DNA from: Monocercomonoides exilis PA203
Lineage: Eukaryota; Protista; Preaxostyla
Direction: 5' to 3'
NCBI GenBank assembly: GCA_001643675.2
Contig: LSRY02000039.1
Coordinates: forward strand, 806,001 to 870,000
Length of the DNA stretch: 64,000 bases
The notes beneath the pieces are model-generated. The model was not told the origin of the DNA and searched no databases. It saw only the letters and a list, made by a program, of their open reading frames with translations. Position 1 is the stretch's first letter. Each line of letters starts with the position of its first letter. This document shows positions 1 through 64,000 of the stretch, in pieces. The translations under genes were made by a program, and so were the position numbers.

Positions 1-1927
1 AAGATTATTATTTTTGTATTTTTGCATGTTTGGAGTTGTATTTTGTTTATGTTTGTGTATATGTATGTATTTTTTTCAAGATATGTTTTCCATGCCGATT
101 ATGTTGTTCTTGAGTGAAAAATCCAGTCAATATATTTGAAATATGTATTTTCGTGTCTATATGTAATTTTTCAATGTTGATGATTATTTCTTGAATGCTT
201 CGTCATTTTTTCTTTCAAACAAAAATCGTTAATGCATACTTTTCTATTTTGCAGATGTGCAATTTCCTGCATTCATTCAATGAATATGTGAAACATTGCA
301 ATCTTCTTTTGTTATTGCTGAGTGTCAGCTTGTTCAAGAATCTTTGAGTGCTTTTCAATGTATTTCGTTGTGCATGTGTATCGAAATGCAAAATTTGATG
401 CTTTGAATTCGCAGTTGACTGTTTGAATTGTGGTGAATATTTCGCTCACTGTTTGTATTTATCCCTTTGTATGTTTCATTTCTCTATGAAATTCTCGTTT
501 ATGAAACAAAATGAATATAAATTCCTTCTTAACGTATTTATTTTCAGTGATAAAGATCGAAATAAAGAAAATATTCAAAGAGGAAAAACAAATGTGGATC
601 ATCAATTTTAAAAAAAAAAATAAATTAATGAGTTGTTGATTCTTTCTTTGATCTGTTTTCTTGTTATGGAGCAAAATCTAAACAATCGATCATTTTAATA
701 GTAAACTTTTGTGTTGTTGATGAACATATCATCATCAAGAAGATGCTCAACATCACAAATTAGATTGAATATTTTATTCAAAATTTCATCTCAGCAACGG
801 ATACGATCATATAAAATGAAAAAAAGAAATTATTCATGATTATTCATAAGAAAACAAATTTTTGTAAAATAGATTGTTACAATGAATTGTTGGTATCAAA
901 AAACTGAAATAGTGGGAAAAATATGGGCTTTCGAGCTTTTCTTGCTCAAAGCTTAAAAAAATGAAACACTTAGAACTTTTTTGAATTTTCTCAGATTTCG
1001 AAAAATTCAAAATTTTCATCTCTTTGAACATGAATTATTGAAATTGCAAATTAAGTGCTTTGTGATGTCACACGGATTTAAAAAAAGGAACCTATTTTTT
1101 GAACACTTTTTGATAACAAAAAGTCAATAAAAAGAGCATTTTTTATCAAAGAAAAAGGTTGAAATGAAAATTTTTTTCAAATTCATATTTCAAAATTGTC
1201 AAATTGAAAGTTCGATTTCGGCAAACTTAATGTTCAATTTTTTCCATTTTGAAAATTCCTATGCTATAACATTATGAAAATGATTGCTGATTCAATATGT
1301 GGAAGAAAGTGCTTTCAGCTCAATAATTCTTCTTTGTCCATGAAAAGAATAATTATTGAACCACAATAAAAATTTTTGCCATTTGTCATCTGTGACGAAA
1401 TATTTCACAATATGAATTTTGTTCCATTCTACTCAAACAAATATTTTTCTCAATTTTAGAATTTTTCTGTATTTTTTTGACTTGGAAATGAAAGACTTAT
1501 AATGATAAGGTTGGAGAATAAGTTTGGAACAAATCGTTGTTTCGTTCATAAATGCAAAAATAAAATCCCATCTTAATGTTTGATTTACATAAAATGATAA
1601 TGAAGTGAAAAATAAATAGATTTTTAAGTGGAAATGTTAATGTTTGTTGCATTATGTTGTTTTTTTAATGAAAATGTTGTTTGCAGCAAATCTTGAAAAA
1701 GAAAACATTTTTTTCTCTCTTTTTTTTAATTATTTATACTGTTTTGAAAAAATTTTACAATAATTTTTTCAATAAAATTTTCAATTTAAACGACTTAGCA
1801 AAATCACATGTGTGAATGAATGCAGCATGAATTAACTTTATGAGGATAATTTATTTATAATTCAACAATTTCACATGAGATGAATTTTTTCTTTTTAAAG
1901 TTAAAAACATTTTCGTGATGATAGGTA

Positions 1928-2990
1928 CACCAAAAATTATTCAAAGTCGAAAAACTTTCAATCGAAATCGAAAAACTTTCAACCAAAGTCGAAAAACTTT
2001 CAAACGAAATCGAAAGTTTTCATTCGAAGTCGAAAAACTTTCATTCAAAGTCGAAAACTTTCATTCGAAGTCGAAAAAGTTTCAATCAAAGTCGAAAACT
2101 TTCATTCAAAGTCGAAAAAGTTTCAATCGAAATCGAAAAAATTTCAATCGAAATCGAAATTTTGACAAAAATAAAAACGTTTAATAAAGAGAATTCAATT
2201 GAAGTGGATCTTTGTTCTTTTGTTTTTGTGATTATTATTAGCAATGTTTGTGTTATTGTTTTCTGCATATTTTGAAATTTTCGAATCAAAATAAACTCAA
2301 AAATAAACTCTGAACGAAACACTAAACATTTGTTTCCTTCCACAATAAATGAGTTTTTTGATATGAAAAACGCGAAATAAGAGAGCCAATGTTGTATGCA
2401 TCATTTTTCATTTATTGTGAAAAAATATACATATTTATTTTTTATGCAAATCTTTTGAAAAGCAGTGTTCTTTCAATTAAAATAAGATAAAAATACATCA
2501 GTATTTCTCTCACATTTCTTATTTTTGTGATTGGACAAAAGAAGGCAAAGAAAAACATCGGAAAAAAGATGAAAAATCATGAAAATAACAAATATAATTG
2601 ATATTTCAACAATAAAAATGTTTTTTGACTTTTATTGAATTTTGTCAACTTTTTGAAATTTTGAAAAATTTCGAACTTTCGACTTTACTTGAAAGTTTTT
2701 CGATTTCGATTGAAACTTTTTCGACTTTGAATGAAAGTTTTCGACTTTGATTGAAACTTTTTCGACTTTGATTGAAACTTTTTCGACTTCGAATGAAAGT
2801 TTTCGACTTTGAATGAAAGTTTTCGACTTTGATTGAAACTTTTTCGACTTTGATTGAAACTTTTTCGACTTCGAATGAAAGTTTTCGACTTTGAATGAAA
2901 GTTTTTCGACTTCGAATGAAAACTTTCGATTTCGTTTGAAAGTTTTTCGACTTTGGTTGAAAGTTTTTCGACTTTGAATAATTTTTGGTG
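1928..2990. mobile_element. Foldback/MITE element A with tandem-subrepeat TIRs and TA flanks
   Basis: Begins TA|CACCAAAAATTATTCAAAGTCGAAAAACTTTC and ends with the reverse complement ...GAATAATTTTTGGTG|TA. Both arms are arrays of ~20-bp TCGA-core units (1940-2160 and 2670-2980). No coding capacity. Confidence 0.85.
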
Positions 2991-3306
2991 TAAATTATGA
3001 AAAAAAAATTCAATTTCTCAGTATTTACGTAACATTTATTAAATAAAAATTTCCTTGAACTTTCTAACATTCAATATATATCCAGGTGTCACAAAATTTA
3101 TTTGTTTTTAAAATCAAAATTTGATTAATTTATTGAAATTTGTTTTTCAATTTTGAATAATATTTTGTTTATAAATTAACTGTCATTCAAACGGTTGATT
3201 AATTGCGAACAAAATCAAGATATTGCATTTTCAATTTGAATGTGAAATTTCTTTTTCATAAACACATTGTTTTTATATTTTATTTTATTTTTTTTTAATA
3301 GTCATA

Positions 3307-3946
3307 CACCAATAATTATTCAACATCGAAAAAGTGTAATTCAACATCGAAAATTCTTCATTATCAAAAAATTTGAAAATATTTATAAAATTCAAACTCT
3401 TGTCAGTTTCTAATATTTCGAAGCACGATCTGAGAAATTTGTCAATTTCAATTAGAAATATTCTTAATGATGTTTTTTTGGTGTTTGATTGAGTGAAATA
3501 GTGGAAATAGGGTAAAACTGAGTTATAATTAAACTTTTCACATGCACTTAGGAGATTTAAATGAATTTGAACAAAAAATAAAAGTGATAGGATAATTCAT
3601 GATCTTGTTTTTTGTGCAAAAAGATTGAAATTTATTTCATTTATTGAAAACGAAATGTTTTGAATTTCATTTATTGCATTGGAAACTGAAAAAAGAAAAC
3701 ATTTTCAATCTTTAAAATGCGCAAAGAATCGATTGACACCAGTCTTCATCATAGATAATAGTCGTTTAAAACGAAAGAAAAACATTTCCAACAAATAATC
3801 ATTTGTTTCTATTTTCATTTGTGTCAATGAAATTTCCATGGTTTCGACTTGAATTGAAATTCTGAACAAATTATTTTTTTTTCGATGTTGAATTAAATAT
3901 TTTCGATGTTGAATTGAAGTTTTTCGATCTTGAATAATTTTTGGTG
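3307..3946. mobile_element. MITE family B, short copy
   Basis: TA|CACCAATAATTATTCAACATCGAAAA ... TTGAATAATTTTTGGTG|TA. The internal sequence is colinear with that of 38313-39347 (e.g. GATCTGAGAAATTTGTCAATTTCAATTAGAAA). Confidence 0.85.
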
Positions 3947-5155
3947 TATCTATTTCAATAAATAAATAAATGGTTACGAAAAAAAGATTTTTCTATCATA
4001 ATAAAAGATTTTGCAATCGAAATGAAAAGAGCTCATATTTTCACAAAAAATTTATGAGATTTAAAACAAAATTATTAGACCTATTTTCGTTTGTTTTTAT
4101 CATTTGGCATAAGCTTTAGCTGAAGTTAAAAAGTTGAACAAAATTTCAATAAGTGCAGATCTTTTTCAAAAAGATTGAGTCATTTCGAATTGATTCTCTT
4201 CTGGGTTTACGATCATCGTTTTTGATAGTTTTTTCTTTTCAAATTTTTAATATGTTCTTCAAAAAAATTATCATTCCAAGAATGCTTGAATCATTGTTTT
4301 TTCGATTTAGCTGAAAAAGACGAAATATTCATAAATAAATTTTAGTAAAATTCAATACTAATCATAAATAATTGTTCAAACAACAAAAACACTAAATCAT
4401 TGGCTAAATTTCATTCTTTTGATTTTTCTCAACTGAATTGAAGTTTCACAATGGAATGATTACAACAGATTTAAAAAAAAAAACAAAATAATAAAGTCAA
4501 AAAAAATTCATTGAAAAACATAAATATGCTTTATCGTTCAAATTTTAGCTTTTTTCATAAGTATTATGCTTTTATTCAACGAAAACGATCAAACAAAAAA
4601 CTGTTGGTCATAAAAAAAATACAAATTAAAAACAATAAATCAATTGCATGACATTTTTCATGAAAGCGAATGAAAATAATGAAGGAATATGAGTGGACTT
4701 AACATTAATAGTTACAAAATAAAGCACAATTTTCACTGGGCATTGTTAAAAGCGATTAAAACATAAAAACCAATTCCAAAAAAATCTGGACCAATTAACA
4801 TTGATAGATTAAAAACAGACGGAGAATGTATGGAAAATGAAAGAATAAACAGTATATTTAAAAATAGATAAAAACATACAATTTGTTCACTGGAGCCAGA
4901 GCAAACTTGTAAATTTCTTGATCAAAATTGTCATATAACCTTTTATAAATTGATCAGACAATAGATTGACTTATTTTCAAAATGATTGAGTCATTTGCAA
5001 TAAGATGAATAAAATTCAGAATGATCACTTCTTTTCGAAATGACTGAATAATTCTCGAATAGGTCTATTGAAGAGAATATACAATTATTAATTTGAATTC
5101 AAAAATTATTATTTCGTTTGAAAAGACTAAAAATTCGTTTGCAAAATTTTCATTT

Positions 5156-5171
5156 TGAATAATTTTTGGTG
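5156..5171. repeat. Solo right-hand TIR of the CACCAAAAATTATTCAA MITE family
   Basis: TGAATAATTTTTGGTG|TA. No matching left end was found between 3950 and 5150. Confidence 0.55.
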
Positions 5172-5338
5172 TAATTATAGTATTAAAAAAAAAATAAAAA
5201 ATGCAATAATTGATCTTGAATAAAAGAATTCTGTTCAAAGGTCTAACAAAACGTTTTGTGATTATCATTAATTTGAAATGTGTTGTGAGAATACAAACAA
5301 AATTTATTTTCATATTTCTAATCGTCCTACTCGATAAC

Positions 5339-6812
5339 TTATTCATCCTTCACAGATTTTCTATCTTTTGATGTTGATCTCGAAATATGCTTTTCTTTTC
5401 CTCTTGTAACAGCATGATTTGAAAGAGACGGAGCAGATGAATTGCTCTTTTCGATTCCTTGCGATGCCTTAATGTGCTCTTTGAACAACGGTGCCTGTGA
5501 TGCAAAGACAAGAGCAACCACACACACTGCGACACACATAATTCCTGAGGCCACATAAAATGGATATGCAGATGTGACATATCGCGGATGCTCGTCGTGG
5601 CGTAACGGACGTAGATTCACCTGGTGTGTAACATTGATTGGTGTAAACCCTTGCGCTTGATAATTCACAATAAATTGATACACGCCAAAGATATCAGGGC
5701 ATTTGAATGTGAGACCAAATACTCCTCTAAATTGAATATTAAACATTATCATTTAAAACATATTTGAAAAAATAGTAATATAAAATTAATAAGTTACAAA
5801 GTATTTGATAAAAAAAAAAGTTCGTTAAAAACAATTCAAGAATCATTAAATAAATCGGAAAGCGTTGAATGAACATTATCTTACATAAAAATAACAAATC
5901 ACACTTTCCTCTGTTCTCCAAAGTCTTTCTTATTCTTGGCACAAGCATAGAAAACTCAAGTTGAACATCATCCGCAGAATATCCAACCCATTCTTGTTTT
6001 TCAAAGTCAAAAGTTTCCAAAATTATGCTAAAATCCTAAAATATGAAAGGCAAATTGAAAAACAAATATGGAATTTTTTAATTAATGACTCTTTTAAATT
6101 TTGCACAAACAATAACATCAGATATAGCCAGTTCTGGCGGATTGTCAACTGTTTCATTGATTCTATTATAATGAATTTCTCTTGCGCGTAAAACTCCACG
6201 CTTGTGATAAGCCCACAACCCAAGATCAACAGCAACTTCAAGAAGATCATCGTTTTCTGTATCTGCGCCAAACAATTCACTTCCAAAAATAACAACACGT
6301 GCATCATTGTCACCTTGAATCGCGAAGGCGTAGGCTTTTCCTTTTGAATTTTTAATTGCTGAATAATAATGCGCATGAGCAGGATTTTGAACGGAAAATG
6401 AATGACCTTCGCATGAAACATCCCTTTCAAAATCTTGAGTGGGTGAACGATAGTGGCATTTTCCCTGCTTGTCAAATGAATCACTAATTTCAACTCCTAA
6501 TTCCTCGCAAAAGCTAAAACTTTTTTCAGATTCCTCGTTCAAAAAAATAATGACACTACGTCCACTATTAACAAAATCGATAACTGGAGCCTCATCGAAA
6601 TCGTCTGTGAAAATCATAACTCCATCTTTTCTCCATTCACCAAACTCAAGAAGAGGGCGAGGTCGATCGGTTTCTTCAAATATAATGTCATTTGAAGTCA
6701 GTTGTTCAATCAACTTTTCATGTCCGTCAGCGTTTCCCCAGATTTCGACATTGTATCCTGATACAGATAAATATGGAGATGCAATGCAAAATAAAATTAA
6801 CGAAAGGATCAT
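5339..6812 (-). CDS. WBP1: Oligosaccharyltransferase 48-kDa subunit (OST48/Wbp1/DDOST), about 3 exons
   Basis: Signal peptide MILSLILFCIASPYLSVSG. Motifs FAIQGDNDARVVIFGS, DDVQLEFSMLVPRIRKTL and FKCPDIFGVYQFIVNY...QVNLRPLRHDEHPRYVTSAYPFY plus a TM helix match DDOST_48kD. ORF pieces are separated by AT-rich introns (~5730-5900, ~6030-6090); splice sites are approximate. Confidence 0.9.
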
Positions 6813-7594
6813 TCTTGATAATCTGATCAATTTACCATAATAAATAGCTCATTATGTCAGATAAAAATTCAGTTGTGAATATTGTTGATTTGCTGATAAT
6901 TTCAAGTATATTAAATATTACAACGAGGATTAAAAACATAAACAAAAAAAAAAATCAATAATTCCATTATGTTTCATAATTTTTTTAATTTTTCTTTACA
7001 GATTGCTTAAAAATAATAGTTGTAAGCTCCAAAACATTAAGAAATTTAGAAAAATAGAAAAAATTAAAACTTTCAAAAAATTTAAACAATTTAGGTTCAG
7101 GAACAATATTACAAAACAATTAGAAAAAAAAAAAATCAAATCTCAATCATTGAAAACTTAATCATTCTCAAGTGAATTTCCAAACAAAATTCTGTTAGGA
7201 AAGAGAAAATGATTGCAAGTGGATGCACGTTGACAACAAAAAAGCCTTCATAAATACAAAAAAATAAAAAAAAAGAAAAGAAAAAGAAAAAGAAAGGAAA
7301 AGTTCAAAACAACAACTGTTAGTTGAGAATGACTAGGAAAAAGTAAAAAAAGAATGATAACCATCATTAACAAATAGAATTCACTATGCATTTATTCTTC
7401 ATCTTCCACTTATTCCTCTCTCAAACTGAAAAAATAAACAGAAACTGAAATAAGCAATTAAATAAACAATATCTTTTCTTAATTTATGCAAATACAATAC
7501 AATACAACACACGCAATATTCATTTCTCAAAACACACACACACACACAAAAAAAAAAAACTAAACAAATGAAACAAAAACAAAAAAATAAAAAT

Positions 7595-7662
7595 AAAAGA
7601 AAAAGAAAAAGAAAAAGAAAAAGAAAAAGAAAAAGAAAAAGAAAAAGAAAAAGAAAAAGAAA
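7595..7662 (+). repeat. (AAAAGA)n microsatellite in the 3' flank of the channel gene
   Basis: Directly visible tandem hexamer. Confidence 0.9.
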
Positions 7663-7693
7663 AATTAAAATAAAATATTTTCTGTTTTCTTCC

Positions 7694-7825
7694 TCAGAAA
7701 TATCCTGTTTCCTTCTTCTTTTTGATCTGCTTCCACTTCGGCAGCTTGTAAAACGCCTCTTTTGTCATTTCAAACACTTTCTCGAACTCTTCCTCACTCA
7801 AACGCGCTTCTTTTCTGGTTGGATC
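7694..7825 (-). other. Villin headpiece domain at the C-terminus of the channel ORF
   Basis: DPTRKEARLSEEEFEKVFEMTKEAFYKLPKWKQIKKKKETGYF* aligns by eye to villin [43 protein letters not shown]. Confidence 0.92.
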
Positions 7826-10800
7826 ATTCTCTGCTGAATTAGAACTGGAACTGGAACTGGAAGGAGATGAAACACTGGGAGAAGGAGAAGGAGAAGGAGA
7901 AGGAGAAGAAAGTGACGGAGGGGAGGAAGAAGAAGAAGAAGAAGGAGATGATGAAGAGGATGTTACAGAAGCAGACGGCTTTCCATCAGCTTCTTCCACA
8001 TTCCTCGTGCTTTCCCCTCTTCTTCTTTCTTCTTTTCCTTCTTTTCCTTCTCTTTCTTCTCTTTCTTCTTCTTCTTTCTTCTTTTTGCTAACTTTAGTTA
8101 AAGTTGCCTCTGCTCCTTTCCTTACTCCCCATTTGCTGAACACATCGTCTTTCTTCATTCCACTGTCAATCGCAAACTGCAATTTCGCTTTCTCTTCTTT
8201 CTCTTTCTCTTTCTCTTCTTTCTCTTTCTCTTCTTTTTGCTTTCTTTCTTCTTCTTCTTTTCTTAAGCGCTCTTCCTCCTCTTTCTTCTTCCTTTCCTCT
8301 TCTTCTCTTCTCAATCTCTCCTCTTCTTCTTTTCTGATTCTTTCCTCTTCTTCTCTTTTTTTCTTCTCTTCCTCTTCCTTTCTCAATCTTTCCTCCTCCT
8401 CTTTCTTTAATCTTGCTTCCTCTTCTCGTTTTAATCTCTCTTCTTCCTCTTTCTTAATTCTTTCTTCTTCTTCTTTCTTCTTTCGTTCCTCTTCCTCTTC
8501 TTTTCTCTTCCTCTCCTCTTCTTCTTTGCGTTTTCTTTCTTCATCTTCCTTTCGTTTTCTCTCTTCTTCTTTTCTGATGATTTCCTCTTCCTCTTTTCTT
8601 TTCCTTTCTTCTTCTTCTCTTCTCCTTCTCTCTTCTTCCTCCCTCCTTCTTTCTGCTTCTTTTCTTATTCGTTCTTCTTCTTCCTTTTTCAATCGTTCCT
8701 CTTCTTCTTGTTTCGCTCTTTCTTCTTCTGCTTTCTTTGCCTTCTCTTCTTCTTCTCTTCTTTTTCTTTCCTCTTCCAAAATCCTCACTTTCTCTTCTTC
8801 TTCCTTCCTCTTCCTTTCTTCTTCTTCTTCTTCTTTCTTCTTTTTCTCTTCTTCCTCCTTCCTCCTCTTTTCTTCCTCCTCTTTTCTTAATCTCTCTTTC
8901 TCTTCCTTCAGTTTTCTCTCTTCCTCCTCTTTCTTCTTTCTTTCCTCTTCCTCCTTTCTCTTTCTTTCCTCCTCTTTCTTCCTCTCTTCCTCTTCCTTCT
9001 CTCTCTTTATTCGTTCCTCCTCTTCCCTCTTCTCCCTTTCTTCTTCTTCCCTTTTCTTTCTCTCTTCTTCTTCTTTCTTCCTTTTCTCTTCTTCCTTCAG
9101 TTTTCTCTCTTCTTCTTCCTCTTTTCTCTTCCTCTCCTCTTCTTCTTTCCTTTTTCTTTCCTCTTCCTCTTCCCGCTTTAACCTTTCCTCCTCTTCCTTT
9201 CTTTTCCTCTCTTCCTCTTCCTTCCTCAACCTTTCTTCTTTATCTTTCCTTTTTCTTTCCTCTTCTTCTCTTCTCAATCTCTCCTCTTCTTCTTTACGTC
9301 TTCTCTCTTCCTCCTCTCTTCTCAACCTTTCCTCCTCCTCTTTCTTCTTCCTTTCTTCCTCTTCTTTCCTCTTTCTTTCTTTTTCTCTCTTAATTCGTTC
9401 CTCTTCTTCCTTCTTCTTCCTCTCCTCCTCTTCTTTGCGTTTTCTTTCTTCCTCTTCCCTTCTTAGCCTTTCCTCCTCTTCTTTCTTCTTCTTCTTCTCT
9501 TCTTCTCTCTTCAGATTTTCTTCCTCTTTTCTCTTCTCTTCCTTCTCCTTTCTCTTTCTTTCTTCTTCTTCCAGTTTTCTTTTCAACTCATCTTTCGCCT
9601 TCCACACATCAAACACTCTTTTCTTTTCTTCGTCTTTTTTCTTTTTATCTTCTTCTTCCTTCTTCTTGCTAAACTCTTCTTTCTCTCTTCTTTCTCTCTC
9701 TTCCTCTTCCTTTCTCTTTCTTTCTTCTCCTCTTCTCTTCTCCTCTTCCTCTTTCCTTTTTTCTTCTTCTCTTCTCTTTTCCTCTTCCTCTTTCTTCTTT
9801 CGTTTCATTTCCTCTTCTTCTTCCTTCTTCTTCATTTCATGTTCTTCCTCTTCACGTTTTCTTCTTTCTTCTTCTTCTTCTTCTCTTTCTCTTCTATTGA
9901 TCTCTTCAAGCTTCCTCTCTTTTTCCTTCATCCATGGGATAACCTTTTCCTTTTCCTTTTCCACTTTCTCTTCCTGTTTGCTCGCAATATTTCTTCTCTT
10001 GTACAACTTTTCCAGATACATTTCTCTTTCTTGCTTCAACTGCACCTTCTTCTTCTCTTCTTCTTCTCTTCTCTTCTCTTCCCTTTTCGCTTCTTCCACT
10101 TCTTCCACTTCTTTGATGCTTTCTCTTTCTGCTTCTGTCAAATCCTTCCTCTTCTTCTTCGCCATCACTTTCCTCTTCTCCACCACCTCCTTCGTCTTCT
10201 TCTTCCCTTCTGCCACTTTCAAATAGTTGAATGGGCATATCCCTCTTTCCCCTTTCCCATTCTCACACATCCACCACTGCTCTTTCTTCTCCACCAGAAG
10301 CAGCTCTTCGCCCTTTTTGATCGCCAAACACCGACTTTCTCCTGCTGGCGGCTTGAAATTGTAAAGTACCTTCACCACTACACATTCTTCTTGTTTGACT
10401 TCTTCTTTTTCTTCCTCCACTTCCACTTCTTCATTCAAATACGCTTCTCTTTCTCTCCTTTGAGCATCCTCACGTAGCTTCTTCAGCTCTTCTTTGGCTT
10501 CTGCATTCATTTTGTGCTCCCTCCAGCTGCTGAGAATAACAACTGCTGCTTCTTTCTTCTTTGCCTTTTCCTTCTCCTTTTCTTTCTTCTCTTTTTTCTC
10601 TTTCTCTTTCTTTATTTCATCTTCGGCAGCACGTTTTTGTCTGATCTTGTTTTCTCTCAATTTTGGTGAAATATTCGAAGAAGAAGAAGAAGAAGAAGAA
10701 GCAGAAACGCTTTCATCGAATTCATTGATGAATGGCTCTTGTGGTAGTTCAGGTACTTCTTCATCATCCAACTGAGGCAAACCAGGAGACGGTGGAAGAG

Positions 10801-13800
10801 AAGGAGGCAAAGAGGGAGGCAGCGAGGGGGGTAAAGAAGAAGGAAGAGGAGGAGTTGGCAGAAGTTGCGGGGGAAGAGAGAGAAGAGGAGAAACAGGCAG
10901 AGGAAGGATGGGCAGATCTTCTGACCCCTCCGGAATGGGCAAAGGCGGAGGAAGCTCTTCATTTTCAGGAGGAAGAGGAGGCGATAACAAAAGAGGGGCT
11001 GGAGGAGAAGAAGGAGAAGAAGGAGAAGAAGGAGGAGACAAGTCATCAGCAGGCGGAGGAGGAGGAGAATGAGGAGGAGAAAGAGGCAAAGGAAGCTCTT
11101 CACTCGGCTTATTTCTCTTGTCAGCCACAATTTTGCTCAAAAATGAAAAGCCCTTTCTTCCCTTTCCTCCTCCTCCTCTGCCGCCCTTGTTATCACCATC
11201 ATCATTATCATCATTATTACCTTCATTATCATCTCCTTTTCTCCCTTCTTTCTTCTGTCTCTTCTTCAGGTTCTGCTTCTCTGAACAGTATTTCTTCCAT
11301 TGTGAAAGCATTTCCCGCTGCTTCTCACTCAACCTGTCATATTCCACTTCAGCTTTCCTCATAACATTTTCTATTTCATCTGTCAGTTTCATCAGAAGTG
11401 CTGAAACATCTCCGTTTTCTCCTTCGTCAATCAGCTTCTTCCACTCTTCTTTCTCTTCCTCGCTCAGCTCATCCATCATTTGCATCAGCAGAACTTTTCC
11501 TCTTCCTTTCCATTCACCTTCATCATCTCCATCTTCTTCTCCATAATACCCTTCCTTCAGCGTCAACTGCCCCATCCCTGAGTGAATATCAACTTCTCTC
11601 TGAAGCTCCTTCAACATCCTCTCCTTCTCTTTCCTCTGCTCCTCCTCTTCTCTTCTCTTCTCTTCCTTTTCAGCTGCCTCCCTCAGTTTTCTGATCGAAT
11701 CCTGCGCTGCTTTCTGCTGCAGAGCATAGCACGTCCCCACGGGAAAGAAAGTTGGCTCCCTTTTCGCAAACGCTGCCTCCATAAAGCTCTCATCTCCGTT
11801 CAGCTCGTTCTGATTCCCCGCTGCTATGAACTCTCTCAGCGCCACAAAGAAGCCAAACAGGCGCCAAGGGCTGTGCTGCGCCTCGATGTGCCGTGTGAAG
11901 CTGAGTCCCGCTCTGTCGAGGGAAGACTGGGGCAGACCACATACAAAGCACTGCGAAGACAAGCGGGCGTCTTTCTTCTCTCTCTCTTCTCGCAGCTCTC
12001 CAAAGGCGTCGATGATGATACCAGACACGATGTTGAAGAGGATCAGCATCGTGAGCATCCAACAGAGCAGCGAGAAGACGAAGTTGCCCAGTCGGTACCA
12101 CCACGGGTTGTACAAGTCCACTGCCCCAAACACCATCCGCAGCATGAGCCACTCACCACCCGTGGGAAACTGCCCCAGCAGAGCGAGAAAACAGCTCCAG
12201 ACACTCAAACACATCGAAGGCGAGGTCGGGTCTGTGTCATCGACAACAAGTGTGCTTGAGAAGAGGATTACACCAATGGCAGAGAAGATGTACAGAACGA
12301 GGAGGAACAAGGCGCCTGTGATGAGCAGCTGCTTCAGCGGGTGGGAGATGGAGTGCATTGCCTGCATGACTGACTTGTTCTGTGAGAAGAAGTCAAACAA
12401 AAGGACAGAGTAAAAACTTGGCTCCTTCGTCATCCCCAGATACGCCGATACCAAATACAAGATCTGAATGTAGTTCTGCTTGCGGGTGAAGAAGCCCAAC
12501 AGATAGCATTTCAGATGGAACCACTTGCTCGGCACGAAATGCCTGTCCTTCTGCAGCATCTTCCGCCGCTCTGTGAAGAAGCGCTGTTGGCAGATGACAA
12601 TCGTCTCCAGCCGCAGCTGGTACACAAACAGGAGTGTGCAGAATACCACGGCCACAATGCCAAACACTTCATACGCTTTCCACTGCCCTTCCTTCACACC
12701 AGGCTCATCAGATATGAACCCTTCCTCAAACAACATGAATAAGTTCAGCGCAATCACACAGATGTCGAATAAAATACGAATCAGCAGAAGAGATTTTCCA
12801 TTCACCAGCGCCGACCATGTGCGACCAACTCCTCGTCGCACCGACCGCAGCTTCTCCTTCACTTTCTTCACTCCTCTCGACCTCACCTCTCCTCCTCCAC
12901 CACCACCACTTCCTCCGCTGCCTCCTCCTCTCCCCTCTGATGATTGGTGATATTCATCCAAGTCCTCATAGTTGTTGCTCAGCTGCTGTGTCATCATCTT
13001 CTGCGCCGTCACGTCTGTGTTGCACTCCACCGACGGCGCCACATGTCCTGCACGATATCTCAGCCTCGCAATCTGATAGTACTCTTCACAGCACGACAAG
13101 AAGTGCGAGTGCTGCTCTGCCAGCGACGGCTGCGCACACTCCACAAGCAGCTGCGCCCGCTCTGCCTCGTTTATCTGGCTGGCTACAGGGTTACGCACAT
13201 AGAAGAGCTCCTGCACAATGCCGTTACGCATCACCTCGACAGATTCGATGAAAGAAGAGTAAAACACACGAGCAGCACGGAAAGGAATGCAGTTGAAGGG
13301 CATCAGCACTCGCAGAGAGGCAAAGGATGAGGCTGAGGCTGAGGCAGAAGAAGAGGATGATGATGATGATGATGATGAAGAAGAGGTTGTCATTGACGAG
13401 AAGTCTTGTTGTTCAGTCAAAAGAAAAGAGGGATGGTCACAGATTGGTGAAATCAACTGCATAAACAGCTGATTGCTTCGTTCTGCATCAGAAATGTTGT
13501 ATCTACTCAATTCAGTTCTATTTGAGCGATTTTTGTTTCTATCATTGGCAAATGGATTGAATGCAATATTATTATTGTTGTCAGAAGAAGAAGAAGAAGA
13601 AGAAGATTCCTGACTAACCGAAGACGCAAATGCAGTTGCTGCATTCAGCGAAGCAGCAGAGCCATTCGCCAAGCTTGTGACAGTCGAAACCCCCGCCCCG
13701 AAGTTGTTCATCAGCGACTTCCACGCAATCAGCATCTTCACCGCAGTGTTGTGCATGTCCTTCTTCAGCGCCGGGATCTCATGCACCGACCTCTCTCGGC

Positions 13801-16800
13801 TAAGCACAAAGTACTCGTTGATCCTCCTCCCCACACTCTTCAGCAGAGCTGTCTCGTTTGCCAGCTGCACCGCATTCACCACACCTGTGGGGCCTTCGAT
13901 GCAGCCGAGAAGCAGGTTCGTTGCTGCTGCCACGACTGTTCTTTCTCCATCTGCCTCTCTCAGAGTGTCTCCCACACTCCACTCACGCTGAATGAAAGAA
14001 CGAGAGAAAGATTTGTTGTCTGAAATCTGCTGCCACCGAGGCACTTTCAGAGCAACACAAACAGCTCCTTCGACTTCTCTCCTTTTTTTCTCTTCGGATT
14101 TCGACAGGTTCTCCAGAGAAAGCTTTTTCACAGCGTCTTTTGCAAAGCCAAGATGCAGCTGCTTCCCCAAAAACGAAGCAATTTTGCCTTCCTCCTCGCC
14201 GTCATTGCTTCCCCCGTTCATCCCATCTTCCTCCTCCTCCTCATTATCCTCCTCTTCCCCTGCATTCTCCATCAGCCCTCTCTTTGGAAGCGCCACCGAC
14301 AAGTCCACATCTGTCTGCATTGCCCACAGCCTCGACAAGCACTCTCTCCCTTGTGGTGTGCCTGTTATGCACTGCTGGTTGCCCACGCAGGGTCCTTGCA
14401 GCACTTCAGTGAGGGTGCGGATGGCGACAGTGATGTGAACCAAGTGGCGGAAGATGCCTGAGTGAGTGATGAGCGGCTCAGAGGCAAAAGAAGGGATAGG
14501 CATCTTCTCGGTGGTGGAACATTGAGGGTTTGGCTTATTGGTGGGGGTGTTTGAGGTAGAAGAAGATGAAGAGGAGGAGGAGGAGGAGGAAGAAGAAGAA
14601 GAAGAAGATGATGATGATGAAGACGGATGAGGAGGTGGTGGTGGAGGTGGAAGTGGTTTCAATGAATGAGAAGACTGTTTATCCATGTTATTTAAAATCT
14701 CATTCACAGCCTTCTCGATCACCTCCTTGTAGTCTTCCTGTTCTATTCCATGTGGCACAGAAGGAGGTAGAAGCGATGTCAGATACTCGATGATGATCTG
14801 CAGCAGGTTTATGCTTCCTTCTCCCTTCTGATCTCTTATCAAGTTCTGCGACTGCAAGTTGTGCCCTTCGCACAGCTGCGAAATGAACGAGAGAATTGCC
14901 TCGACCACAATCACCCTCTTTGACACTGTCTCAAACGTCTCCAGCTCTCCTTCCATCTTCTCCCAGATTCTGTTCAGGATCTGCTCTCGCCTCTCTTTCT
15001 CTGACTGCTGAGAAGAGGCAGCTGTTCTGTTTCTCACTTGCAATCCCTTGTCTTTTTCATTCCCTCCTGTTAACACTGTCTCCCCATCTGCTTTTGACAG
15101 TGTTTGTGAGAAATTAATCACCTCCTCCACCATCGCTGAGCGTGCAGCTGCCCCCATTCCCTTTGTCCACCATGGCTGCTGTCTGTTAATCTGCGTCTGG
15201 CTGACGAGCACACGTGCAATAGACAGCAAAACAGACTGTTGCCTCTGTCTGTGCGATGTGACATGGAAGAGAAGGGCATCTTCGGCCAGATGGCGCTGAA
15301 GAGACAGCCGCACCAGTGTCCTTGTGGAGGCAGACATCGGTGCAGATACAAAGAGAAAGAGAGAGGAAGAGCCAGAGGGATACAGAGAAGATGACAGCAC
15401 AGTTGCTGATGAGTCCAATGAGCGATACCGCTGAAGCTGCTGGTTGGATGTGCCATGCTCCTCCTCGTTGAATGTTTGCCATCCATCGGATTGATAGAGA
15501 ATGTCCCTCCTTCTCATTCCCCGCTGTGCCAGTTGCTCGTCCTGCAGCATCAGCCTCTTCAGTGCTGGATAAACATTCTCCACATTCAATGTGCCGTGTG
15601 CTTCGAATCCTTCAAACAGGAATGCCAGCTTCTCTCTAGCCATCCGCTCCATCAGAGCAGTCTGGTCGCTTCGTGCCTTTTTCTCGTTATTTTCTCTTCC
15701 TCCTCTCTGGCTGGTTGACTGCAACACACTTTCTCCTTCGTAATCATCAGACAGATCGCTGTAATAGTCATCATAGTCTTCATAATCAATGTCGGAGACT
15801 TCGCTGTAATTGCTGTCCGACGAATTCGACTCATCTGAACTGCTATCACTTTCGCTTGAATCACCTTGCCTGTTGGCATCTCCATCATCGCTCATTAAAG
15901 CATCCACTTTCCTCCCTTTCCCTTTCCTCCTCTCTCTTCCTTTCTCCTTCTCCTTCTCCTTCTCCTTCGTTTCCTCTCCAGCCAAGCACTTCAGCACTCT
16001 CTTCTGCACCTCGTCGTTTCCTTCGTTCAGCAGCGCCTGCAGCACTTTCATCCGCATCGTCTCAATTTGCATATCTCCTCTCTGCTCGGCCTTCAGCACA
16101 GCTTCTGTCACCCCGCTCTGCCCCAGCTGATCCTGCCTCTCTTTCAGAGGCTCAGTTTCTGGCTGTGGTGTGGAAAAGGAGAAAGGCAAACGTACGAGGA
16201 AGAAGAAGAAGTTCAGAATGGACAAGATGAGAGAGCGAGTGAGAGGAGAAGAGGAATCTGTTGAAGAAGAAGAGGAAAAGCTAACTGAAGAAGCAGAAGA
16301 AGATGATGATGAAGTAAAATGATTATTCTTTCCCTGATGCAACATGAGTTCAATCGAAGTGTGAGCAACGTTCGTGTCCACATCAAAAGCAGACAGCGGA
16401 GATGGGTTGAAGGCCTTCAAAAGTGCTGTTTTGGAAGGCGGGGCAGGCGGATTCAAAATACGCGCAATGTGCGAAAGGAGCGGGATGCTGCCATTGTCAA
16501 TGCTATTATTGCTGTTGTCATTCTCCGAGTTATCTGCAATCTGTGAAAGAATGAAGAACGAGTTGTATTCTTCAGTTTCTGTCTCGGATGAGAGAGCTTT
16601 TTGGAGGTGGAGGCAGTAGAGTTCCCAGAACTTGATGGCCTCTTGGGAGGTTTGGTCAGAGGAAAGAGAAAGTGCAGAGGTGGGTGAAAGAGAAGGAGGA
16701 GGAGAAGGAAGAGAAGAAGAAGAAGAAGAAGAAGTTGAAGATTCATAAGAATGAGAAGAAAAAGGAGAAGATGACTGTACAGTTTGAGAAAAAGCAAAGT

Positions 16801-19800
16801 TGAGACGCTGCAAAATGGCAGCAGAAGGAGGATATGCCAAAGTCGAAGGAATAAACGAGTTCTTCACAAAAGACTGGACAGAAGTCATTAATGAAGAAGA
16901 TGTCGATGATAATCTCAATTTGTGTGCAGACGCATAAAACTGATTCACCAGAGGCAAAGAATGACTCAGAGCATCTTCCAGCCCAGTAGCAGCATTATTC
17001 GCATCAGCAGCAATTTTATTGTCCTTTCTGAAGACATCCAGATAAACTGCACAATCATTCAGCTTTTCACCCATTTTCTCTGCTTCTTCTGCTATTGCGT
17101 GCCATTCTGCCTCATTTCCTTTCATTTTCTCTCTGATCGCCTTCAGATCTCTACTCGCACTGGCTTCGTTTCCTTCCTTCACTTTCTTCAGCTGCTGGGA
17201 CAAAAGCTGTTGTTGTCTGTCCATTTCTTCTGCTTCACTTCTCAATGTGCTGTTCAGCTGCTGTGTTGCCATAAGAACAGACGGAAGCAGAACCTCCTTC
17301 GCAAACACCGCTTTTGCTGTCTCCAGTTTGATTGCTTGAGGTTGGAAGGAGTGAGAATAAGAAGAGGAAGATGAGGAAGAAGAAGAAGAAGAAGATGATG
17401 ACATGGGAACAAAGCAACTGCAAATGTCAGAAAGCAACTGCATTGAATGAATCAGCTCATTTGATTCTTCTTCTTCATTATCATCTTTTCCTTCTTTTTC
17501 TTCTCCTCTTCTATTTCCTTGTTTAACATTCTCAGAGAACAGTGAAGTTGAGAACAAACTATTTGAGCAGCTGAGATAGGCGTGTGTGAAAAGATGCAAA
17601 AGTGAGGAAAGAAGCAAAAATGCTTCAGAAACAGAAAGAGAAGGTATCTTTTTCTGAGTTATTGTCGAATTAACAGAAGAAAGAGAATCATTTGAGTGCG
17701 ATGACGATGAAGTTGATATCAACGATGTAGCAAATGCTTTGAAACTATAACTTTTCTTCGCTTCATTATTCGCTTTAGAATCCTCTCTATCCCTCTGTCC
17801 CTTTTGTTTCATTCCCTCTGAAGATCCCAACCCAATCTTTTCCTTTCCCATCTCCTTCTCCTTCTCCTTCTCCTTCTCCTTCTCCTTCTCCTTCTCCAAC
17901 ACATTCAACACACACGCGATGCATTCATTCAGAATCCGCAGTGGAAACAGCAGCTGCACCCGCTTCTGCCCTTCTTTGTGCTTCGAGTGGCACACATCTC
18001 CCAAAAGACCCAGCAGATCAGCCAGCACAGCCGGAGTGAAAGTGGAAAGGGAAGACAAAAGTTCTTCTTCCGGAAGCGTCTTTTCGGAGAAATTATTTCG
18101 GCCTACTCGGAGAAATAGGACTGTGCGAGCGGTTAAAAGGAAAGTTTGTCCGGAAAAGGAGCGGAGAAATAGCCGTAGGATTGCAGACTGACAGAACAGA
18201 CGAGCTTGTGGGGTGATGACTGAAAGGAGGGAGGAAGATGAGGAAGATGAGGAAGATGAAGAGGATGAATATGACGCAGAATCAGTTGTACAGTGGAAGG
18301 AAGAAGCAGAACACGAAACACACAGCACTGACAAAAGCGTCAAATATGTCTCAATACATCTTGGTCTTGGGTCATCCAGCAACGCTGCTATCACAGAAGC
18401 AATTGTTGATAGAGAAATTGTCGATTTTTTTGCTCCTCCTTCGATCGCAGAATTACTAAGATCTTCTTCTCCTTCATCTTCGTCGTTATCATTATCATTA
18501 TCGCCTTCTCCTTCTTCATTCAAATTGTCTGATGAGTTAAGAGGAGATTGTCCATTAGAATCATCAGCATCTGCCTCGTATTCATTTGCACCGTTTCTTT
18601 GTGCATCATCTCCTTCAGCAAAGCCATTCAACCTTCCACTCCTCTCAATCTCCTCTTCTTCATCGCCTTCCCCTTCATCTCCTTCTCCTTCTCCTTCTCC
18701 TTCTCCAGCATCATCTGAATCACTTCCGCTGCTGCTGCCGATGTTAAAGAGAGAATTTGGGGCTGAACAGAAAATAGGCACGAGAATCTTGCTGATTGAG
18801 ACGTTGCATGGAACAAGCTCCACAAACGAGGGGATGAATGGAATGACAGACAAAGCAGCAGATGAAGAGGAAGAGAAGAAAGAAGAAGAAGAAGAGGAAG
18901 ATGCAGATGAAGATGAAGATGACAACGAAGAAGAGAAAGAGGACGAGGTTGAAGAAGAAGCGAGAGAAGGAGAAAGGGAAGGAGAAGCGGAAGCAGATAA
19001 TGAAGACGAGAGGGATGTGTTTGATAAAAGGCTGGCCAGGGCGTCTGTGCAGAGAGAGAAAAGAGGGCGAAGTGGAGGGCAGAAGGGAATGGAGAGCAAA
19101 TGGCACAAAAGAGAAGGGAAGTTGAGGAAGAGCACCAATTGCAGTGTGCCTGGAGATATCGCAGAGGAAGCAGAAATGTGCTTGGCTGCTGAGATTATCT
19201 GGTCAAACTCTTCTTTTGGAGAGAGAAGAGAAGAAGAAGAAGAAGAAGATGATGATGATGATGATGAATTGCTTTGGCTCTGCCACGTATCCCATGAATC
19301 GAATGCATATGACTTCTGAGTCCTTTTGTTTGGAGCTGCTGAAAGTGCAGCCAGCAGAGAGCGAGAAGGCGCAGGAGCGCCATGAACAACCAAGATGAAC
19401 GAGGCGACTGCAAACATCAGCTCATTCAGCGCGTCTGTCTGCGCTTTGCTCACTTCCTTTGTGTTCATCGCATTCTTCACTATGCTCCACCGGGTGCTTT
19501 TTTTGCTCTCTCCGTTTTGGCTTCCTTCTTCTCCTTCATTGTTTTTCCTTTCATTCGCATCGGTTTGTGATTGAGAAGCACCAGACAGTGCAGTATTCAT
19601 CTGCTGCGATGTTGCTATGCTCCTTCTTCTCTTCTCCATCAGCAACAACGATGACATTCGCCTATGAAGCGTCCTCCCACTTCTTCCCAACGTCCCTCCT
19701 CCATTCAGCACTTGATTCTCACTCTTAAATCCTCCTTCATTCATTTTCCTTCCTTCTCCCTCTTTTCCCACTTCTCCACCTTTTCCTTCCTTTCCCTCTG

Positions 19801-22800
19801 TTCCTTCCTCTCCTTCCTCTCCTTCCTCATACCCCCACACTGCTGCCATCTGACACACCACACTCAGCACCGTCTGGCTTGCCATGCACCCTGCCAGCTC
19901 CTTCAGCACATTCCACGCCTTCCAACTGTCTCTGCGGGCTATCAGCACAACCTGCGGAAGCTGCAGACAGAGCGAGCGAAACGGCTGTGTTACGAGGAAG
20001 AAGAGCGAAAGGGCGCTGGTGTGGAGTGTGCTGTTCTTTGAGCACAGAAGAGAGGAAAGGGCAGCAGGAAGACGAGTGCCTGTGAAGTGGGTGAGAGACA
20101 TTTGAGACAGCGTTTCTCTCACTTTTGTGGGGATGAAGGAAGTTTCAATTGCATTGCTGATTGAGCTATTAATTGAACTGCTGATTGCATTGTGTGTGGA
20201 AGTTTTGTTTGCATTCCCATTCGCATATCCTGCGTGTTTTGCTGTCTGCAAGCAATCAAACATGACAAAGGCAAGTCTTTCAGAGAGATTCAGCTGCTCA
20301 ATCAGCAAAAGAAGGTTGAGCACTTTTTTCTTCGTCTCAAGGATGGCTTCTTGGACCTGCTTGGGAAGAGGAAAACGAGGCGAATCTGAAACTCTTTTCA
20401 CTTTCTTCTTGAAAATGGAGCCGATCAAAGAGGATATATGCGAAAAGACGGAGGTCCCAAAGGAAGAAAAAACGGATTTTGAATTGCCTTTTTCATTGTT
20501 GGTTTCATTTCCTTCTCCTCCTTCTTCGTCTCCTTCTTCATCGCTGTCATCTCCTTCTTCATTGCCATCCAGTCTCTTGCTTTCTCCTCCTCCCTCTCTT
20601 CTCCTCTTATCCTTCTTCTTCCCTTTCCCTTTCTCCCTCGCACCCAATGGTGCATAATCCTGCTGCAGAAACGCAACCATCTCAGTCAGCGAACGAGCCA
20701 CAAACATTTCATCCAACATGCTCAAATTGCACACGCCACAGCTCAAAAGAGAAGAAAGAATCGAAATGCACTCACAAACAAAGGAGAGTTCGGTGTTGAT
20801 GCGCTGGCTGATGCGGGAGAGGAGAACGGGGGAGAGCTTGGAGAGGGAAGGAGGAGAGGTGGGGATGGGGAAGGGAAGAGGAGATGAGGAAGAGGAAGAG
20901 GAAGAGGAAGAAGAGGAGGATGGAGAGAGAGAAGAAGATGATGATGATGGTTGTAATGCTTGTAATGAAGAATACGAACTTGTTGATTGAGATCGAATCT
21001 TAGCTGCTGCTATGATGAGTGCGAGTGTGTCTGGAACTGATGACACCTCACGAAGCAGAAACAAGAAGGCTGATTTCTGAACAGAAGAAGAAGAAGAAAT
21101 AGAAGAAGAAGATGATGATGATGAGGAGGAGGAGGAGGAAGAGGAAGAAGAATTTGAAGAAGAATAGAATTTCGAATAATACAAGCTCAATTTGTCTTCA
21201 TCTGGCTTATCCCAAAAGAACAGAGGGACGTTGTTGATTGTGTCGAGATGGCTCCTCGTAAAAACATTGCTATTTTGTTTGCCTTGCTTCTTCAACAATC
21301 CAACTTCCCATTCAAAAACCTCATCCTTCTTCCATTTCTCAATCTTCGCATTCTCTTCTTTCTCTTCTTCATTATTTTCTCTCTTTCTTTTCTTTTCTCC
21401 TTCTTCTTCTTCTTCTTCTTCTTTGTTTGTTTGCGATAGCGTGTCAATATAAAGTGCAACCATCAGTTGTGTCAAACGCGACCGGAGAATCGGAGAAAAT
21501 GCAACAGAAGCGACAAGAGAAGAAGCATCTTTCGTGTGAGGATTGTTGTTAGGGTTGCTCTTTTGAGAAGGAGAAGAGGAGGAAGAAGAAGAAGAAGCTG
21601 ATGCTGATGATGAATTTTGCTGTTTATTTGAACGTTTAGTGTTCTTATTTGTTGAATTCTCATCATCATCATCTTCTTTTTTATTCATTGCCTCCAATCC
21701 AACATCTCCATTCAGCCAATGTTTCAGCATTTTAAAGGGGAAAAGATTTTTCAGTGTTCGAGACAAAACAGGATTCTTTGTTTTTGCTATGCTCAGCACA
21801 AACATTGAGAGAAAAGCAGAAGCAGAAGAGGAAATGTCACAGGATGTTTTGAAGGCGTCTAAGGAAGAAATGAAAGAAGAACGATGAGAGGAGGAGAAAG
21901 AAGAGGAGGAGGAAGCAACAAAAGAGGAAGAGGAAGAAGAAGATGAGGAGGAAGAAGAAGAATGAAGAGAAGATGAGGAGGAGGTGAAGAGGAGAGGGGT
22001 GTAGAATGGAAGAGGATATTTTTCACATGACATGATTGGGAGTGTGGAATGAGATGGTTTATGAGAAGAAGAAGAAGAAGGAGAGGAAGAAGAAGGACGA
22101 TGAGGCGGCGGTGGAGGTGGTGGAGAAGAAGAAGAAAAAAAATCTTTCGGCCGAAATCCATTTGATATTCTTTGAAGAGAAGCAGCAGGTGCAAAAGACT
22201 GGATAGCAGCATGTCGAAAGAGAGGGAAGACAAACAGAGAGGAAGGCAAACAGAGAGAAAGAACCTCAGAAAAGTTGGTGGCAAAGGAAGAGACGAAAGA
22301 AATGGCAGAGGAAAGGTCAGAGGAGAAGATGATAGGAGAAGAGGAAGAGGAAGAAGAAAAAGAAGAAGAAAGAGAAGAAGAAAGAGAAGAAGATAATGAA
22401 GAAGAAGATGATGATGATTGTGATTGTGAAAGAGCAGAAGAGAATACTGAAGTTCTTGCCGCAGTCTGTAGGACAGATGCTGAGTGAGCAAAAGAAGAAG
22501 GAAGCGAAAATGAGGCAGAAGAAGAAGAAGAAGAAGACAGTTCTGAAGAAAACTTATAAGCCGCAGGCATCGGAGTGGTGAATGCATCGTAGAAACAGTC
22601 GATGATTGGGTGGAAGTCGTCGAAAGCAGAATAATTCGAAGGCAAAATGATGAAACGCGAATTGGCTGACCAGCTTTCAAAGAGCAGGTCGCCTTTGTTT
22701 GATGGGAGAGAAGAAGAAGAGGAGGAAGAGGAAGAAGAAGAAGAGGGGGAATAAAGCAAGTCATTTCCATGGGCCTCGAAGGAGACAGATGTGGAAGTGC

Positions 22801-25800
22801 TTAGATCTTCGGATGAAGATGGCACATTTAATGATGATGATGATGATGATGATGTTTTCGTTTCTTTCATCTCTTTCCCTTTCTCTTTCTCCTTCCTTTT
22901 CTCCTTCCCCTTTTTCTCCTTCTTCTTCTCCTTCAAACAATGCGAATATCTCTGCAGTGTCCTGTGCACAAGCATCCTACTTCCCCCCAGAATAGTCAAA
23001 ATACACAGCACTTTCTGCAGCAGAAGAGCAGAAAACGTTCTGATGGCATTCATCTTCCTCTGCTCCCTTTGAGAAGAAGGCATATCACACTCAGTCAGAA
23101 GAGATAAGAGGCTGCCGGCAAGCGAGGAGAAGGTGTAAAGGCTGGGGATGGGGCGGTGCTGGCGGATCTGGCGGAGGAAGCGGATGGTTTCGGAGGAAAT
23201 GGAAGAAGAAGAGGAAGAAGAAAGAGAAGAAGAGGGTGAGGAGGAAGAGAATAACGATGATGAAGTGTCATAAACTTTCCCCTTTTCATTCCTCGTCCCT
23301 TGTTGTGCTTCTTCTTCTTCCATTTCTTCTTTCTCCTCCTTCTCCTCCATCATTTTGCCCATTGCTTCTGCCAAAATGTTCTTCTCCCAAAGTGAAAATG
23401 ACAGCACAGCCTGCCGAGAAGCAAGAGAAGACGACAAAACAGCAGAAATTGCATCGAAATATGGCAGCATCAGAAGCAGCTGGGAAGGAAGGAGTGCAAG
23501 TGGGGTGTCAGATATGCTTGGCCATTCACTCTCGATGGATGCTTCGACGAAGAAGGAGGAGGAAAAGAAAGGAGAAAAAGGAGAAGAAGAAGAAGAAGAA
23601 GAGAAGGAGGAAGAGGAAGAGGATGAAGAAGAAGAAACAGAAGAATGAGAATGTTTTGAAATGAGTTTAGAATTCTGCGACGTGGATGAAATGACAGATA
23701 AATTTGACATGTTTTGTGGATGTGAATTTGACATGAAATGGAGAGGGAAGAAGGGAGGTGTGCAGGAGCGAGAGAAAAGAGAGCGAAGGGTGCTCTTCAA
23801 AAGCATATCTGAAGAAGGAAGAGGAGGAGGAGGAGGAGGAGGCTGTGATGAGGGAGGAAGAGGAGGAAGGTTTGAATGATTTGACAATGAGGAGGAGGAA
23901 GAAGAGGAAGAAGAAGTGGAAGAAGAGGAAGAAGCTGAAGTGAATGGTGATGATGCTAACTGATTTGAAGATGATTTCTGTTTATTTCCTTCTTTTTTGT
24001 TGCCCTTTCCAAACGTTTGTGCTTTTAATCCTTTCGAAGTTGGTTTCATTTTCTCTTCTTTCTCTTCTCCTTCTCCTTCTCCTCCTTCTCCTTCTCCTCT
24101 CCTTCTCCACTTCTCCCCCTGTGCTGCAACAAGATGCCACTCAGCCACAGCCAGCATTGCTTCCCTCATCTTCTCCATTGACACTGCTGCTTCTGTCGCT
24201 GCTGCTTCACACCCAACCACAAGATGAGCGATGCAGCGGAGGCAGAGAGAGAAAGAGGTGAGAAGAAGGAATGTGGCAGAGAGAAGGAGGGGTTGCGCGG
24301 AGGAGGAAGAAGAGGAGGAAGAGGAAGAAGAAGAAGAAGATAAAGATAAAGATGATGATGATGATGATGATGATGACACAGAAAGAGAAGAAGATTCAGA
24401 TTCTTCATTTGAACTTGATTGAAGTGGAATGTCGAAGTGTGATGACACAAAAGGAACCATCTCTTTGAACACTTTTTCGATTTCCTCAGAAAACTTCACT
24501 TTTTCAAGCACATTCAAAATTATCTTCTTTTCTTCCTTTTTCTTTTCTTTTCTTTCTTTCTTCTCGTTCTTCTCGTTCTTCTTCTTCTTCTCATTTTCTT
24601 TCTTTTGGAGTAAACTCAATTTCTCATTCATCACATGCACTTCTCTTATGATAGCCAATATGTCGCTCAATACACCCTGTGACAGCAGCACTTTCTGCCT
24701 CTGCGAAAAGGGGAAAGAAGAAGAAAACGAGTCAAAAGAAAACAAAGAAACAGAAGAAGAAGAAGGAATATCTGCATCATTTCTGTGTGCTTTCTTTCTT
24801 TTGCGTTGGGATGAGGTTTCATCTGATGATTCGGTTGAATCATCATCATCTTCTTCTTCTTCTCTTTCTCCTTTTTCTCTCTTTTTATTCTTTCCCCCTC
24901 TCTTCAAACTATCTTCTTCTTCAAATTTTTCTTCTTCTTCCTCCTCCTCTTTCTCTTCCTCTTCCTCTTCCTCTTCCTTCTTCTCCTTCATTTCCCTCAA
25001 AACTCTCAACACCTTTTTCACTCTCAGTCTTTCAGCCTCTGGTTTCCTCAGCCTTCTGTTCCTCTCCATTTGTGTGTGGTGGAGGAGAGGGAGAGGAGGC
25101 AGCGTAGCTGAAGGATTGAGAAATGTTAAGAGAGAAGCAGTTACTTGGCACAGATCAGGAGAAAGAGAAAGGATAATTGAGAGACGATTGACGCATGAGT
25201 CATAGAGGGTTTTGATGCCTTCATCATCTTCATTGTTGTCATCTTCATTTTCTCCTTTTTTCCCTTCTTCTTTGCCTTTGGCTTTTCCTATCTTTTCTCC
25301 TTCTTTTCCGTTCTTGAAAATCTCTTCTTCTTCTTCTTCTTCTTCAGAATTCACGCCAACGCCATTCCATTCTCTTCCTTCTTCCACACACTCCTTCATC
25401 TGCCTCACAAGAGATGCAACATGCCTCGTCTCTAAGCAAAGAGCCATCCATTGCTCAGGAATCACATGGAACGTCAAAGGAGTGCAGTTGTTTTGCTGAA
25501 GAGAAGATTGACTTGAAGAAGAGGAAGAAGAAAAAGAGGAAGAAGAGGAAGAAGAAGAGGAGGATGATAAAACCTCATCCATTCCCGAGTGATGTTGTGA
25601 AGATGATAAGCAGAGCATTCCAACAGGTGAAGCATTGAAAGAGACGCTTGAGGAAAGAGATTGTTGTGCAAGACGAGGCGGAACTGGCATCGAAGGCAGA
25701 AGATGCTCACAGACAGAAGATGATGCCTTATGAGGCAAAAGAGATGAAGATAAAGAGGAGGAGGAGGAGGAGGAGGAAGGAGAATAGGAAGAGGAAGAAG

Positions 25801-27114
25801 CAGAAGAAGAAGAAGATGATGATGATGATGACAACGATGATCCAAGCAGTGCTGTTAATGTATTGTTTGAGCGAGTGTTGCGCACTTGCTGCATAGAAAC
25901 AGCACACCCTGTGACTTCATGCACCAAAACGAAAGAGTCTCCAGACATCGCCACTTGCCTCCTGCTGTTTGGCCGCATCTCATTCGCAAATTGCTCGGAA
26001 GACGGAGCATCTGCTGCAGATTGATGTGCAATTTCAGCTGAACACACCTCAAAAATTGTGTTTCGGCGGAGCTGGTTTACTTTGCCCTGCTGTTCACAAA
26101 CAGATGTGTTGAGTCTTTTAACCTCTGATTCCAAAGCTTCAATGGAACATTTCGCTTCCTCTTGCTCCTCTGCTTCTGTCGATTGTTTCTTCGTCATCGT
26201 CTCCGTTGTTGTTATCGCAATGTCATTCTTCAAATTCTTCTTCTTCTTCATTTTTAATTTTATTTTCATTTTCTTCTTCAGTTTCCTCAATTTCTCAGTC
26301 AAATTCTTCCTTTTCGTAAGCAGCGCTGCCAGTTCTGCTTCCTCCTTCCACAGTGGAAGCAGCTCCAGACACTTCGGCACCTGTTTGATTGAATCTTTCC
26401 TCTTCTCTCCATTCAAAGCAGAAGATGTTGTGTGTTTGCTGTTTGAAGCCAAATATTGAGCAGATGACGAAGAAATTTTTGATGGAAGAGAAGAAGAAAG
26501 AGAAGATGAAGCAGAAGCAGAAGAAGAAATGGCAGAAACCGCAGAAAGAGAAGTTGCTTGCTTTGGAGCAGCAGAGCCATCAGCAGCCTTCAGCCGCCCA
26601 ACAAAATACGACAAGTCCCTCGCTTTCCCCTCTTGTGCCTGTCTAAACTGCTCTTCGTCAAAACCCACATGCTCGTCGGTGCTTCGGAATCGCAGCCGGA
26701 TCCAATCTCCGCATCTGATTTCATTCTGCTCTTCGCTTTCTTCTTCTGATTCTTCTTCTTCTTCTTCTTCTTTTGCTTTGGCTTCTGCTTCTTCTTCTCT
26801 TTCATCTTCTCTTGACCTTCCCCTCCTTTTCATCTTTTCTTCCCTCTCGTTTTCATCCTCTTCCTCTGCCAGCAAAGCATTTGGCCTCTCTTCCATTTCT
26901 GTTCCCATCCAACTTCTCTTGCAAGCACCGTATTTTGTGCCACAAGCAGCAGAAGAGCCAAACAGCTCTTTTCTTTCTCGTCTGCTCACTTTCTCCACCA
27001 CAAACGCATCCCCTGTGCTGAACGGCATGCTCTGAGCAGCGGATCCAGAAAGCTTTTTGACACAAAGTTTTCTCTTTGTTCGGTGCAAAGGTGATGATTT
27101 CACTTTCACAATTG

Positions 27115-27146
<32 letters not shown>

Positions 27147-28233
27147 GAAAAGAAAAGAAAAGAAAAGAAAAGAAAATAAAGAAAAGAAAAAATAGTCAAA
27201 AGGAAAAGGAAATGAAATGAAATGAATCAGATGGAGAGGTTTTTTTAAAAAAAAAAAAAGGATATCTAAAGAATATCAAACTTTCAGTGCAGATAATTCC
27301 ATTAGATGAATTTGCTGTCAAAGAAATGATGGATCCAGACACAATAACCTCTTCAGCTTGCTTTTCTTTGCTTTTTCCTATTTTAGTCTTTCTTTCTGTT
27401 TCTTTACTACTCGTGTCGTAGCTAACGCTGCTAAAGATTTTCATCCGCCACTCTTTCTTCTGCGAAACAGAAACTCCTGTTCCTCGCTCATCGACCTTTT
27501 GCACAAACACACAATCCATCAAAAGTTTATTGATGAACCAGATAAATTATTATAAAAATGAAAAAATGTTTTTTGATGCACTGTTGCACACCGCAAGGAA
27601 TAACCCAGTAAGCTTATGTCGCAGTACAACGCGATCATTCTTTGTTATAATCATTCCTTTGAACATCTGCTGATTTACACCTTCAATGAACCACAAAACT
27701 AAAATAAAAGTCAAACAATATCATTGAGAATAAAAATAACAATAAAAATAATTATTGCAAAAGAATGTCATCCAACCTTCAGGCGAAGAGTTTTCACAGC
27801 GCTTCATAAACGGCATGATTTCTCCTGTTTCCGAATTAAATCGTTCTTTGCGTGCTGCAAGGCAGCTCCCGGTAACTACACACTAAATTTTTTTTAAAAA
27901 AAATACATATTCAACAAATTAAGCATTAATGCTAACCTTCAATGTCACTGCGCTACCGAATTTTAAATGTCTTTAAAAGTCTTTATATTGAAATATTTCA
28001 TACACCAATGAAAATACATACTTCTCCGCTCCATTTCGTGTTTCTTGTGCAGGGATGATGCGCCACAAATTGTACTTCGAGTCTTCATCAACGTAGGGTT
28101 CTGCTTCAGAAATCAGGTGCTGAATCGACAATAAATGGTGATCCGCGTTTAAGACGCCTGGCTTCCCTCCCTTCTTTGGGACAGTGATTAAACGTACTAT
28201 TGTGTAGTAATCAATGCATTGATTGGCACTCAT
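7694..28233 (-). CDS. Giant IP3 receptor/ryanodine receptor-family Ca2+ channel with a C-terminal Pro-rich, SH3, SAH and villin-headpiece extension (about 6 exons, last exon ~19.4 kb)
   Basis: Spliced 5' exons give beta-trefoil/MIR motifs (HLKFGSAVTLK; LWFIEG...DRVVLRHKLTGLFLA). RIH-associated motifs LCEGHNLQSQNLIRDQ...LTEVLQGPCVGNQ, and SVEVMRNGIVQELFY. Multi-TM region, S6 LFNIVSGIIIDAFGELRE, and Zn-binding CFVCGL...HIEAQH. GT-AG exons read at 28233-28022, 27970-27937, ~27883-27778 and 27698-27592; exon 5 and the start of the last exon (~27103) are approximate. Confidence 0.9.
8185..10100 (-). repeat. E/K/R-rich single-alpha-helix-like coding repeat (about 600+ aa)
   Basis: Iterated EEEERKRK/EEEERLRR blocks with i,i+4 charge alternation and almost no Pro/Gly. 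Confidence 0.8.
10212..10385 (-). other. SH3 domain within the channel ORF
   Basis: VKVLYNFKPPAGESRCLAIKKGEELLLVEKKEQWWMCENGKGERGICPFNYLKV carries the ALYxF-like, L.i.KGe, WW and G..P.NY SH3 motifs. Confidence 0.9.
11700..12800 (-). other. IP3R/RyR transmembrane channel domain plus C-terminal Zn-finger linker
   Basis: Several hydrophobic helices, pore helix CLSVWSCFLALLGQFPTGGEW, S6 IIIDAFGELREE, and CFVCGL...FTRHIEAQHSPW...ELNGDESFM...FFPVG. Confidence 0.9.
27116..27200 (+). repeat. (AAAAG)n microsatellite in the last intron of the channel gene
   Basis: Tandem pentamer. It accounts for the spurious FFSFL start of the 6501-aa ORF. Confidence 0.85.
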
Positions 28234-28859
28234 TATTGCCAGGGAGCAACGTTCAAAGCAAAATAAATAATAATGAATTTTATTACAAATTAGATCAATC
28301 AATTGAAATTAATCAATTTTAACAATGATAAATTAAAATATGAAAAAATATTCCAATTTTTTCTGTTTCAAAACTATTAATTCAACTTTTTCTCATTGAT
28401 GCTGTTTTTGTGGTGTTCAATATTCTTGAACAACTGTATTAATTTTTTTGAAAATGTGTTTGTTTAATTTTGATAAATGTTCTTTTGTGGTCCGATTGCA
28501 GAATGAAACAATACACTGCAACCCAAATTCATTTTATTTGTGTTCCACATGTTAATATTTGTTGTTTAATAACTTTTTCGGTAACTGCCAACTCCGGGTT
28601 TTGAATTAAAACAAAAATGAATTTTCAAAGAAAATATATTATTTTGGGTCAAAATGCAAATGAAAAAAATAAATTCATCACAATTCGAACTCGGATACAT
28701 CTGTTCCATCGCCGGCTTTTTAAGAATCTGATTCATCTTCAGTTTCTTTATCATTTTCATTTTAAACTGGCACATCACTTTCATCAGATTCTTCGGTTTC
28801 ATCTTTTTCGGATTCATCAATTTCTTTTTCAACATTTAAGGGCTTATAAACGAGTAATT

Positions 28860-29670
28860 ATTGAATGAAATCTTCAAATTCAAGTGTCTCTGATCTTTTT
28901 CCAGCAAAGCTTGTCACAAAGTCATCAATGTATTTTTCTTTAATTCCATTTCTAGGAAGAGATTTTCGAAAGCTTGACCAAGTGCTTTCAATCAAATTTG
29001 TGCAAATTCAACTTTCTGGATCCACAAATTTGTATTTGCGACAAACAGTGTGATGATCATAACCTGAAGATGATTGTGAGCTGCAGGTTTTCCACTCATC
29101 TGAGTGAAAAGTTGATCTTGAATTTATGAAATTTTCGATTATTGGTGTTAATGTCTCATTTTTTTTCTATTTTTTCACTCTCACAATCAAACATTTCCCT
29201 TTCTTTCCATCATGTTTTCTTTCTATCATTCCGAATAATTATATATGTTTCTTTCTTCTTCCTTTTCTAAACTTTCTTTTTCGAAAATTGTTCCAGGACC
29301 ACAAAGCTTTTCAAGAGATAGTGGACAGTTATCAATCATGCAGGCTCTTTCAACAGATAAAATATCACAAACAGATAGACAAGTGATGTCAGTCATCAAG
29401 CTGCATCCGTATTTTCTTCAACATTTATCCAATAACACAAAAATATCATCATTATTTTGTTGATCGGAATAATTGAATATTTAAAGGCGCTATTGCTAAT
29501 GTGAACAGCATTTTTTTCACATCAAACACCAGTGATTTCAGAAATTCCCTAGCTTTTGAAGCAAAATTCCAATTGCACTTGGAGCATCTTCTGTTTGCCA
29601 TAAAAGAAAAAACAGTTGTTAACAAGTTGCAAGTTGCTTTATTAACTTTTATGTGCTTCTCAAACATGTT
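28860..29670 (-). pseudogene. Merlin/IS1595 (ISXO2-like) DDE transposase remnant
   Basis: Manual translation gives LCGPGTIFE...FGMIERKHDGKKGKCLIVRVKK*KKNETLTPIIENFINSRSTFHSDEWK...GYDHHTVCRKYKFVDPES*ICTNLIESTWSSFRK. This matches the Merlin FG.IER / TL.PII / SD.W / H.TV / FVDP / TN.IES.W pattern, with in-frame stops. Confidence 0.85.
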
Positions 29671-29869
29671 TAAAATTTTTGGGAAAGTTGAATTTCAAAA
29701 TAATCAAAACTTTACAAACACTGATGATACTTGAAAATATTTCATCATTTTGAAGGAATCATTTTTTTTTGAAACTGAGTGATTGCATTGAAATTAACTT
29801 TTTGAAAATGAATTAGAACTTTACATCAAAATTTAAGTGAGTGCTTTGAATAGTAATATGTTTCAGTAT

Positions 29870-30155
29870 TTGACAAAATATGGGGAAAAATATCGACTTT
29901 CAAGCTTTTTATGCACAATGCATGAAAAAATTGTTTCACTAATAACATAAATAACATTTTCATGTTTCAAAATTAATTTGATTTACAAAACTGTGAACAA
30001 ACATCATTGATGAAAAAAAAAAAACACTTTGTGACCTCACATGTATTTCAAAAAATAAACCCATTTTATTCATATCTTTTGATTGCAAAAAAATCTCCAG
30101 AGGTGCATTATTTTTCAATGAAAATGCCCGAAGTCAAATATTTTGTCCCATATGA
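29870..30155 (+). repeat. Dispersed ~280-bp repeat (other copies at ~905-1180 + and ~53545-53830 -)
   Basis: Shared blocks GGGAAAA(A)TA..GACTTT(T)CAAGCTTTTT..GCACAA and TTTTTCAATGAAAATGCC.GAAGT.AAATATTTTG. The ORF track gives FSMKMPEVKYF in two of the copies. Confidence 0.7.
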
Positions 30156-30511
30156 AAAAATTGCAATAATAAAATACTCAAAAAATAAAAACAACTTTCT
30201 TCTTTCTTTCTTTTTTAAGAATATTACTAAAAGTCACAAGCTTCAATTTTCAAGAACGATAAACCTAAAGTCAGAACGATACCAGAGGCTTTTGAACAAA
30301 GAAAAACTTTCTGGAATAAATCGTTTATCAATTTGAAATTTTTTATTTCATTTTTGTTTTGCGTACTTCTTCATTTTAACGAAATAAAGTGGGACAAAAA
30401 ATAAAATATATTAATAAAATCCCCAAATGACGATTTTCATGATATTTTTCGAAATGATGCAAAAATGAAAATATAATTTTTGAGCTACAAAATGAAATGC
30501 ATCTCATTTCC

Positions 30512-32014
30512 TCAAACATTCACAAAATAATCAGAAATATGTGCAGATAATCTACCAGAAAAAAAATATAAATCATTAAGAAAATCAAATATTCCATGCA
30601 TGCTAATGATGACATCTTCATATCCTTCTTCTTCCATCATTTCTAGCACTTTCCTTTTCAATTCTTTTCTTTTCATTTCATCCTTTTCATAATACCACTT
30701 TCCTTCCATTTCATCATCATAAAGAAATGGAAGAAAAGGACGATCCTCTTTTTTTAATCGATATGAAATATAGCCAAAAAATTCCAAGATTTTTTTAACC
30801 TTTTGATCATTCAATGTTGATATGTGGATCTCCTTCAAAAATACATCAATGGCTCCACTCTCCGAAAAGTCTTTAACTTTTGATCCGCTTCTTTTTGCAG
30901 CAGTATTAAGTAAACCAATGCATCCCTTGCAAATTTCTCTGTGATTATCCTTTGCCGCTCTAAACACCATAACAATGCTGCTTAAAAGCCCAGCACACTC
31001 TTCATTCCTCAACCAACACTCACCAAAATAAATGTTTAGCGTTTCAATCCATCTCAATAAAATAAGCTCTTCTTTCTTTTCTTTCCCCTTTTCTTCTTTC
31101 TCTTTCTTCCAATCTTCACATTTTGAAAGATCTTCCAGTTCGCTTGCTGCCTCCTTTCCAAAATGCAGATCATTCACGACGACTTTTTCAAAATTTCGAT
31201 CGTTAAATAATATGTTCATCAAAAACAACCAAGCTGATTGACAGGCAAGATGAGTGAGATTGTGGTGCTGTTGATGAAACAGGATAATAACTTTGAGCTC
31301 ATTCAAATATAGTTCTTTTGGCACATTCTAATTAAAGATAAAAAATGAGAAAAAAAATATTTAAACAAAAAACAAATAGAAAAGCTCATACATTTCCTTT
31401 TCTTAAGCAACTCAAAGCCAATAATGCCATTTCCACTTCTTTTCGTGTTTCCTCGTCTTCCTCTTTCTTCAATGCAACTTTTAGAAGGCAAGGCACGCAA
31501 AATAAATCCAATTCTGATGAATAGGAGTTATTTAACATTAAAAAGCATTCGCAAAGATCGACAAGAAGTTTTTCATCCTTTTCTTCTTTCTTCTTTTCTT
31601 CAGCAATAATCATCATTCCAAATATTCCGCACAATGAAGATTCCCTAAAGTTATACGTCCATATTCCTTTCAGCGCATTTAAATACCCAATGTGCTTCAA
31701 CATCAAAGCTGCATTTCCCACTGATATTTTACTTTCTTCAATCATAAAGTGTATTTTGTTGAACATTTCGATATTAAAAACGGATCCAATCTCATTTGTA
31801 TTCAGTTCATTTACCATTTCGTTCATTTCTTCTATTTTCTGTTTTTTCTCTTCCTCATCACACTGTTCCATCTCAGAAAACATTTCTTAAAAAAAAACAA
31901 AAAAAGTAATATCAAGCAATTCAAATACAATAAAAACCACAAACCAGTAAGCTTACCTACTATGTTCTTCACTAGCTTCATTGAAAACATATAGGATTCA
32001 GATACCTGCGCCAT
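30512..32014 (-). CDS. Uncharacterised lineage-expanded family protein (3 exons, apparently intact)
   Basis: Family motifs EKLLVDLCEC, KEVEMALLALS, HQ.HHNLT.LA..SAW, KV.E.MEEEGYED and terminal DYFVNV*, shared with 61244-62600 and partly with 33390-34926. Short AT-rich introns. Confidence 0.75.
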
Positions 32015-33387
32015 TTTGACATAAACATTGAATAAGCATAAGTTCGGATAAAGAAAACAGATGAAAACAAAAAACTCAAAACAATCATAAAAATATCAGC
32101 ATCCATACAATCATCCTTTGTATTGGCATTTTTGACAAGGTATCACAAAGATGAAAAACACTTTATCTTTTCAGTGTTGTTGTTATGGTACCAACGATCA
32201 AATTATATCTTTTGAACTGGAATATTCATTTATTAATTGGGAATTGCACGAGTGAATATTATCTGTAGAATTCGAAATATTATTTCCTGTGGTGGCACAA
32301 GGCAATGACTGCAATGCAATAGTTTTGAAATTCTGTTAGAAAATTTTTGGAAATTGGAAGACCAAAGAGATACGACAAATTTATTTTTGAATGAAAATAT
32401 CAGCATGTATGTAAATTTTATTGTCCTATTGATTGTGAGGATATTTCCATCCATATCCTTTCCAAAGTGCAGGAATCCGAATTATTGTTGAAATGGCCAA
32501 TCTCAGTTTTGAAGAGCAAGACGACAGGAATAGAGCTGATTATTGTGTTGCAATTGAGAAATAAATGAAGTTACGCAAGATTTATGAAATTTCATCATTT
32601 TTTGATTGGAACAAGAGGTGAAAACAAACTCAAATTATGTTTTATTGAATGAAGACAAAGAGGATGGAATTCTTTGAAAAAACAAGAACAATCAAAATTA
32701 TATTGGATTTTGGAGCATGAGGAAGAGGAGTAGTTTTTTGTATTTTTGGACAAGGAAAGTGGTTGGCTGTGTGGAAAGCGGATATTAGTAACAAAAAGAG
32801 GCAAAGAAATGAATGCAAAGGGATGAGATTGGAGCTCGGCACAAGTATTGAGCTGACCATCATCTGTTTTTGCAGTCATAAAGGTGTGCCCATGTATTGT
32901 GGAATGCGTTTTTAACAAATCATGGTTTTTGGTAGCTATGCTGTTGAAACAGATGAAATGAAGATCAGCAGCTTCTGTTTCAGGCCATGCTTTTGAAAGA
33001 ATAACAAAACTTGAGAGGATTGCTTCAATCACACTCCATCTTATACCTTTGAAGGATTTGCGAAACAAGCAGACAAAAGTCTTGGAACTTCGGCATCACG
33101 ACCCGCTTTTGATGATGTTGAAATGACATGATGAATGCGTTGAAAACACAGAATCATCATCGTCCTCGTAGTCATTGGATTCTTCTTCTTCTTCTTCTTC
33201 TTCTTTTTTCTTTTTCTTTTTTTCTTTTCTTTTCTTTTTTTTTTTTCCATTTCATCTAAGCGAAGTGGGATAAATGAAAAATTTCTTGAAAAAATTCTCC
33301 AAATGACAGATTATTTTTTATTTTGTGAAATGTTGCAAAAAAAAAAATGTTAAATTCTGAAAGGCAAAATATGAGCCACTCAGTTCC

Positions 33388-34926
33388 TCAAACATTCACA
33401 GAAAAATCTAAAATATAAAACAACAATTCATAATAATTGGATTCATCAACCAGAAACTGCAGCAGCCACTTCATGCTCAGAGCATCTGACGGCTTTGCTG
33501 GAACATGCATCTTTCCTCCTTCCTTCAGCTTGTCTCGCTTATTTTCTTTCCAGCGCTACAATTCGAATTCGGGAATTGGGATTGTCAGCTGCAACAGATC
33601 GAAAAAAAATCACGCTCAAAATAACAAGAACTTTCGCAAATCAACAGATTGAACAGTTCATAACATCAAATTATTGCAGTTAAGAAAAAAAAAACGCATT
33701 TCTTCTATTCGAATATTCCCTTTCCGAAATGCACCACAGGGATGTCAAAAAAGCCTCCTTCTTCCAGTTTTTCAATCAATGCCCTGATCAGCATCTTCCA
33801 TCTATTCTCATCATTTCCACTATTCTTTATGATGATTAATTTTTTTTTTTGTATTCTGAAAATAAAAAAAGGCAGCATCTGAAAACCTCGTTTTCCAGTT
33901 CAAGTTGATCTATTCCACTGGCAATGAAATCCACAGCTCCAGCTCTCAAAAAGTCGTCAATGTTCATTTTCCCCATTGTTGCCATATCCTTCATGACAAT
34001 AACATTCTTTAAAACAATATCACTTTGAAACCCATTTACTTCTTTGCTAATTCTTGAGATGCATCGAAATAGCCCAGGATTCTCTTCCAGTCGACCATTA
34101 TTGACTTTGTAAAAAATGTGAAGCGTCTTCATCCATCTTTTAATAATCAACACATTTTTCCATTCTCTTTCGTTCTTCTCTTTCACCGCCCAGTCCACTA
34201 AGTGTTCCAGATTTTCCAATTCCTGAGTTGCTTCTCGCATAAAATGAATCTCATTCAAAATCACTTCCTCAATTTCCCTTTCGCAAAAAAATCTGTTGAT
34301 TAAGAATCCCCATGCAGACTGATATGCAAGTCGTGTCAGATTGTTATGCTCTTGATGATATTTAATTATATTTGTTATCTCATTCAAATAGCAACCTTTG
34401 TGCACGTACTGATAAGGTTTACAGGAAATCAATTAAAACGAGATTAAGAAAAATGATGTCAAATCACACCACAAAATGTCCAATACTGCTCAATGCTTGT
34501 AAAGCTTCTTCCACCTCTTTTTGTGTTTCCTCACTTTCCTCTTTGTTAATCGCCACTTTCCCAATATAAGCAAACAATTTGAAAGTAACTGAGGCGAGAA
34601 ATTACATCTGGGAGACATTTGGCATTCACAAAGATCTAGCTGTAGCTTTTCATCTTTTCCCTGTTCTTTCTTATCATTTTCTTCTGTTATCATCTTTTCA
34701 ATTCTTTTTTTTATTCTATCAATCGAATCGAAACAAAAAACAGACTCAACACTTCACCATTCAAATCATCCATCAGTCCATTCATTTCTTCAATCTTCTG
34801 TTTCTATGTTTCCTCGTTGCAACGTCTCAGTTCAGAAAATATTTCTTTTTGAAACAACAAAGATAATAGGTGTGAAATCAACAATGAAAATGATCAAACG
34901 AGAAAACTGCTGCTTTTGGGCCATTT
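33388..34926 (-). pseudogene. Degenerate copy of the same expanded family
   Basis: KLQLDLCEC and YHQEHNNLTRLAYQSAW are present, but the ORFs are broken by frameshifts. A DFSVNV*-like end lies at ~33390. Confidence 0.65.
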
Positions 34927-36168
34927 CTCGAAAAAAAATTTAGATTTTCATCTTCCAATCGCCCTCATCCTGCAAATTAAAAAACATGGTTAATTTTTTG
35001 GAAAAGTTTTGCAATTTTCAGAAGAATCAACAAACACAAACATTATGAATTATGTTGTTAGAAGAAAAAAAAAGAAACAGAGTCAATACAAATTGTTTCA
35101 TACGCAAAAAGAAAAGTTCAAAAGTGAACGCTGCGTAAACACTGGTTTTTCTTTGTGCAATCAGAAAAAAACAATCTTTTGTTATGTTTGATTGAACGAA
35201 CAATAATTTTAAATAAAGAAATGGAAAGTTGTTTGAGTGCCCATAATGTTTCGTGAAATTTGTTTCGGCAGAACTTAAAATTGTGTTGATTTCAAAAATG
35301 AAAATGAAATTCGAAAGAAGAGAAGAGGAAAACAAGCAATGCTCCTGTTAAATGAAAAGTGATTTCTCGATTTTCACTAAAGCGGTTCAGACTTACGGAA
35401 ATGGCAGATGATTTTCACAAACCTGAGAATCCTTGAGGCTCTTGAATGCAACATCCTTTTTATATTTTCTCTGAACTTTCATGAGGTTCATGCGGTTAAC
35501 AAACAAATCATTTTCATTCAGATCCAAACTGATGTGATGCGATTCATAATGAAATGCTTAACAAAGTCACTCAGTTATCTTTCCATTCGAATGAAGAGAA
35601 TGAAGAAAGGTGTTTTGATTTGTTAACCAAGGATTCTTTTGAAATATTATCATCTACATGTGAAAATCTGAAGGAACCATTTTCATCATTTTTCGAAGAC
35701 ATCGGTTGAAGGCAACAACACAGAAGAACGACTGGATATTTATTTGGAATATCTCATCAACCATTTATTTTTCTGTTTCAACACAATCATTTCTTGAAAT
35801 GAATCCTTTTTCTCCGAATCTGCCATTCAACTTACCATTGGTGCTTAACCCGCACCCTGGTGCCAAACCCGCCCCCTCAGATTTTTGCTAAACACATATA
35901 TTTTTGTTATTATTTTTTCAGATTCCTTCATGTTAGCTTCAAAAAAAATTGAATATGTGATTTTGATGAAATGACTGTATACAAACGCTGTGCAAGAGTT
36001 AATAAACAGTTAAATATCCATCTTCAAATAAACTTGGAACAAAGTATTTTCCATTGTTGAAAGAAGTGAGAAAAGCAAAAACAATATTCACTTGTATTTC
36101 TTCATTGATCTCAACGATTCGCGATTCCAAACTTATTCATTATTGAAAGAAAGATAGATAGAAAGAAA

Positions 36169-38053
36169 CTACAACGACAACGAAGAATAATATTTCTTGC
36201 GAAATTCAATTTCTTTTTTACTAAAAGCAGGTGAAACTGCTCTTTGAATTGGCTTTTCGTTTTCCATATTTCTTCCTTTCTCTGAGTCGCTCCCTCCACT
36301 AACATCATCGTCTATAATTTCATAAATTTTCTTTTTCTTTTTCTGTTTTCTTTCTCTTTCATCTTCATTTGAAGAAGAGCTTGACAAAAGAATGTTCAAT
36401 TCTTTTCGAGAATGCTTTGTTTTCAAAGTTGAAGAAGTCGAAGAAACATTTGATTTTTCAATTTCTTTATATTTCGATCGAAGAAATGCTAGATGCTTTT
36501 CAGCATCTTCAAGTTGCTTTTTCAATTCAAAGATGTCCAAATTTTCAATAACTGTTGTAGGATTTAATTTGTGATCATTTGACGGAGAAGAACAGATCGA
36601 TTCGTTCGGCGAAGTTGATTTTGTTGAGTTTGCTTTATCTGCAGAATGAATATCTAACGATTTTGATGAAGCAGATACGCTTTGTCTTTTTTGTGGAGAA
36701 TAGTCACCAAATAGTTCTTCACGCCAATCTTGAGACGAATAATTAAGATCTTCTTTCAATGCAGATGTTTCCATTGGTGCTCCTGCCACTCTAGAGAGCA
36801 CAGGAGCTGCTGCAACTGGCCAAACCCCTGTCTTTATGAATGCTGCTTTTATTGTTGAAGGTGTACAAGCAGCTGCCAAGGCTTCAGGAAGAACTTCTGC
36901 GAGTTGTGTTCTATAAGAAGGGAGGGAGAATGGAGATGGAATGATAAATTTGTTGTTCAATGTTGATTTTAGTCGAGAAAAGATACAGGAATCACATGGT
37001 TGAAGTAAGTGTGTCATATTGGGTGGGAATCGTTTCAAAATGATGTTGTTTTTTTCAGCGGCTTCAATTACAAATTCATCATTATGTGTTGAATGATTGT
37101 CCATCAACAGAAGTGCGCGATGTGAGCTGGTTGGTTTGACTTTCTCTGCGATTAATGGAATCCAACAATTGATCATGATATGTCTGAAGATTTCCTTCGA
37201 AATCTACCCCGAAGAGGAATTAGTATATCTGATATCAAATGATGATAGAGAGCGAAACTCTTTTGGGAGTGTTTTCTTAGGATAAAGAAGAAAACGAGGC
37301 AATGAAGATCCGTCGGCGCAGACACAGAGGCAAATTGTAGCATTCGGCACTTTTGGAGGTGCTGGAACAGCTGGAGGAGTTTGATCTTTGAAGCAAACAA
37401 CCAATTTTGATGAAGATTCCCCGCAAGTGATCGAAGATTCGTCGAAATTGAAAATGTCGGATGATGTAATGTTATAGTCTGATATTATGTTTGAAAGTTC
37501 AGTAAACCATCTGCTAATATTATCTGGTGATTGTGCTTTGATTTTTGCAACATCTGTTGGTCTTGCGATAGCGGCTTTCAATATTTCGCTTCGTTTAATT
37601 AATTTGTATGCATATTTTTTATTGATCATTTTCAATTCATTCTTTGATTTTGGCTCATTTTCAATCAGATCCACACACTGAAACATTCAAAAAAGTTAGA
37701 AAAAACATGAAAAAAATATTGCAAAGCATGTTTTGCACATCACGAATTCGAACAATTGTTTGGTTAGATAAAAGAACCAAAACTTGGTTTTCAATTGTTT
37801 CCAACTGGTTGTCTGTGAATGTTTGTGGATGCCCATTCCTTCCGACCTCTCTTCCTGCTTTCTCCGCTCTTATCCCTCGTTTCCAAGCATCCTTTGAAAT
37901 AACTTTTGCTTTCATGGCAGTTGAATATTTAACTTTGATACTCTGCCGAATTGCAAATAGCTTTTTTGATGGGGATTTGAATGCACGATATTCCCTTGTT
38001 GCCAGAACTCTGTGCAATTGAGATGATGATAATTCTGTTTTTTCTGTTATCAA
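36169..38053 (-). pseudogene. DDE_1 (pogo/CENP-B-like) DD35D transposase with a premature stop
   Basis: IFNFDES...LLMDNHSTH-x-PPNMTHLLQPCD, with 35 residues between the 2nd and 3rd Asp. In-frame TAG at 37204-37206 where SGW is expected. Probable short intron at ~37678-37740 (CTAAC branch-like site, CAG acceptor). Confidence 0.88.
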
Positions 38054-38312
38054 AATAGGGAATGATCAATTTCTTCAGAATTATCAAAATTAATGTTTCT
38101 GTCATAGGCAATCCTTTTAAGATGCATGGTTTGAAATTATGTTAATATATATCTTTATTGAAACATTGAAATTATCAACTTTCTAAAATTCTGCAGTAAA
38201 TCAAACATATGAATAAAATAAAAAATAGCAACGTTCATCTGGAAGAAGACATGACGAAGAGAAATAATGAATATTCTTTCATTATTTAACACAATTTCGA
38301 TTGTTTTTGATA

Positions 38313-39347
38313 CACCAAAAATTATTCAACATCGAAAAACTTTAATTCAAGATCGAAAAACTTTAATTCAAAATCGAAAAAGTTTAAAACAACATCGAAA
38401 AAGTTTAATTCAACATCGAAAATTATTATTCAAAATCGAAAAAATTTAATTCAAGATCGAAATTTATTATTCGAAATCGGAAAACTTTAATTCGAAATCG
38501 AAAAAGTTTAATTCGAAATCGAAAAAGTTTAATTCAACATCGAAAATTCTTAATTAGCAAAAATTTTGAAAAAAATTTAAAAATTCATACTCATGTCAGT
38601 TTCTTTTCTTTCAGTTATTGATCTGAGAAATTTGTCAATTTCAATTAGAAAAATATTTTCTGATGTTTTTTTGGTGTTTGATTGTGTGAAATAGAGCATA
38701 TAGGATAAAACTGAGTTATTATAAAACTCTTCACAAATGTTCAGGAGATTTGAAGGAATAAAAGAAATAAATAAAAGAGATAGGATAGTTCATGATCTTG
38801 TTTTGTGCACAAAAAGGCAGAAATTTATCTCATTTATTGAAAACGAAATGATTTGAATTTCATTCATTGCATTGGAAACTGATAATGTAAAACATTTTCA
38901 ATCTTCACAATGAGAAAAGAATCGATGATATCAGTCGTTATCATTGAAAACAGTAGTCAAAAACGAAAGAAAAACATTTTCAATAAATAAATATTTGTAA
39001 TTATCAACATTTGTGTTTAAGAAAATATTTTGGTTTTGACTTGAATTGAAATTCTGAACAAATTATCTTCTTTTTCGATTTTGAATTAAACATTTTCGAT
39101 GTTGAATTAAATATTTTCGATTTCGAATTAAACTTTTTCGATTTCGAATTAAACTTTTTCGATTTCGAATTAAACTTTTTCGATTTCGAATTAAAGTTTT
39201 CCGATTTCGAATAATAAATTTCGATCTTGAATTAAACTTTTTCGATTTTGAATAATAATTTTCGATGTTGAATTAAAGTTTTTCGATGTTGTTTTAAACT
39301 TTTTCGATTTTGAATTAAAGTTTTTTGATGTTGAATAATTTTTGGTG
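38313..39347. mobile_element. MITE family B, long copy nested in the pogo-like element
   Basis: TA|CACCAAAAATTATTCAACATCG ... GAATAATTTTTGGTG|TA with about ten or more 21-bp subrepeats per arm. The core is homologous to 3307-3946. Confidence 0.9.
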
Positions 39348-40826
39348 TATGTTTTTATTTAAATTGTTCATTGTAATGAAAAACAAGAGAATACTTCATT
39401 GAGAGGGAGCGGGTTTGGCACCAGGGTGCGGGTTAAGCACCAATGGTAACAAATAATTTGTTAATATCTTCATCATCCAATCAGCCTTGAAATCCTTGCT
39501 TGTTTACCACTATCAACATAATGATAGTCTTTGTTTATCTTCTTTTGTCTTTCTCTCTCGCAAAATGAATAATCATTCACTTTTTGTTTCAGGAAGAAAA
39601 GAAATGACGAAAAGAAATATGCTACTGAGGATGAACAAAATTGATTTTTCAATTCAATTATTCATCCGATGCAAATGCAGAAAGAAAAAGGAACTCCTTT
39701 TTCTGTGAAGAATGTGGTGCATAGATGCAGACGCTTTGGAGCAAACTGAATTGGAGGAGAAAAATGAGGTGATTTGGGCAATCTTGTGTCTTTTCGTTTA
39801 ACAACTGGATTTTCTCATTCATTGAGCAATCCTGCAACAACCGTCCATCATTTTGTTGTTCATCAGGTTAAAGATGGGATAAACACACTCTCTCTTGACC
39901 GTCTCTGTCAAGAAAAGCCATGTCATTCACTCCTTCGTTTTCTTGCTATTTGTTGAACGCATCATATTTGACATCTTTGACTTCATCTTTTTCTCCTTTT
40001 TTGTTTTCTACATAAATATTCAATTGATAATAAGAAATGTGGATCCTTCTCATTTTGAAGAATTGGAGAATTGTTGGAAAAGGCAGAAAGGAGGGGATTT
40101 TTGAGTGGGATGAAGAAGGATGAGAAGGAGGAGAGAGAAAGATGAATTTTTTTTGAATTTCAAATTCAAAAATATAAAAAGGATGATTGAGATGACTAAC
40201 TTTGAAAAGAAAATGAATGGAACGATTTGGAAGAATGTGAAGAAAATGAATGCAAAGAGTGCAGGCTTGTGAAACAAACATTATCAATTGTTTCCACCTT
40301 CTCCTTTTCTTTCTTTTGGGGGTTTCTTCTTCTTTCAGTCTTTTCATTGACATTCTTTTTAATGTTTGTGTTGAGTCCAAAATCTCCTCCTGGACATTTC
40401 AAAATAAATTAAATTCTATTTATTCTACCATTTTGTTCTTGTGAATCCATATTGGATGTATAAACGTTTATTATTTCTTCTTTGGATAACAATTCATTTT
40501 CTTGGTGATTTTTGAAAGAAAATGAAGATTCAATGCGTTTTCTTTCTTTATATTTTTATTCGTCAAATCCCAATCAAAAATGAATTCCAGAAGTGAAATG
40601 GATATTCGATTGAGTTTTTTTATTTGTTTTCGAAATCAAAAATTTAACAACAAACATTGTATTTTTCAAACTTGCAAACAAATTCAAAAATGTGAAAATA
40701 GTCAGAACATTAATATTCTTTTGAGACTTTTTTATTGAAGATTATTAATTATATGCGAAAGCCCTTAATAAATGATAAAAAAAGCATTTTTATAAAATTT
40801 CAGATTTATTGTTAGAGATACGACTG

Positions 40827-43800
40827 ATGGTTTTATTTTTAATTGTTTTGGCATGCAATTATACAGAATACACTTATGCGAACAAACAACTGTATGATCG
40901 ACGGTCTGACGAAGAGTGCGAAAGCGAGAAGATATTTGTTCATCCTCAGGTTCACAGATGTCTTAAAAATCTATCAGGGCATAAAGTATATTACAATTAT
41001 TTATTGCAACGTGGAAAAGATTCCAAGAGAGGTATCGGCGTTGGAAGCACAGACATTGAAGGAGAATGTGAAAAACACGATTTGCAGCCAGATCAAAAGG
41101 AAAACAAAAGATATTATCGAACAATTGAATCAGAAATATCAAGCGATTATTGGATGCACTTATATCGAAAACACTTCAATGAGTTTCCCCATAGCGAGAT
41201 TGAGGGATGCATTTGCGCTTGGAATTCTTCCATTGAGTTGAAGGGAATTGGGCTGATTGGGGGTGAGCGTGGGAGTATGGTGCGCGGAAGGAGGGGAAGT
41301 GTGGTTGTGGTAAGATGGTGTGTTGTGGGGATAGGGAAGGACAATGAAGCAGGGGCATTTGATCTGAGTGGGAGCATTGGGGTGTTGAGGAACATCACAT
41401 TGAAAGGGTGGAGGAATGGGGGAGAGATATACTCAGGAAGGCTATTTGGAGGGAAGGGATACGGAGGGGAGAAGGGTGGAAGTGAAGAAAAAGGAGGAGG
41501 AGGAGGAGGAGGAGGAGGAGAAGGAGTTGAAGGGAGTATTTCAGTGAGCGAATCACACTTCTCTTCTTTTTGCGTCTCATCAGCTCCATTCCTCTCATCA
41601 CCTACAATGCCCTTTGTATCCCTCTCTCACCTGACATTTTTCAACATCTCAACAGGAAATGATGCATGTTCATCTCCAACAACTACGTCAACCCAAACCA
41701 CATGTTTTATGAGCAGTTGCTCATTCTCATCTGTTTGTGATGTGTTTGATGGAGGGATTGTTCATTCCCTCAATAACCCATTGGCTTCCTTGACTGCATC
41801 AAATGCTTCATTCATCGGGTGTTGTCGGACTAGGAATGTTGAATGCAATGGAACTTCAGATAATAAGAAACAACCAAGAAGACAGAATATAACAGACAAT
41901 GGACCGAATACATTCACTTGGTGCGAGTGGAGTGAATCGAGGACAACAGGAACAAGTGATTCTGTTACAGACGGGATATCGAGTGGAGGAGCCATCTGTA
42001 TGTACAATCTCAATTCTGGAGAACTTTCTATTTCGAATTGTCTGTTTAATAACTGTTTTGCATACAGTCGTGGGGGTGGAATTATGTGCAACACAATCAA
42101 TTCTGTGTATATTGAAAATGATGTGTTCAATGCCTGTATAGCTCAAAACCATTACGGAGGAGGATTGTATGTTGTAACTATTTCTACATGTGTTCGGATC
42201 AGCAGATGTGAATTTCAAAAATGTTCTGCAAATGGCTGGGGAGGAGGTTTGAGACTAGAAGATTTTCAGGTTTCAGGATCTGGATGCATTCCAACAGAAA
42301 GTGGAGAAGGGGTGAGTGCGTGTGTATTTGACTGCAGTTTCTCATCATGCTCGCTATCTGGGATTTGCGGTGGAGGTATGTATTGTGTTTCTATTCCTGC
42401 CACGCAATTCAAAATGAGGAGCATTCAGTTTATTTCATGCTCAGCATTAAGAGAGGGAGGGGGATTATGTTTGCATCCAAGACGAGATACAACACCTGAT
42501 AATAAATTATATTGCTTCTTCTTATTTTTTCATGAATGCAGTTGCAGGGATGCAGCCAATCCATATGGGAATGACGTTGAATATGTCGATGCATATAATT
42601 TGTATTTGGATTCAGGAAATCCATTTCATGAATGTTACACCACAAACACAGATGACAAGAGAGTGTGTTTAGCATATTATCCTTCAGGTACCTGGACATA
42701 CGATCAAACATTAAAAAAGGATTGGCTAAAGAGAGGGGTTCTTAATCGATTTGTGGCTGAAAGTAGCGGTTACGAAGAAGAGTTTTGTGGGGCAAATGAA
42801 TCATATGCATGCAGAACCATTGGTGTTGCAGTCATTCGGAGCGTGATCCAGGTGAGCTTGACAGTCACGCTGCTGGAAGGGGATCACATAAGTGAGACAG
42901 CAACGATTGATATTGGAACAAAGAAGATTTCAGTCATTGGGAAAGGGAAAGATAAGAGTTCGATTGAAATGAAATCCCTTTCATCAACATGTTCTCTATT
43001 CAGTGTGACAAGTGGACATCTGGGAATGAGTCACCTGAAGGCTGATTGTTGCTCAAATGCAAGCCCTTCACCGAGTGTGGTTGTGGTGTCTGATGGTAGT
43101 GGGTCACTCTCATTGGAGGATGTTGTGATCACCACGAGTGTTTCTTCAGGAAACTATGTGATGTCGTCGTCAGTGTTTGTGGTGCCGCTGTCACAGCTGT
43201 CGATGGTTGATGTGGAGATCATAAATATGAATGTGTCAGAACCATTGTTCTCTGAGCCGAATCTTTCTTCTCCTTCTTCTTCTTCATTGTTATCATTGTC
43301 ATCATCTGCACTGTGTCTGACAGCCACAGCATCAGGAGATAGAGTGCTAGCGAATGTGAAAGTGATGAATGTGAAGTTGACTGAAGGAGATGGGGTGGTT
43401 GTGGCAAAGAGCGTGAAGGCTGGAGAGACGTTTGTGGTCAAGAATATGACAATCGAAGATTGTGAGTGTGAGAATGGGAGTGGTGGTGGGATCAAGGTCG
43501 AGTTGGAATCATCTTCAAGCAAGCTTCAGATGGAAACAACAACAATCAACAGATGCAAGTGCAGCGGATATGGAGGAGGGATGATGCTGCATCTGGTTGA
43601 TGGCTCACACGACTTCTCAATAAAATCCGTTGGCTTTTCAGGTTGCACTGCAAATTCTGGTGGAAATTATCTGTTTGTGAATGGGAGCAATTCAGCGAGA
43701 TGGGGAATAACAACAGAAAAGTTGAATGTGCAACATGACAATTCTAAATACAATGAGCTGGTGGGATATGATCGGAGTGACACAACAATGGGGCTATTCC

Positions 43801-46800
43801 CACTGAATGTGTTTCTGGATTCATATCCAGATGCAGCACATGTGGGGAAGGCAAAGGATGGGCTGGGTGGATATGACTCGCAATTCTGTGGATTTGCTTA
43901 TTATCCGTGTGCCACCATCACCCACGCTGCTCAGTTGCGATATGCAGGCAAGAATAAAAGCATTGAGCTGGATCCAGGATTCGAGCTTGCTGAAGAGGTT
44001 TCCATGGCAGATACCAATGAATGGAAGATCTTTTGTGCAGCGATTGAAACAAAAGTGAATGTGATTGACCCAGAAACCAAAAGTTCTGATTGGTTGATTA
44101 AGACGCAAAACACATGCTCATGCACAATAGACAATATCACATTTTCAATCCCAACAGTGTTAACAGATGTAACATCGCTAATTTTTGCCAGCTCTGCACT
44201 CCTCAAGCTCACGGACTGCTCGGTTGGCTATTCGTCAGGCGTTGACACGACTTACCAGATTGAATACAGCTTCGTGAAGGCGACTGAGGGCAATCTGAGA
44301 TTGGTGCGTTTTATGATCAAAGAAAGTCTGATATTTGATGGGCACTCGTTTGTAGAGTTTGAAGCAGACATGAATGTTGTGTATTTTGAAGGATGCAGTA
44401 TTAGCAGCGTTGAAAAAAAAAATGGAGACGGAGGACTGATCAATGGAGCAATTGGAAAAGCACATGCGAGTGCGCAGGATACATCTGGGATTGTTGTTAT
44501 TGATTCGTGCACCATCAAGAACTGCAAATGCCACGGAAAAGAAAATGATATCGGAAGAGGTGGGGGAATATTTGTAAGGATGGATGGAAAGGGAAGTGTG
44601 GTTGTGAATGGGAGCAATAAAATTGGTGGATGCGAAGCGAAGAATTATGAAGGAGGAACTAAAGGGAGAGGCGGGGGAATGATGGTGGAGATACTGAACT
44701 CACTGTGCACATTGAATATTTCCTCAGAAAATGCGTTTTCACCTCAGGTTTTATCGCCAAATGATGCGCTATATGGGAAGGATGCGTTTATTCGCTGCGG
44801 TTCAAAGATATGGCTTAATGAAATGGTGAATGAAAACTCTTTTTCATTTTTTGATAAAACTACCACTCCGTCAGATGTGCTGAAGTTTTGCGGGAGCGAA
44901 GATCTGAAGGATGGAGAAGTGATTCCATTGTTTGTGTATTTGCGGTCAATTGGATCGACATTGACCGTCGGCAGGAGCAGAGACATGGTGTTGGATCACA
45001 GTTATTGTGGGTTTGAGAAGTTTGGGTGTCTGACAATTGACTATTGCATGAACACTCGAGTTGATGATGGGCTGCAAACAGTGGAAGTTGTTTCTAAATC
45101 TTCAATAACTAATGTTATTAAAGTGATTTCTCGAAGCGTGAATTTGAAAGGGAAAGAGGAATCAGTGGGAGAGAAGATGAAAGTTGAGGTGAAGGACGGA
45201 GGAGATACAAGCCCAAATTATCTTATCGAGTGCACAAAATCATTTGAAATGACGAATTTGGAATTTGTGATGAACAAGGAAATAAATGGAAAGAGATATG
45301 CGTTTATCTATTCTTCGTCATCAACAGTCACGATAATAAGCTGTTCTGTCTCGTTCACAAGCGATGCATTAACTATTGAAAAGATTGGATACAACATACT
45401 GAATATTGAGGGAGGAATTCTGATTGTCGAAGGATTTGCGATGGAAGGACCAGTGAAAATGAATAAGAAATCACCAATAACAATAACAAACGGAGAAAGA
45501 TTGGAGATGAAGAACAGCAGAGTGAGTGGAGTGACTGTAGAAGGTGGGAGTGGAAAAGGAGGATGCATCTGTGCTGCGATAAAAGATGGAGGAAGCACAG
45601 TTTTGGATAACTGCAGTTTTTCATCAACATGCACAGGTGGAGGTGGGATGAAAGGAGGAGGGATAATGATTTCAGCTGAGGACGGAGGAAGTTTGGAGAT
45701 TAAAAGCGCAACATTCACAGGATGCCAGGTGCCAACAGAAGACAACTTACAGAAAGGAAGAGGAAAGGGAGGAGGGATGTTTGTTGAATTGGCAGATACA
45801 ATGGGATCATTTCAGATGGAAGGAGTGACATTCAGCGAATGCAATGCTTGGAAAGGGAAGAAAGTGTTCATATCGGGAAATGACCTGAGCGAGGTTATGC
45901 CAAACGAAAAACTGAAAGAGGAATTGAGTACAAGTGATAAGAAGTCATTGGATGAGCTGTGTGGATGGGAGAGAGCAAGCACAGGAGAGGAAGGATATGT
46001 GATTCCATTGGTTGTGTATTTGTGGACGAACTGGAGCGGGAATGGGTTTGTTTCGAAGGAGAAAGGAGGAGACTTCAGCGGGTGTGGGTTTTCTGAAGCA
46101 CCATGCTCATCGATTGATCACTTGATATCACTGAGATTTGAGCCACTTGGAGAAGGGGAATCACACATCAACATTGTTGGAACAGGGCTGTTGAGCCATT
46201 CCATTTCATTTTCTTTTATTTCATCATCAATTTTAGAGTTGCCAAAAGTTGTGATAAAAGCAACGGCGAAAGGAACTGGCGTGACGGTTACTGATGAAGA
46301 TGAGAATGATCCGAATGATTCAATGATATCATCAAATGTTAATTTGTCACTTGTGAACATGTCATTCACAAAACCAGTCGCGAAAACTAATCATGCAGTA
46401 TTCATTGAATCGTCGGGAACAAATACAGTCTTGACAGTCACGGATTGTTCTTTCGGATCGTTGACAGGGGTGACAGAGACAGCTGGATATTGCATGATGA
46501 GAGTGAATGGAGGAAGTGTAATGATTGAGAGATGTTCGTTGAGTTTGATTTCAGAGTTGAAAGGGTTCATCACATTCAGTCCAAGTGTCAATCAGGTGAT
46601 TGTTCAGAAAGTGAACATTTCATTAACCACTGTGACAGAAGGAAGCCTGATTACGATGATAGAAGAGGAAAATCAAATGAATGAAAAGGAAAACAGTCAT
46701 TCAAATGGGAACAGACCAGTTTTGAGGGTTGTTGAGTGTTCATTTGCGAACATCACAAACGAAGGGATTGGAGCAGGTGTTATTGAAGTGGGATCGTTTG

Positions 46801-49800
46801 AGCATGGAGTGGAGTACATAATAGATGAGTGTTCAATCACAAACTGCAAGAGCGCTTTGGGCACTGAAGGGGGAGGAATGAGAGTGGTGCTGAAGAGCGA
46901 AGAAACAGTTTTTAAAATCAATGATAGCTCTTTTTCGATTTGCAAGTGCTCGAAGGAATCAGGGTTCGGGGGAGGGCTGTTTATCAATGGAGCCGAGGAT
47001 AATGTGAATTATGCTGATGAAACTCAGATTCCGCCTCTGAAATTCAAGATTGTGAACATTCTGTTTTATATGAATGAGGCATTTGTGGGGGAAAACATTT
47101 TCATCAGATGTTTCTCGATTGAGCACCAAATTAACGAAACGCTGTTTGACTTGAACTACAGCCAGGAGTCGTTGAACTCAAACAACTCCATCTGCGGGAG
47201 GGATGTTGAGAGTGAAGGAGATGTTGATCTGATTCCGCTGATAACATATTATTATGGACTTCAAGTGTTTCTGAATGGAACGGGGAGTGATGGCAGGCAA
47301 TGTGGCGCACAGACCAATCCTTGCTCCAGCATCAATTGTGGGGTTGACCACATTGAGCAAGGTGTAATGAATGCAATTCTGATTGATGGGGAAGGGACTG
47401 TGACAAAGGAATGTGTGATTGGAGATCTGGTTGTGAGTTCATTCAAAAAGACACAGTCAATTGTGAAATTGAACTCCAAGATTGAGAAATCGTTTGAAAA
47501 GGATTGCATCATGGAGTTTATAAATGAAAGCGCTGTGGAGAGATGCTCATTCGAGTTTGAAGACACATTTAAGGCGACTCACAGTTATCTCATCGAAGTG
47601 AAGAATGGGTCAATGGAGATCCATAAATGTGAATTCTTCTCCTCTGCAGATGAAGTGAAACTGAACAGTTCAATTGTTAGTGTGGAAAGTGGAGAGCTGA
47701 AGATATCAGAAACATCATTCAGGGATATGTATTCAATAACAGCAGTGCTTTCATTTTGTGAAGAATCAGATGTGACAATTGATGAAATAAGAATATTGAA
47801 TATCAGATGTGAGGGAAATGTTGTGAGTGTTGGAGGGAAAGCGAAAGTGGAGATGAAAGAGATGGTGGTTGAGAATGTGACTCTGTTGTCAAATGGGTGT
47901 GTGATTGGGGTGGATGATGCTGAGCAAGAGGTGAGTGTGTTGAACTGCTCGTTTGGAAAATGTGTGAATTCGGTGAATAAGGGAAGCATGATGCAAATAA
48001 GACGATCCAAGGATGTGAGGATTGAGGCATGTGTATTTGATGGAGAAAAAAAAGTGGAGATAATGAATGAAGAATATGAAAGAAAAGAAGGATTATGCAA
48101 ATGGAATGGGTCATTGATTGACTTTGAAACCAGCAATGTGGAGATGAAGGAGACAACGGTTATGAAGAGCAAAAATGGAGGGCTGTGGGTGAGTGGAGGA
48201 AGTGTGAAGATTGAGAAAGGAGAATTTGAGAACAACAACCCCTCTATTGAGGGATATCCATCAGCTCGAAGGAATGTGATTTGTGAAGGGAATGGTGAAT
48301 TGAATGTTGTGAGTGTGAAAGGGGGAGATGGAATGTTGCCAAACACATCGTTGTGGATATTGGACGAAGCATGCAAATTGGGAGGGATAGCTTCAGAAAG
48401 AGGATCATCATATTTCATCCCGGTTCTGGAAGAAGTCAAGAATTCAACTCAGCCAAATGGAGAGATGGAATTGGTCATCCTTGGGAAACTGCTTCTTCCG
48501 TGTGGTTTAACACTGAGATTAAACATGAAAGAAGGGGATTTTGAACTTCCATATACGAGCACCATTGAAGAAGGTGGGTACATATCAGAGAACGAGGTGC
48601 ATTCAATGATTTCATCGGAATTACTGAAAGTGATGGAGAACAAAACAGAAGTAAGTGTGTGCATTGTGTTTGGAAAGAATAAAGTGACCACTTTCAATGG
48701 AATTGTGGTGATGAATAAGAGTGAATCTGAATCAAAGAGAGACGATAATATTGATGAAGGAGGTTTCAATGTCAATAAAGGAGGAACCAACAACGAATGG
48801 AGCTTAATCGTGATTGTTCTAATAGCAGTGATGCTTTTGATGTTTATCATGGTGTTTGCTGTGTTTGCTGTTGTTCAGCGAAAGAAACTGGGTGAAATGC
48901 TTCAGAAAATAGAGGAAATGGGATATAAAGGAGCAATAATAAATAAGGCAGAAAGGAGAAAAGAAAAGAGCGGAGAAACATTTGAGATGAGCAGCATGCC
49001 CTCATCTTTGCTGGAGGGGATGACAAGTCAAATACCATTATTGATAGATGATGAAGAAGAAATAAGTGAATTGCCAACAACAAATGATGATGATGACTCT
49101 CTGAATGAAAATGATTTGTTGGCTTTTGGTTTTCCTTCACCAGCATTAGGAGATGTTTCTGTTTCTGGGGTGGAACAATCGCATTCACTCAAAGTTATAT
49201 CGGCAAAGAAGCCATTTCGAGAAAATGAGAAAAAGAACATCAAAACGTTGCATTCAGTGATTCATTCTGTTCAAGGTAATTTCACACTGGGAACAAGAGC
49301 AATAAATGTTGTTGATGGGAAGGAGGTGGTCTTGGCAGTTGCTGAGCTGTTTGGGCATCTGATTTCTGTTGGAGACGAAAGAGTGGAAATGATGGCTAGA
49401 CAGTTGTGTCCATTTTCAATCTTTGTTGAGGAAAGAAATGAAAATGAAATATATGTTTTGACCGAGGAATTGGAGGATGAGAAGCTGAAGAACGAAATGA
49501 AGCGATGGCAGGCTCCTGAAGTGGGAAATGAAAATGGGAGTGATAGGGAGGAGGAGGAGGAAGAGGGAATTGAACAGGGTGTTGTGTATGTGCTTGGGCT
49601 GATTCTGCATGAAATGATAACAGGGGAAGTACCCTTGAGCGAGTGCAAAGCAGAAGAAGCACAAGAGATGATGAGGGATGGGGTGCGACCCCTGACGGAG
49701 GGAATTGAAGGGGAAGAATTGGTTGAGATGATGGAAAGGATGTGGAAGGATGATCCAAACGATAGACCCACTCTGAAGGAAGTGAAGAAATCAATAAAGA

Positions 49801-49826
49801 AAATTATGAATGATCAGGTTGAGTGA
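40827..49826 (+). CDS. Large single-pass surface protein: Cys/Gly-rich beta-helix-like ectodomain, TM helix, and degenerate kinase C-lobe
   Basis: Intronless ~3000-aa ORF with a hydrophobic N-terminus (MVLFLIVLAC). Repeated F..C.A...GGG/GGAI units and CG....PC.TI modules. TM at ~48797-48876. Tail RWQAPE...VYVLGLILHEMITGEVP...MWKDDPNDRPTL. Confidence 0.8.
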   Translation: MVLFLIVLACNYTEYTYANKQLYDRRSDEECESEKIFVHPQVHRCLKNLSGHKVYYNYLLQRGKDSKRGIGVGSTDIEGECEKHDLQPDQKENKRYYRTIESEISSDYWMHLYRKHFNEFPHSEIEGCICAWNSSIELKGIGLIGGERGSMVRGRRGSVVVVRWCVVGIGKDNEAGAFDLSGSIGVLRNITLKGWRNGGEIYSGRLFGGKGYGGEKGGSEEKGGGGGGGGGEGVEGSISVSESHFSSFCVSSAPFLSSPTMPFVSLSHLTFFNISTGNDACSSPTTTSTQTTCFMSSCSFSSVCDVFDGGIVHSLNNPLASLTASNASFIGCCRTRNVECNGTSDNKKQPRRQNITDNGPNTFTWCEWSESRTTGTSDSVTDGISSGGAICMYNLNSGELSISNCLFNNCFAYSRGGGIMCNTINSVYIENDVFNACIAQNHYGGGLYVVTISTCVRISRCEFQKCSANGWGGGLRLEDFQVSGSGCIPTESGEGVSACVFDCSFSSCSLSGICGGGMYCVSIPATQFKMRSIQFISCSALREGGGLCLHPRRDTTPDNKLYCFFLFFHECSCRDAANPYGNDVEYVDAYNLYLDSGNPFHECYTTNTDDKRVCLAYYPSGTWTYDQTLKKDWLKRGVLNRFVAESSGYEEEFCGANESYACRTIGVAVIRSVIQVSLTVTLLEGDHISETATIDIGTKKISVIGKGKDKSSIEMKSLSSTCSLFSVTSGHLGMSHLKADCCSNASPSPSVVVVSDGSGSLSLEDVVITTSVSSGNYVMSSSVFVVPLSQLSMVDVEIINMNVSEPLFSEPNLSSPSSSSLLSLSSSALCLTATASGDRVLANVKVMNVKLTEGDGVVVAKSVKAGETFVVKNMTIEDCECENGSGGGIKVELESSSSKLQMETTTINRCKCSGYGGGMMLHLVDGSHDFSIKSVGFSGCTANSGGNYLFVNGSNSARWGITTEKLNVQHDNSKYNELVGYDRSDTTMGLFPLNVFLDSYPDAAHVGKAKDGLGGYDSQFCGFAYYPCATITHAAQLRYAGKNKSIELDPGFELAEEVSMADTNEWKIFCAAIETKVNVIDPETKSSDWLIKTQNTCSCTIDNITFSIPTVLTDVTSLIFASSALLKLTDCSVGYSSGVDTTYQIEYSFVKATEGNLRLVRFMIKESLIFDGHSFVEFEADMNVVYFEGCSISSVEKKNGDGGLINGAIGKAHASAQDTSGIVVIDSCTIKNCKCHGKENDIGRGGGIFVRMDGKGSVVVNGSNKIGGCEAKNYEGGTKGRGGGMMVEILNSLCTLNISSENAFSPQVLSPNDALYGKDAFIRCGSKIWLNEMVNENSFSFFDKTTTPSDVLKFCGSEDLKDGEVIPLFVYLRSIGSTLTVGRSRDMVLDHSYCGFEKFGCLTIDYCMNTRVDDGLQTVEVVSKSSITNVIKVISRSVNLKGKEESVGEKMKVEVKDGGDTSPNYLIECTKSFEMTNLEFVMNKEINGKRYAFIYSSSSTVTIISCSVSFTSDALTIEKIGYNILNIEGGILIVEGFAMEGPVKMNKKSPITITNGERLEMKNSRVSGVTVEGGSGKGGCICAAIKDGGSTVLDNCSFSSTCTGGGGMKGGGIMISAEDGGSLEIKSATFTGCQVPTEDNLQKGRGKGGGMFVELADTMGSFQMEGVTFSECNAWKGKKVFISGNDLSEVMPNEKLKEELSTSDKKSLDELCGWERASTGEEGYVIPLVVYLWTNWSGNGFVSKEKGGDFSGCGFSEAPCSSIDHLISLRFEPLGEGESHINIVGTGLLSHSISFSFISSSILELPKVVIKATAKGTGVTVTDEDENDPNDSMISSNVNLSLVNMSFTKPVAKTNHAVFIESSGTNTVLTVTDCSFGSLTGVTETAGYCMMRVNGGSVMIERCSLSLISELKGFITFSPSVNQVIVQKVNISLTTVTEGSLITMIEEENQMNEKENSHSNGNRPVLRVVECSFANITNEGIGAGVIEVGSFEHGVEYIIDECSITNCKSALGTEGGGMRVVLKSEETVFKINDSSFSICKCSKESGFGGGLFINGAEDNVNYADETQIPPLKFKIVNILFYMNEAFVGENIFIRCFSIEHQINETLFDLNYSQESLNSNNSICGRDVESEGDVDLIPLITYYYGLQVFLNGTGSDGRQCGAQTNPCSSINCGVDHIEQGVMNAILIDGEGTVTKECVIGDLVVSSFKKTQSIVKLNSKIEKSFEKDCIMEFINESAVERCSFEFEDTFKATHSYLIEVKNGSMEIHKCEFFSSADEVKLNSSIVSVESGELKISETSFRDMYSITAVLSFCEESDVTIDEIRILNIRCEGNVVSVGGKAKVEMKEMVVENVTLLSNGCVIGVDDAEQEVSVLNCSFGKCVNSVNKGSMMQIRRSKDVRIEACVFDGEKKVEIMNEEYERKEGLCKWNGSLIDFETSNVEMKETTVMKSKNGGLWVSGGSVKIEKGEFENNNPSIEGYPSARRNVICEGNGELNVVSVKGGDGMLPNTSLWILDEACKLGGIASERGSSYFIPVLEEVKNSTQPNGEMELVILGKLLLPCGLTLRLNMKEGDFELPYTSTIEEGGYISENEVHSMISSELLKVMENKTEVSVCIVFGKNKVTTFNGIVVMNKSESESKRDDNIDEGGFNVNKGGTNNEWSLIVIVLIAVMLLMFIMVFAVFAVVQRKKLGEMLQKIEEMGYKGAIINKAERRKEKSGETFEMSSMPSSLLEGMTSQIPLLIDDEEEISELPTTNDDDDSLNENDLLAFGFPSPALGDVSVSGVEQSHSLKVISAKKPFRENEKKNIKTLHSVIHSVQGNFTLGTRAINVVDGKEVVLAVAELFGHLISVGDERVEMMARQLCPFSIFVEERNENEIYVLTEELEDEKLKNEMKRWQAPEVGNENGSDREEEEEEGIEQGVVYVLGLILHEMITGEVPLSECKAEEAQEMMRDGVRPLTEGIEGEELVEMMERMWKDDPNDRPTLKEVKKSIKKIMNDQVE

Positions 49827-52800
49827 AAAGAACATCACAAATGATTGCGCAAATGAAAATTGATGAATAGATGAAAAACAATCAAAATGCAAAAAGTGCA
49901 GATTGACAATTCGTGTATTTGGTGCAATTTTCACGAATTGCGTCATGAAAAAAACGAAAAATTTTGAATGAAGCATTGGATAATAATTGCCCATGATCTT
50001 GCTGGTTGCCTGAAAAACAAAAAGTTGAATACAGAAATGTTATTATCATTCATTGTCCCTATTTTATTATTCTGTGCAAGATAGAAGTCGCTTTTGACTT
50101 TCCACTTCTTTATTCATTCTTTTGAGTTTTTATTTTTCATCTCATTTTCTTTCTTTCTTTCATTTTTATATTTCATTTCATTTCATTCTTTGTTCTTCAG
50201 CTGAATAATCTTGTGAGAACAAAATCATAATTTTTTATTTTTTGAATAGTTCTCTGAAAACATGAACGTTTCAAATCATTAGATTTTTTATTCACTTCTT
50301 TTTTTAAGGTGAAAGTTGTTATTCTAAAAAAATCCAAGTGTTTTCGATTGTTCAAACTCAAATATCACATGAATCTGATCACTCAAAAAAAATGAATGAT
50401 GATTATGTGTCAAAGAAATAATAGGGTCATAATTATATTAGTACCCCGTTTTTTATTAGATTCTAAATTTTTTTTTCTCATATTGCTTTATATAGAAGCT
50501 TATACGCAATGAGAATAAATTTAAAATAAATAATATATTATTATAAAGTTGTATACCAAATATTTTTGAAAATCATTTCATTTAAAAAAAGATCTGAATT
50601 TTTAAAGTTTTATTTTTTGATCAATGTTTTGCTCGTGTTTCCACGAGTTTCTGAAACCAAGCATTTTCCTTGTTAGCGTTGTTTTTAAACTTTTCTTTTA
50701 AACATTTTTGGTTATTTTATAACATGAAAAACTCTTTTTTTTCACTAGTTTTCACACCTCACCTTTTTTTCGTAAAACTGAAATATTAACAAAGAGAATA
50801 TTATTTACACCTTTTTCTTATGTTCAAATAATGCACTATTTAGTATAATATCATATAATTAAGCTATGATATATAAATATTTGAGAATGACGAGTTTAAC
50901 ACGAAAAACAAAATATCATCTTTTTCATTTTGTGTGCCAAATGTTTTTTGTTAAATATTTTAACTTCATCACATATTTGTAACAAACAATAATACATTAT
51001 TTGAACATAAGAAAAAGGTGTAAATAATATTCTCTTTGTTAATATTTCAGTTTTACGAAAAAAAGGTGAGGTGTGAAAACTAGTGAAAAAAAAGAGTTTT
51101 TCATGTTATAAAATAACCAAAAATGTTTAAAAGAAAAGTTTAAAAACAACGCTAACAAGGAAAATGCTTGGTTTCAGAAACTCGTGGAAACACGAGCAAA
51201 ACATTGATCAAAAAATAAAACTTTAAAAATTCAGATCTTTTTTTAAATGAAATGATTTTCAAAAATATTTGGTATACAACTTTATAATAATATATTATTT
51301 ATTTTAAATTTATTCTCATTGCGTATAAGCTTCTATATAAAGCAATATGAGAAATTCGCAATAGAGCGAATCTACGAACGCAAGGAGCAGGTTTGCTCCT
51401 CAATAATGAGTATTAATTTAAATTATGGGCGGTTTAAGATCTAACTTCGCCAATACTCAAATTCAAAGTTGATCCAAATTGTCCGCAATGAAAATGAAGC
51501 AACAACCTGTTACAATAGAACACAGAGACGGCGATGGAAGAGAATAAGATCAAATTTTAACACTGGTCAAAGTGGAATATTTTAGTGAAGAATTTACCAG
51601 GATTTAGGCATGATATTCATCATCCGGAATGGAAGAAAGTGCACAGCTGAAGATGTCGAACGGCAAGCTGCACATTGTGAAGAGATTTTATCATGAACAG
51701 AATCTGGAAAATTCTGTGAGATAATTATTGGAATTGGAACCACATTGTGCAGCGAGACAATTGAACAAACAGAAACCACAAAAAATCTAGAGGTATTTAA
51801 ACGAAATGAAGATATGACATTTTATCGGTTTTAAAAAGAATAAAACCACACATTATATTGTTTATTTATTAGGTTAAGGAACTGCGAATTGAAGTGTGAT
51901 GTAGTTAAATAATGAAATCGCAAGATATTACTAGAATTCAAAAAGATAGATCCACAAATTGCAGAGAGATTATTTTAGAGAAAGAATTTCTGATCTAATG
52001 AAATTTCAAAATAATAATATATACATACACAATATAGAAAAGATATATTCATATAATGCTGTGGAATACAAATTTTAAACAAAACAAACGAGAAACAATA
52101 GAATATTGATATTATTTTCAAGGAGGAAGAGCTGCGCATAGCCGCGAGAAAGAGAGAGAAGAGAGAATCAACTTACAACGAAGAAAAGATTATGAAGGAT
52201 AAGAGATGAGCAGCTTTACGAGATACGGATAAATGCAGCAACAAAATATACACATATACACATAACAAGGATATTTGTAAGAATCGATACACATATTACA
52301 GCGAGATATTAATAGAAGGATAATTTTATAACAATTAAGATTTAGATAATTTTAATGAAGCTGCACACTATAAAGAGATATTTACGAGGAACAAGACAAC
52401 GTTAAGTCTTGAGATCATGAGAGTGGAAATAGCAGAGATAGACGCACTTAACAGCGAGATGACAATTAAGATAGAAAACTCAGTAATTAGAGAGGCTTTC
52501 GCAAAGTGAATACTGACAAGCTGCATTACAACAACATATCAAAACTGAAAGAGTGAAATATCATCAATTTTAATAAGATAGGATACGATTCAATATAAGA
52601 GAAATAATTACAAAAGTGAAACCGCGAAATATAACGGGACGGAGAGATAAAAGATTGCTGTGTATTGTCGCGAGGTTATAGTGGAGTGACATATTGCTTT
52701 TGATCGAAAGGGTTTGAAGGAAGAGAAAGCTGAGTTTGCTGTGAGAGAAGGATAGAGAAAGAAATTGAGAGAGATTGCGAATCGATAATTAGATAAGGAA

Positions 52801-53162
52801 CAGTGCATTTTCGCGAGTCAGGTGTAGATATAGTAATTGCGAAATTTCACGAGAATATTGAAGAAGTGAATCCGCGAAAAAACTCGAGGAGAAGACAGAG
52901 CATGAGACCGCTAGAGACCGCGAGAGACGAATACAGAAATTAGCCGCATAGTGCGGCGTGATGAAAATTGAAGAAGACTCAACACATCTCAGCGAAAATG
53001 CAGATAGATGCACTCAGCCGGACTTAGAAGAAACCGGACAATGCAATGAGAGTGGAAAAAGTTGTAAAGACATTTCAAATATTCGAACCGAGAAGACTAG
53101 ATTATATTACAAACACGATTGCTCCGGTGAACTGCGGAAGTACTTGGAGACTATCCTCTCTG

Positions 53163-53310
<148 letters not shown>

Positions 53311-55206
53311 CCAGAAGAATAGACAGTGCTAGTCTATAATTAAGAAACATATGATTGACCGTTTTAGAGATGAGAAATGATGACTTGAATTCACCCACAA
53401 GAAAAATAATTAGTGTTTGACTGGAGAGGAAAATATACAAGAAGGAAACTTTTTCAAACAGGGGGAAAAGACGTAGGAGAAGAGGGTATATCAGCAGCTA
53501 TATTGACTAATCAAAAGAACAAAACGGATTCGTGGAGATAGCTAAGAAAATTTGGGGCAAAATATTTAACTTCAGGCATTTTCATTGAAAAATTATGCAC
53601 TTTTCTTTGACTTTTTGAGATGAAAAAATACAATAAAAATGGGTTCGTTTCTTGAAATTCTTTTGAAGTCACAAAACATTTTGTTGTTGCATCAATGAAG
53701 TTTGTATTCGGATATGACAAATCATTTGATTTTGAAATCTGATAAAGTTTGATAAAGAAATGAGAGAATCAATTTTTCTTGCTTTGTGCAAAAAAAGCTT
53801 GAAAGTCCGTATTTTCCCCCATTTAAACAATTTTTGGATGAGAATGAACAGGTGAAACAGACACCTCATCGAGAACGATGCCAGGTGAATTTTGGAAAGA
53901 TTTATTGATAACCTATCGATTATGAATCTTTCAAGTGGAATGATTCATCAGATAAGTGATGTGAAAGATATAGATATATTTTCAAAAACTTACGAAGGAG
54001 AGAAGTCGAGAAACTGCAAATGATGTTAACCAATGTGAGATTTCGCAGTTACAACGAAATGGGAAGGCACCACATATAACTCAACAGACACGCAAGTACA
54101 TCAGAGGAGAGCCCTCATCCTCACTGTAATTTTGTAACTTTAGAGTTAGCTGAGCTGGAGAGATTGAGAAGGAAGGAATCTATTTTGAAAGAGAATACAG
54201 TATTATTAGAAGTGCAGATATAGATAACAGATAGGAAAATTACAAAAATCGATATTAACAAACATTCAAATGCACTCATCGATGCAGAATAGACGCTCCA
54301 ACATTGGCTTAATATATCCAGGACTTCTTATTAAGATAAATATGTGTGGTTTGATATCAAAGAAGGTTAACTTGCAAAGATAAAGAGAATAAAAGAAGAA
54401 TTAGAAGTTATTCAAAGAGAGAGTGTGATATTCACGATAGTTTGACCACATTCTCTATTAGACTTTAAGTTATTATTCACAAATCTAAGAGAAAAGGTTC
54501 GGTTTGGAAAGCAGTTAATGCACACACGAAATGTGGACCGGGTTCAAGAGTGGAACAGGAATACTTTACGGTTTACCGGTTCAAGATACGAAATAAATCC
54601 TGGAGACAATTGAAAGTCCTGGGCCCCAAACGGGAGAAGTGGAAAAGTCGGAGAAGTATCAAGTAAGAAAGGAAATGAGCATCGAGAAAATGAATTTAGA
54701 GATGAAAGAATGCACAGAAATGATATCAGAAGCTGGCGGTGAAGAAGATATGAGGAAGGAAAAAGCGGACAAAGAAACGAGACTTATAGCTTAGAGAAGA
54801 GAGAAAGCAAAGGAAAGCAACAAAGTCACAGAACGCCTCATCCCGACCACCCTAGCTTTTGAGATCACCCCTCATGATTCCCAGCAGCAGAAGAGAGCTG
54901 ACTGGAAGCAAACACACTGCCTCACAGAGAGGAATATGCGCACGGACCGGAGGAAGCAGGGGGTCAGATATCTTGGTGGGATGATAAATAACTCAAGGGA
55001 AACGAATTCCCGGTCGATTACTCATCGGAAACACACCAAGAAAGGAAGGGAGTAGAGACAGGAACCGCACCTTCATCCGCATGCTCTCTATACATCCGCC
55101 GCACGATGACGTGCTAGGCAAGAGGGTTTAAGATCAATACTAATGAATAAATTAATAAATAAAAATATTATTAAATCAAAGTAAATATATGGAAAAGGGC
55201 TTTTTG

Positions 55207-55303
55207 ACTCATTATTGAGGAGCAAACCTGCTCCTTGCGTTCGTAGATTCGCTCTATTGCGAATTGATAGAACGCAGTGAGACAGGATTTGCTCCGAAAT
55301 AAT
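55207..55303 (-). repeat. DIRS internal complementary region (ICR)
   Basis: Exact reverse complement of 51353-51409 fused to the reverse complement of 55928-55967. Confidence 0.9.
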
Positions 55304-58300
55304 ATTAATGCGGATGGAGAGACTCAGAGCGACTGGGTGCGAGAATGAGAGAGAAACATGTTGGGAAGAATATGACGAGAAATAAGAGCGAGATAGCAGA
55401 GGAGAGAGGAAAAGAGCAACGGCCTGCATTGATTAGTGTACACCTTCAACCATGACAGATATAAATGGAATGAAGAAACAGTTTTAATCATGAGCCAACT
55501 CCAATATTTTGTATGTATGAGTTGTGAAGAGAAGAGTCAGACTAGCCCACACAGTGTGTGATGATTGGGGTTTCTCTGCTGATGCAGAAGAAGAGCGGGA
55601 GGAAGAGCATATCACATGCAGTTTTCTTTTCCACGCCTCGCGGAAGCGAGAGTGGTTTTTCTTTCTGCTCAGTTTTGGAGCACTCGCCTCTCCGGATCCC
55701 TGCACGGACTGCAGGAGACAGCTCCGAGGGGCTATGTCCCCTGCCCTCTGGTCTTTGTGACCAAGGCGAAAAGGCGAAGTCGGCGGTGAAGTGAAGCGGA
55801 CAATTCATAGAACACTTTTTATTATTTTACATATTTTTGTCTATATTTTCATCTCGCCCTTTTTTCCACGTCATATTTGGGAGGGCGAAGTTCTCACTTA
55901 AACCGCCCATAATTTAAATTAATACTCATTATTTCGGAGCAAATCCTGTCTCACTGCGTTCTATCAAAAAAAATTTCGGATCTAATAAAAAACGGGGTAC
56001 AAATAAAATTATGACCTTATTTTGAATTTCAAAAATGAAAAAATGTGATGTGAATGAAATAAAAAGAGAGAAAATGAATGTTCAGAATAATTTTTCTTGA
56101 TTTCTTGGAGAATTGTTTATTTTGAAATATTGATAAACAAAGCAAATCGATGAGATGAAAATAAAGAGAATTTTCACACCAAAACATAAATTAAACATTC
56201 CTCACATCAAAAAAATTATCATTTCGAAATTAATTTATTCTTTTTCGAAATCGAATTAATAAATTTAGAAATTGAATAATTTATTTTCGAATACGATTTT
56301 TTTTTTTTAAATTAGAATTATTTTTGGTGTCAATTTTTTTTTTTTAAAAAAAAGCATGATATCTGAAAGATTTTTGAAACATTTGCGCAACAAACACTCC
56401 AAATAGTTGCATCAGGAATCGTTAATCTGACAGCAGCTGGGAAATTTAAAGCCAGAAGTTCTGGAGGTTGTGAACCAGAAGCTGTTTCCAACAGATACTC
56501 ATATTGTGATTGTGAGCGAGAGAGGCACATATATAACTGCAATGCTCTTTCTGGAGCAGATGCCCATCAACAAAGTGGTTTCTCCGATGCTATCGATTGT
56601 TCTGTGGAAAAAAGGCGTAACTAGCATCGACTTCTGATTCGATTTGACTGAGGTGGGAAAGCTGAATAAGTCGGTATCTGATTTTCCTCTGTTTGATAAC
56701 ACTTTCAGGAGGGTAATTGTCAAGGCGGACGGGAAGCTGATGACATGCTGATATTTAGTCTTGCTGATGCAGAGAAGTTCTTTGATCATGATTGAAATGA
56801 ATGTTTGATGAAAGGAATGTTGACAAGGGAAATGGATGCAGGTGCTGGATGAGGTTCAGGAGAAAGAGGAAGAAGTCACAAAATAGTGAACGAAGCATTC
56901 ACATGAAGACTGTGATGCAAGTGTTTCTGGCAGGTAATGGATTCATCGTGAAGGAATGAAACAAGCTGCTTGAAGACAAAAAGGGAAAGACGAATACTCC
57001 AATGCCATTTTCTCTGTTTAACAGGCAGTTGTGCTCATTTCCACATGTGTGAATTGATTATTGTGGTGTGGCTGGTGGAAGCCTCGAGTGAAGGTTGGCT
57101 TGTCTTGTTTGTTTGCTGATGAAGAGGCTCTCGTAGACGCAAATGAAGGTTCATGAGAAAGGAGAGAAGAGAGGCATTTTCCTTGAAAGGAAATTAATCC
57201 ATCTGCAAATCAAATTGAAGACTGCGGTGATAAAGCTGATCAGATGTGAAAAACTGAAAGGAGAAAAATGACAAAAGATTTGAAGAAAGATAAAACGAAG
57301 AAACTTTGTTGTAGAAGACGCTTCATTTCATCTCAATATCAGATATTCGAATTCCACTTCCCTTGCTTCGATATCTGGCATCACGAATTAAAACTTCTTT
57401 GAAAATTTCATTAGCAAAAAAGTATTGACATCAATCACCTATTTCTATAAACTGTTTCTTTCAAATGTGAAATTCTTCTTTTGTAAATATTTTTTTTTCC
57501 TTCTTGTTCTGTTGTTGCACAAAGTTCTTGGAAATTTCCATTTCTTTTTTTCTTGTTTCGCTTATTCATTTTTTTTCACTCATGTGTTTCTGCATTTTTT
57601 CTACGGCTTTCAATTTCTTTGCTAATTCGTCATTTCTATCTTTTTCTCTCATGTTGATGTGAAAAATGAAATTATTCGATCAGATGATGTGAAGGTTGAT
57701 GAAACAGCAGTTGAATGAAATTATTTCGATGGAGTTGTTGAGGAAGTGGACGATGATATAGATGAAGGATGTGAGAAATAAATGACAATCGAAATATTCA
57801 TAAATTATCCAATCTTTTCAAAAAGATGCTGAAAATGCCTTGAGCGAGATTGATTAAATGAATTATCGTGTTTGTCAAGTTGTCATTGGATAAATTAAAC
57901 AATTTTTATCACAAAATTGGTGAAAGGCAGAGAGAATTAAACAGATGAAGAATTAAGTCCACAAGTCGTGAACTGTCTTAGAGTGATTGAACTTCTTTGT
58001 CACTCAGAAAAAGAAAAATACGTTTGTCCAGAGATATTTATAATTCAAATGAACTTCATGTTTGATGAGGATATTGGCAGAGAAGAATTCGAAATAGAAG
58101 AAAGCACTGACGATCAAAGAAGTTAACATCGGTGACAAAATTTTTAAAGACAAGGAAAAGAGAAAGAAGAATTTTTTTTGATAATGTGATTGATGTATCG
58201 ACTCTGGAAATCAACATCTTTTGTTGAAGTGAGACTGTTGAGAAAGATAAGGAATGTGAAGAAGAAGAGAAGATATCAGCTTTTCCAAGTCATATTGATC

Positions 58301-60205
58301 AACAGAAAAAACTGAATGCGTTCTGAATATGAGTGTTCAGAAAGATCATCTGCTCATAAAAAAGAGTCGCTTCTGCCATGCTCTCTCAATGTTTATTCCA
58401 AGCAAACTTCTTTTTCTCTCTTTCAGGCTCATGTCAAGCATTGCCATGCTTTGCGTCATTCAAAGAAGATGGCAGAAGTTGAATGACTTCGTTGAATGCA
58501 ATCCAAACAAGAAAAATCTCAAAACTTTTGGCTCTTTTGAAAAAGGATAAAATTGTTTTTTTTTCATTTCATTCCTGTTCACAGGCATTCTGCATTCATT
58601 GAAAAGACACCTTTAGAGAAAAATGAACAAAACAAAAAAAGTCAAACCATCTTTTTGGTCTTGAAATATTTTCCCATCTCCAATGGATTGGTAATTGTCT
58701 GTCAAACTGGTTTTCTTGTTCTTGGAATCCATCGTGAAGCTGGCTGTAATATCAGATGAAAACACACGTTCTCCAAATTAACAATAAAAGCACTCTTTTT
58801 CAAAGACTCATTCAACGCCAAGTCTTCGCTGATGGCATGCCAGTAGGATTTGTGCAAAATGCAAATGAGATTGTTGTTGAGGCCTGCTGAGTGTTTTGCT
58901 CAACTCGTTTCCTCCATTGTCCAACTTCCAATTCCCTTTCCTTTTCCACGAAACAAACCTTCTTCCAAAAAAAATCACGCAAAACAAATCCTGTGCAAAA
59001 GATACGCCAAGCACACTGCACTTCCCTCGAAATGACAAAGCGGTTCATTTCAATTTTTCTAATATTCTGCTCACTTTTTCTGCATCTTGCTTGAGTTTTT
59101 TTTCATTCAAAATATCACAGCTGACGTTGCACCATGTGTTATGCGAAATATAACCAAGTTCAAATTTCATGCAATTTCCCCCACCAAATTCACTTTTCGC
59201 AAACAATTGATGCAAACAGCCACTCGCTCCTCCATCTGGAAGAAAAATCCCTGCTCTTCTGCAGTGCTATAACTTGCATGTGTGCATCTGTGCCTGCATC
59301 CTCAAACAGCTCAAATATGCTCTGGCTGCAGCAATACATCAATAAATAATCTATAAAACAAATCATAGGTTGCAAACCCTTATTAATTTGCTTAACAACA
59401 AATAAATGCTTTATAACCCTTCGGATTGCCTGTTTTGAGGCAAAGGAATGAAAATGTTTCAGAGGAATAAGTTTATGATTGAACATATTCAGACATTTTC
59501 AGAGGCATTTGTGACTCTTTTGAAGCGGATGTTCCTCCAACATTCAGAAAATGAACCAATTTGTTGCTTCGGTTTGATTTTTCCAAATGCATCAGGACCA
59601 GCTGCAAATGTTTCAGGATGTGCATGGGGCATTTCTGAATCTCTGCTCAGACAATTTAATCTGTTCTTTTTTTTTTTATGCTAAAAGAAATTGAACATTG
59701 ACTTTTGAGAGAGGATTGGTAGACTGAATGAATTGAAGGATGCAGCACAGAAAAAGGGAAAAGCGAGGGAATGGAAGGAATAAGGGAGAATGTGAGATTT
59801 GAAGAGACTGGCGCGATTTGTTCAGTGGATTCTTGCAAGGTTATAAAGATAATGGCGGATGGAAAGTGATAGGGATGGAGGATGAGACTTTTGTGTTAGA
59901 GCATTTTAGGGGATGTTTTGAAGAGCCAAAGGTTAAACGGGACGTTGGCTTGTTTTTCTTTGAAAAGGAAAAGATTTGAGAAGAAGAATTCTGATGAAGA
60001 GAATAAGAAAGAAAAAGAATTGGAAAAGAAGGAAGAAAAGTGAATGATAAAGTGGTTGATCAGAACATTGGAGTCATGCTTTGAATCATGCAAATTGAGG
60101 AATGAAACATATATTTGAGTTTGTCTTCTGCACAGCGAGGTCATTTCGTGAACCAAACGATCAGTTCAGAGAAATTTGTAAGCAAATCATGTTTCTGAAG
60201 AGATA

Positions 60206-60540
60206 TTGCAAGAAATAGAGTTGTGGATGAAGAAATCTTGCTGGGATAATGAGTTACTGACACTGTTTTGGGGGAAATCATCCAGTCAAGCAAAAGTTGT
60301 TCAAAATTATTTTATAAATTGTGCATTTTCCACAAACAATTGTGAAAGATCGAAAGAAAACACAGATTGGAAAGCTGAAGAGGCAAGGCGAAGAGAGTCG
60401 AAAAGAAAAGTGTTTGAAAAGATGGAAGAAAATGGACAAGAAAATGGAACGACAAACGTTTATGAAACTTTTTGTTTTGATAAATGAAGTGTGTTAACCT
60501 TTTCTATTGCTGTAAACTATTTCTGATTGTTGAAGGAGTC
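60206..60540 (+). pseudogene. 3' fragment of the expanded family
   Basis: ESKRKVFEKMEENGQE resembles the family motif KRKV.EKMEEEGYED. Short and interrupted. Confidence 0.5.
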
Positions 60541-61243
60541 TGTGAAGAGAATGTGAAATGCATTTCCATACATTTCATTTCATTTTCATCTCTGAAAAGA
60601 AGAGAAATGAGGAGAGAAGAGAAGAGATTTCGTTCAAGAGCAACATTTTCAGTTGAACACGAAGATTATTAAATAAAAACAGTCCAATTCTTCATTCATT
60701 TTATTCATTGTTGAAATTATCATATTCTGCTTCGACTTTGCTCTTTCTCCCACACTCACTCTCTTTCATTTGTTCAATCATTCACACAGTTTTAATCTTT
60801 ATTTCAACTATTGTCATCTTTTTTGTCTTTCATTCCCCTTCTATTTCGACAAGGAAGACAACGTGCATTTCGAATAATTTGGCATTCAGCCGCTTTCAGA
60901 TAACGAGTGAAATGGAAGTGATGTTCAATGATACAAGTTTTGGTGAAATATCACAAAAAGATTTCCGAGAGAAAAAAGTGAAAGAGAAAGAAGAAAAAGA
61001 GGATTCAGCTCTGATTGTTTTTGGAATGGAAAGAAGGACAATTGAAATGAAGAAGGAAGGATTTTAATGTATGTGCTTCATGGGAAAAGAAGAAAAACTC
61101 AAATTTCATATTCTTTCTTGTTTTGAAAAAGGAAATAAAAACATTCATAAAAATTATTTAGCAAATTTTATTTCCGATTTTGTGAAATGAATAAAATAGA
61201 AAATCATTTTTTTGAGCTACAGAATGAAATGATCCTCTTTTTC

Positions 61244-62600
61244 TCAAACATTCACAAAGTAATCTGCTAATTTTGAAGCCAATTCAGCATCATGGCTTGC
61301 GTAAAAATTATCAAAGGTTTCATGAAAGCTTATGATTTCATCTTCATATCCTTCTTTCTCCATCTTTTCATATATCACCCTTTTTGTTGCTTTTCTTTTC
61401 ATTTCTTCCATTTCATCTTTATTCTTTTCTTTCAATCTTTTTGAAACATTCATATAGATTAGAAAACAATGCATAATGAATACATCATTCAAAGTCGATT
61501 GCTTCATTTCCCCCGAAATCAGATCAATTGCACCTTCGTCCAACAAAGCATCAACTTTCACTGCTCTGTTTTCCGCTGCCCTTCGTAATGGCTTTATGCA
61601 CTGATTACAAGTTTCTCCATGCTTATCTTTTGCTGCTCGAAACGCCTGAACAACACAGTTGATAAGCCCATTATATTCTTCATTACACACTTTACATAAG
61701 GATAAGAAAATATCCAATGTGTACATCCATCTTATCAAAATAAGCTCTTCTTTTGATTCTTTCATTCCATTTATTCCTTCTTTTCTCTTCCAGTCAATGC
61801 ATCTTGTCAGCTCTTCCAACTCTCTCGCTGCCTCTCGCACAAAATGCAGCTTATTCACAATCACTCCCGCCAAACTGTTATCATTGCATAATCTCCTGAA
61901 AAAAAAATTGCCAAGCAGATAGGGAAGCTAATTGAGTCAGATTGTGATGCTCCTGATGATACTTGACGATTTCTTTGATTTCACTGACGTAAAGTTCTTG
62001 CTTGATAAACTGATTAGAAATAAGAAAAATATCAATACAACATAAAGGAAATAGAAGTGAACATACGCAATATCTATTGATGTGACTTAATTCAAATAAA
62101 GCCATTTCCACTTCTTTTTGTGTTTTCTCGTTTTCTTCCTTGTTTAATGCAACTTTCAGAAGACATTGCATGCAAGTCGAATGCAATCTCCGCGAATTTA
62201 AACCTTGCATAAAAACATAGCACTCGCAAAGATCAACCAAAAGTTTTTCATTCTTTCCTTCATTTTTCTGCTCTTCCTCAATAATCATTTTCTCAAATCC
62301 ATATTTCAATGAATAACAGTCTACACAATTATTAAACGTTCCTTTCAGCATTTTGCAATACCCCAAATGTTTCAATAGCAAAAAGGCGTTTTCCAAAGGC
62401 AGTTTCCTGTTTTCAATCATTATCCAAAGGCTCACTAATGTATCTCCTGAGCGAACAAGTTCCAATTCGTTTGCATCCATCCTCTCAATCATTTCATTTA
62501 TTTCAATAATTTTCATCTTTTGTTCATCGTGGGACATCTCATAAATCTCATTTAACATTCCTCCAAAGTATGCTGACAATGAACAAAAATATTTTAAAAA
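61244..62600 (-). CDS. Expanded-family gene with one apparent frameshift (pseudogene or homopolymer sequencing error)
   Basis: Same motifs as 30512-32014 (EKLLVDLCEC, KEVEMAL, YHQEHHNLT, DYFVNV*). The frame breaks at an A-run near 61900. The 5' end is uncertain. Confidence 0.7.
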
Positions 62601-63534
62601 AAAAAATCAACAAATAAATTGAAGCAAAAAGGAAATAAAAATTTCTCAAAGAACACCTTCAAAGATTTCTGCTGGTGAAAAATTGTAATATTCAAAGAAA
62701 ATTTTTTCATTTTCTGAAATATTTATCAAGTTCATTTTCAATTTCGCTCAATTTATGTCTGAAGAATTCAATACAAAACAATAAAACAAATTTCCTCATA
62801 TAAAATATTCGATTATTTTTCCAATAACAGTCACACACGCAATTGTTTTTAATTAATGAAAACCCTCTCATTTTGGATCATTTGATCGTAAATAAAAAAA
62901 TATTGGGGGATCACTTTTGCTTTTTTTATAAAAAATAAAAAATTAATTCCAAACTTATTCTGCTTCCATATCATAATAAGTCAAACATCATCACACAAAA
63001 TAAATAATGAAAAACTGATTTATAACAAAAAAGACACAAATATGTCGGATGGAACAAAAATTTAAAAATTAAAATTTTCATCCCATTTAAAAAAGAAGAA
63101 GAAAGTATTAAATATTACACAATCAAACAAAATTCTGAGTTATTCAAAAAATAATAACCAAAGCATTCCCTTGAAAAAATTCAGCTTTTTGTTTTTTATG
63201 AGGAAGTAACTTTCATCATCATTTTTTTCAATTTTTTTCGAAATTCATTTTTTTTTTATCCTGAGACAACAGGTAGAACAGTCTTTTCAATCGCTCATCT
63301 TCAAATTTTTGTTCAAAACTGACTTATGTGATTCCTAGACACTTTCATCAAAGTTAGCTCTTCAAATTTTCTGAAAGTTTATTGGGAAAAAAAGAATAAT
63401 AATTTTAATAATCATAATTTGAAGAAGAAGGATAATAATAACACTAATATAATCGAAATCCATCCAATAGCATTTTTCACACATACAGCAAGAAAGAAAA
63501 AGAAAAAGAAAAAGAGATTCAAACACACACAATC

Positions 63535-63920
63535 TCAATCCCCATCACACCTGAAGTACATTCTAATGACAATCAGCGGGATGAATGGCACATTCACATC
63601 CAGCAGTCGCTCTCTGTATGTGTTCATACGCTGCGCCATCTGCTGCGTAAACTGGAACCAGAACACCCACACAGGCACCTCTTTCGCCTTCGCGATGCTG
63701 ATAAACTGCGCCCTGTCAGCTTTTTTTCGGGTTCGTGCTGTCAATCACCACGCTCTTCCTGCTCTCCAACGCAGCCGCCTCAGCCTTTGCACATTTCCTC
63801 ATTTCCTTCAGCTTGTCCCTGTTGATGTGCTCGTACCTTCCTTTCTTCAAAAAGAACCGCTTTGTGAACATCTACTTCCCAGACATAGACTACCCCCGCC
63901 AAAAGCACCATCTCCTACTC
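63535..63920 (-). pseudogene. Polynucleotide kinase 3'-phosphatase (PNKP) kinase-domain remnant
   Basis: EMVLLAG / SGK* / YEHINRDKLK..KC......LESRKSVVIDSTNP / DRAQFISIAKAKEVPV...NTYRE parallels the PNKP P-loop, HVNRD and IDNTNP motifs. Contains TAG stops and frameshifts. May extend beyond the window. Confidence 0.72.
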
Positions 63921-64000
63921 TGCACTCGCATCCTACACAATGTGCCCTTCGTCTTAAACAGACCCAGTTACATCTTTTAGCACGCTCGGCTTCGTTAACA

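Follow-up and report, generated by a model that had tools for sequence, protein, structure and literature searches.

A giant IP3R/RyR-superfamily gene of Monocercomonoides exilis with a candidate cytoskeletal-linker tail ending in a villin-type headpiece

The window analysed here is a stretch of 64,000 nucleotides from Monocercomonoides exilis PA203 (contig LSRY02000039.1, positions 806,001 to 870,000). Its minus strand carries one giant exon whose features are collected in Table 1, and the list of open reading frames shows that positions 7694-12800 hold the final ~1,700 codons of a 6,501-aa ORF. Upstream of the giant exon, a putative 5' exon ends in GAA A, the next two letters being gt (27281-27280), the putative intron ends in ag, and joining the exon to position 27102 keeps the phase. 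Judging from these signals, the ORF probably opens with ~33 codons of intron, and the coding part of the giant exon probably starts at about 27102. A phmmer search of the PDB with the putative 5' exon returned no match.

Table 1. Features of the channel gene, from its 5' to its 3' end (nucleotide positions in the window; residues of the 6,501-codon ORF)
Feature	Residues (aa)	Position (nt)	Strand	Basis
Putative 5' exon		27282..27519	minus	ATG at 27519; sequence inspection
Putative intron, 179 nt		27103-27281	minus	AT-rich, pyrimidine-rich; AT-rich dip in composition scan
Main giant exon		27199..7694	minus	6,501 stop-free codons and TGA at 7694-7696
RIH_assoc (PF08454)	4095-4152	14744..14917	minus	Pfam E 5e-13, 49.3 bits (cut-off 28.5); own-genome scan
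Six-TM Ion_trans with pore	4813-5073	11981..12763	minus	Pfam E 2e-6 to 3e-7
Post-S6 linker domain: C2H2 zinc finger and FFPVG		11735..11950	minus	Alignment to IP3R1 residues 2606-2680
Charged helix/coil	5156-5369	11093..11734	minus	Alignment; position of the C-terminal helix of IP3R1
Pro-rich tract	5370-5490	10730..11092	minus	Composition
SH3	5608-5665	10205..10378	minus	Pfam SH3_1 E 1.5e-7, 31.4 bits (cut-off 22.9); SH3_2 E 1.2e-6
ER/K rod, 607 aa (predicted)	5741-6347	8159..9979	minus	Composition; AF2
Short DVFSKWG motif, FAIDSGMKKDDVFSKWGVRKG	6342-6362	8114..8176	minus	One copy
Ser/Pro-rich flexible linker	6406-6460	7820..7984	minus	Composition
Villin-type headpiece, C-terminal subdomain	6461-6501	7697..7819	minus	Pfam VHP (PF02209)

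Judged by its domains, the gene product is a subunit of the IP3R/RyR superfamily, about 6,500 aa long. Besides the two Pfam domains, the channel core matches solved structures of IP3R1 (phmmer against the PDB, E 6e-29) and of RyRs (E about 1e-24 to 1e-21, with RyR2/3 at about 1e-24), and a feature search of the ESM Atlas returns only Ion_trans/RyR clusters, with scores of 0.76-0.78. The pore is followed by the pattern that the initial annotation had recognised as the usual end of these channels. CFVCGL lies at aa 5084, the zinc finger is formed by C5084, C5087, H5104 and H5109 (CFVCG...H....H, aligned with IP3R1 2606-2640), and FFPVG (aa 5151-5155) closes the conserved IP3R/RyR core. In solved IP3R/RyR structures this zinc-finger domain is cytosolic.

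The initial annotation spoke of an 'IP3R/RyR-type channel', and this description stands at the level of the superfamily, but not for an IP3R proper. Of the Pfam families that it had listed, RIH_assoc, Ion_trans, SH3_1 and VHP score above their cut-offs, while MIR was undetected. More broadly, Pfam gives no match for MIR, RYDR_ITPR, Ins145_P3_rec, RIH or the IP3-binding core in the first 4,000 aa, where low-complexity insertions and divergence may mask such domains; the first 700 aa have no phmmer match in the PDB, and no SPRY, RyR-repeat or EF-hand domain is found by Pfam. Since no MIR, RYDR_ITPR or IP3-binding core is detectable, the name 'IP3R/RyR superfamily' is justified and 'IP3R' is not. 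With animal IP3 receptors (ITPR1-3; PDB 3jav, 6mu1, 7lhe) the protein shares RIH_assoc, the six-TM pore, a C2H2 finger following S6 and a charged helix past the ..FP.. motif; those receptors, however, have about 2,700 aa against about 6,500 here, and their MIR, RIH and IP3-binding core are undetected in this protein. With RyR1-3 it shares the giant size class, RIH_assoc, the pore and the zinc-finger C-terminal domain.

At the position of the selectivity filter stands GQFPTGGEW (aa 5009-5017, nt 12149-12175), aligned with GGGVGD in IP3R1; the family filter GGG[VI]GD is thus replaced by PTGGEWL. A filter of the form FPT[GQ]GEW is common to a whole oxymonad clade, which includes the M. exilis paralogue C16 and the Blattamonas nauphoetae proteins KAK2958687.1 and KAK2960546.1. 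In quick trees this clade has an SH-aLRT support of 99, against 97 for the pair Bnau P0005 and P0006 and a moderate 88 for the channel gene studied here (C35) with C16; the branch of C35 is long, its composition deviant, and within the pair it is longer than that of C16. M. exilis has seven giant IP3R/RyR-like genes, a family swollen by homopolymer runs, and only C35 carries the tail described below. The N-terminus of KAK2958687.1 matches NTF2; a fused gene model is the probable reason.

Beyond FFPVG, the initial annotation had seen a single uninterrupted ORF running on for about 1,300 aa, and the count is indeed 1,346 codons, without a stop in the coding frame against 55 and 60 stops in the other two, a contrast greater than chance would give. 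By alignment IP3R1 continues only for a few tens of residues past this position, and RyR chains end ~5 residues beyond the matched region, which stops at FFPVG near query residue 1068, so that they have essentially no tail. The extension consists, in this order, of a helix/coil, a Pro-rich tract, an SH3 domain, a rod, the DVFSKWG motif, a Ser/Pro linker and a headpiece.

The architecture could be an artefact, in which a channel gene and a separate Pro-rich/SH3/rod/headpiece gene have been misjoined by mis-assembly or polishing, or, in spite of the open frame, are expressed as separate transcripts with a poly(A) site and a promoter in between. A stand-alone gene of the Pro-rich/rod/linker/VHP type does exist in this genome, so that the gene type is real, and ONT data are error-prone in purine-rich low-complexity DNA. 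The reading frame, however, makes such a join very unlikely. Each segment of the stretch from FFPVG to SH3 is stop-free in the coding frame only; the rod has no stop in that frame, against 22 and 14 in the others; and the headpiece still lies in the frame of the channel across the intervening 1.8-kb rod. Introns and intergenic DNA of M. exilis have ~25-28% GC (PMC8767320), whereas a scan of the tail in 80-nt windows finds none below 27% GC and hence no intron-like or intergenic-like AT-rich dip. As DNA, the rod is unique and free of exact repeats of 50 nt or longer; the assembly was made from ONT long reads and polished with Pilon (PMC8767320). The Pro-rich region that follows the coil is shared with C16 and Blattamonas, which leaves no obvious gene boundary at this point.

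The tail is also represented in RNA data. Of the sequence words of positions 7400-12900, 53-59% are present in each of four RNA runs (~60 Mb each, all from one study). Only 26% of this interval belongs to the channel part and the 3' flank, so that at least ~45% of the words of the tail must occur in the RNA-derived contigs, and a large part of the tail is covered by RNA-derived sequence.

The first segments of the tail connect it with its relatives. The helix/coil carries a 'GD.S.LL..L..E' motif that is also found in C16 and KAK2958687.1, and in both of these the post-core helix and the 'GD.S.LL' coil motif are followed by a Pro/Ser-rich region, as in the channel gene. The sequence GFSFLSKIV, comparable to ..SFFKRIFK and ..PFSRMFKRK in relatives, was considered as the ancestral C-terminus and rejected, since a three-way alignment puts the common Pro/Ser-rich region after it. 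C16, KAK2958687.1 and KAK2960546.1 end ~90-290 aa past FP.G and, in contrast to the channel gene, have no SH3, rod or headpiece.

From the helix/coil to the Ser/Pro linker, the elements follow one another in the order given in the initial annotation. The region of aa 5340-5520 contains 22 PxxP motifs, none of them with a flanking R or K. The SH3 domain has the hallmark positions (VLYNF, which is ALYDY-like, WW, and PFNY for PxNY) and shares 33-47% identity with the four SH3 domains that two 2xSH3 genes of M. exilis encode. A single-sequence AF2 model does not fold it, which is uninformative.

The helix of about 600 E/K/R-rich residues that had been claimed next is borne out by a rod of 607 aa, of which 87% are E, K or R and about 10% hydrophobic, with one Pro, one Gly and no heptad hydrophobic core. 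AF2 on aa 5601-5900 predicts helices at 5689-5814 and 5823-5899 with pLDDT 84-96, with one break in the first 160 residues of the rod. The prediction for the rod is a single alpha-helix, which would measure about 90 nm if helical throughout. It resembles the ER/K helices of myosin VI/X, INCENP and drebrin in being E/K/R-rich, with few hydrophobic residues and a long isolated helix, but unlike them it joins a channel to a predicted actin-binding head. To our knowledge, characterised ER/K helices are several times shorter than a rod of ~600 residues. Such helices act as spacers, leashes or constant-force springs (PMC4183817, PMC4571873). The DVFSKWG motif at the end of the rod matches no Pfam family; it is repeated at least eight times in another ER/K-rod gene of M. 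exilis.

The terminal villin headpiece announced by the initial annotation is present at the C-terminus, although only as the short C-terminal subdomain. Pfam VHP scores E 7e-16 (58.3 bits against a cut-off of 27), and a repeat scan gave E 1.7e-15; the domain is undetected in a scan of 1,935 aa and was seen only with a short piece as query. In the PDB it matches the headpiece of villin-4 best (E 2e-12); the match to chicken villin HP67 has E 5e-10. Aligned with 1qqv and 5vnt, it shows the pattern F..VF....F..LPKWKQ..KKKETGYF, keeping the core Phe triad, LPxWKQ, the C-terminal basic patch and the terminal aromatic residue. The protein ends in LPKWKQIKKKKETGYF with the stop immediately after, so that the terminal Phe is the last residue. 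The N-terminal subdomain of HP67 is absent: the alignment begins at chain residue 24, and upstream lies the Ser/Pro linker. Like the headpieces of villin, dematin, supervillin, ABLIM and plant villins, this one follows a flexible linker and closes the protein, but the core in front of it is an ion channel instead of gelsolin repeats or LIM domains.

Modules of this kind are found elsewhere in the genome. VHP occurs only three times in M. exilis, one occurrence being in a villin-like gene in which, as in the channel gene, Ser/Pro-rich sequence directly precedes a short headpiece. The gene C5 (776-aa ORF) has a Pro-rich tract, an ER/K rod, a Ser-rich linker and a VHP in the same order as the tail, and AIDTGFSKSDVFSRWG.RKG motifs recur between the ER/K rods of the gene C6 (1,593-aa ORF); unlike the channel gene, both are without channel and without SH3. 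These genes establish that the modules exist in the genome, and neither is shown to be a donor. No one gene emerges as the donor of the whole tail: the SH3 is nearest to the two 2xSH3 genes, the headpiece to those of villin and C5, and the motif to C6.

The initial annotation knew of no description of this architecture, and the tail was found in no other paralogue, no Blattamonas relative and none of the proteins retrieved. The whole ORF was covered by the analyses of composition, stop codons and landmarks, and was compared with the paralogue and the Blattamonas proteins by pairwise blastp. Blattamonas, in which orthologues were to be sought, does have members of the clade, without the tail; two of them end soon after the core, with no SH3-like or VHP-like sequence within 10 kb downstream. 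The tail is absent from the 154 proteins of two database searches, 150 of them being the top-ranking ones among 3,233 matches from a library of 1.84 billion proteins; the gene models of M. exilis itself are not among the matches of these protein searches. A homologue search with region 4380-5665 yields four RyR-type proteins only (two crustacean, two unnamed), and one with the tail region yields one fungal Sla1-like SH3 protein; further database and genome searches used the pieces 7694-8011 and 8063 upward. Literature searches found no link between Monocercomonoides and IP3R/RyR channels, and none of the 15 best-ranked papers on villin headpieces, IP3R and protists contained the term 'villin headpiece'. 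In its passage on Ca2+ transporters, the M. exilis genome paper names exchangers and P-type pumps only, and 'IP3' is absent from its text (PMC6759080). On the sequence evidence, the fusion is most likely real, lineage-specific and undescribed.

As no tail-bearing orthologue is known, conservation is unusable as evidence of function, and a real fusion could be neutral or decaying: a recent read-through, confined to this lineage, into an adjacent gene, among giant genes swollen by low-complexity sequence. The restriction of the tail to this lineage, the inflation of the gene family by homopolymer runs and the longer branch of C35 within its pair with C16 would all fit. Decay is nonetheless improbable to a high degree in view of the state of the tail, in which SH3 and VHP score above their Pfam cut-offs with their hallmark residues intact. 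The headpiece is, by eye, only ~70% identical to the other two of the genome, too different for a very recent copy; despite this divergence the 4-kb frame of the tail is free of stops, and its sequence is present in RNA data.

Taken as a whole, the observations are best explained by a single-gene channel whose cytoskeletal-linker tail tethers the store to actin, a reading that we regard as probable, if only just. The gene would encode a subunit of an intracellular cation release channel, presumably for Ca2+. A gene duplication in the Monocercomonoides lineage would have been followed by the gain, at the cytosolic C-terminus of this copy, of a linker module made of the Pro-rich tract, SH3, the ER/K helix of ~600 residues, one DVFSKWG, the Ser/Pro linker and the headpiece. 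By analogy with its solved relatives, the channel would be a tetramer with a cytosolic C-terminus, and would thus display four weak F-actin-binding heads on semi-flexible spacers that reach as far as about 100 nm. Actin binding by one headpiece alone is weak; the four together may bind filaments with avidity, holding the channel and the store membrane at actin-rich sites. The SH3 and the PxxP tract may recruit further partners or engage each other.

On the identities of its domains, the channel probably attaches to actin without adaptor proteins. The link of animal IP3Rs to actin, in contrast, runs through adaptors, one of which is 4.1N, and any link here would be covalent. Another adaptor, KRAP, tethers animal IP3Rs to actin, and the tethered receptors are the 'licensed' ones (PMC8302619). 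M. exilis lacks myosin, keeps villin and has a reduced actin toolkit, and the cytoskeleton of oxymonads is dominated by microtubular structures (PMC6759080). The tail would be the covalent equivalent of the KRAP or 4.1N links in a myosin-less cell.

This cytoskeleton also bears on a reading in which the fusion is real but the chief partners are not actin. The rod and DVFSKWG would attach to the microtubules of the axostyle and preaxostyle or to other structures, SH3 and PxxP would scaffold signalling, and the headpiece would be accessory. The SAH domain of INCENP binds microtubules directly (PMC4571873), the DVFSKWG motif is shared with the ER/K-rod protein C6, and a cell with a mainly microtubular cytoskeleton and a reduced actin toolkit (PMC6759080) would suit such a role. 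We consider it unlikely, because the headpiece is the sole domain of the tail with a well-defined ligand, keeps the conserved positions and, as in the solved headpiece proteins that it matches, comes last in the protein, after a flexible linker.

A different function of a real fusion would be the transmission of force, in which actin tension acts through the rods and the post-S6 helix to gate or license the pore, making a mechanosensitive store channel. In the alignment, the tail is joined directly to the helix after the S6/zinc-finger linker. In the solved structures of IP3R/RyR channels, this post-S6 region is what couples cytosolic domains with the gate. Moreover, SAH domains are constant-force springs (PMC4183817), and licensing by KRAP in animal cells (PMC8302619) offers a parallel. 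It speaks against this proposal that tension would have to arise without myosin, which M. exilis lacks (PMC6759080). Force would also be poorly conveyed: since an SAH domain unfolds at low force, a disordered linker of 55 aa precedes the head and a single headpiece is weak, sharp transmission is unlikely, and the proposal itself has little likelihood.

Of actin tethering in its most far-reaching form, only a tentative and rather doubtful statement can be made. Four constant-force springs of ~90 nm would wire a store Ca2+ channel to actin, and its position, clustering or even opening would be set directly by the actin cytoskeleton, an independent, single-polypeptide counterpart of KRAP 'licensing' in a eukaryote without myosin and without mitochondria.

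The placement of IP3R/RyR channels determines the Ca2+ signals of which a cell is capable, and in animals it is achieved through the actin adaptors KRAP and 4.1N. If actin tethering by the tail is true, the tethering of these channels to actin would have evolved at least twice, and the M. exilis gene would offer a minimal natural system for asking whether tethering alone immobilises or licenses channels, with a spacer whose length is encoded in the gene and is therefore open to experimental variation. The seven giant IP3R/RyR-like genes of M. exilis appear, judging by the genome paper, to be a previously unnoticed family, and this member would add to the picture of how Ca2+ stores are organised in a cell without myosins and without mitochondria.

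The channel gene on contig C35 of the Monocercomonoides exilis assembly forms a single stop-free frame of 6,501 codons in the ORF list of the window, of which the stretch 7694-12800, on which the initial annotation had concentrated, is the final quarter. Four Pfam domains are found in the frame: RIH_assoc, Ion_trans, SH3_1, and VHP (villin headpiece). The last was seen only with a short piece as query; a 1,935-aa piece scanned whole missed it. The architecture first read from the sequence, with a Pro-rich tract, an SH3 domain, an E/K/R rod, a Ser/Pro linker, and a headpiece in one frame with the channel, proved accurate, and 1,346 residues lie beyond the FFPVG motif. The DNA 3' of the stop codon is AT-rich and non-coding. 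On the minus strand, (TTTTC)n pentanucleotide runs occur just past the stop in the 3' flank (~7600-7670) and also in the putative 5' intron (~27120-27190).

Features of the channel gene, its product, and related loci in M. exilis (C followed by a number, contig of the assembly; aa, residues of the C35 product; other positions, window)
Feature	Position	Strand	Remarks
IP3R/RyR-like gene, C35	27199..7694	minus	ORF under study
Putative upstream exon	27282-27519	minus	ATG at 27519; in-phase join
Putative intron	27103-27281	minus	GT..AG, 179 nt; read from sequence
RIH_assoc	aa 4095-4152	minus	Pfam E 5e-13
Ion_trans	aa 4813-5073	minus	Pfam
Filter position GQFPTGGEW	aa 5009
CFVCGL	aa 5084
FFPVG	aa 5151
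Pro-rich tract	from aa 5370
SH3	aa 5608-5665
SH3_1 match	aa ~5610-5656	minus	Pfam E 1.5e-7, on short piece
E/K/R rod	aa 5741-6347
Ser/Pro linker	aa 6406-6460
Headpiece	aa 6461-6501		ends ...KETGYF, TGA immediately next
VHP match	last 35 residues	minus	Pfam E 7e-16, 58 bits vs cut-off 27
IP3R/RyR-like gene	C16:1090266-1102571	plus
IP3R/RyR-like gene	C36:~1799354	minus
IP3R/RyR-like gene	C58:~1897441	minus
IP3R/RyR-like gene	C10:~467309	minus
IP3R/RyR-like gene	C12:~972939	minus
IP3R/RyR-like gene	C17:~1258666	plus
776-aa ORF	C5:1000391-1002721	minus	N-terminal region, Pro-rich (FH1-like) tract, Ser runs, ~330-aa ER/K rod, Ser-rich linker, headpiece
1,593-aa ORF	C6:965551-970332	plus	at least 8 copies of AID[ST]G[FM].K.DVFS[RK]WG[VIL]RKG between ER/K rods and Ser runs

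A search of solved structures pairs the region that starts with RIH_assoc and runs through the core with IP3R1 (E 6e-29) and with RyR1-3 (about 1e-24 to 1e-21). Included in the structure alignment are S5, S6 and the pore between them, the zinc finger (CxxC...H....H), and the ..FP.. motif. By its RIH_assoc domain, pore, and zinc finger, the protein is a member of the IP3R/RyR superfamily. MIR, RIH, and IP3-binding-core domains are undetectable by Pfam and by a PDB search with the N-terminal part, and the selectivity filter reads PTGGEWL, in contrast to GGGVGD in IP3R1, so that the name IP3R should not be used for this protein. The superfamily placement of the initial annotation therefore stands, whereas the narrower name IP3R is not justified; among the Pfam domains that it had listed, MIR is the one not detectable.

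The first ~33 codons, pyrimidine-rich and with 16% GC, look like the end of an intron. Read from the sequence, a putative splice would join GAA A|gt (27282/27281) to ag|TG (27103/27102) in phase, giving a product of about 6,548 aa; neither tblastn with the paralogue nor a PDB search supports this exon. Further upstream, a minus-strand ORF (27550-27714) holds the stretch NDRVVLRHKLTGLFLAV, a candidate that is MIR-like by eye.

An unlikely rival explanation of the fusion is that it is an artefact of annotation or assembly. The tail (aa 5156-6501) has no stops in frame, compared to 55 and 60 in the other two frames, and this holds for each segment (in frame/other two: coil 0/16/26, Pro-rich 0/0/9, middle 0/5/3, SH3 0/2/1, rod 0/22/14, linker 0/4/5, headpiece 0/2/2). 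Windows of 80 nt below 27% GC occur solely in the first 120 nt of the ORF and in three Lys-rich coding patches far upstream of the tail, and none lies inside the tail. Since introns and intergenic DNA of M. exilis have about 25-28% GC (PMC8767320; composition also taken here), base composition indicates that no intron or intergenic region is hidden between channel, SH3, and headpiece. The rod, low-complexity as protein, is non-repetitive as DNA, without an exact repeat of 50 nt or more. The assembly, scanned here as 101 contigs and 82.3 Mb, is built from long ONT reads with Canu, Nanopolish, and Pilon (PMC8767320), which, together with the missing repeats, the stop-free frame, and the lack of an AT-rich gap, makes a mis-join within the rod unlikely.

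The tail is also found in RNA. In four metatranscriptomic runs from one study, 53-59% of the sampled words of window 7400-12900 are present. Because the channel part and 3' flank make up 26% of this stretch, at least about 45% of the tail words are in RNA-derived contigs, a figure that counts words and not single molecules spanning channel to headpiece. An origin from contaminating DNA is improbable, as each run has only 60-65 million letters, from which an 82-Mb genome would be very unlikely to assemble. This shows that the tail sequence is transcribed.

The IP3R and RyR channels of known structure are tetramers whose chains exit S6 into the cytosol; given the homology of the core, each channel should carry four copies of the tail, all on the cytosolic side. 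Features seen in the headpieces of villin, villin-4, supervillin, and dematin are preserved in that of the channel: three Phe of the core, LPxWKQ, a cluster of basic residues, and an aromatic residue at the end. The N-terminal subdomain present in the 67-residue form is missing. The isolated 35-residue subdomain is self-folding and retains F-actin binding, although more weakly. The SH3 domain has its hallmark positions (VLYNF, WW, PFNY), and none of the 22 PxxP in the Pro-rich tract has a flanking Arg or Lys. Between this tract and the SH3, AAVVILSSWREHKMNA (window 10544-10591, aa ~5537-5552) is loosely IQ-motif-like (I/L...R....K), with no Pfam support. With 87% E/K/R and about 10% hydrophobic residues, the rod has a composition that rules out a canonical coiled coil and is characteristic of ER/K single alpha-helices. 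Single-sequence AlphaFold of aa 5601-5900 predicts helices at 5689-5814 and 5823-5899 (pLDDT 84-96) with one break; the SH3 is unfolded in this model, which carries no information when a lone sequence is modelled. As a predicted helix, the 607 residues at 0.15 nm each would span about 90 nm.

Searching all six frames of the M. exilis assembly with the pore domain gave seven giant IP3R/RyR-like open frames (4,102-6,510 aa), whose filter sequences are very unlike (TGGEW, TGGKW, AGGAE, SPGD). Five of the seven end roughly 90-125 aa past the FP.G-type motif and the C16 paralogue ends 291 aa past it, after a coil and a Ser/Pro-rich stretch; the long extension with SH3, rod, and headpiece is exclusive to C35. 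Headpieces are encoded at three loci: a gelsolin/villin-like gene (C69), the channel gene, and the C5 ORF, in which VHP is the sole domain recognised by Pfam and which repeats the module order of the tail except for the SH3. A short segment after the channel rod, FAIDSGMKKDDVFSKWGVRKG (window 8114-8176), is one copy of the C6 motif, which appears undescribed; no Pfam family matches the C6 protein or the motif. Two 2xSH3 genes encode four SH3 domains, to which that of the channel is 33-47% identical. Judging from the C5 rod, linker, and headpiece, the C6 motif, and the 2xSH3 genes, the tail is assembled from modules in use elsewhere in the genome, none of whose genes could be singled out as the donor.

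Outside M. exilis, HMMER was run in full over 1.84 billion representative proteins, with aa 4567-5666, from the pore to the SH3, as query. The 3,233 matches are headed by KAK2958687.1, KAK2960546.1, KAK2951702.1, and KAK2964532.1 from Blattamonas nauphoetae and followed by Paratrimastix, Pygsuia, and Gefionella; none among the matches listed reaches into the SH3. When the SH3, headpiece, coil, and Pro-rich pieces were run by phmmer against 154 proteins retrieved from two database searches, nothing matched, and the ten longest C-terminal tails of these proteins hold no Pfam domain. A quick tree of the pore region joins C35, C16, KAK2958687.1, and KAK2960546.1 in one clade (SH-aLRT 99). The initial annotation had proposed Blattamonas as one place to look for orthologues. 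Both same-clade genes there stop soon past the core, and no SH3- or headpiece-like sequence follows within 10 kb of either on the downstream side. The architecture was not found in any relative in the protein libraries searched. A tree from a longer alignment groups C35 with C16 (88) and the two Blattamonas genes with each other (97), so that, at face value, duplication and fusion would postdate the split from Blattamonas, a tentative dating because the C35 branch is long and its composition deviant. As C35, C16, and KAK2958687.1 share a post-core helix, a GD.S.LL..L..E motif, and a Pro/Ser-rich region, the extension starts either inside an ancestral Pro-rich tail or behind it, with no visible gene boundary. 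A rival explanation takes the tail as neutral, lineage-specific read-through. Residues 19-118 of KAK2958687.1, annotated as IP3R, match NTF2/NXT export factors (E 2.5e-5), which suggests that an adjacent NTF2-like gene has been merged with the channel in the public gene model.

On the best reading of the sequence, the product is an IP3R/RyR-superfamily store channel, which would tether itself to actin filaments, its four weak heads acting jointly and reaching actin up to about 100 nm from the channel. Animal IP3Rs are tethered via KRAP (PMC8302619), of which this tether would be the covalent counterpart. ER/K helices act as semi-flexible spacers and constant-force springs (PMC4183817), and the rods might alternatively gate the pore mechanically. 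The partners of the charged rod may also be microtubules or others, as the single alpha-helix of INCENP binds microtubules (PMC4571873). The M. exilis genome paper (PMC6759080) reports that villin is kept and myosin absent, names only exchangers and P-type pumps in its passage on Ca2+ transporters, and does not contain the term IP3. Literature searches returned no paper linking Monocercomonoides with ryanodine, nothing relevant for Monocercomonoides with inositol and calcium, and, for villin headpiece with IP3R and protist, best-ranked matches in which "villin headpiece" is absent. Based on one genome, and with no orthologue found to carry the tail, the case is that of an already known channel family in which the lineage-specific cytoskeletal tail is new.
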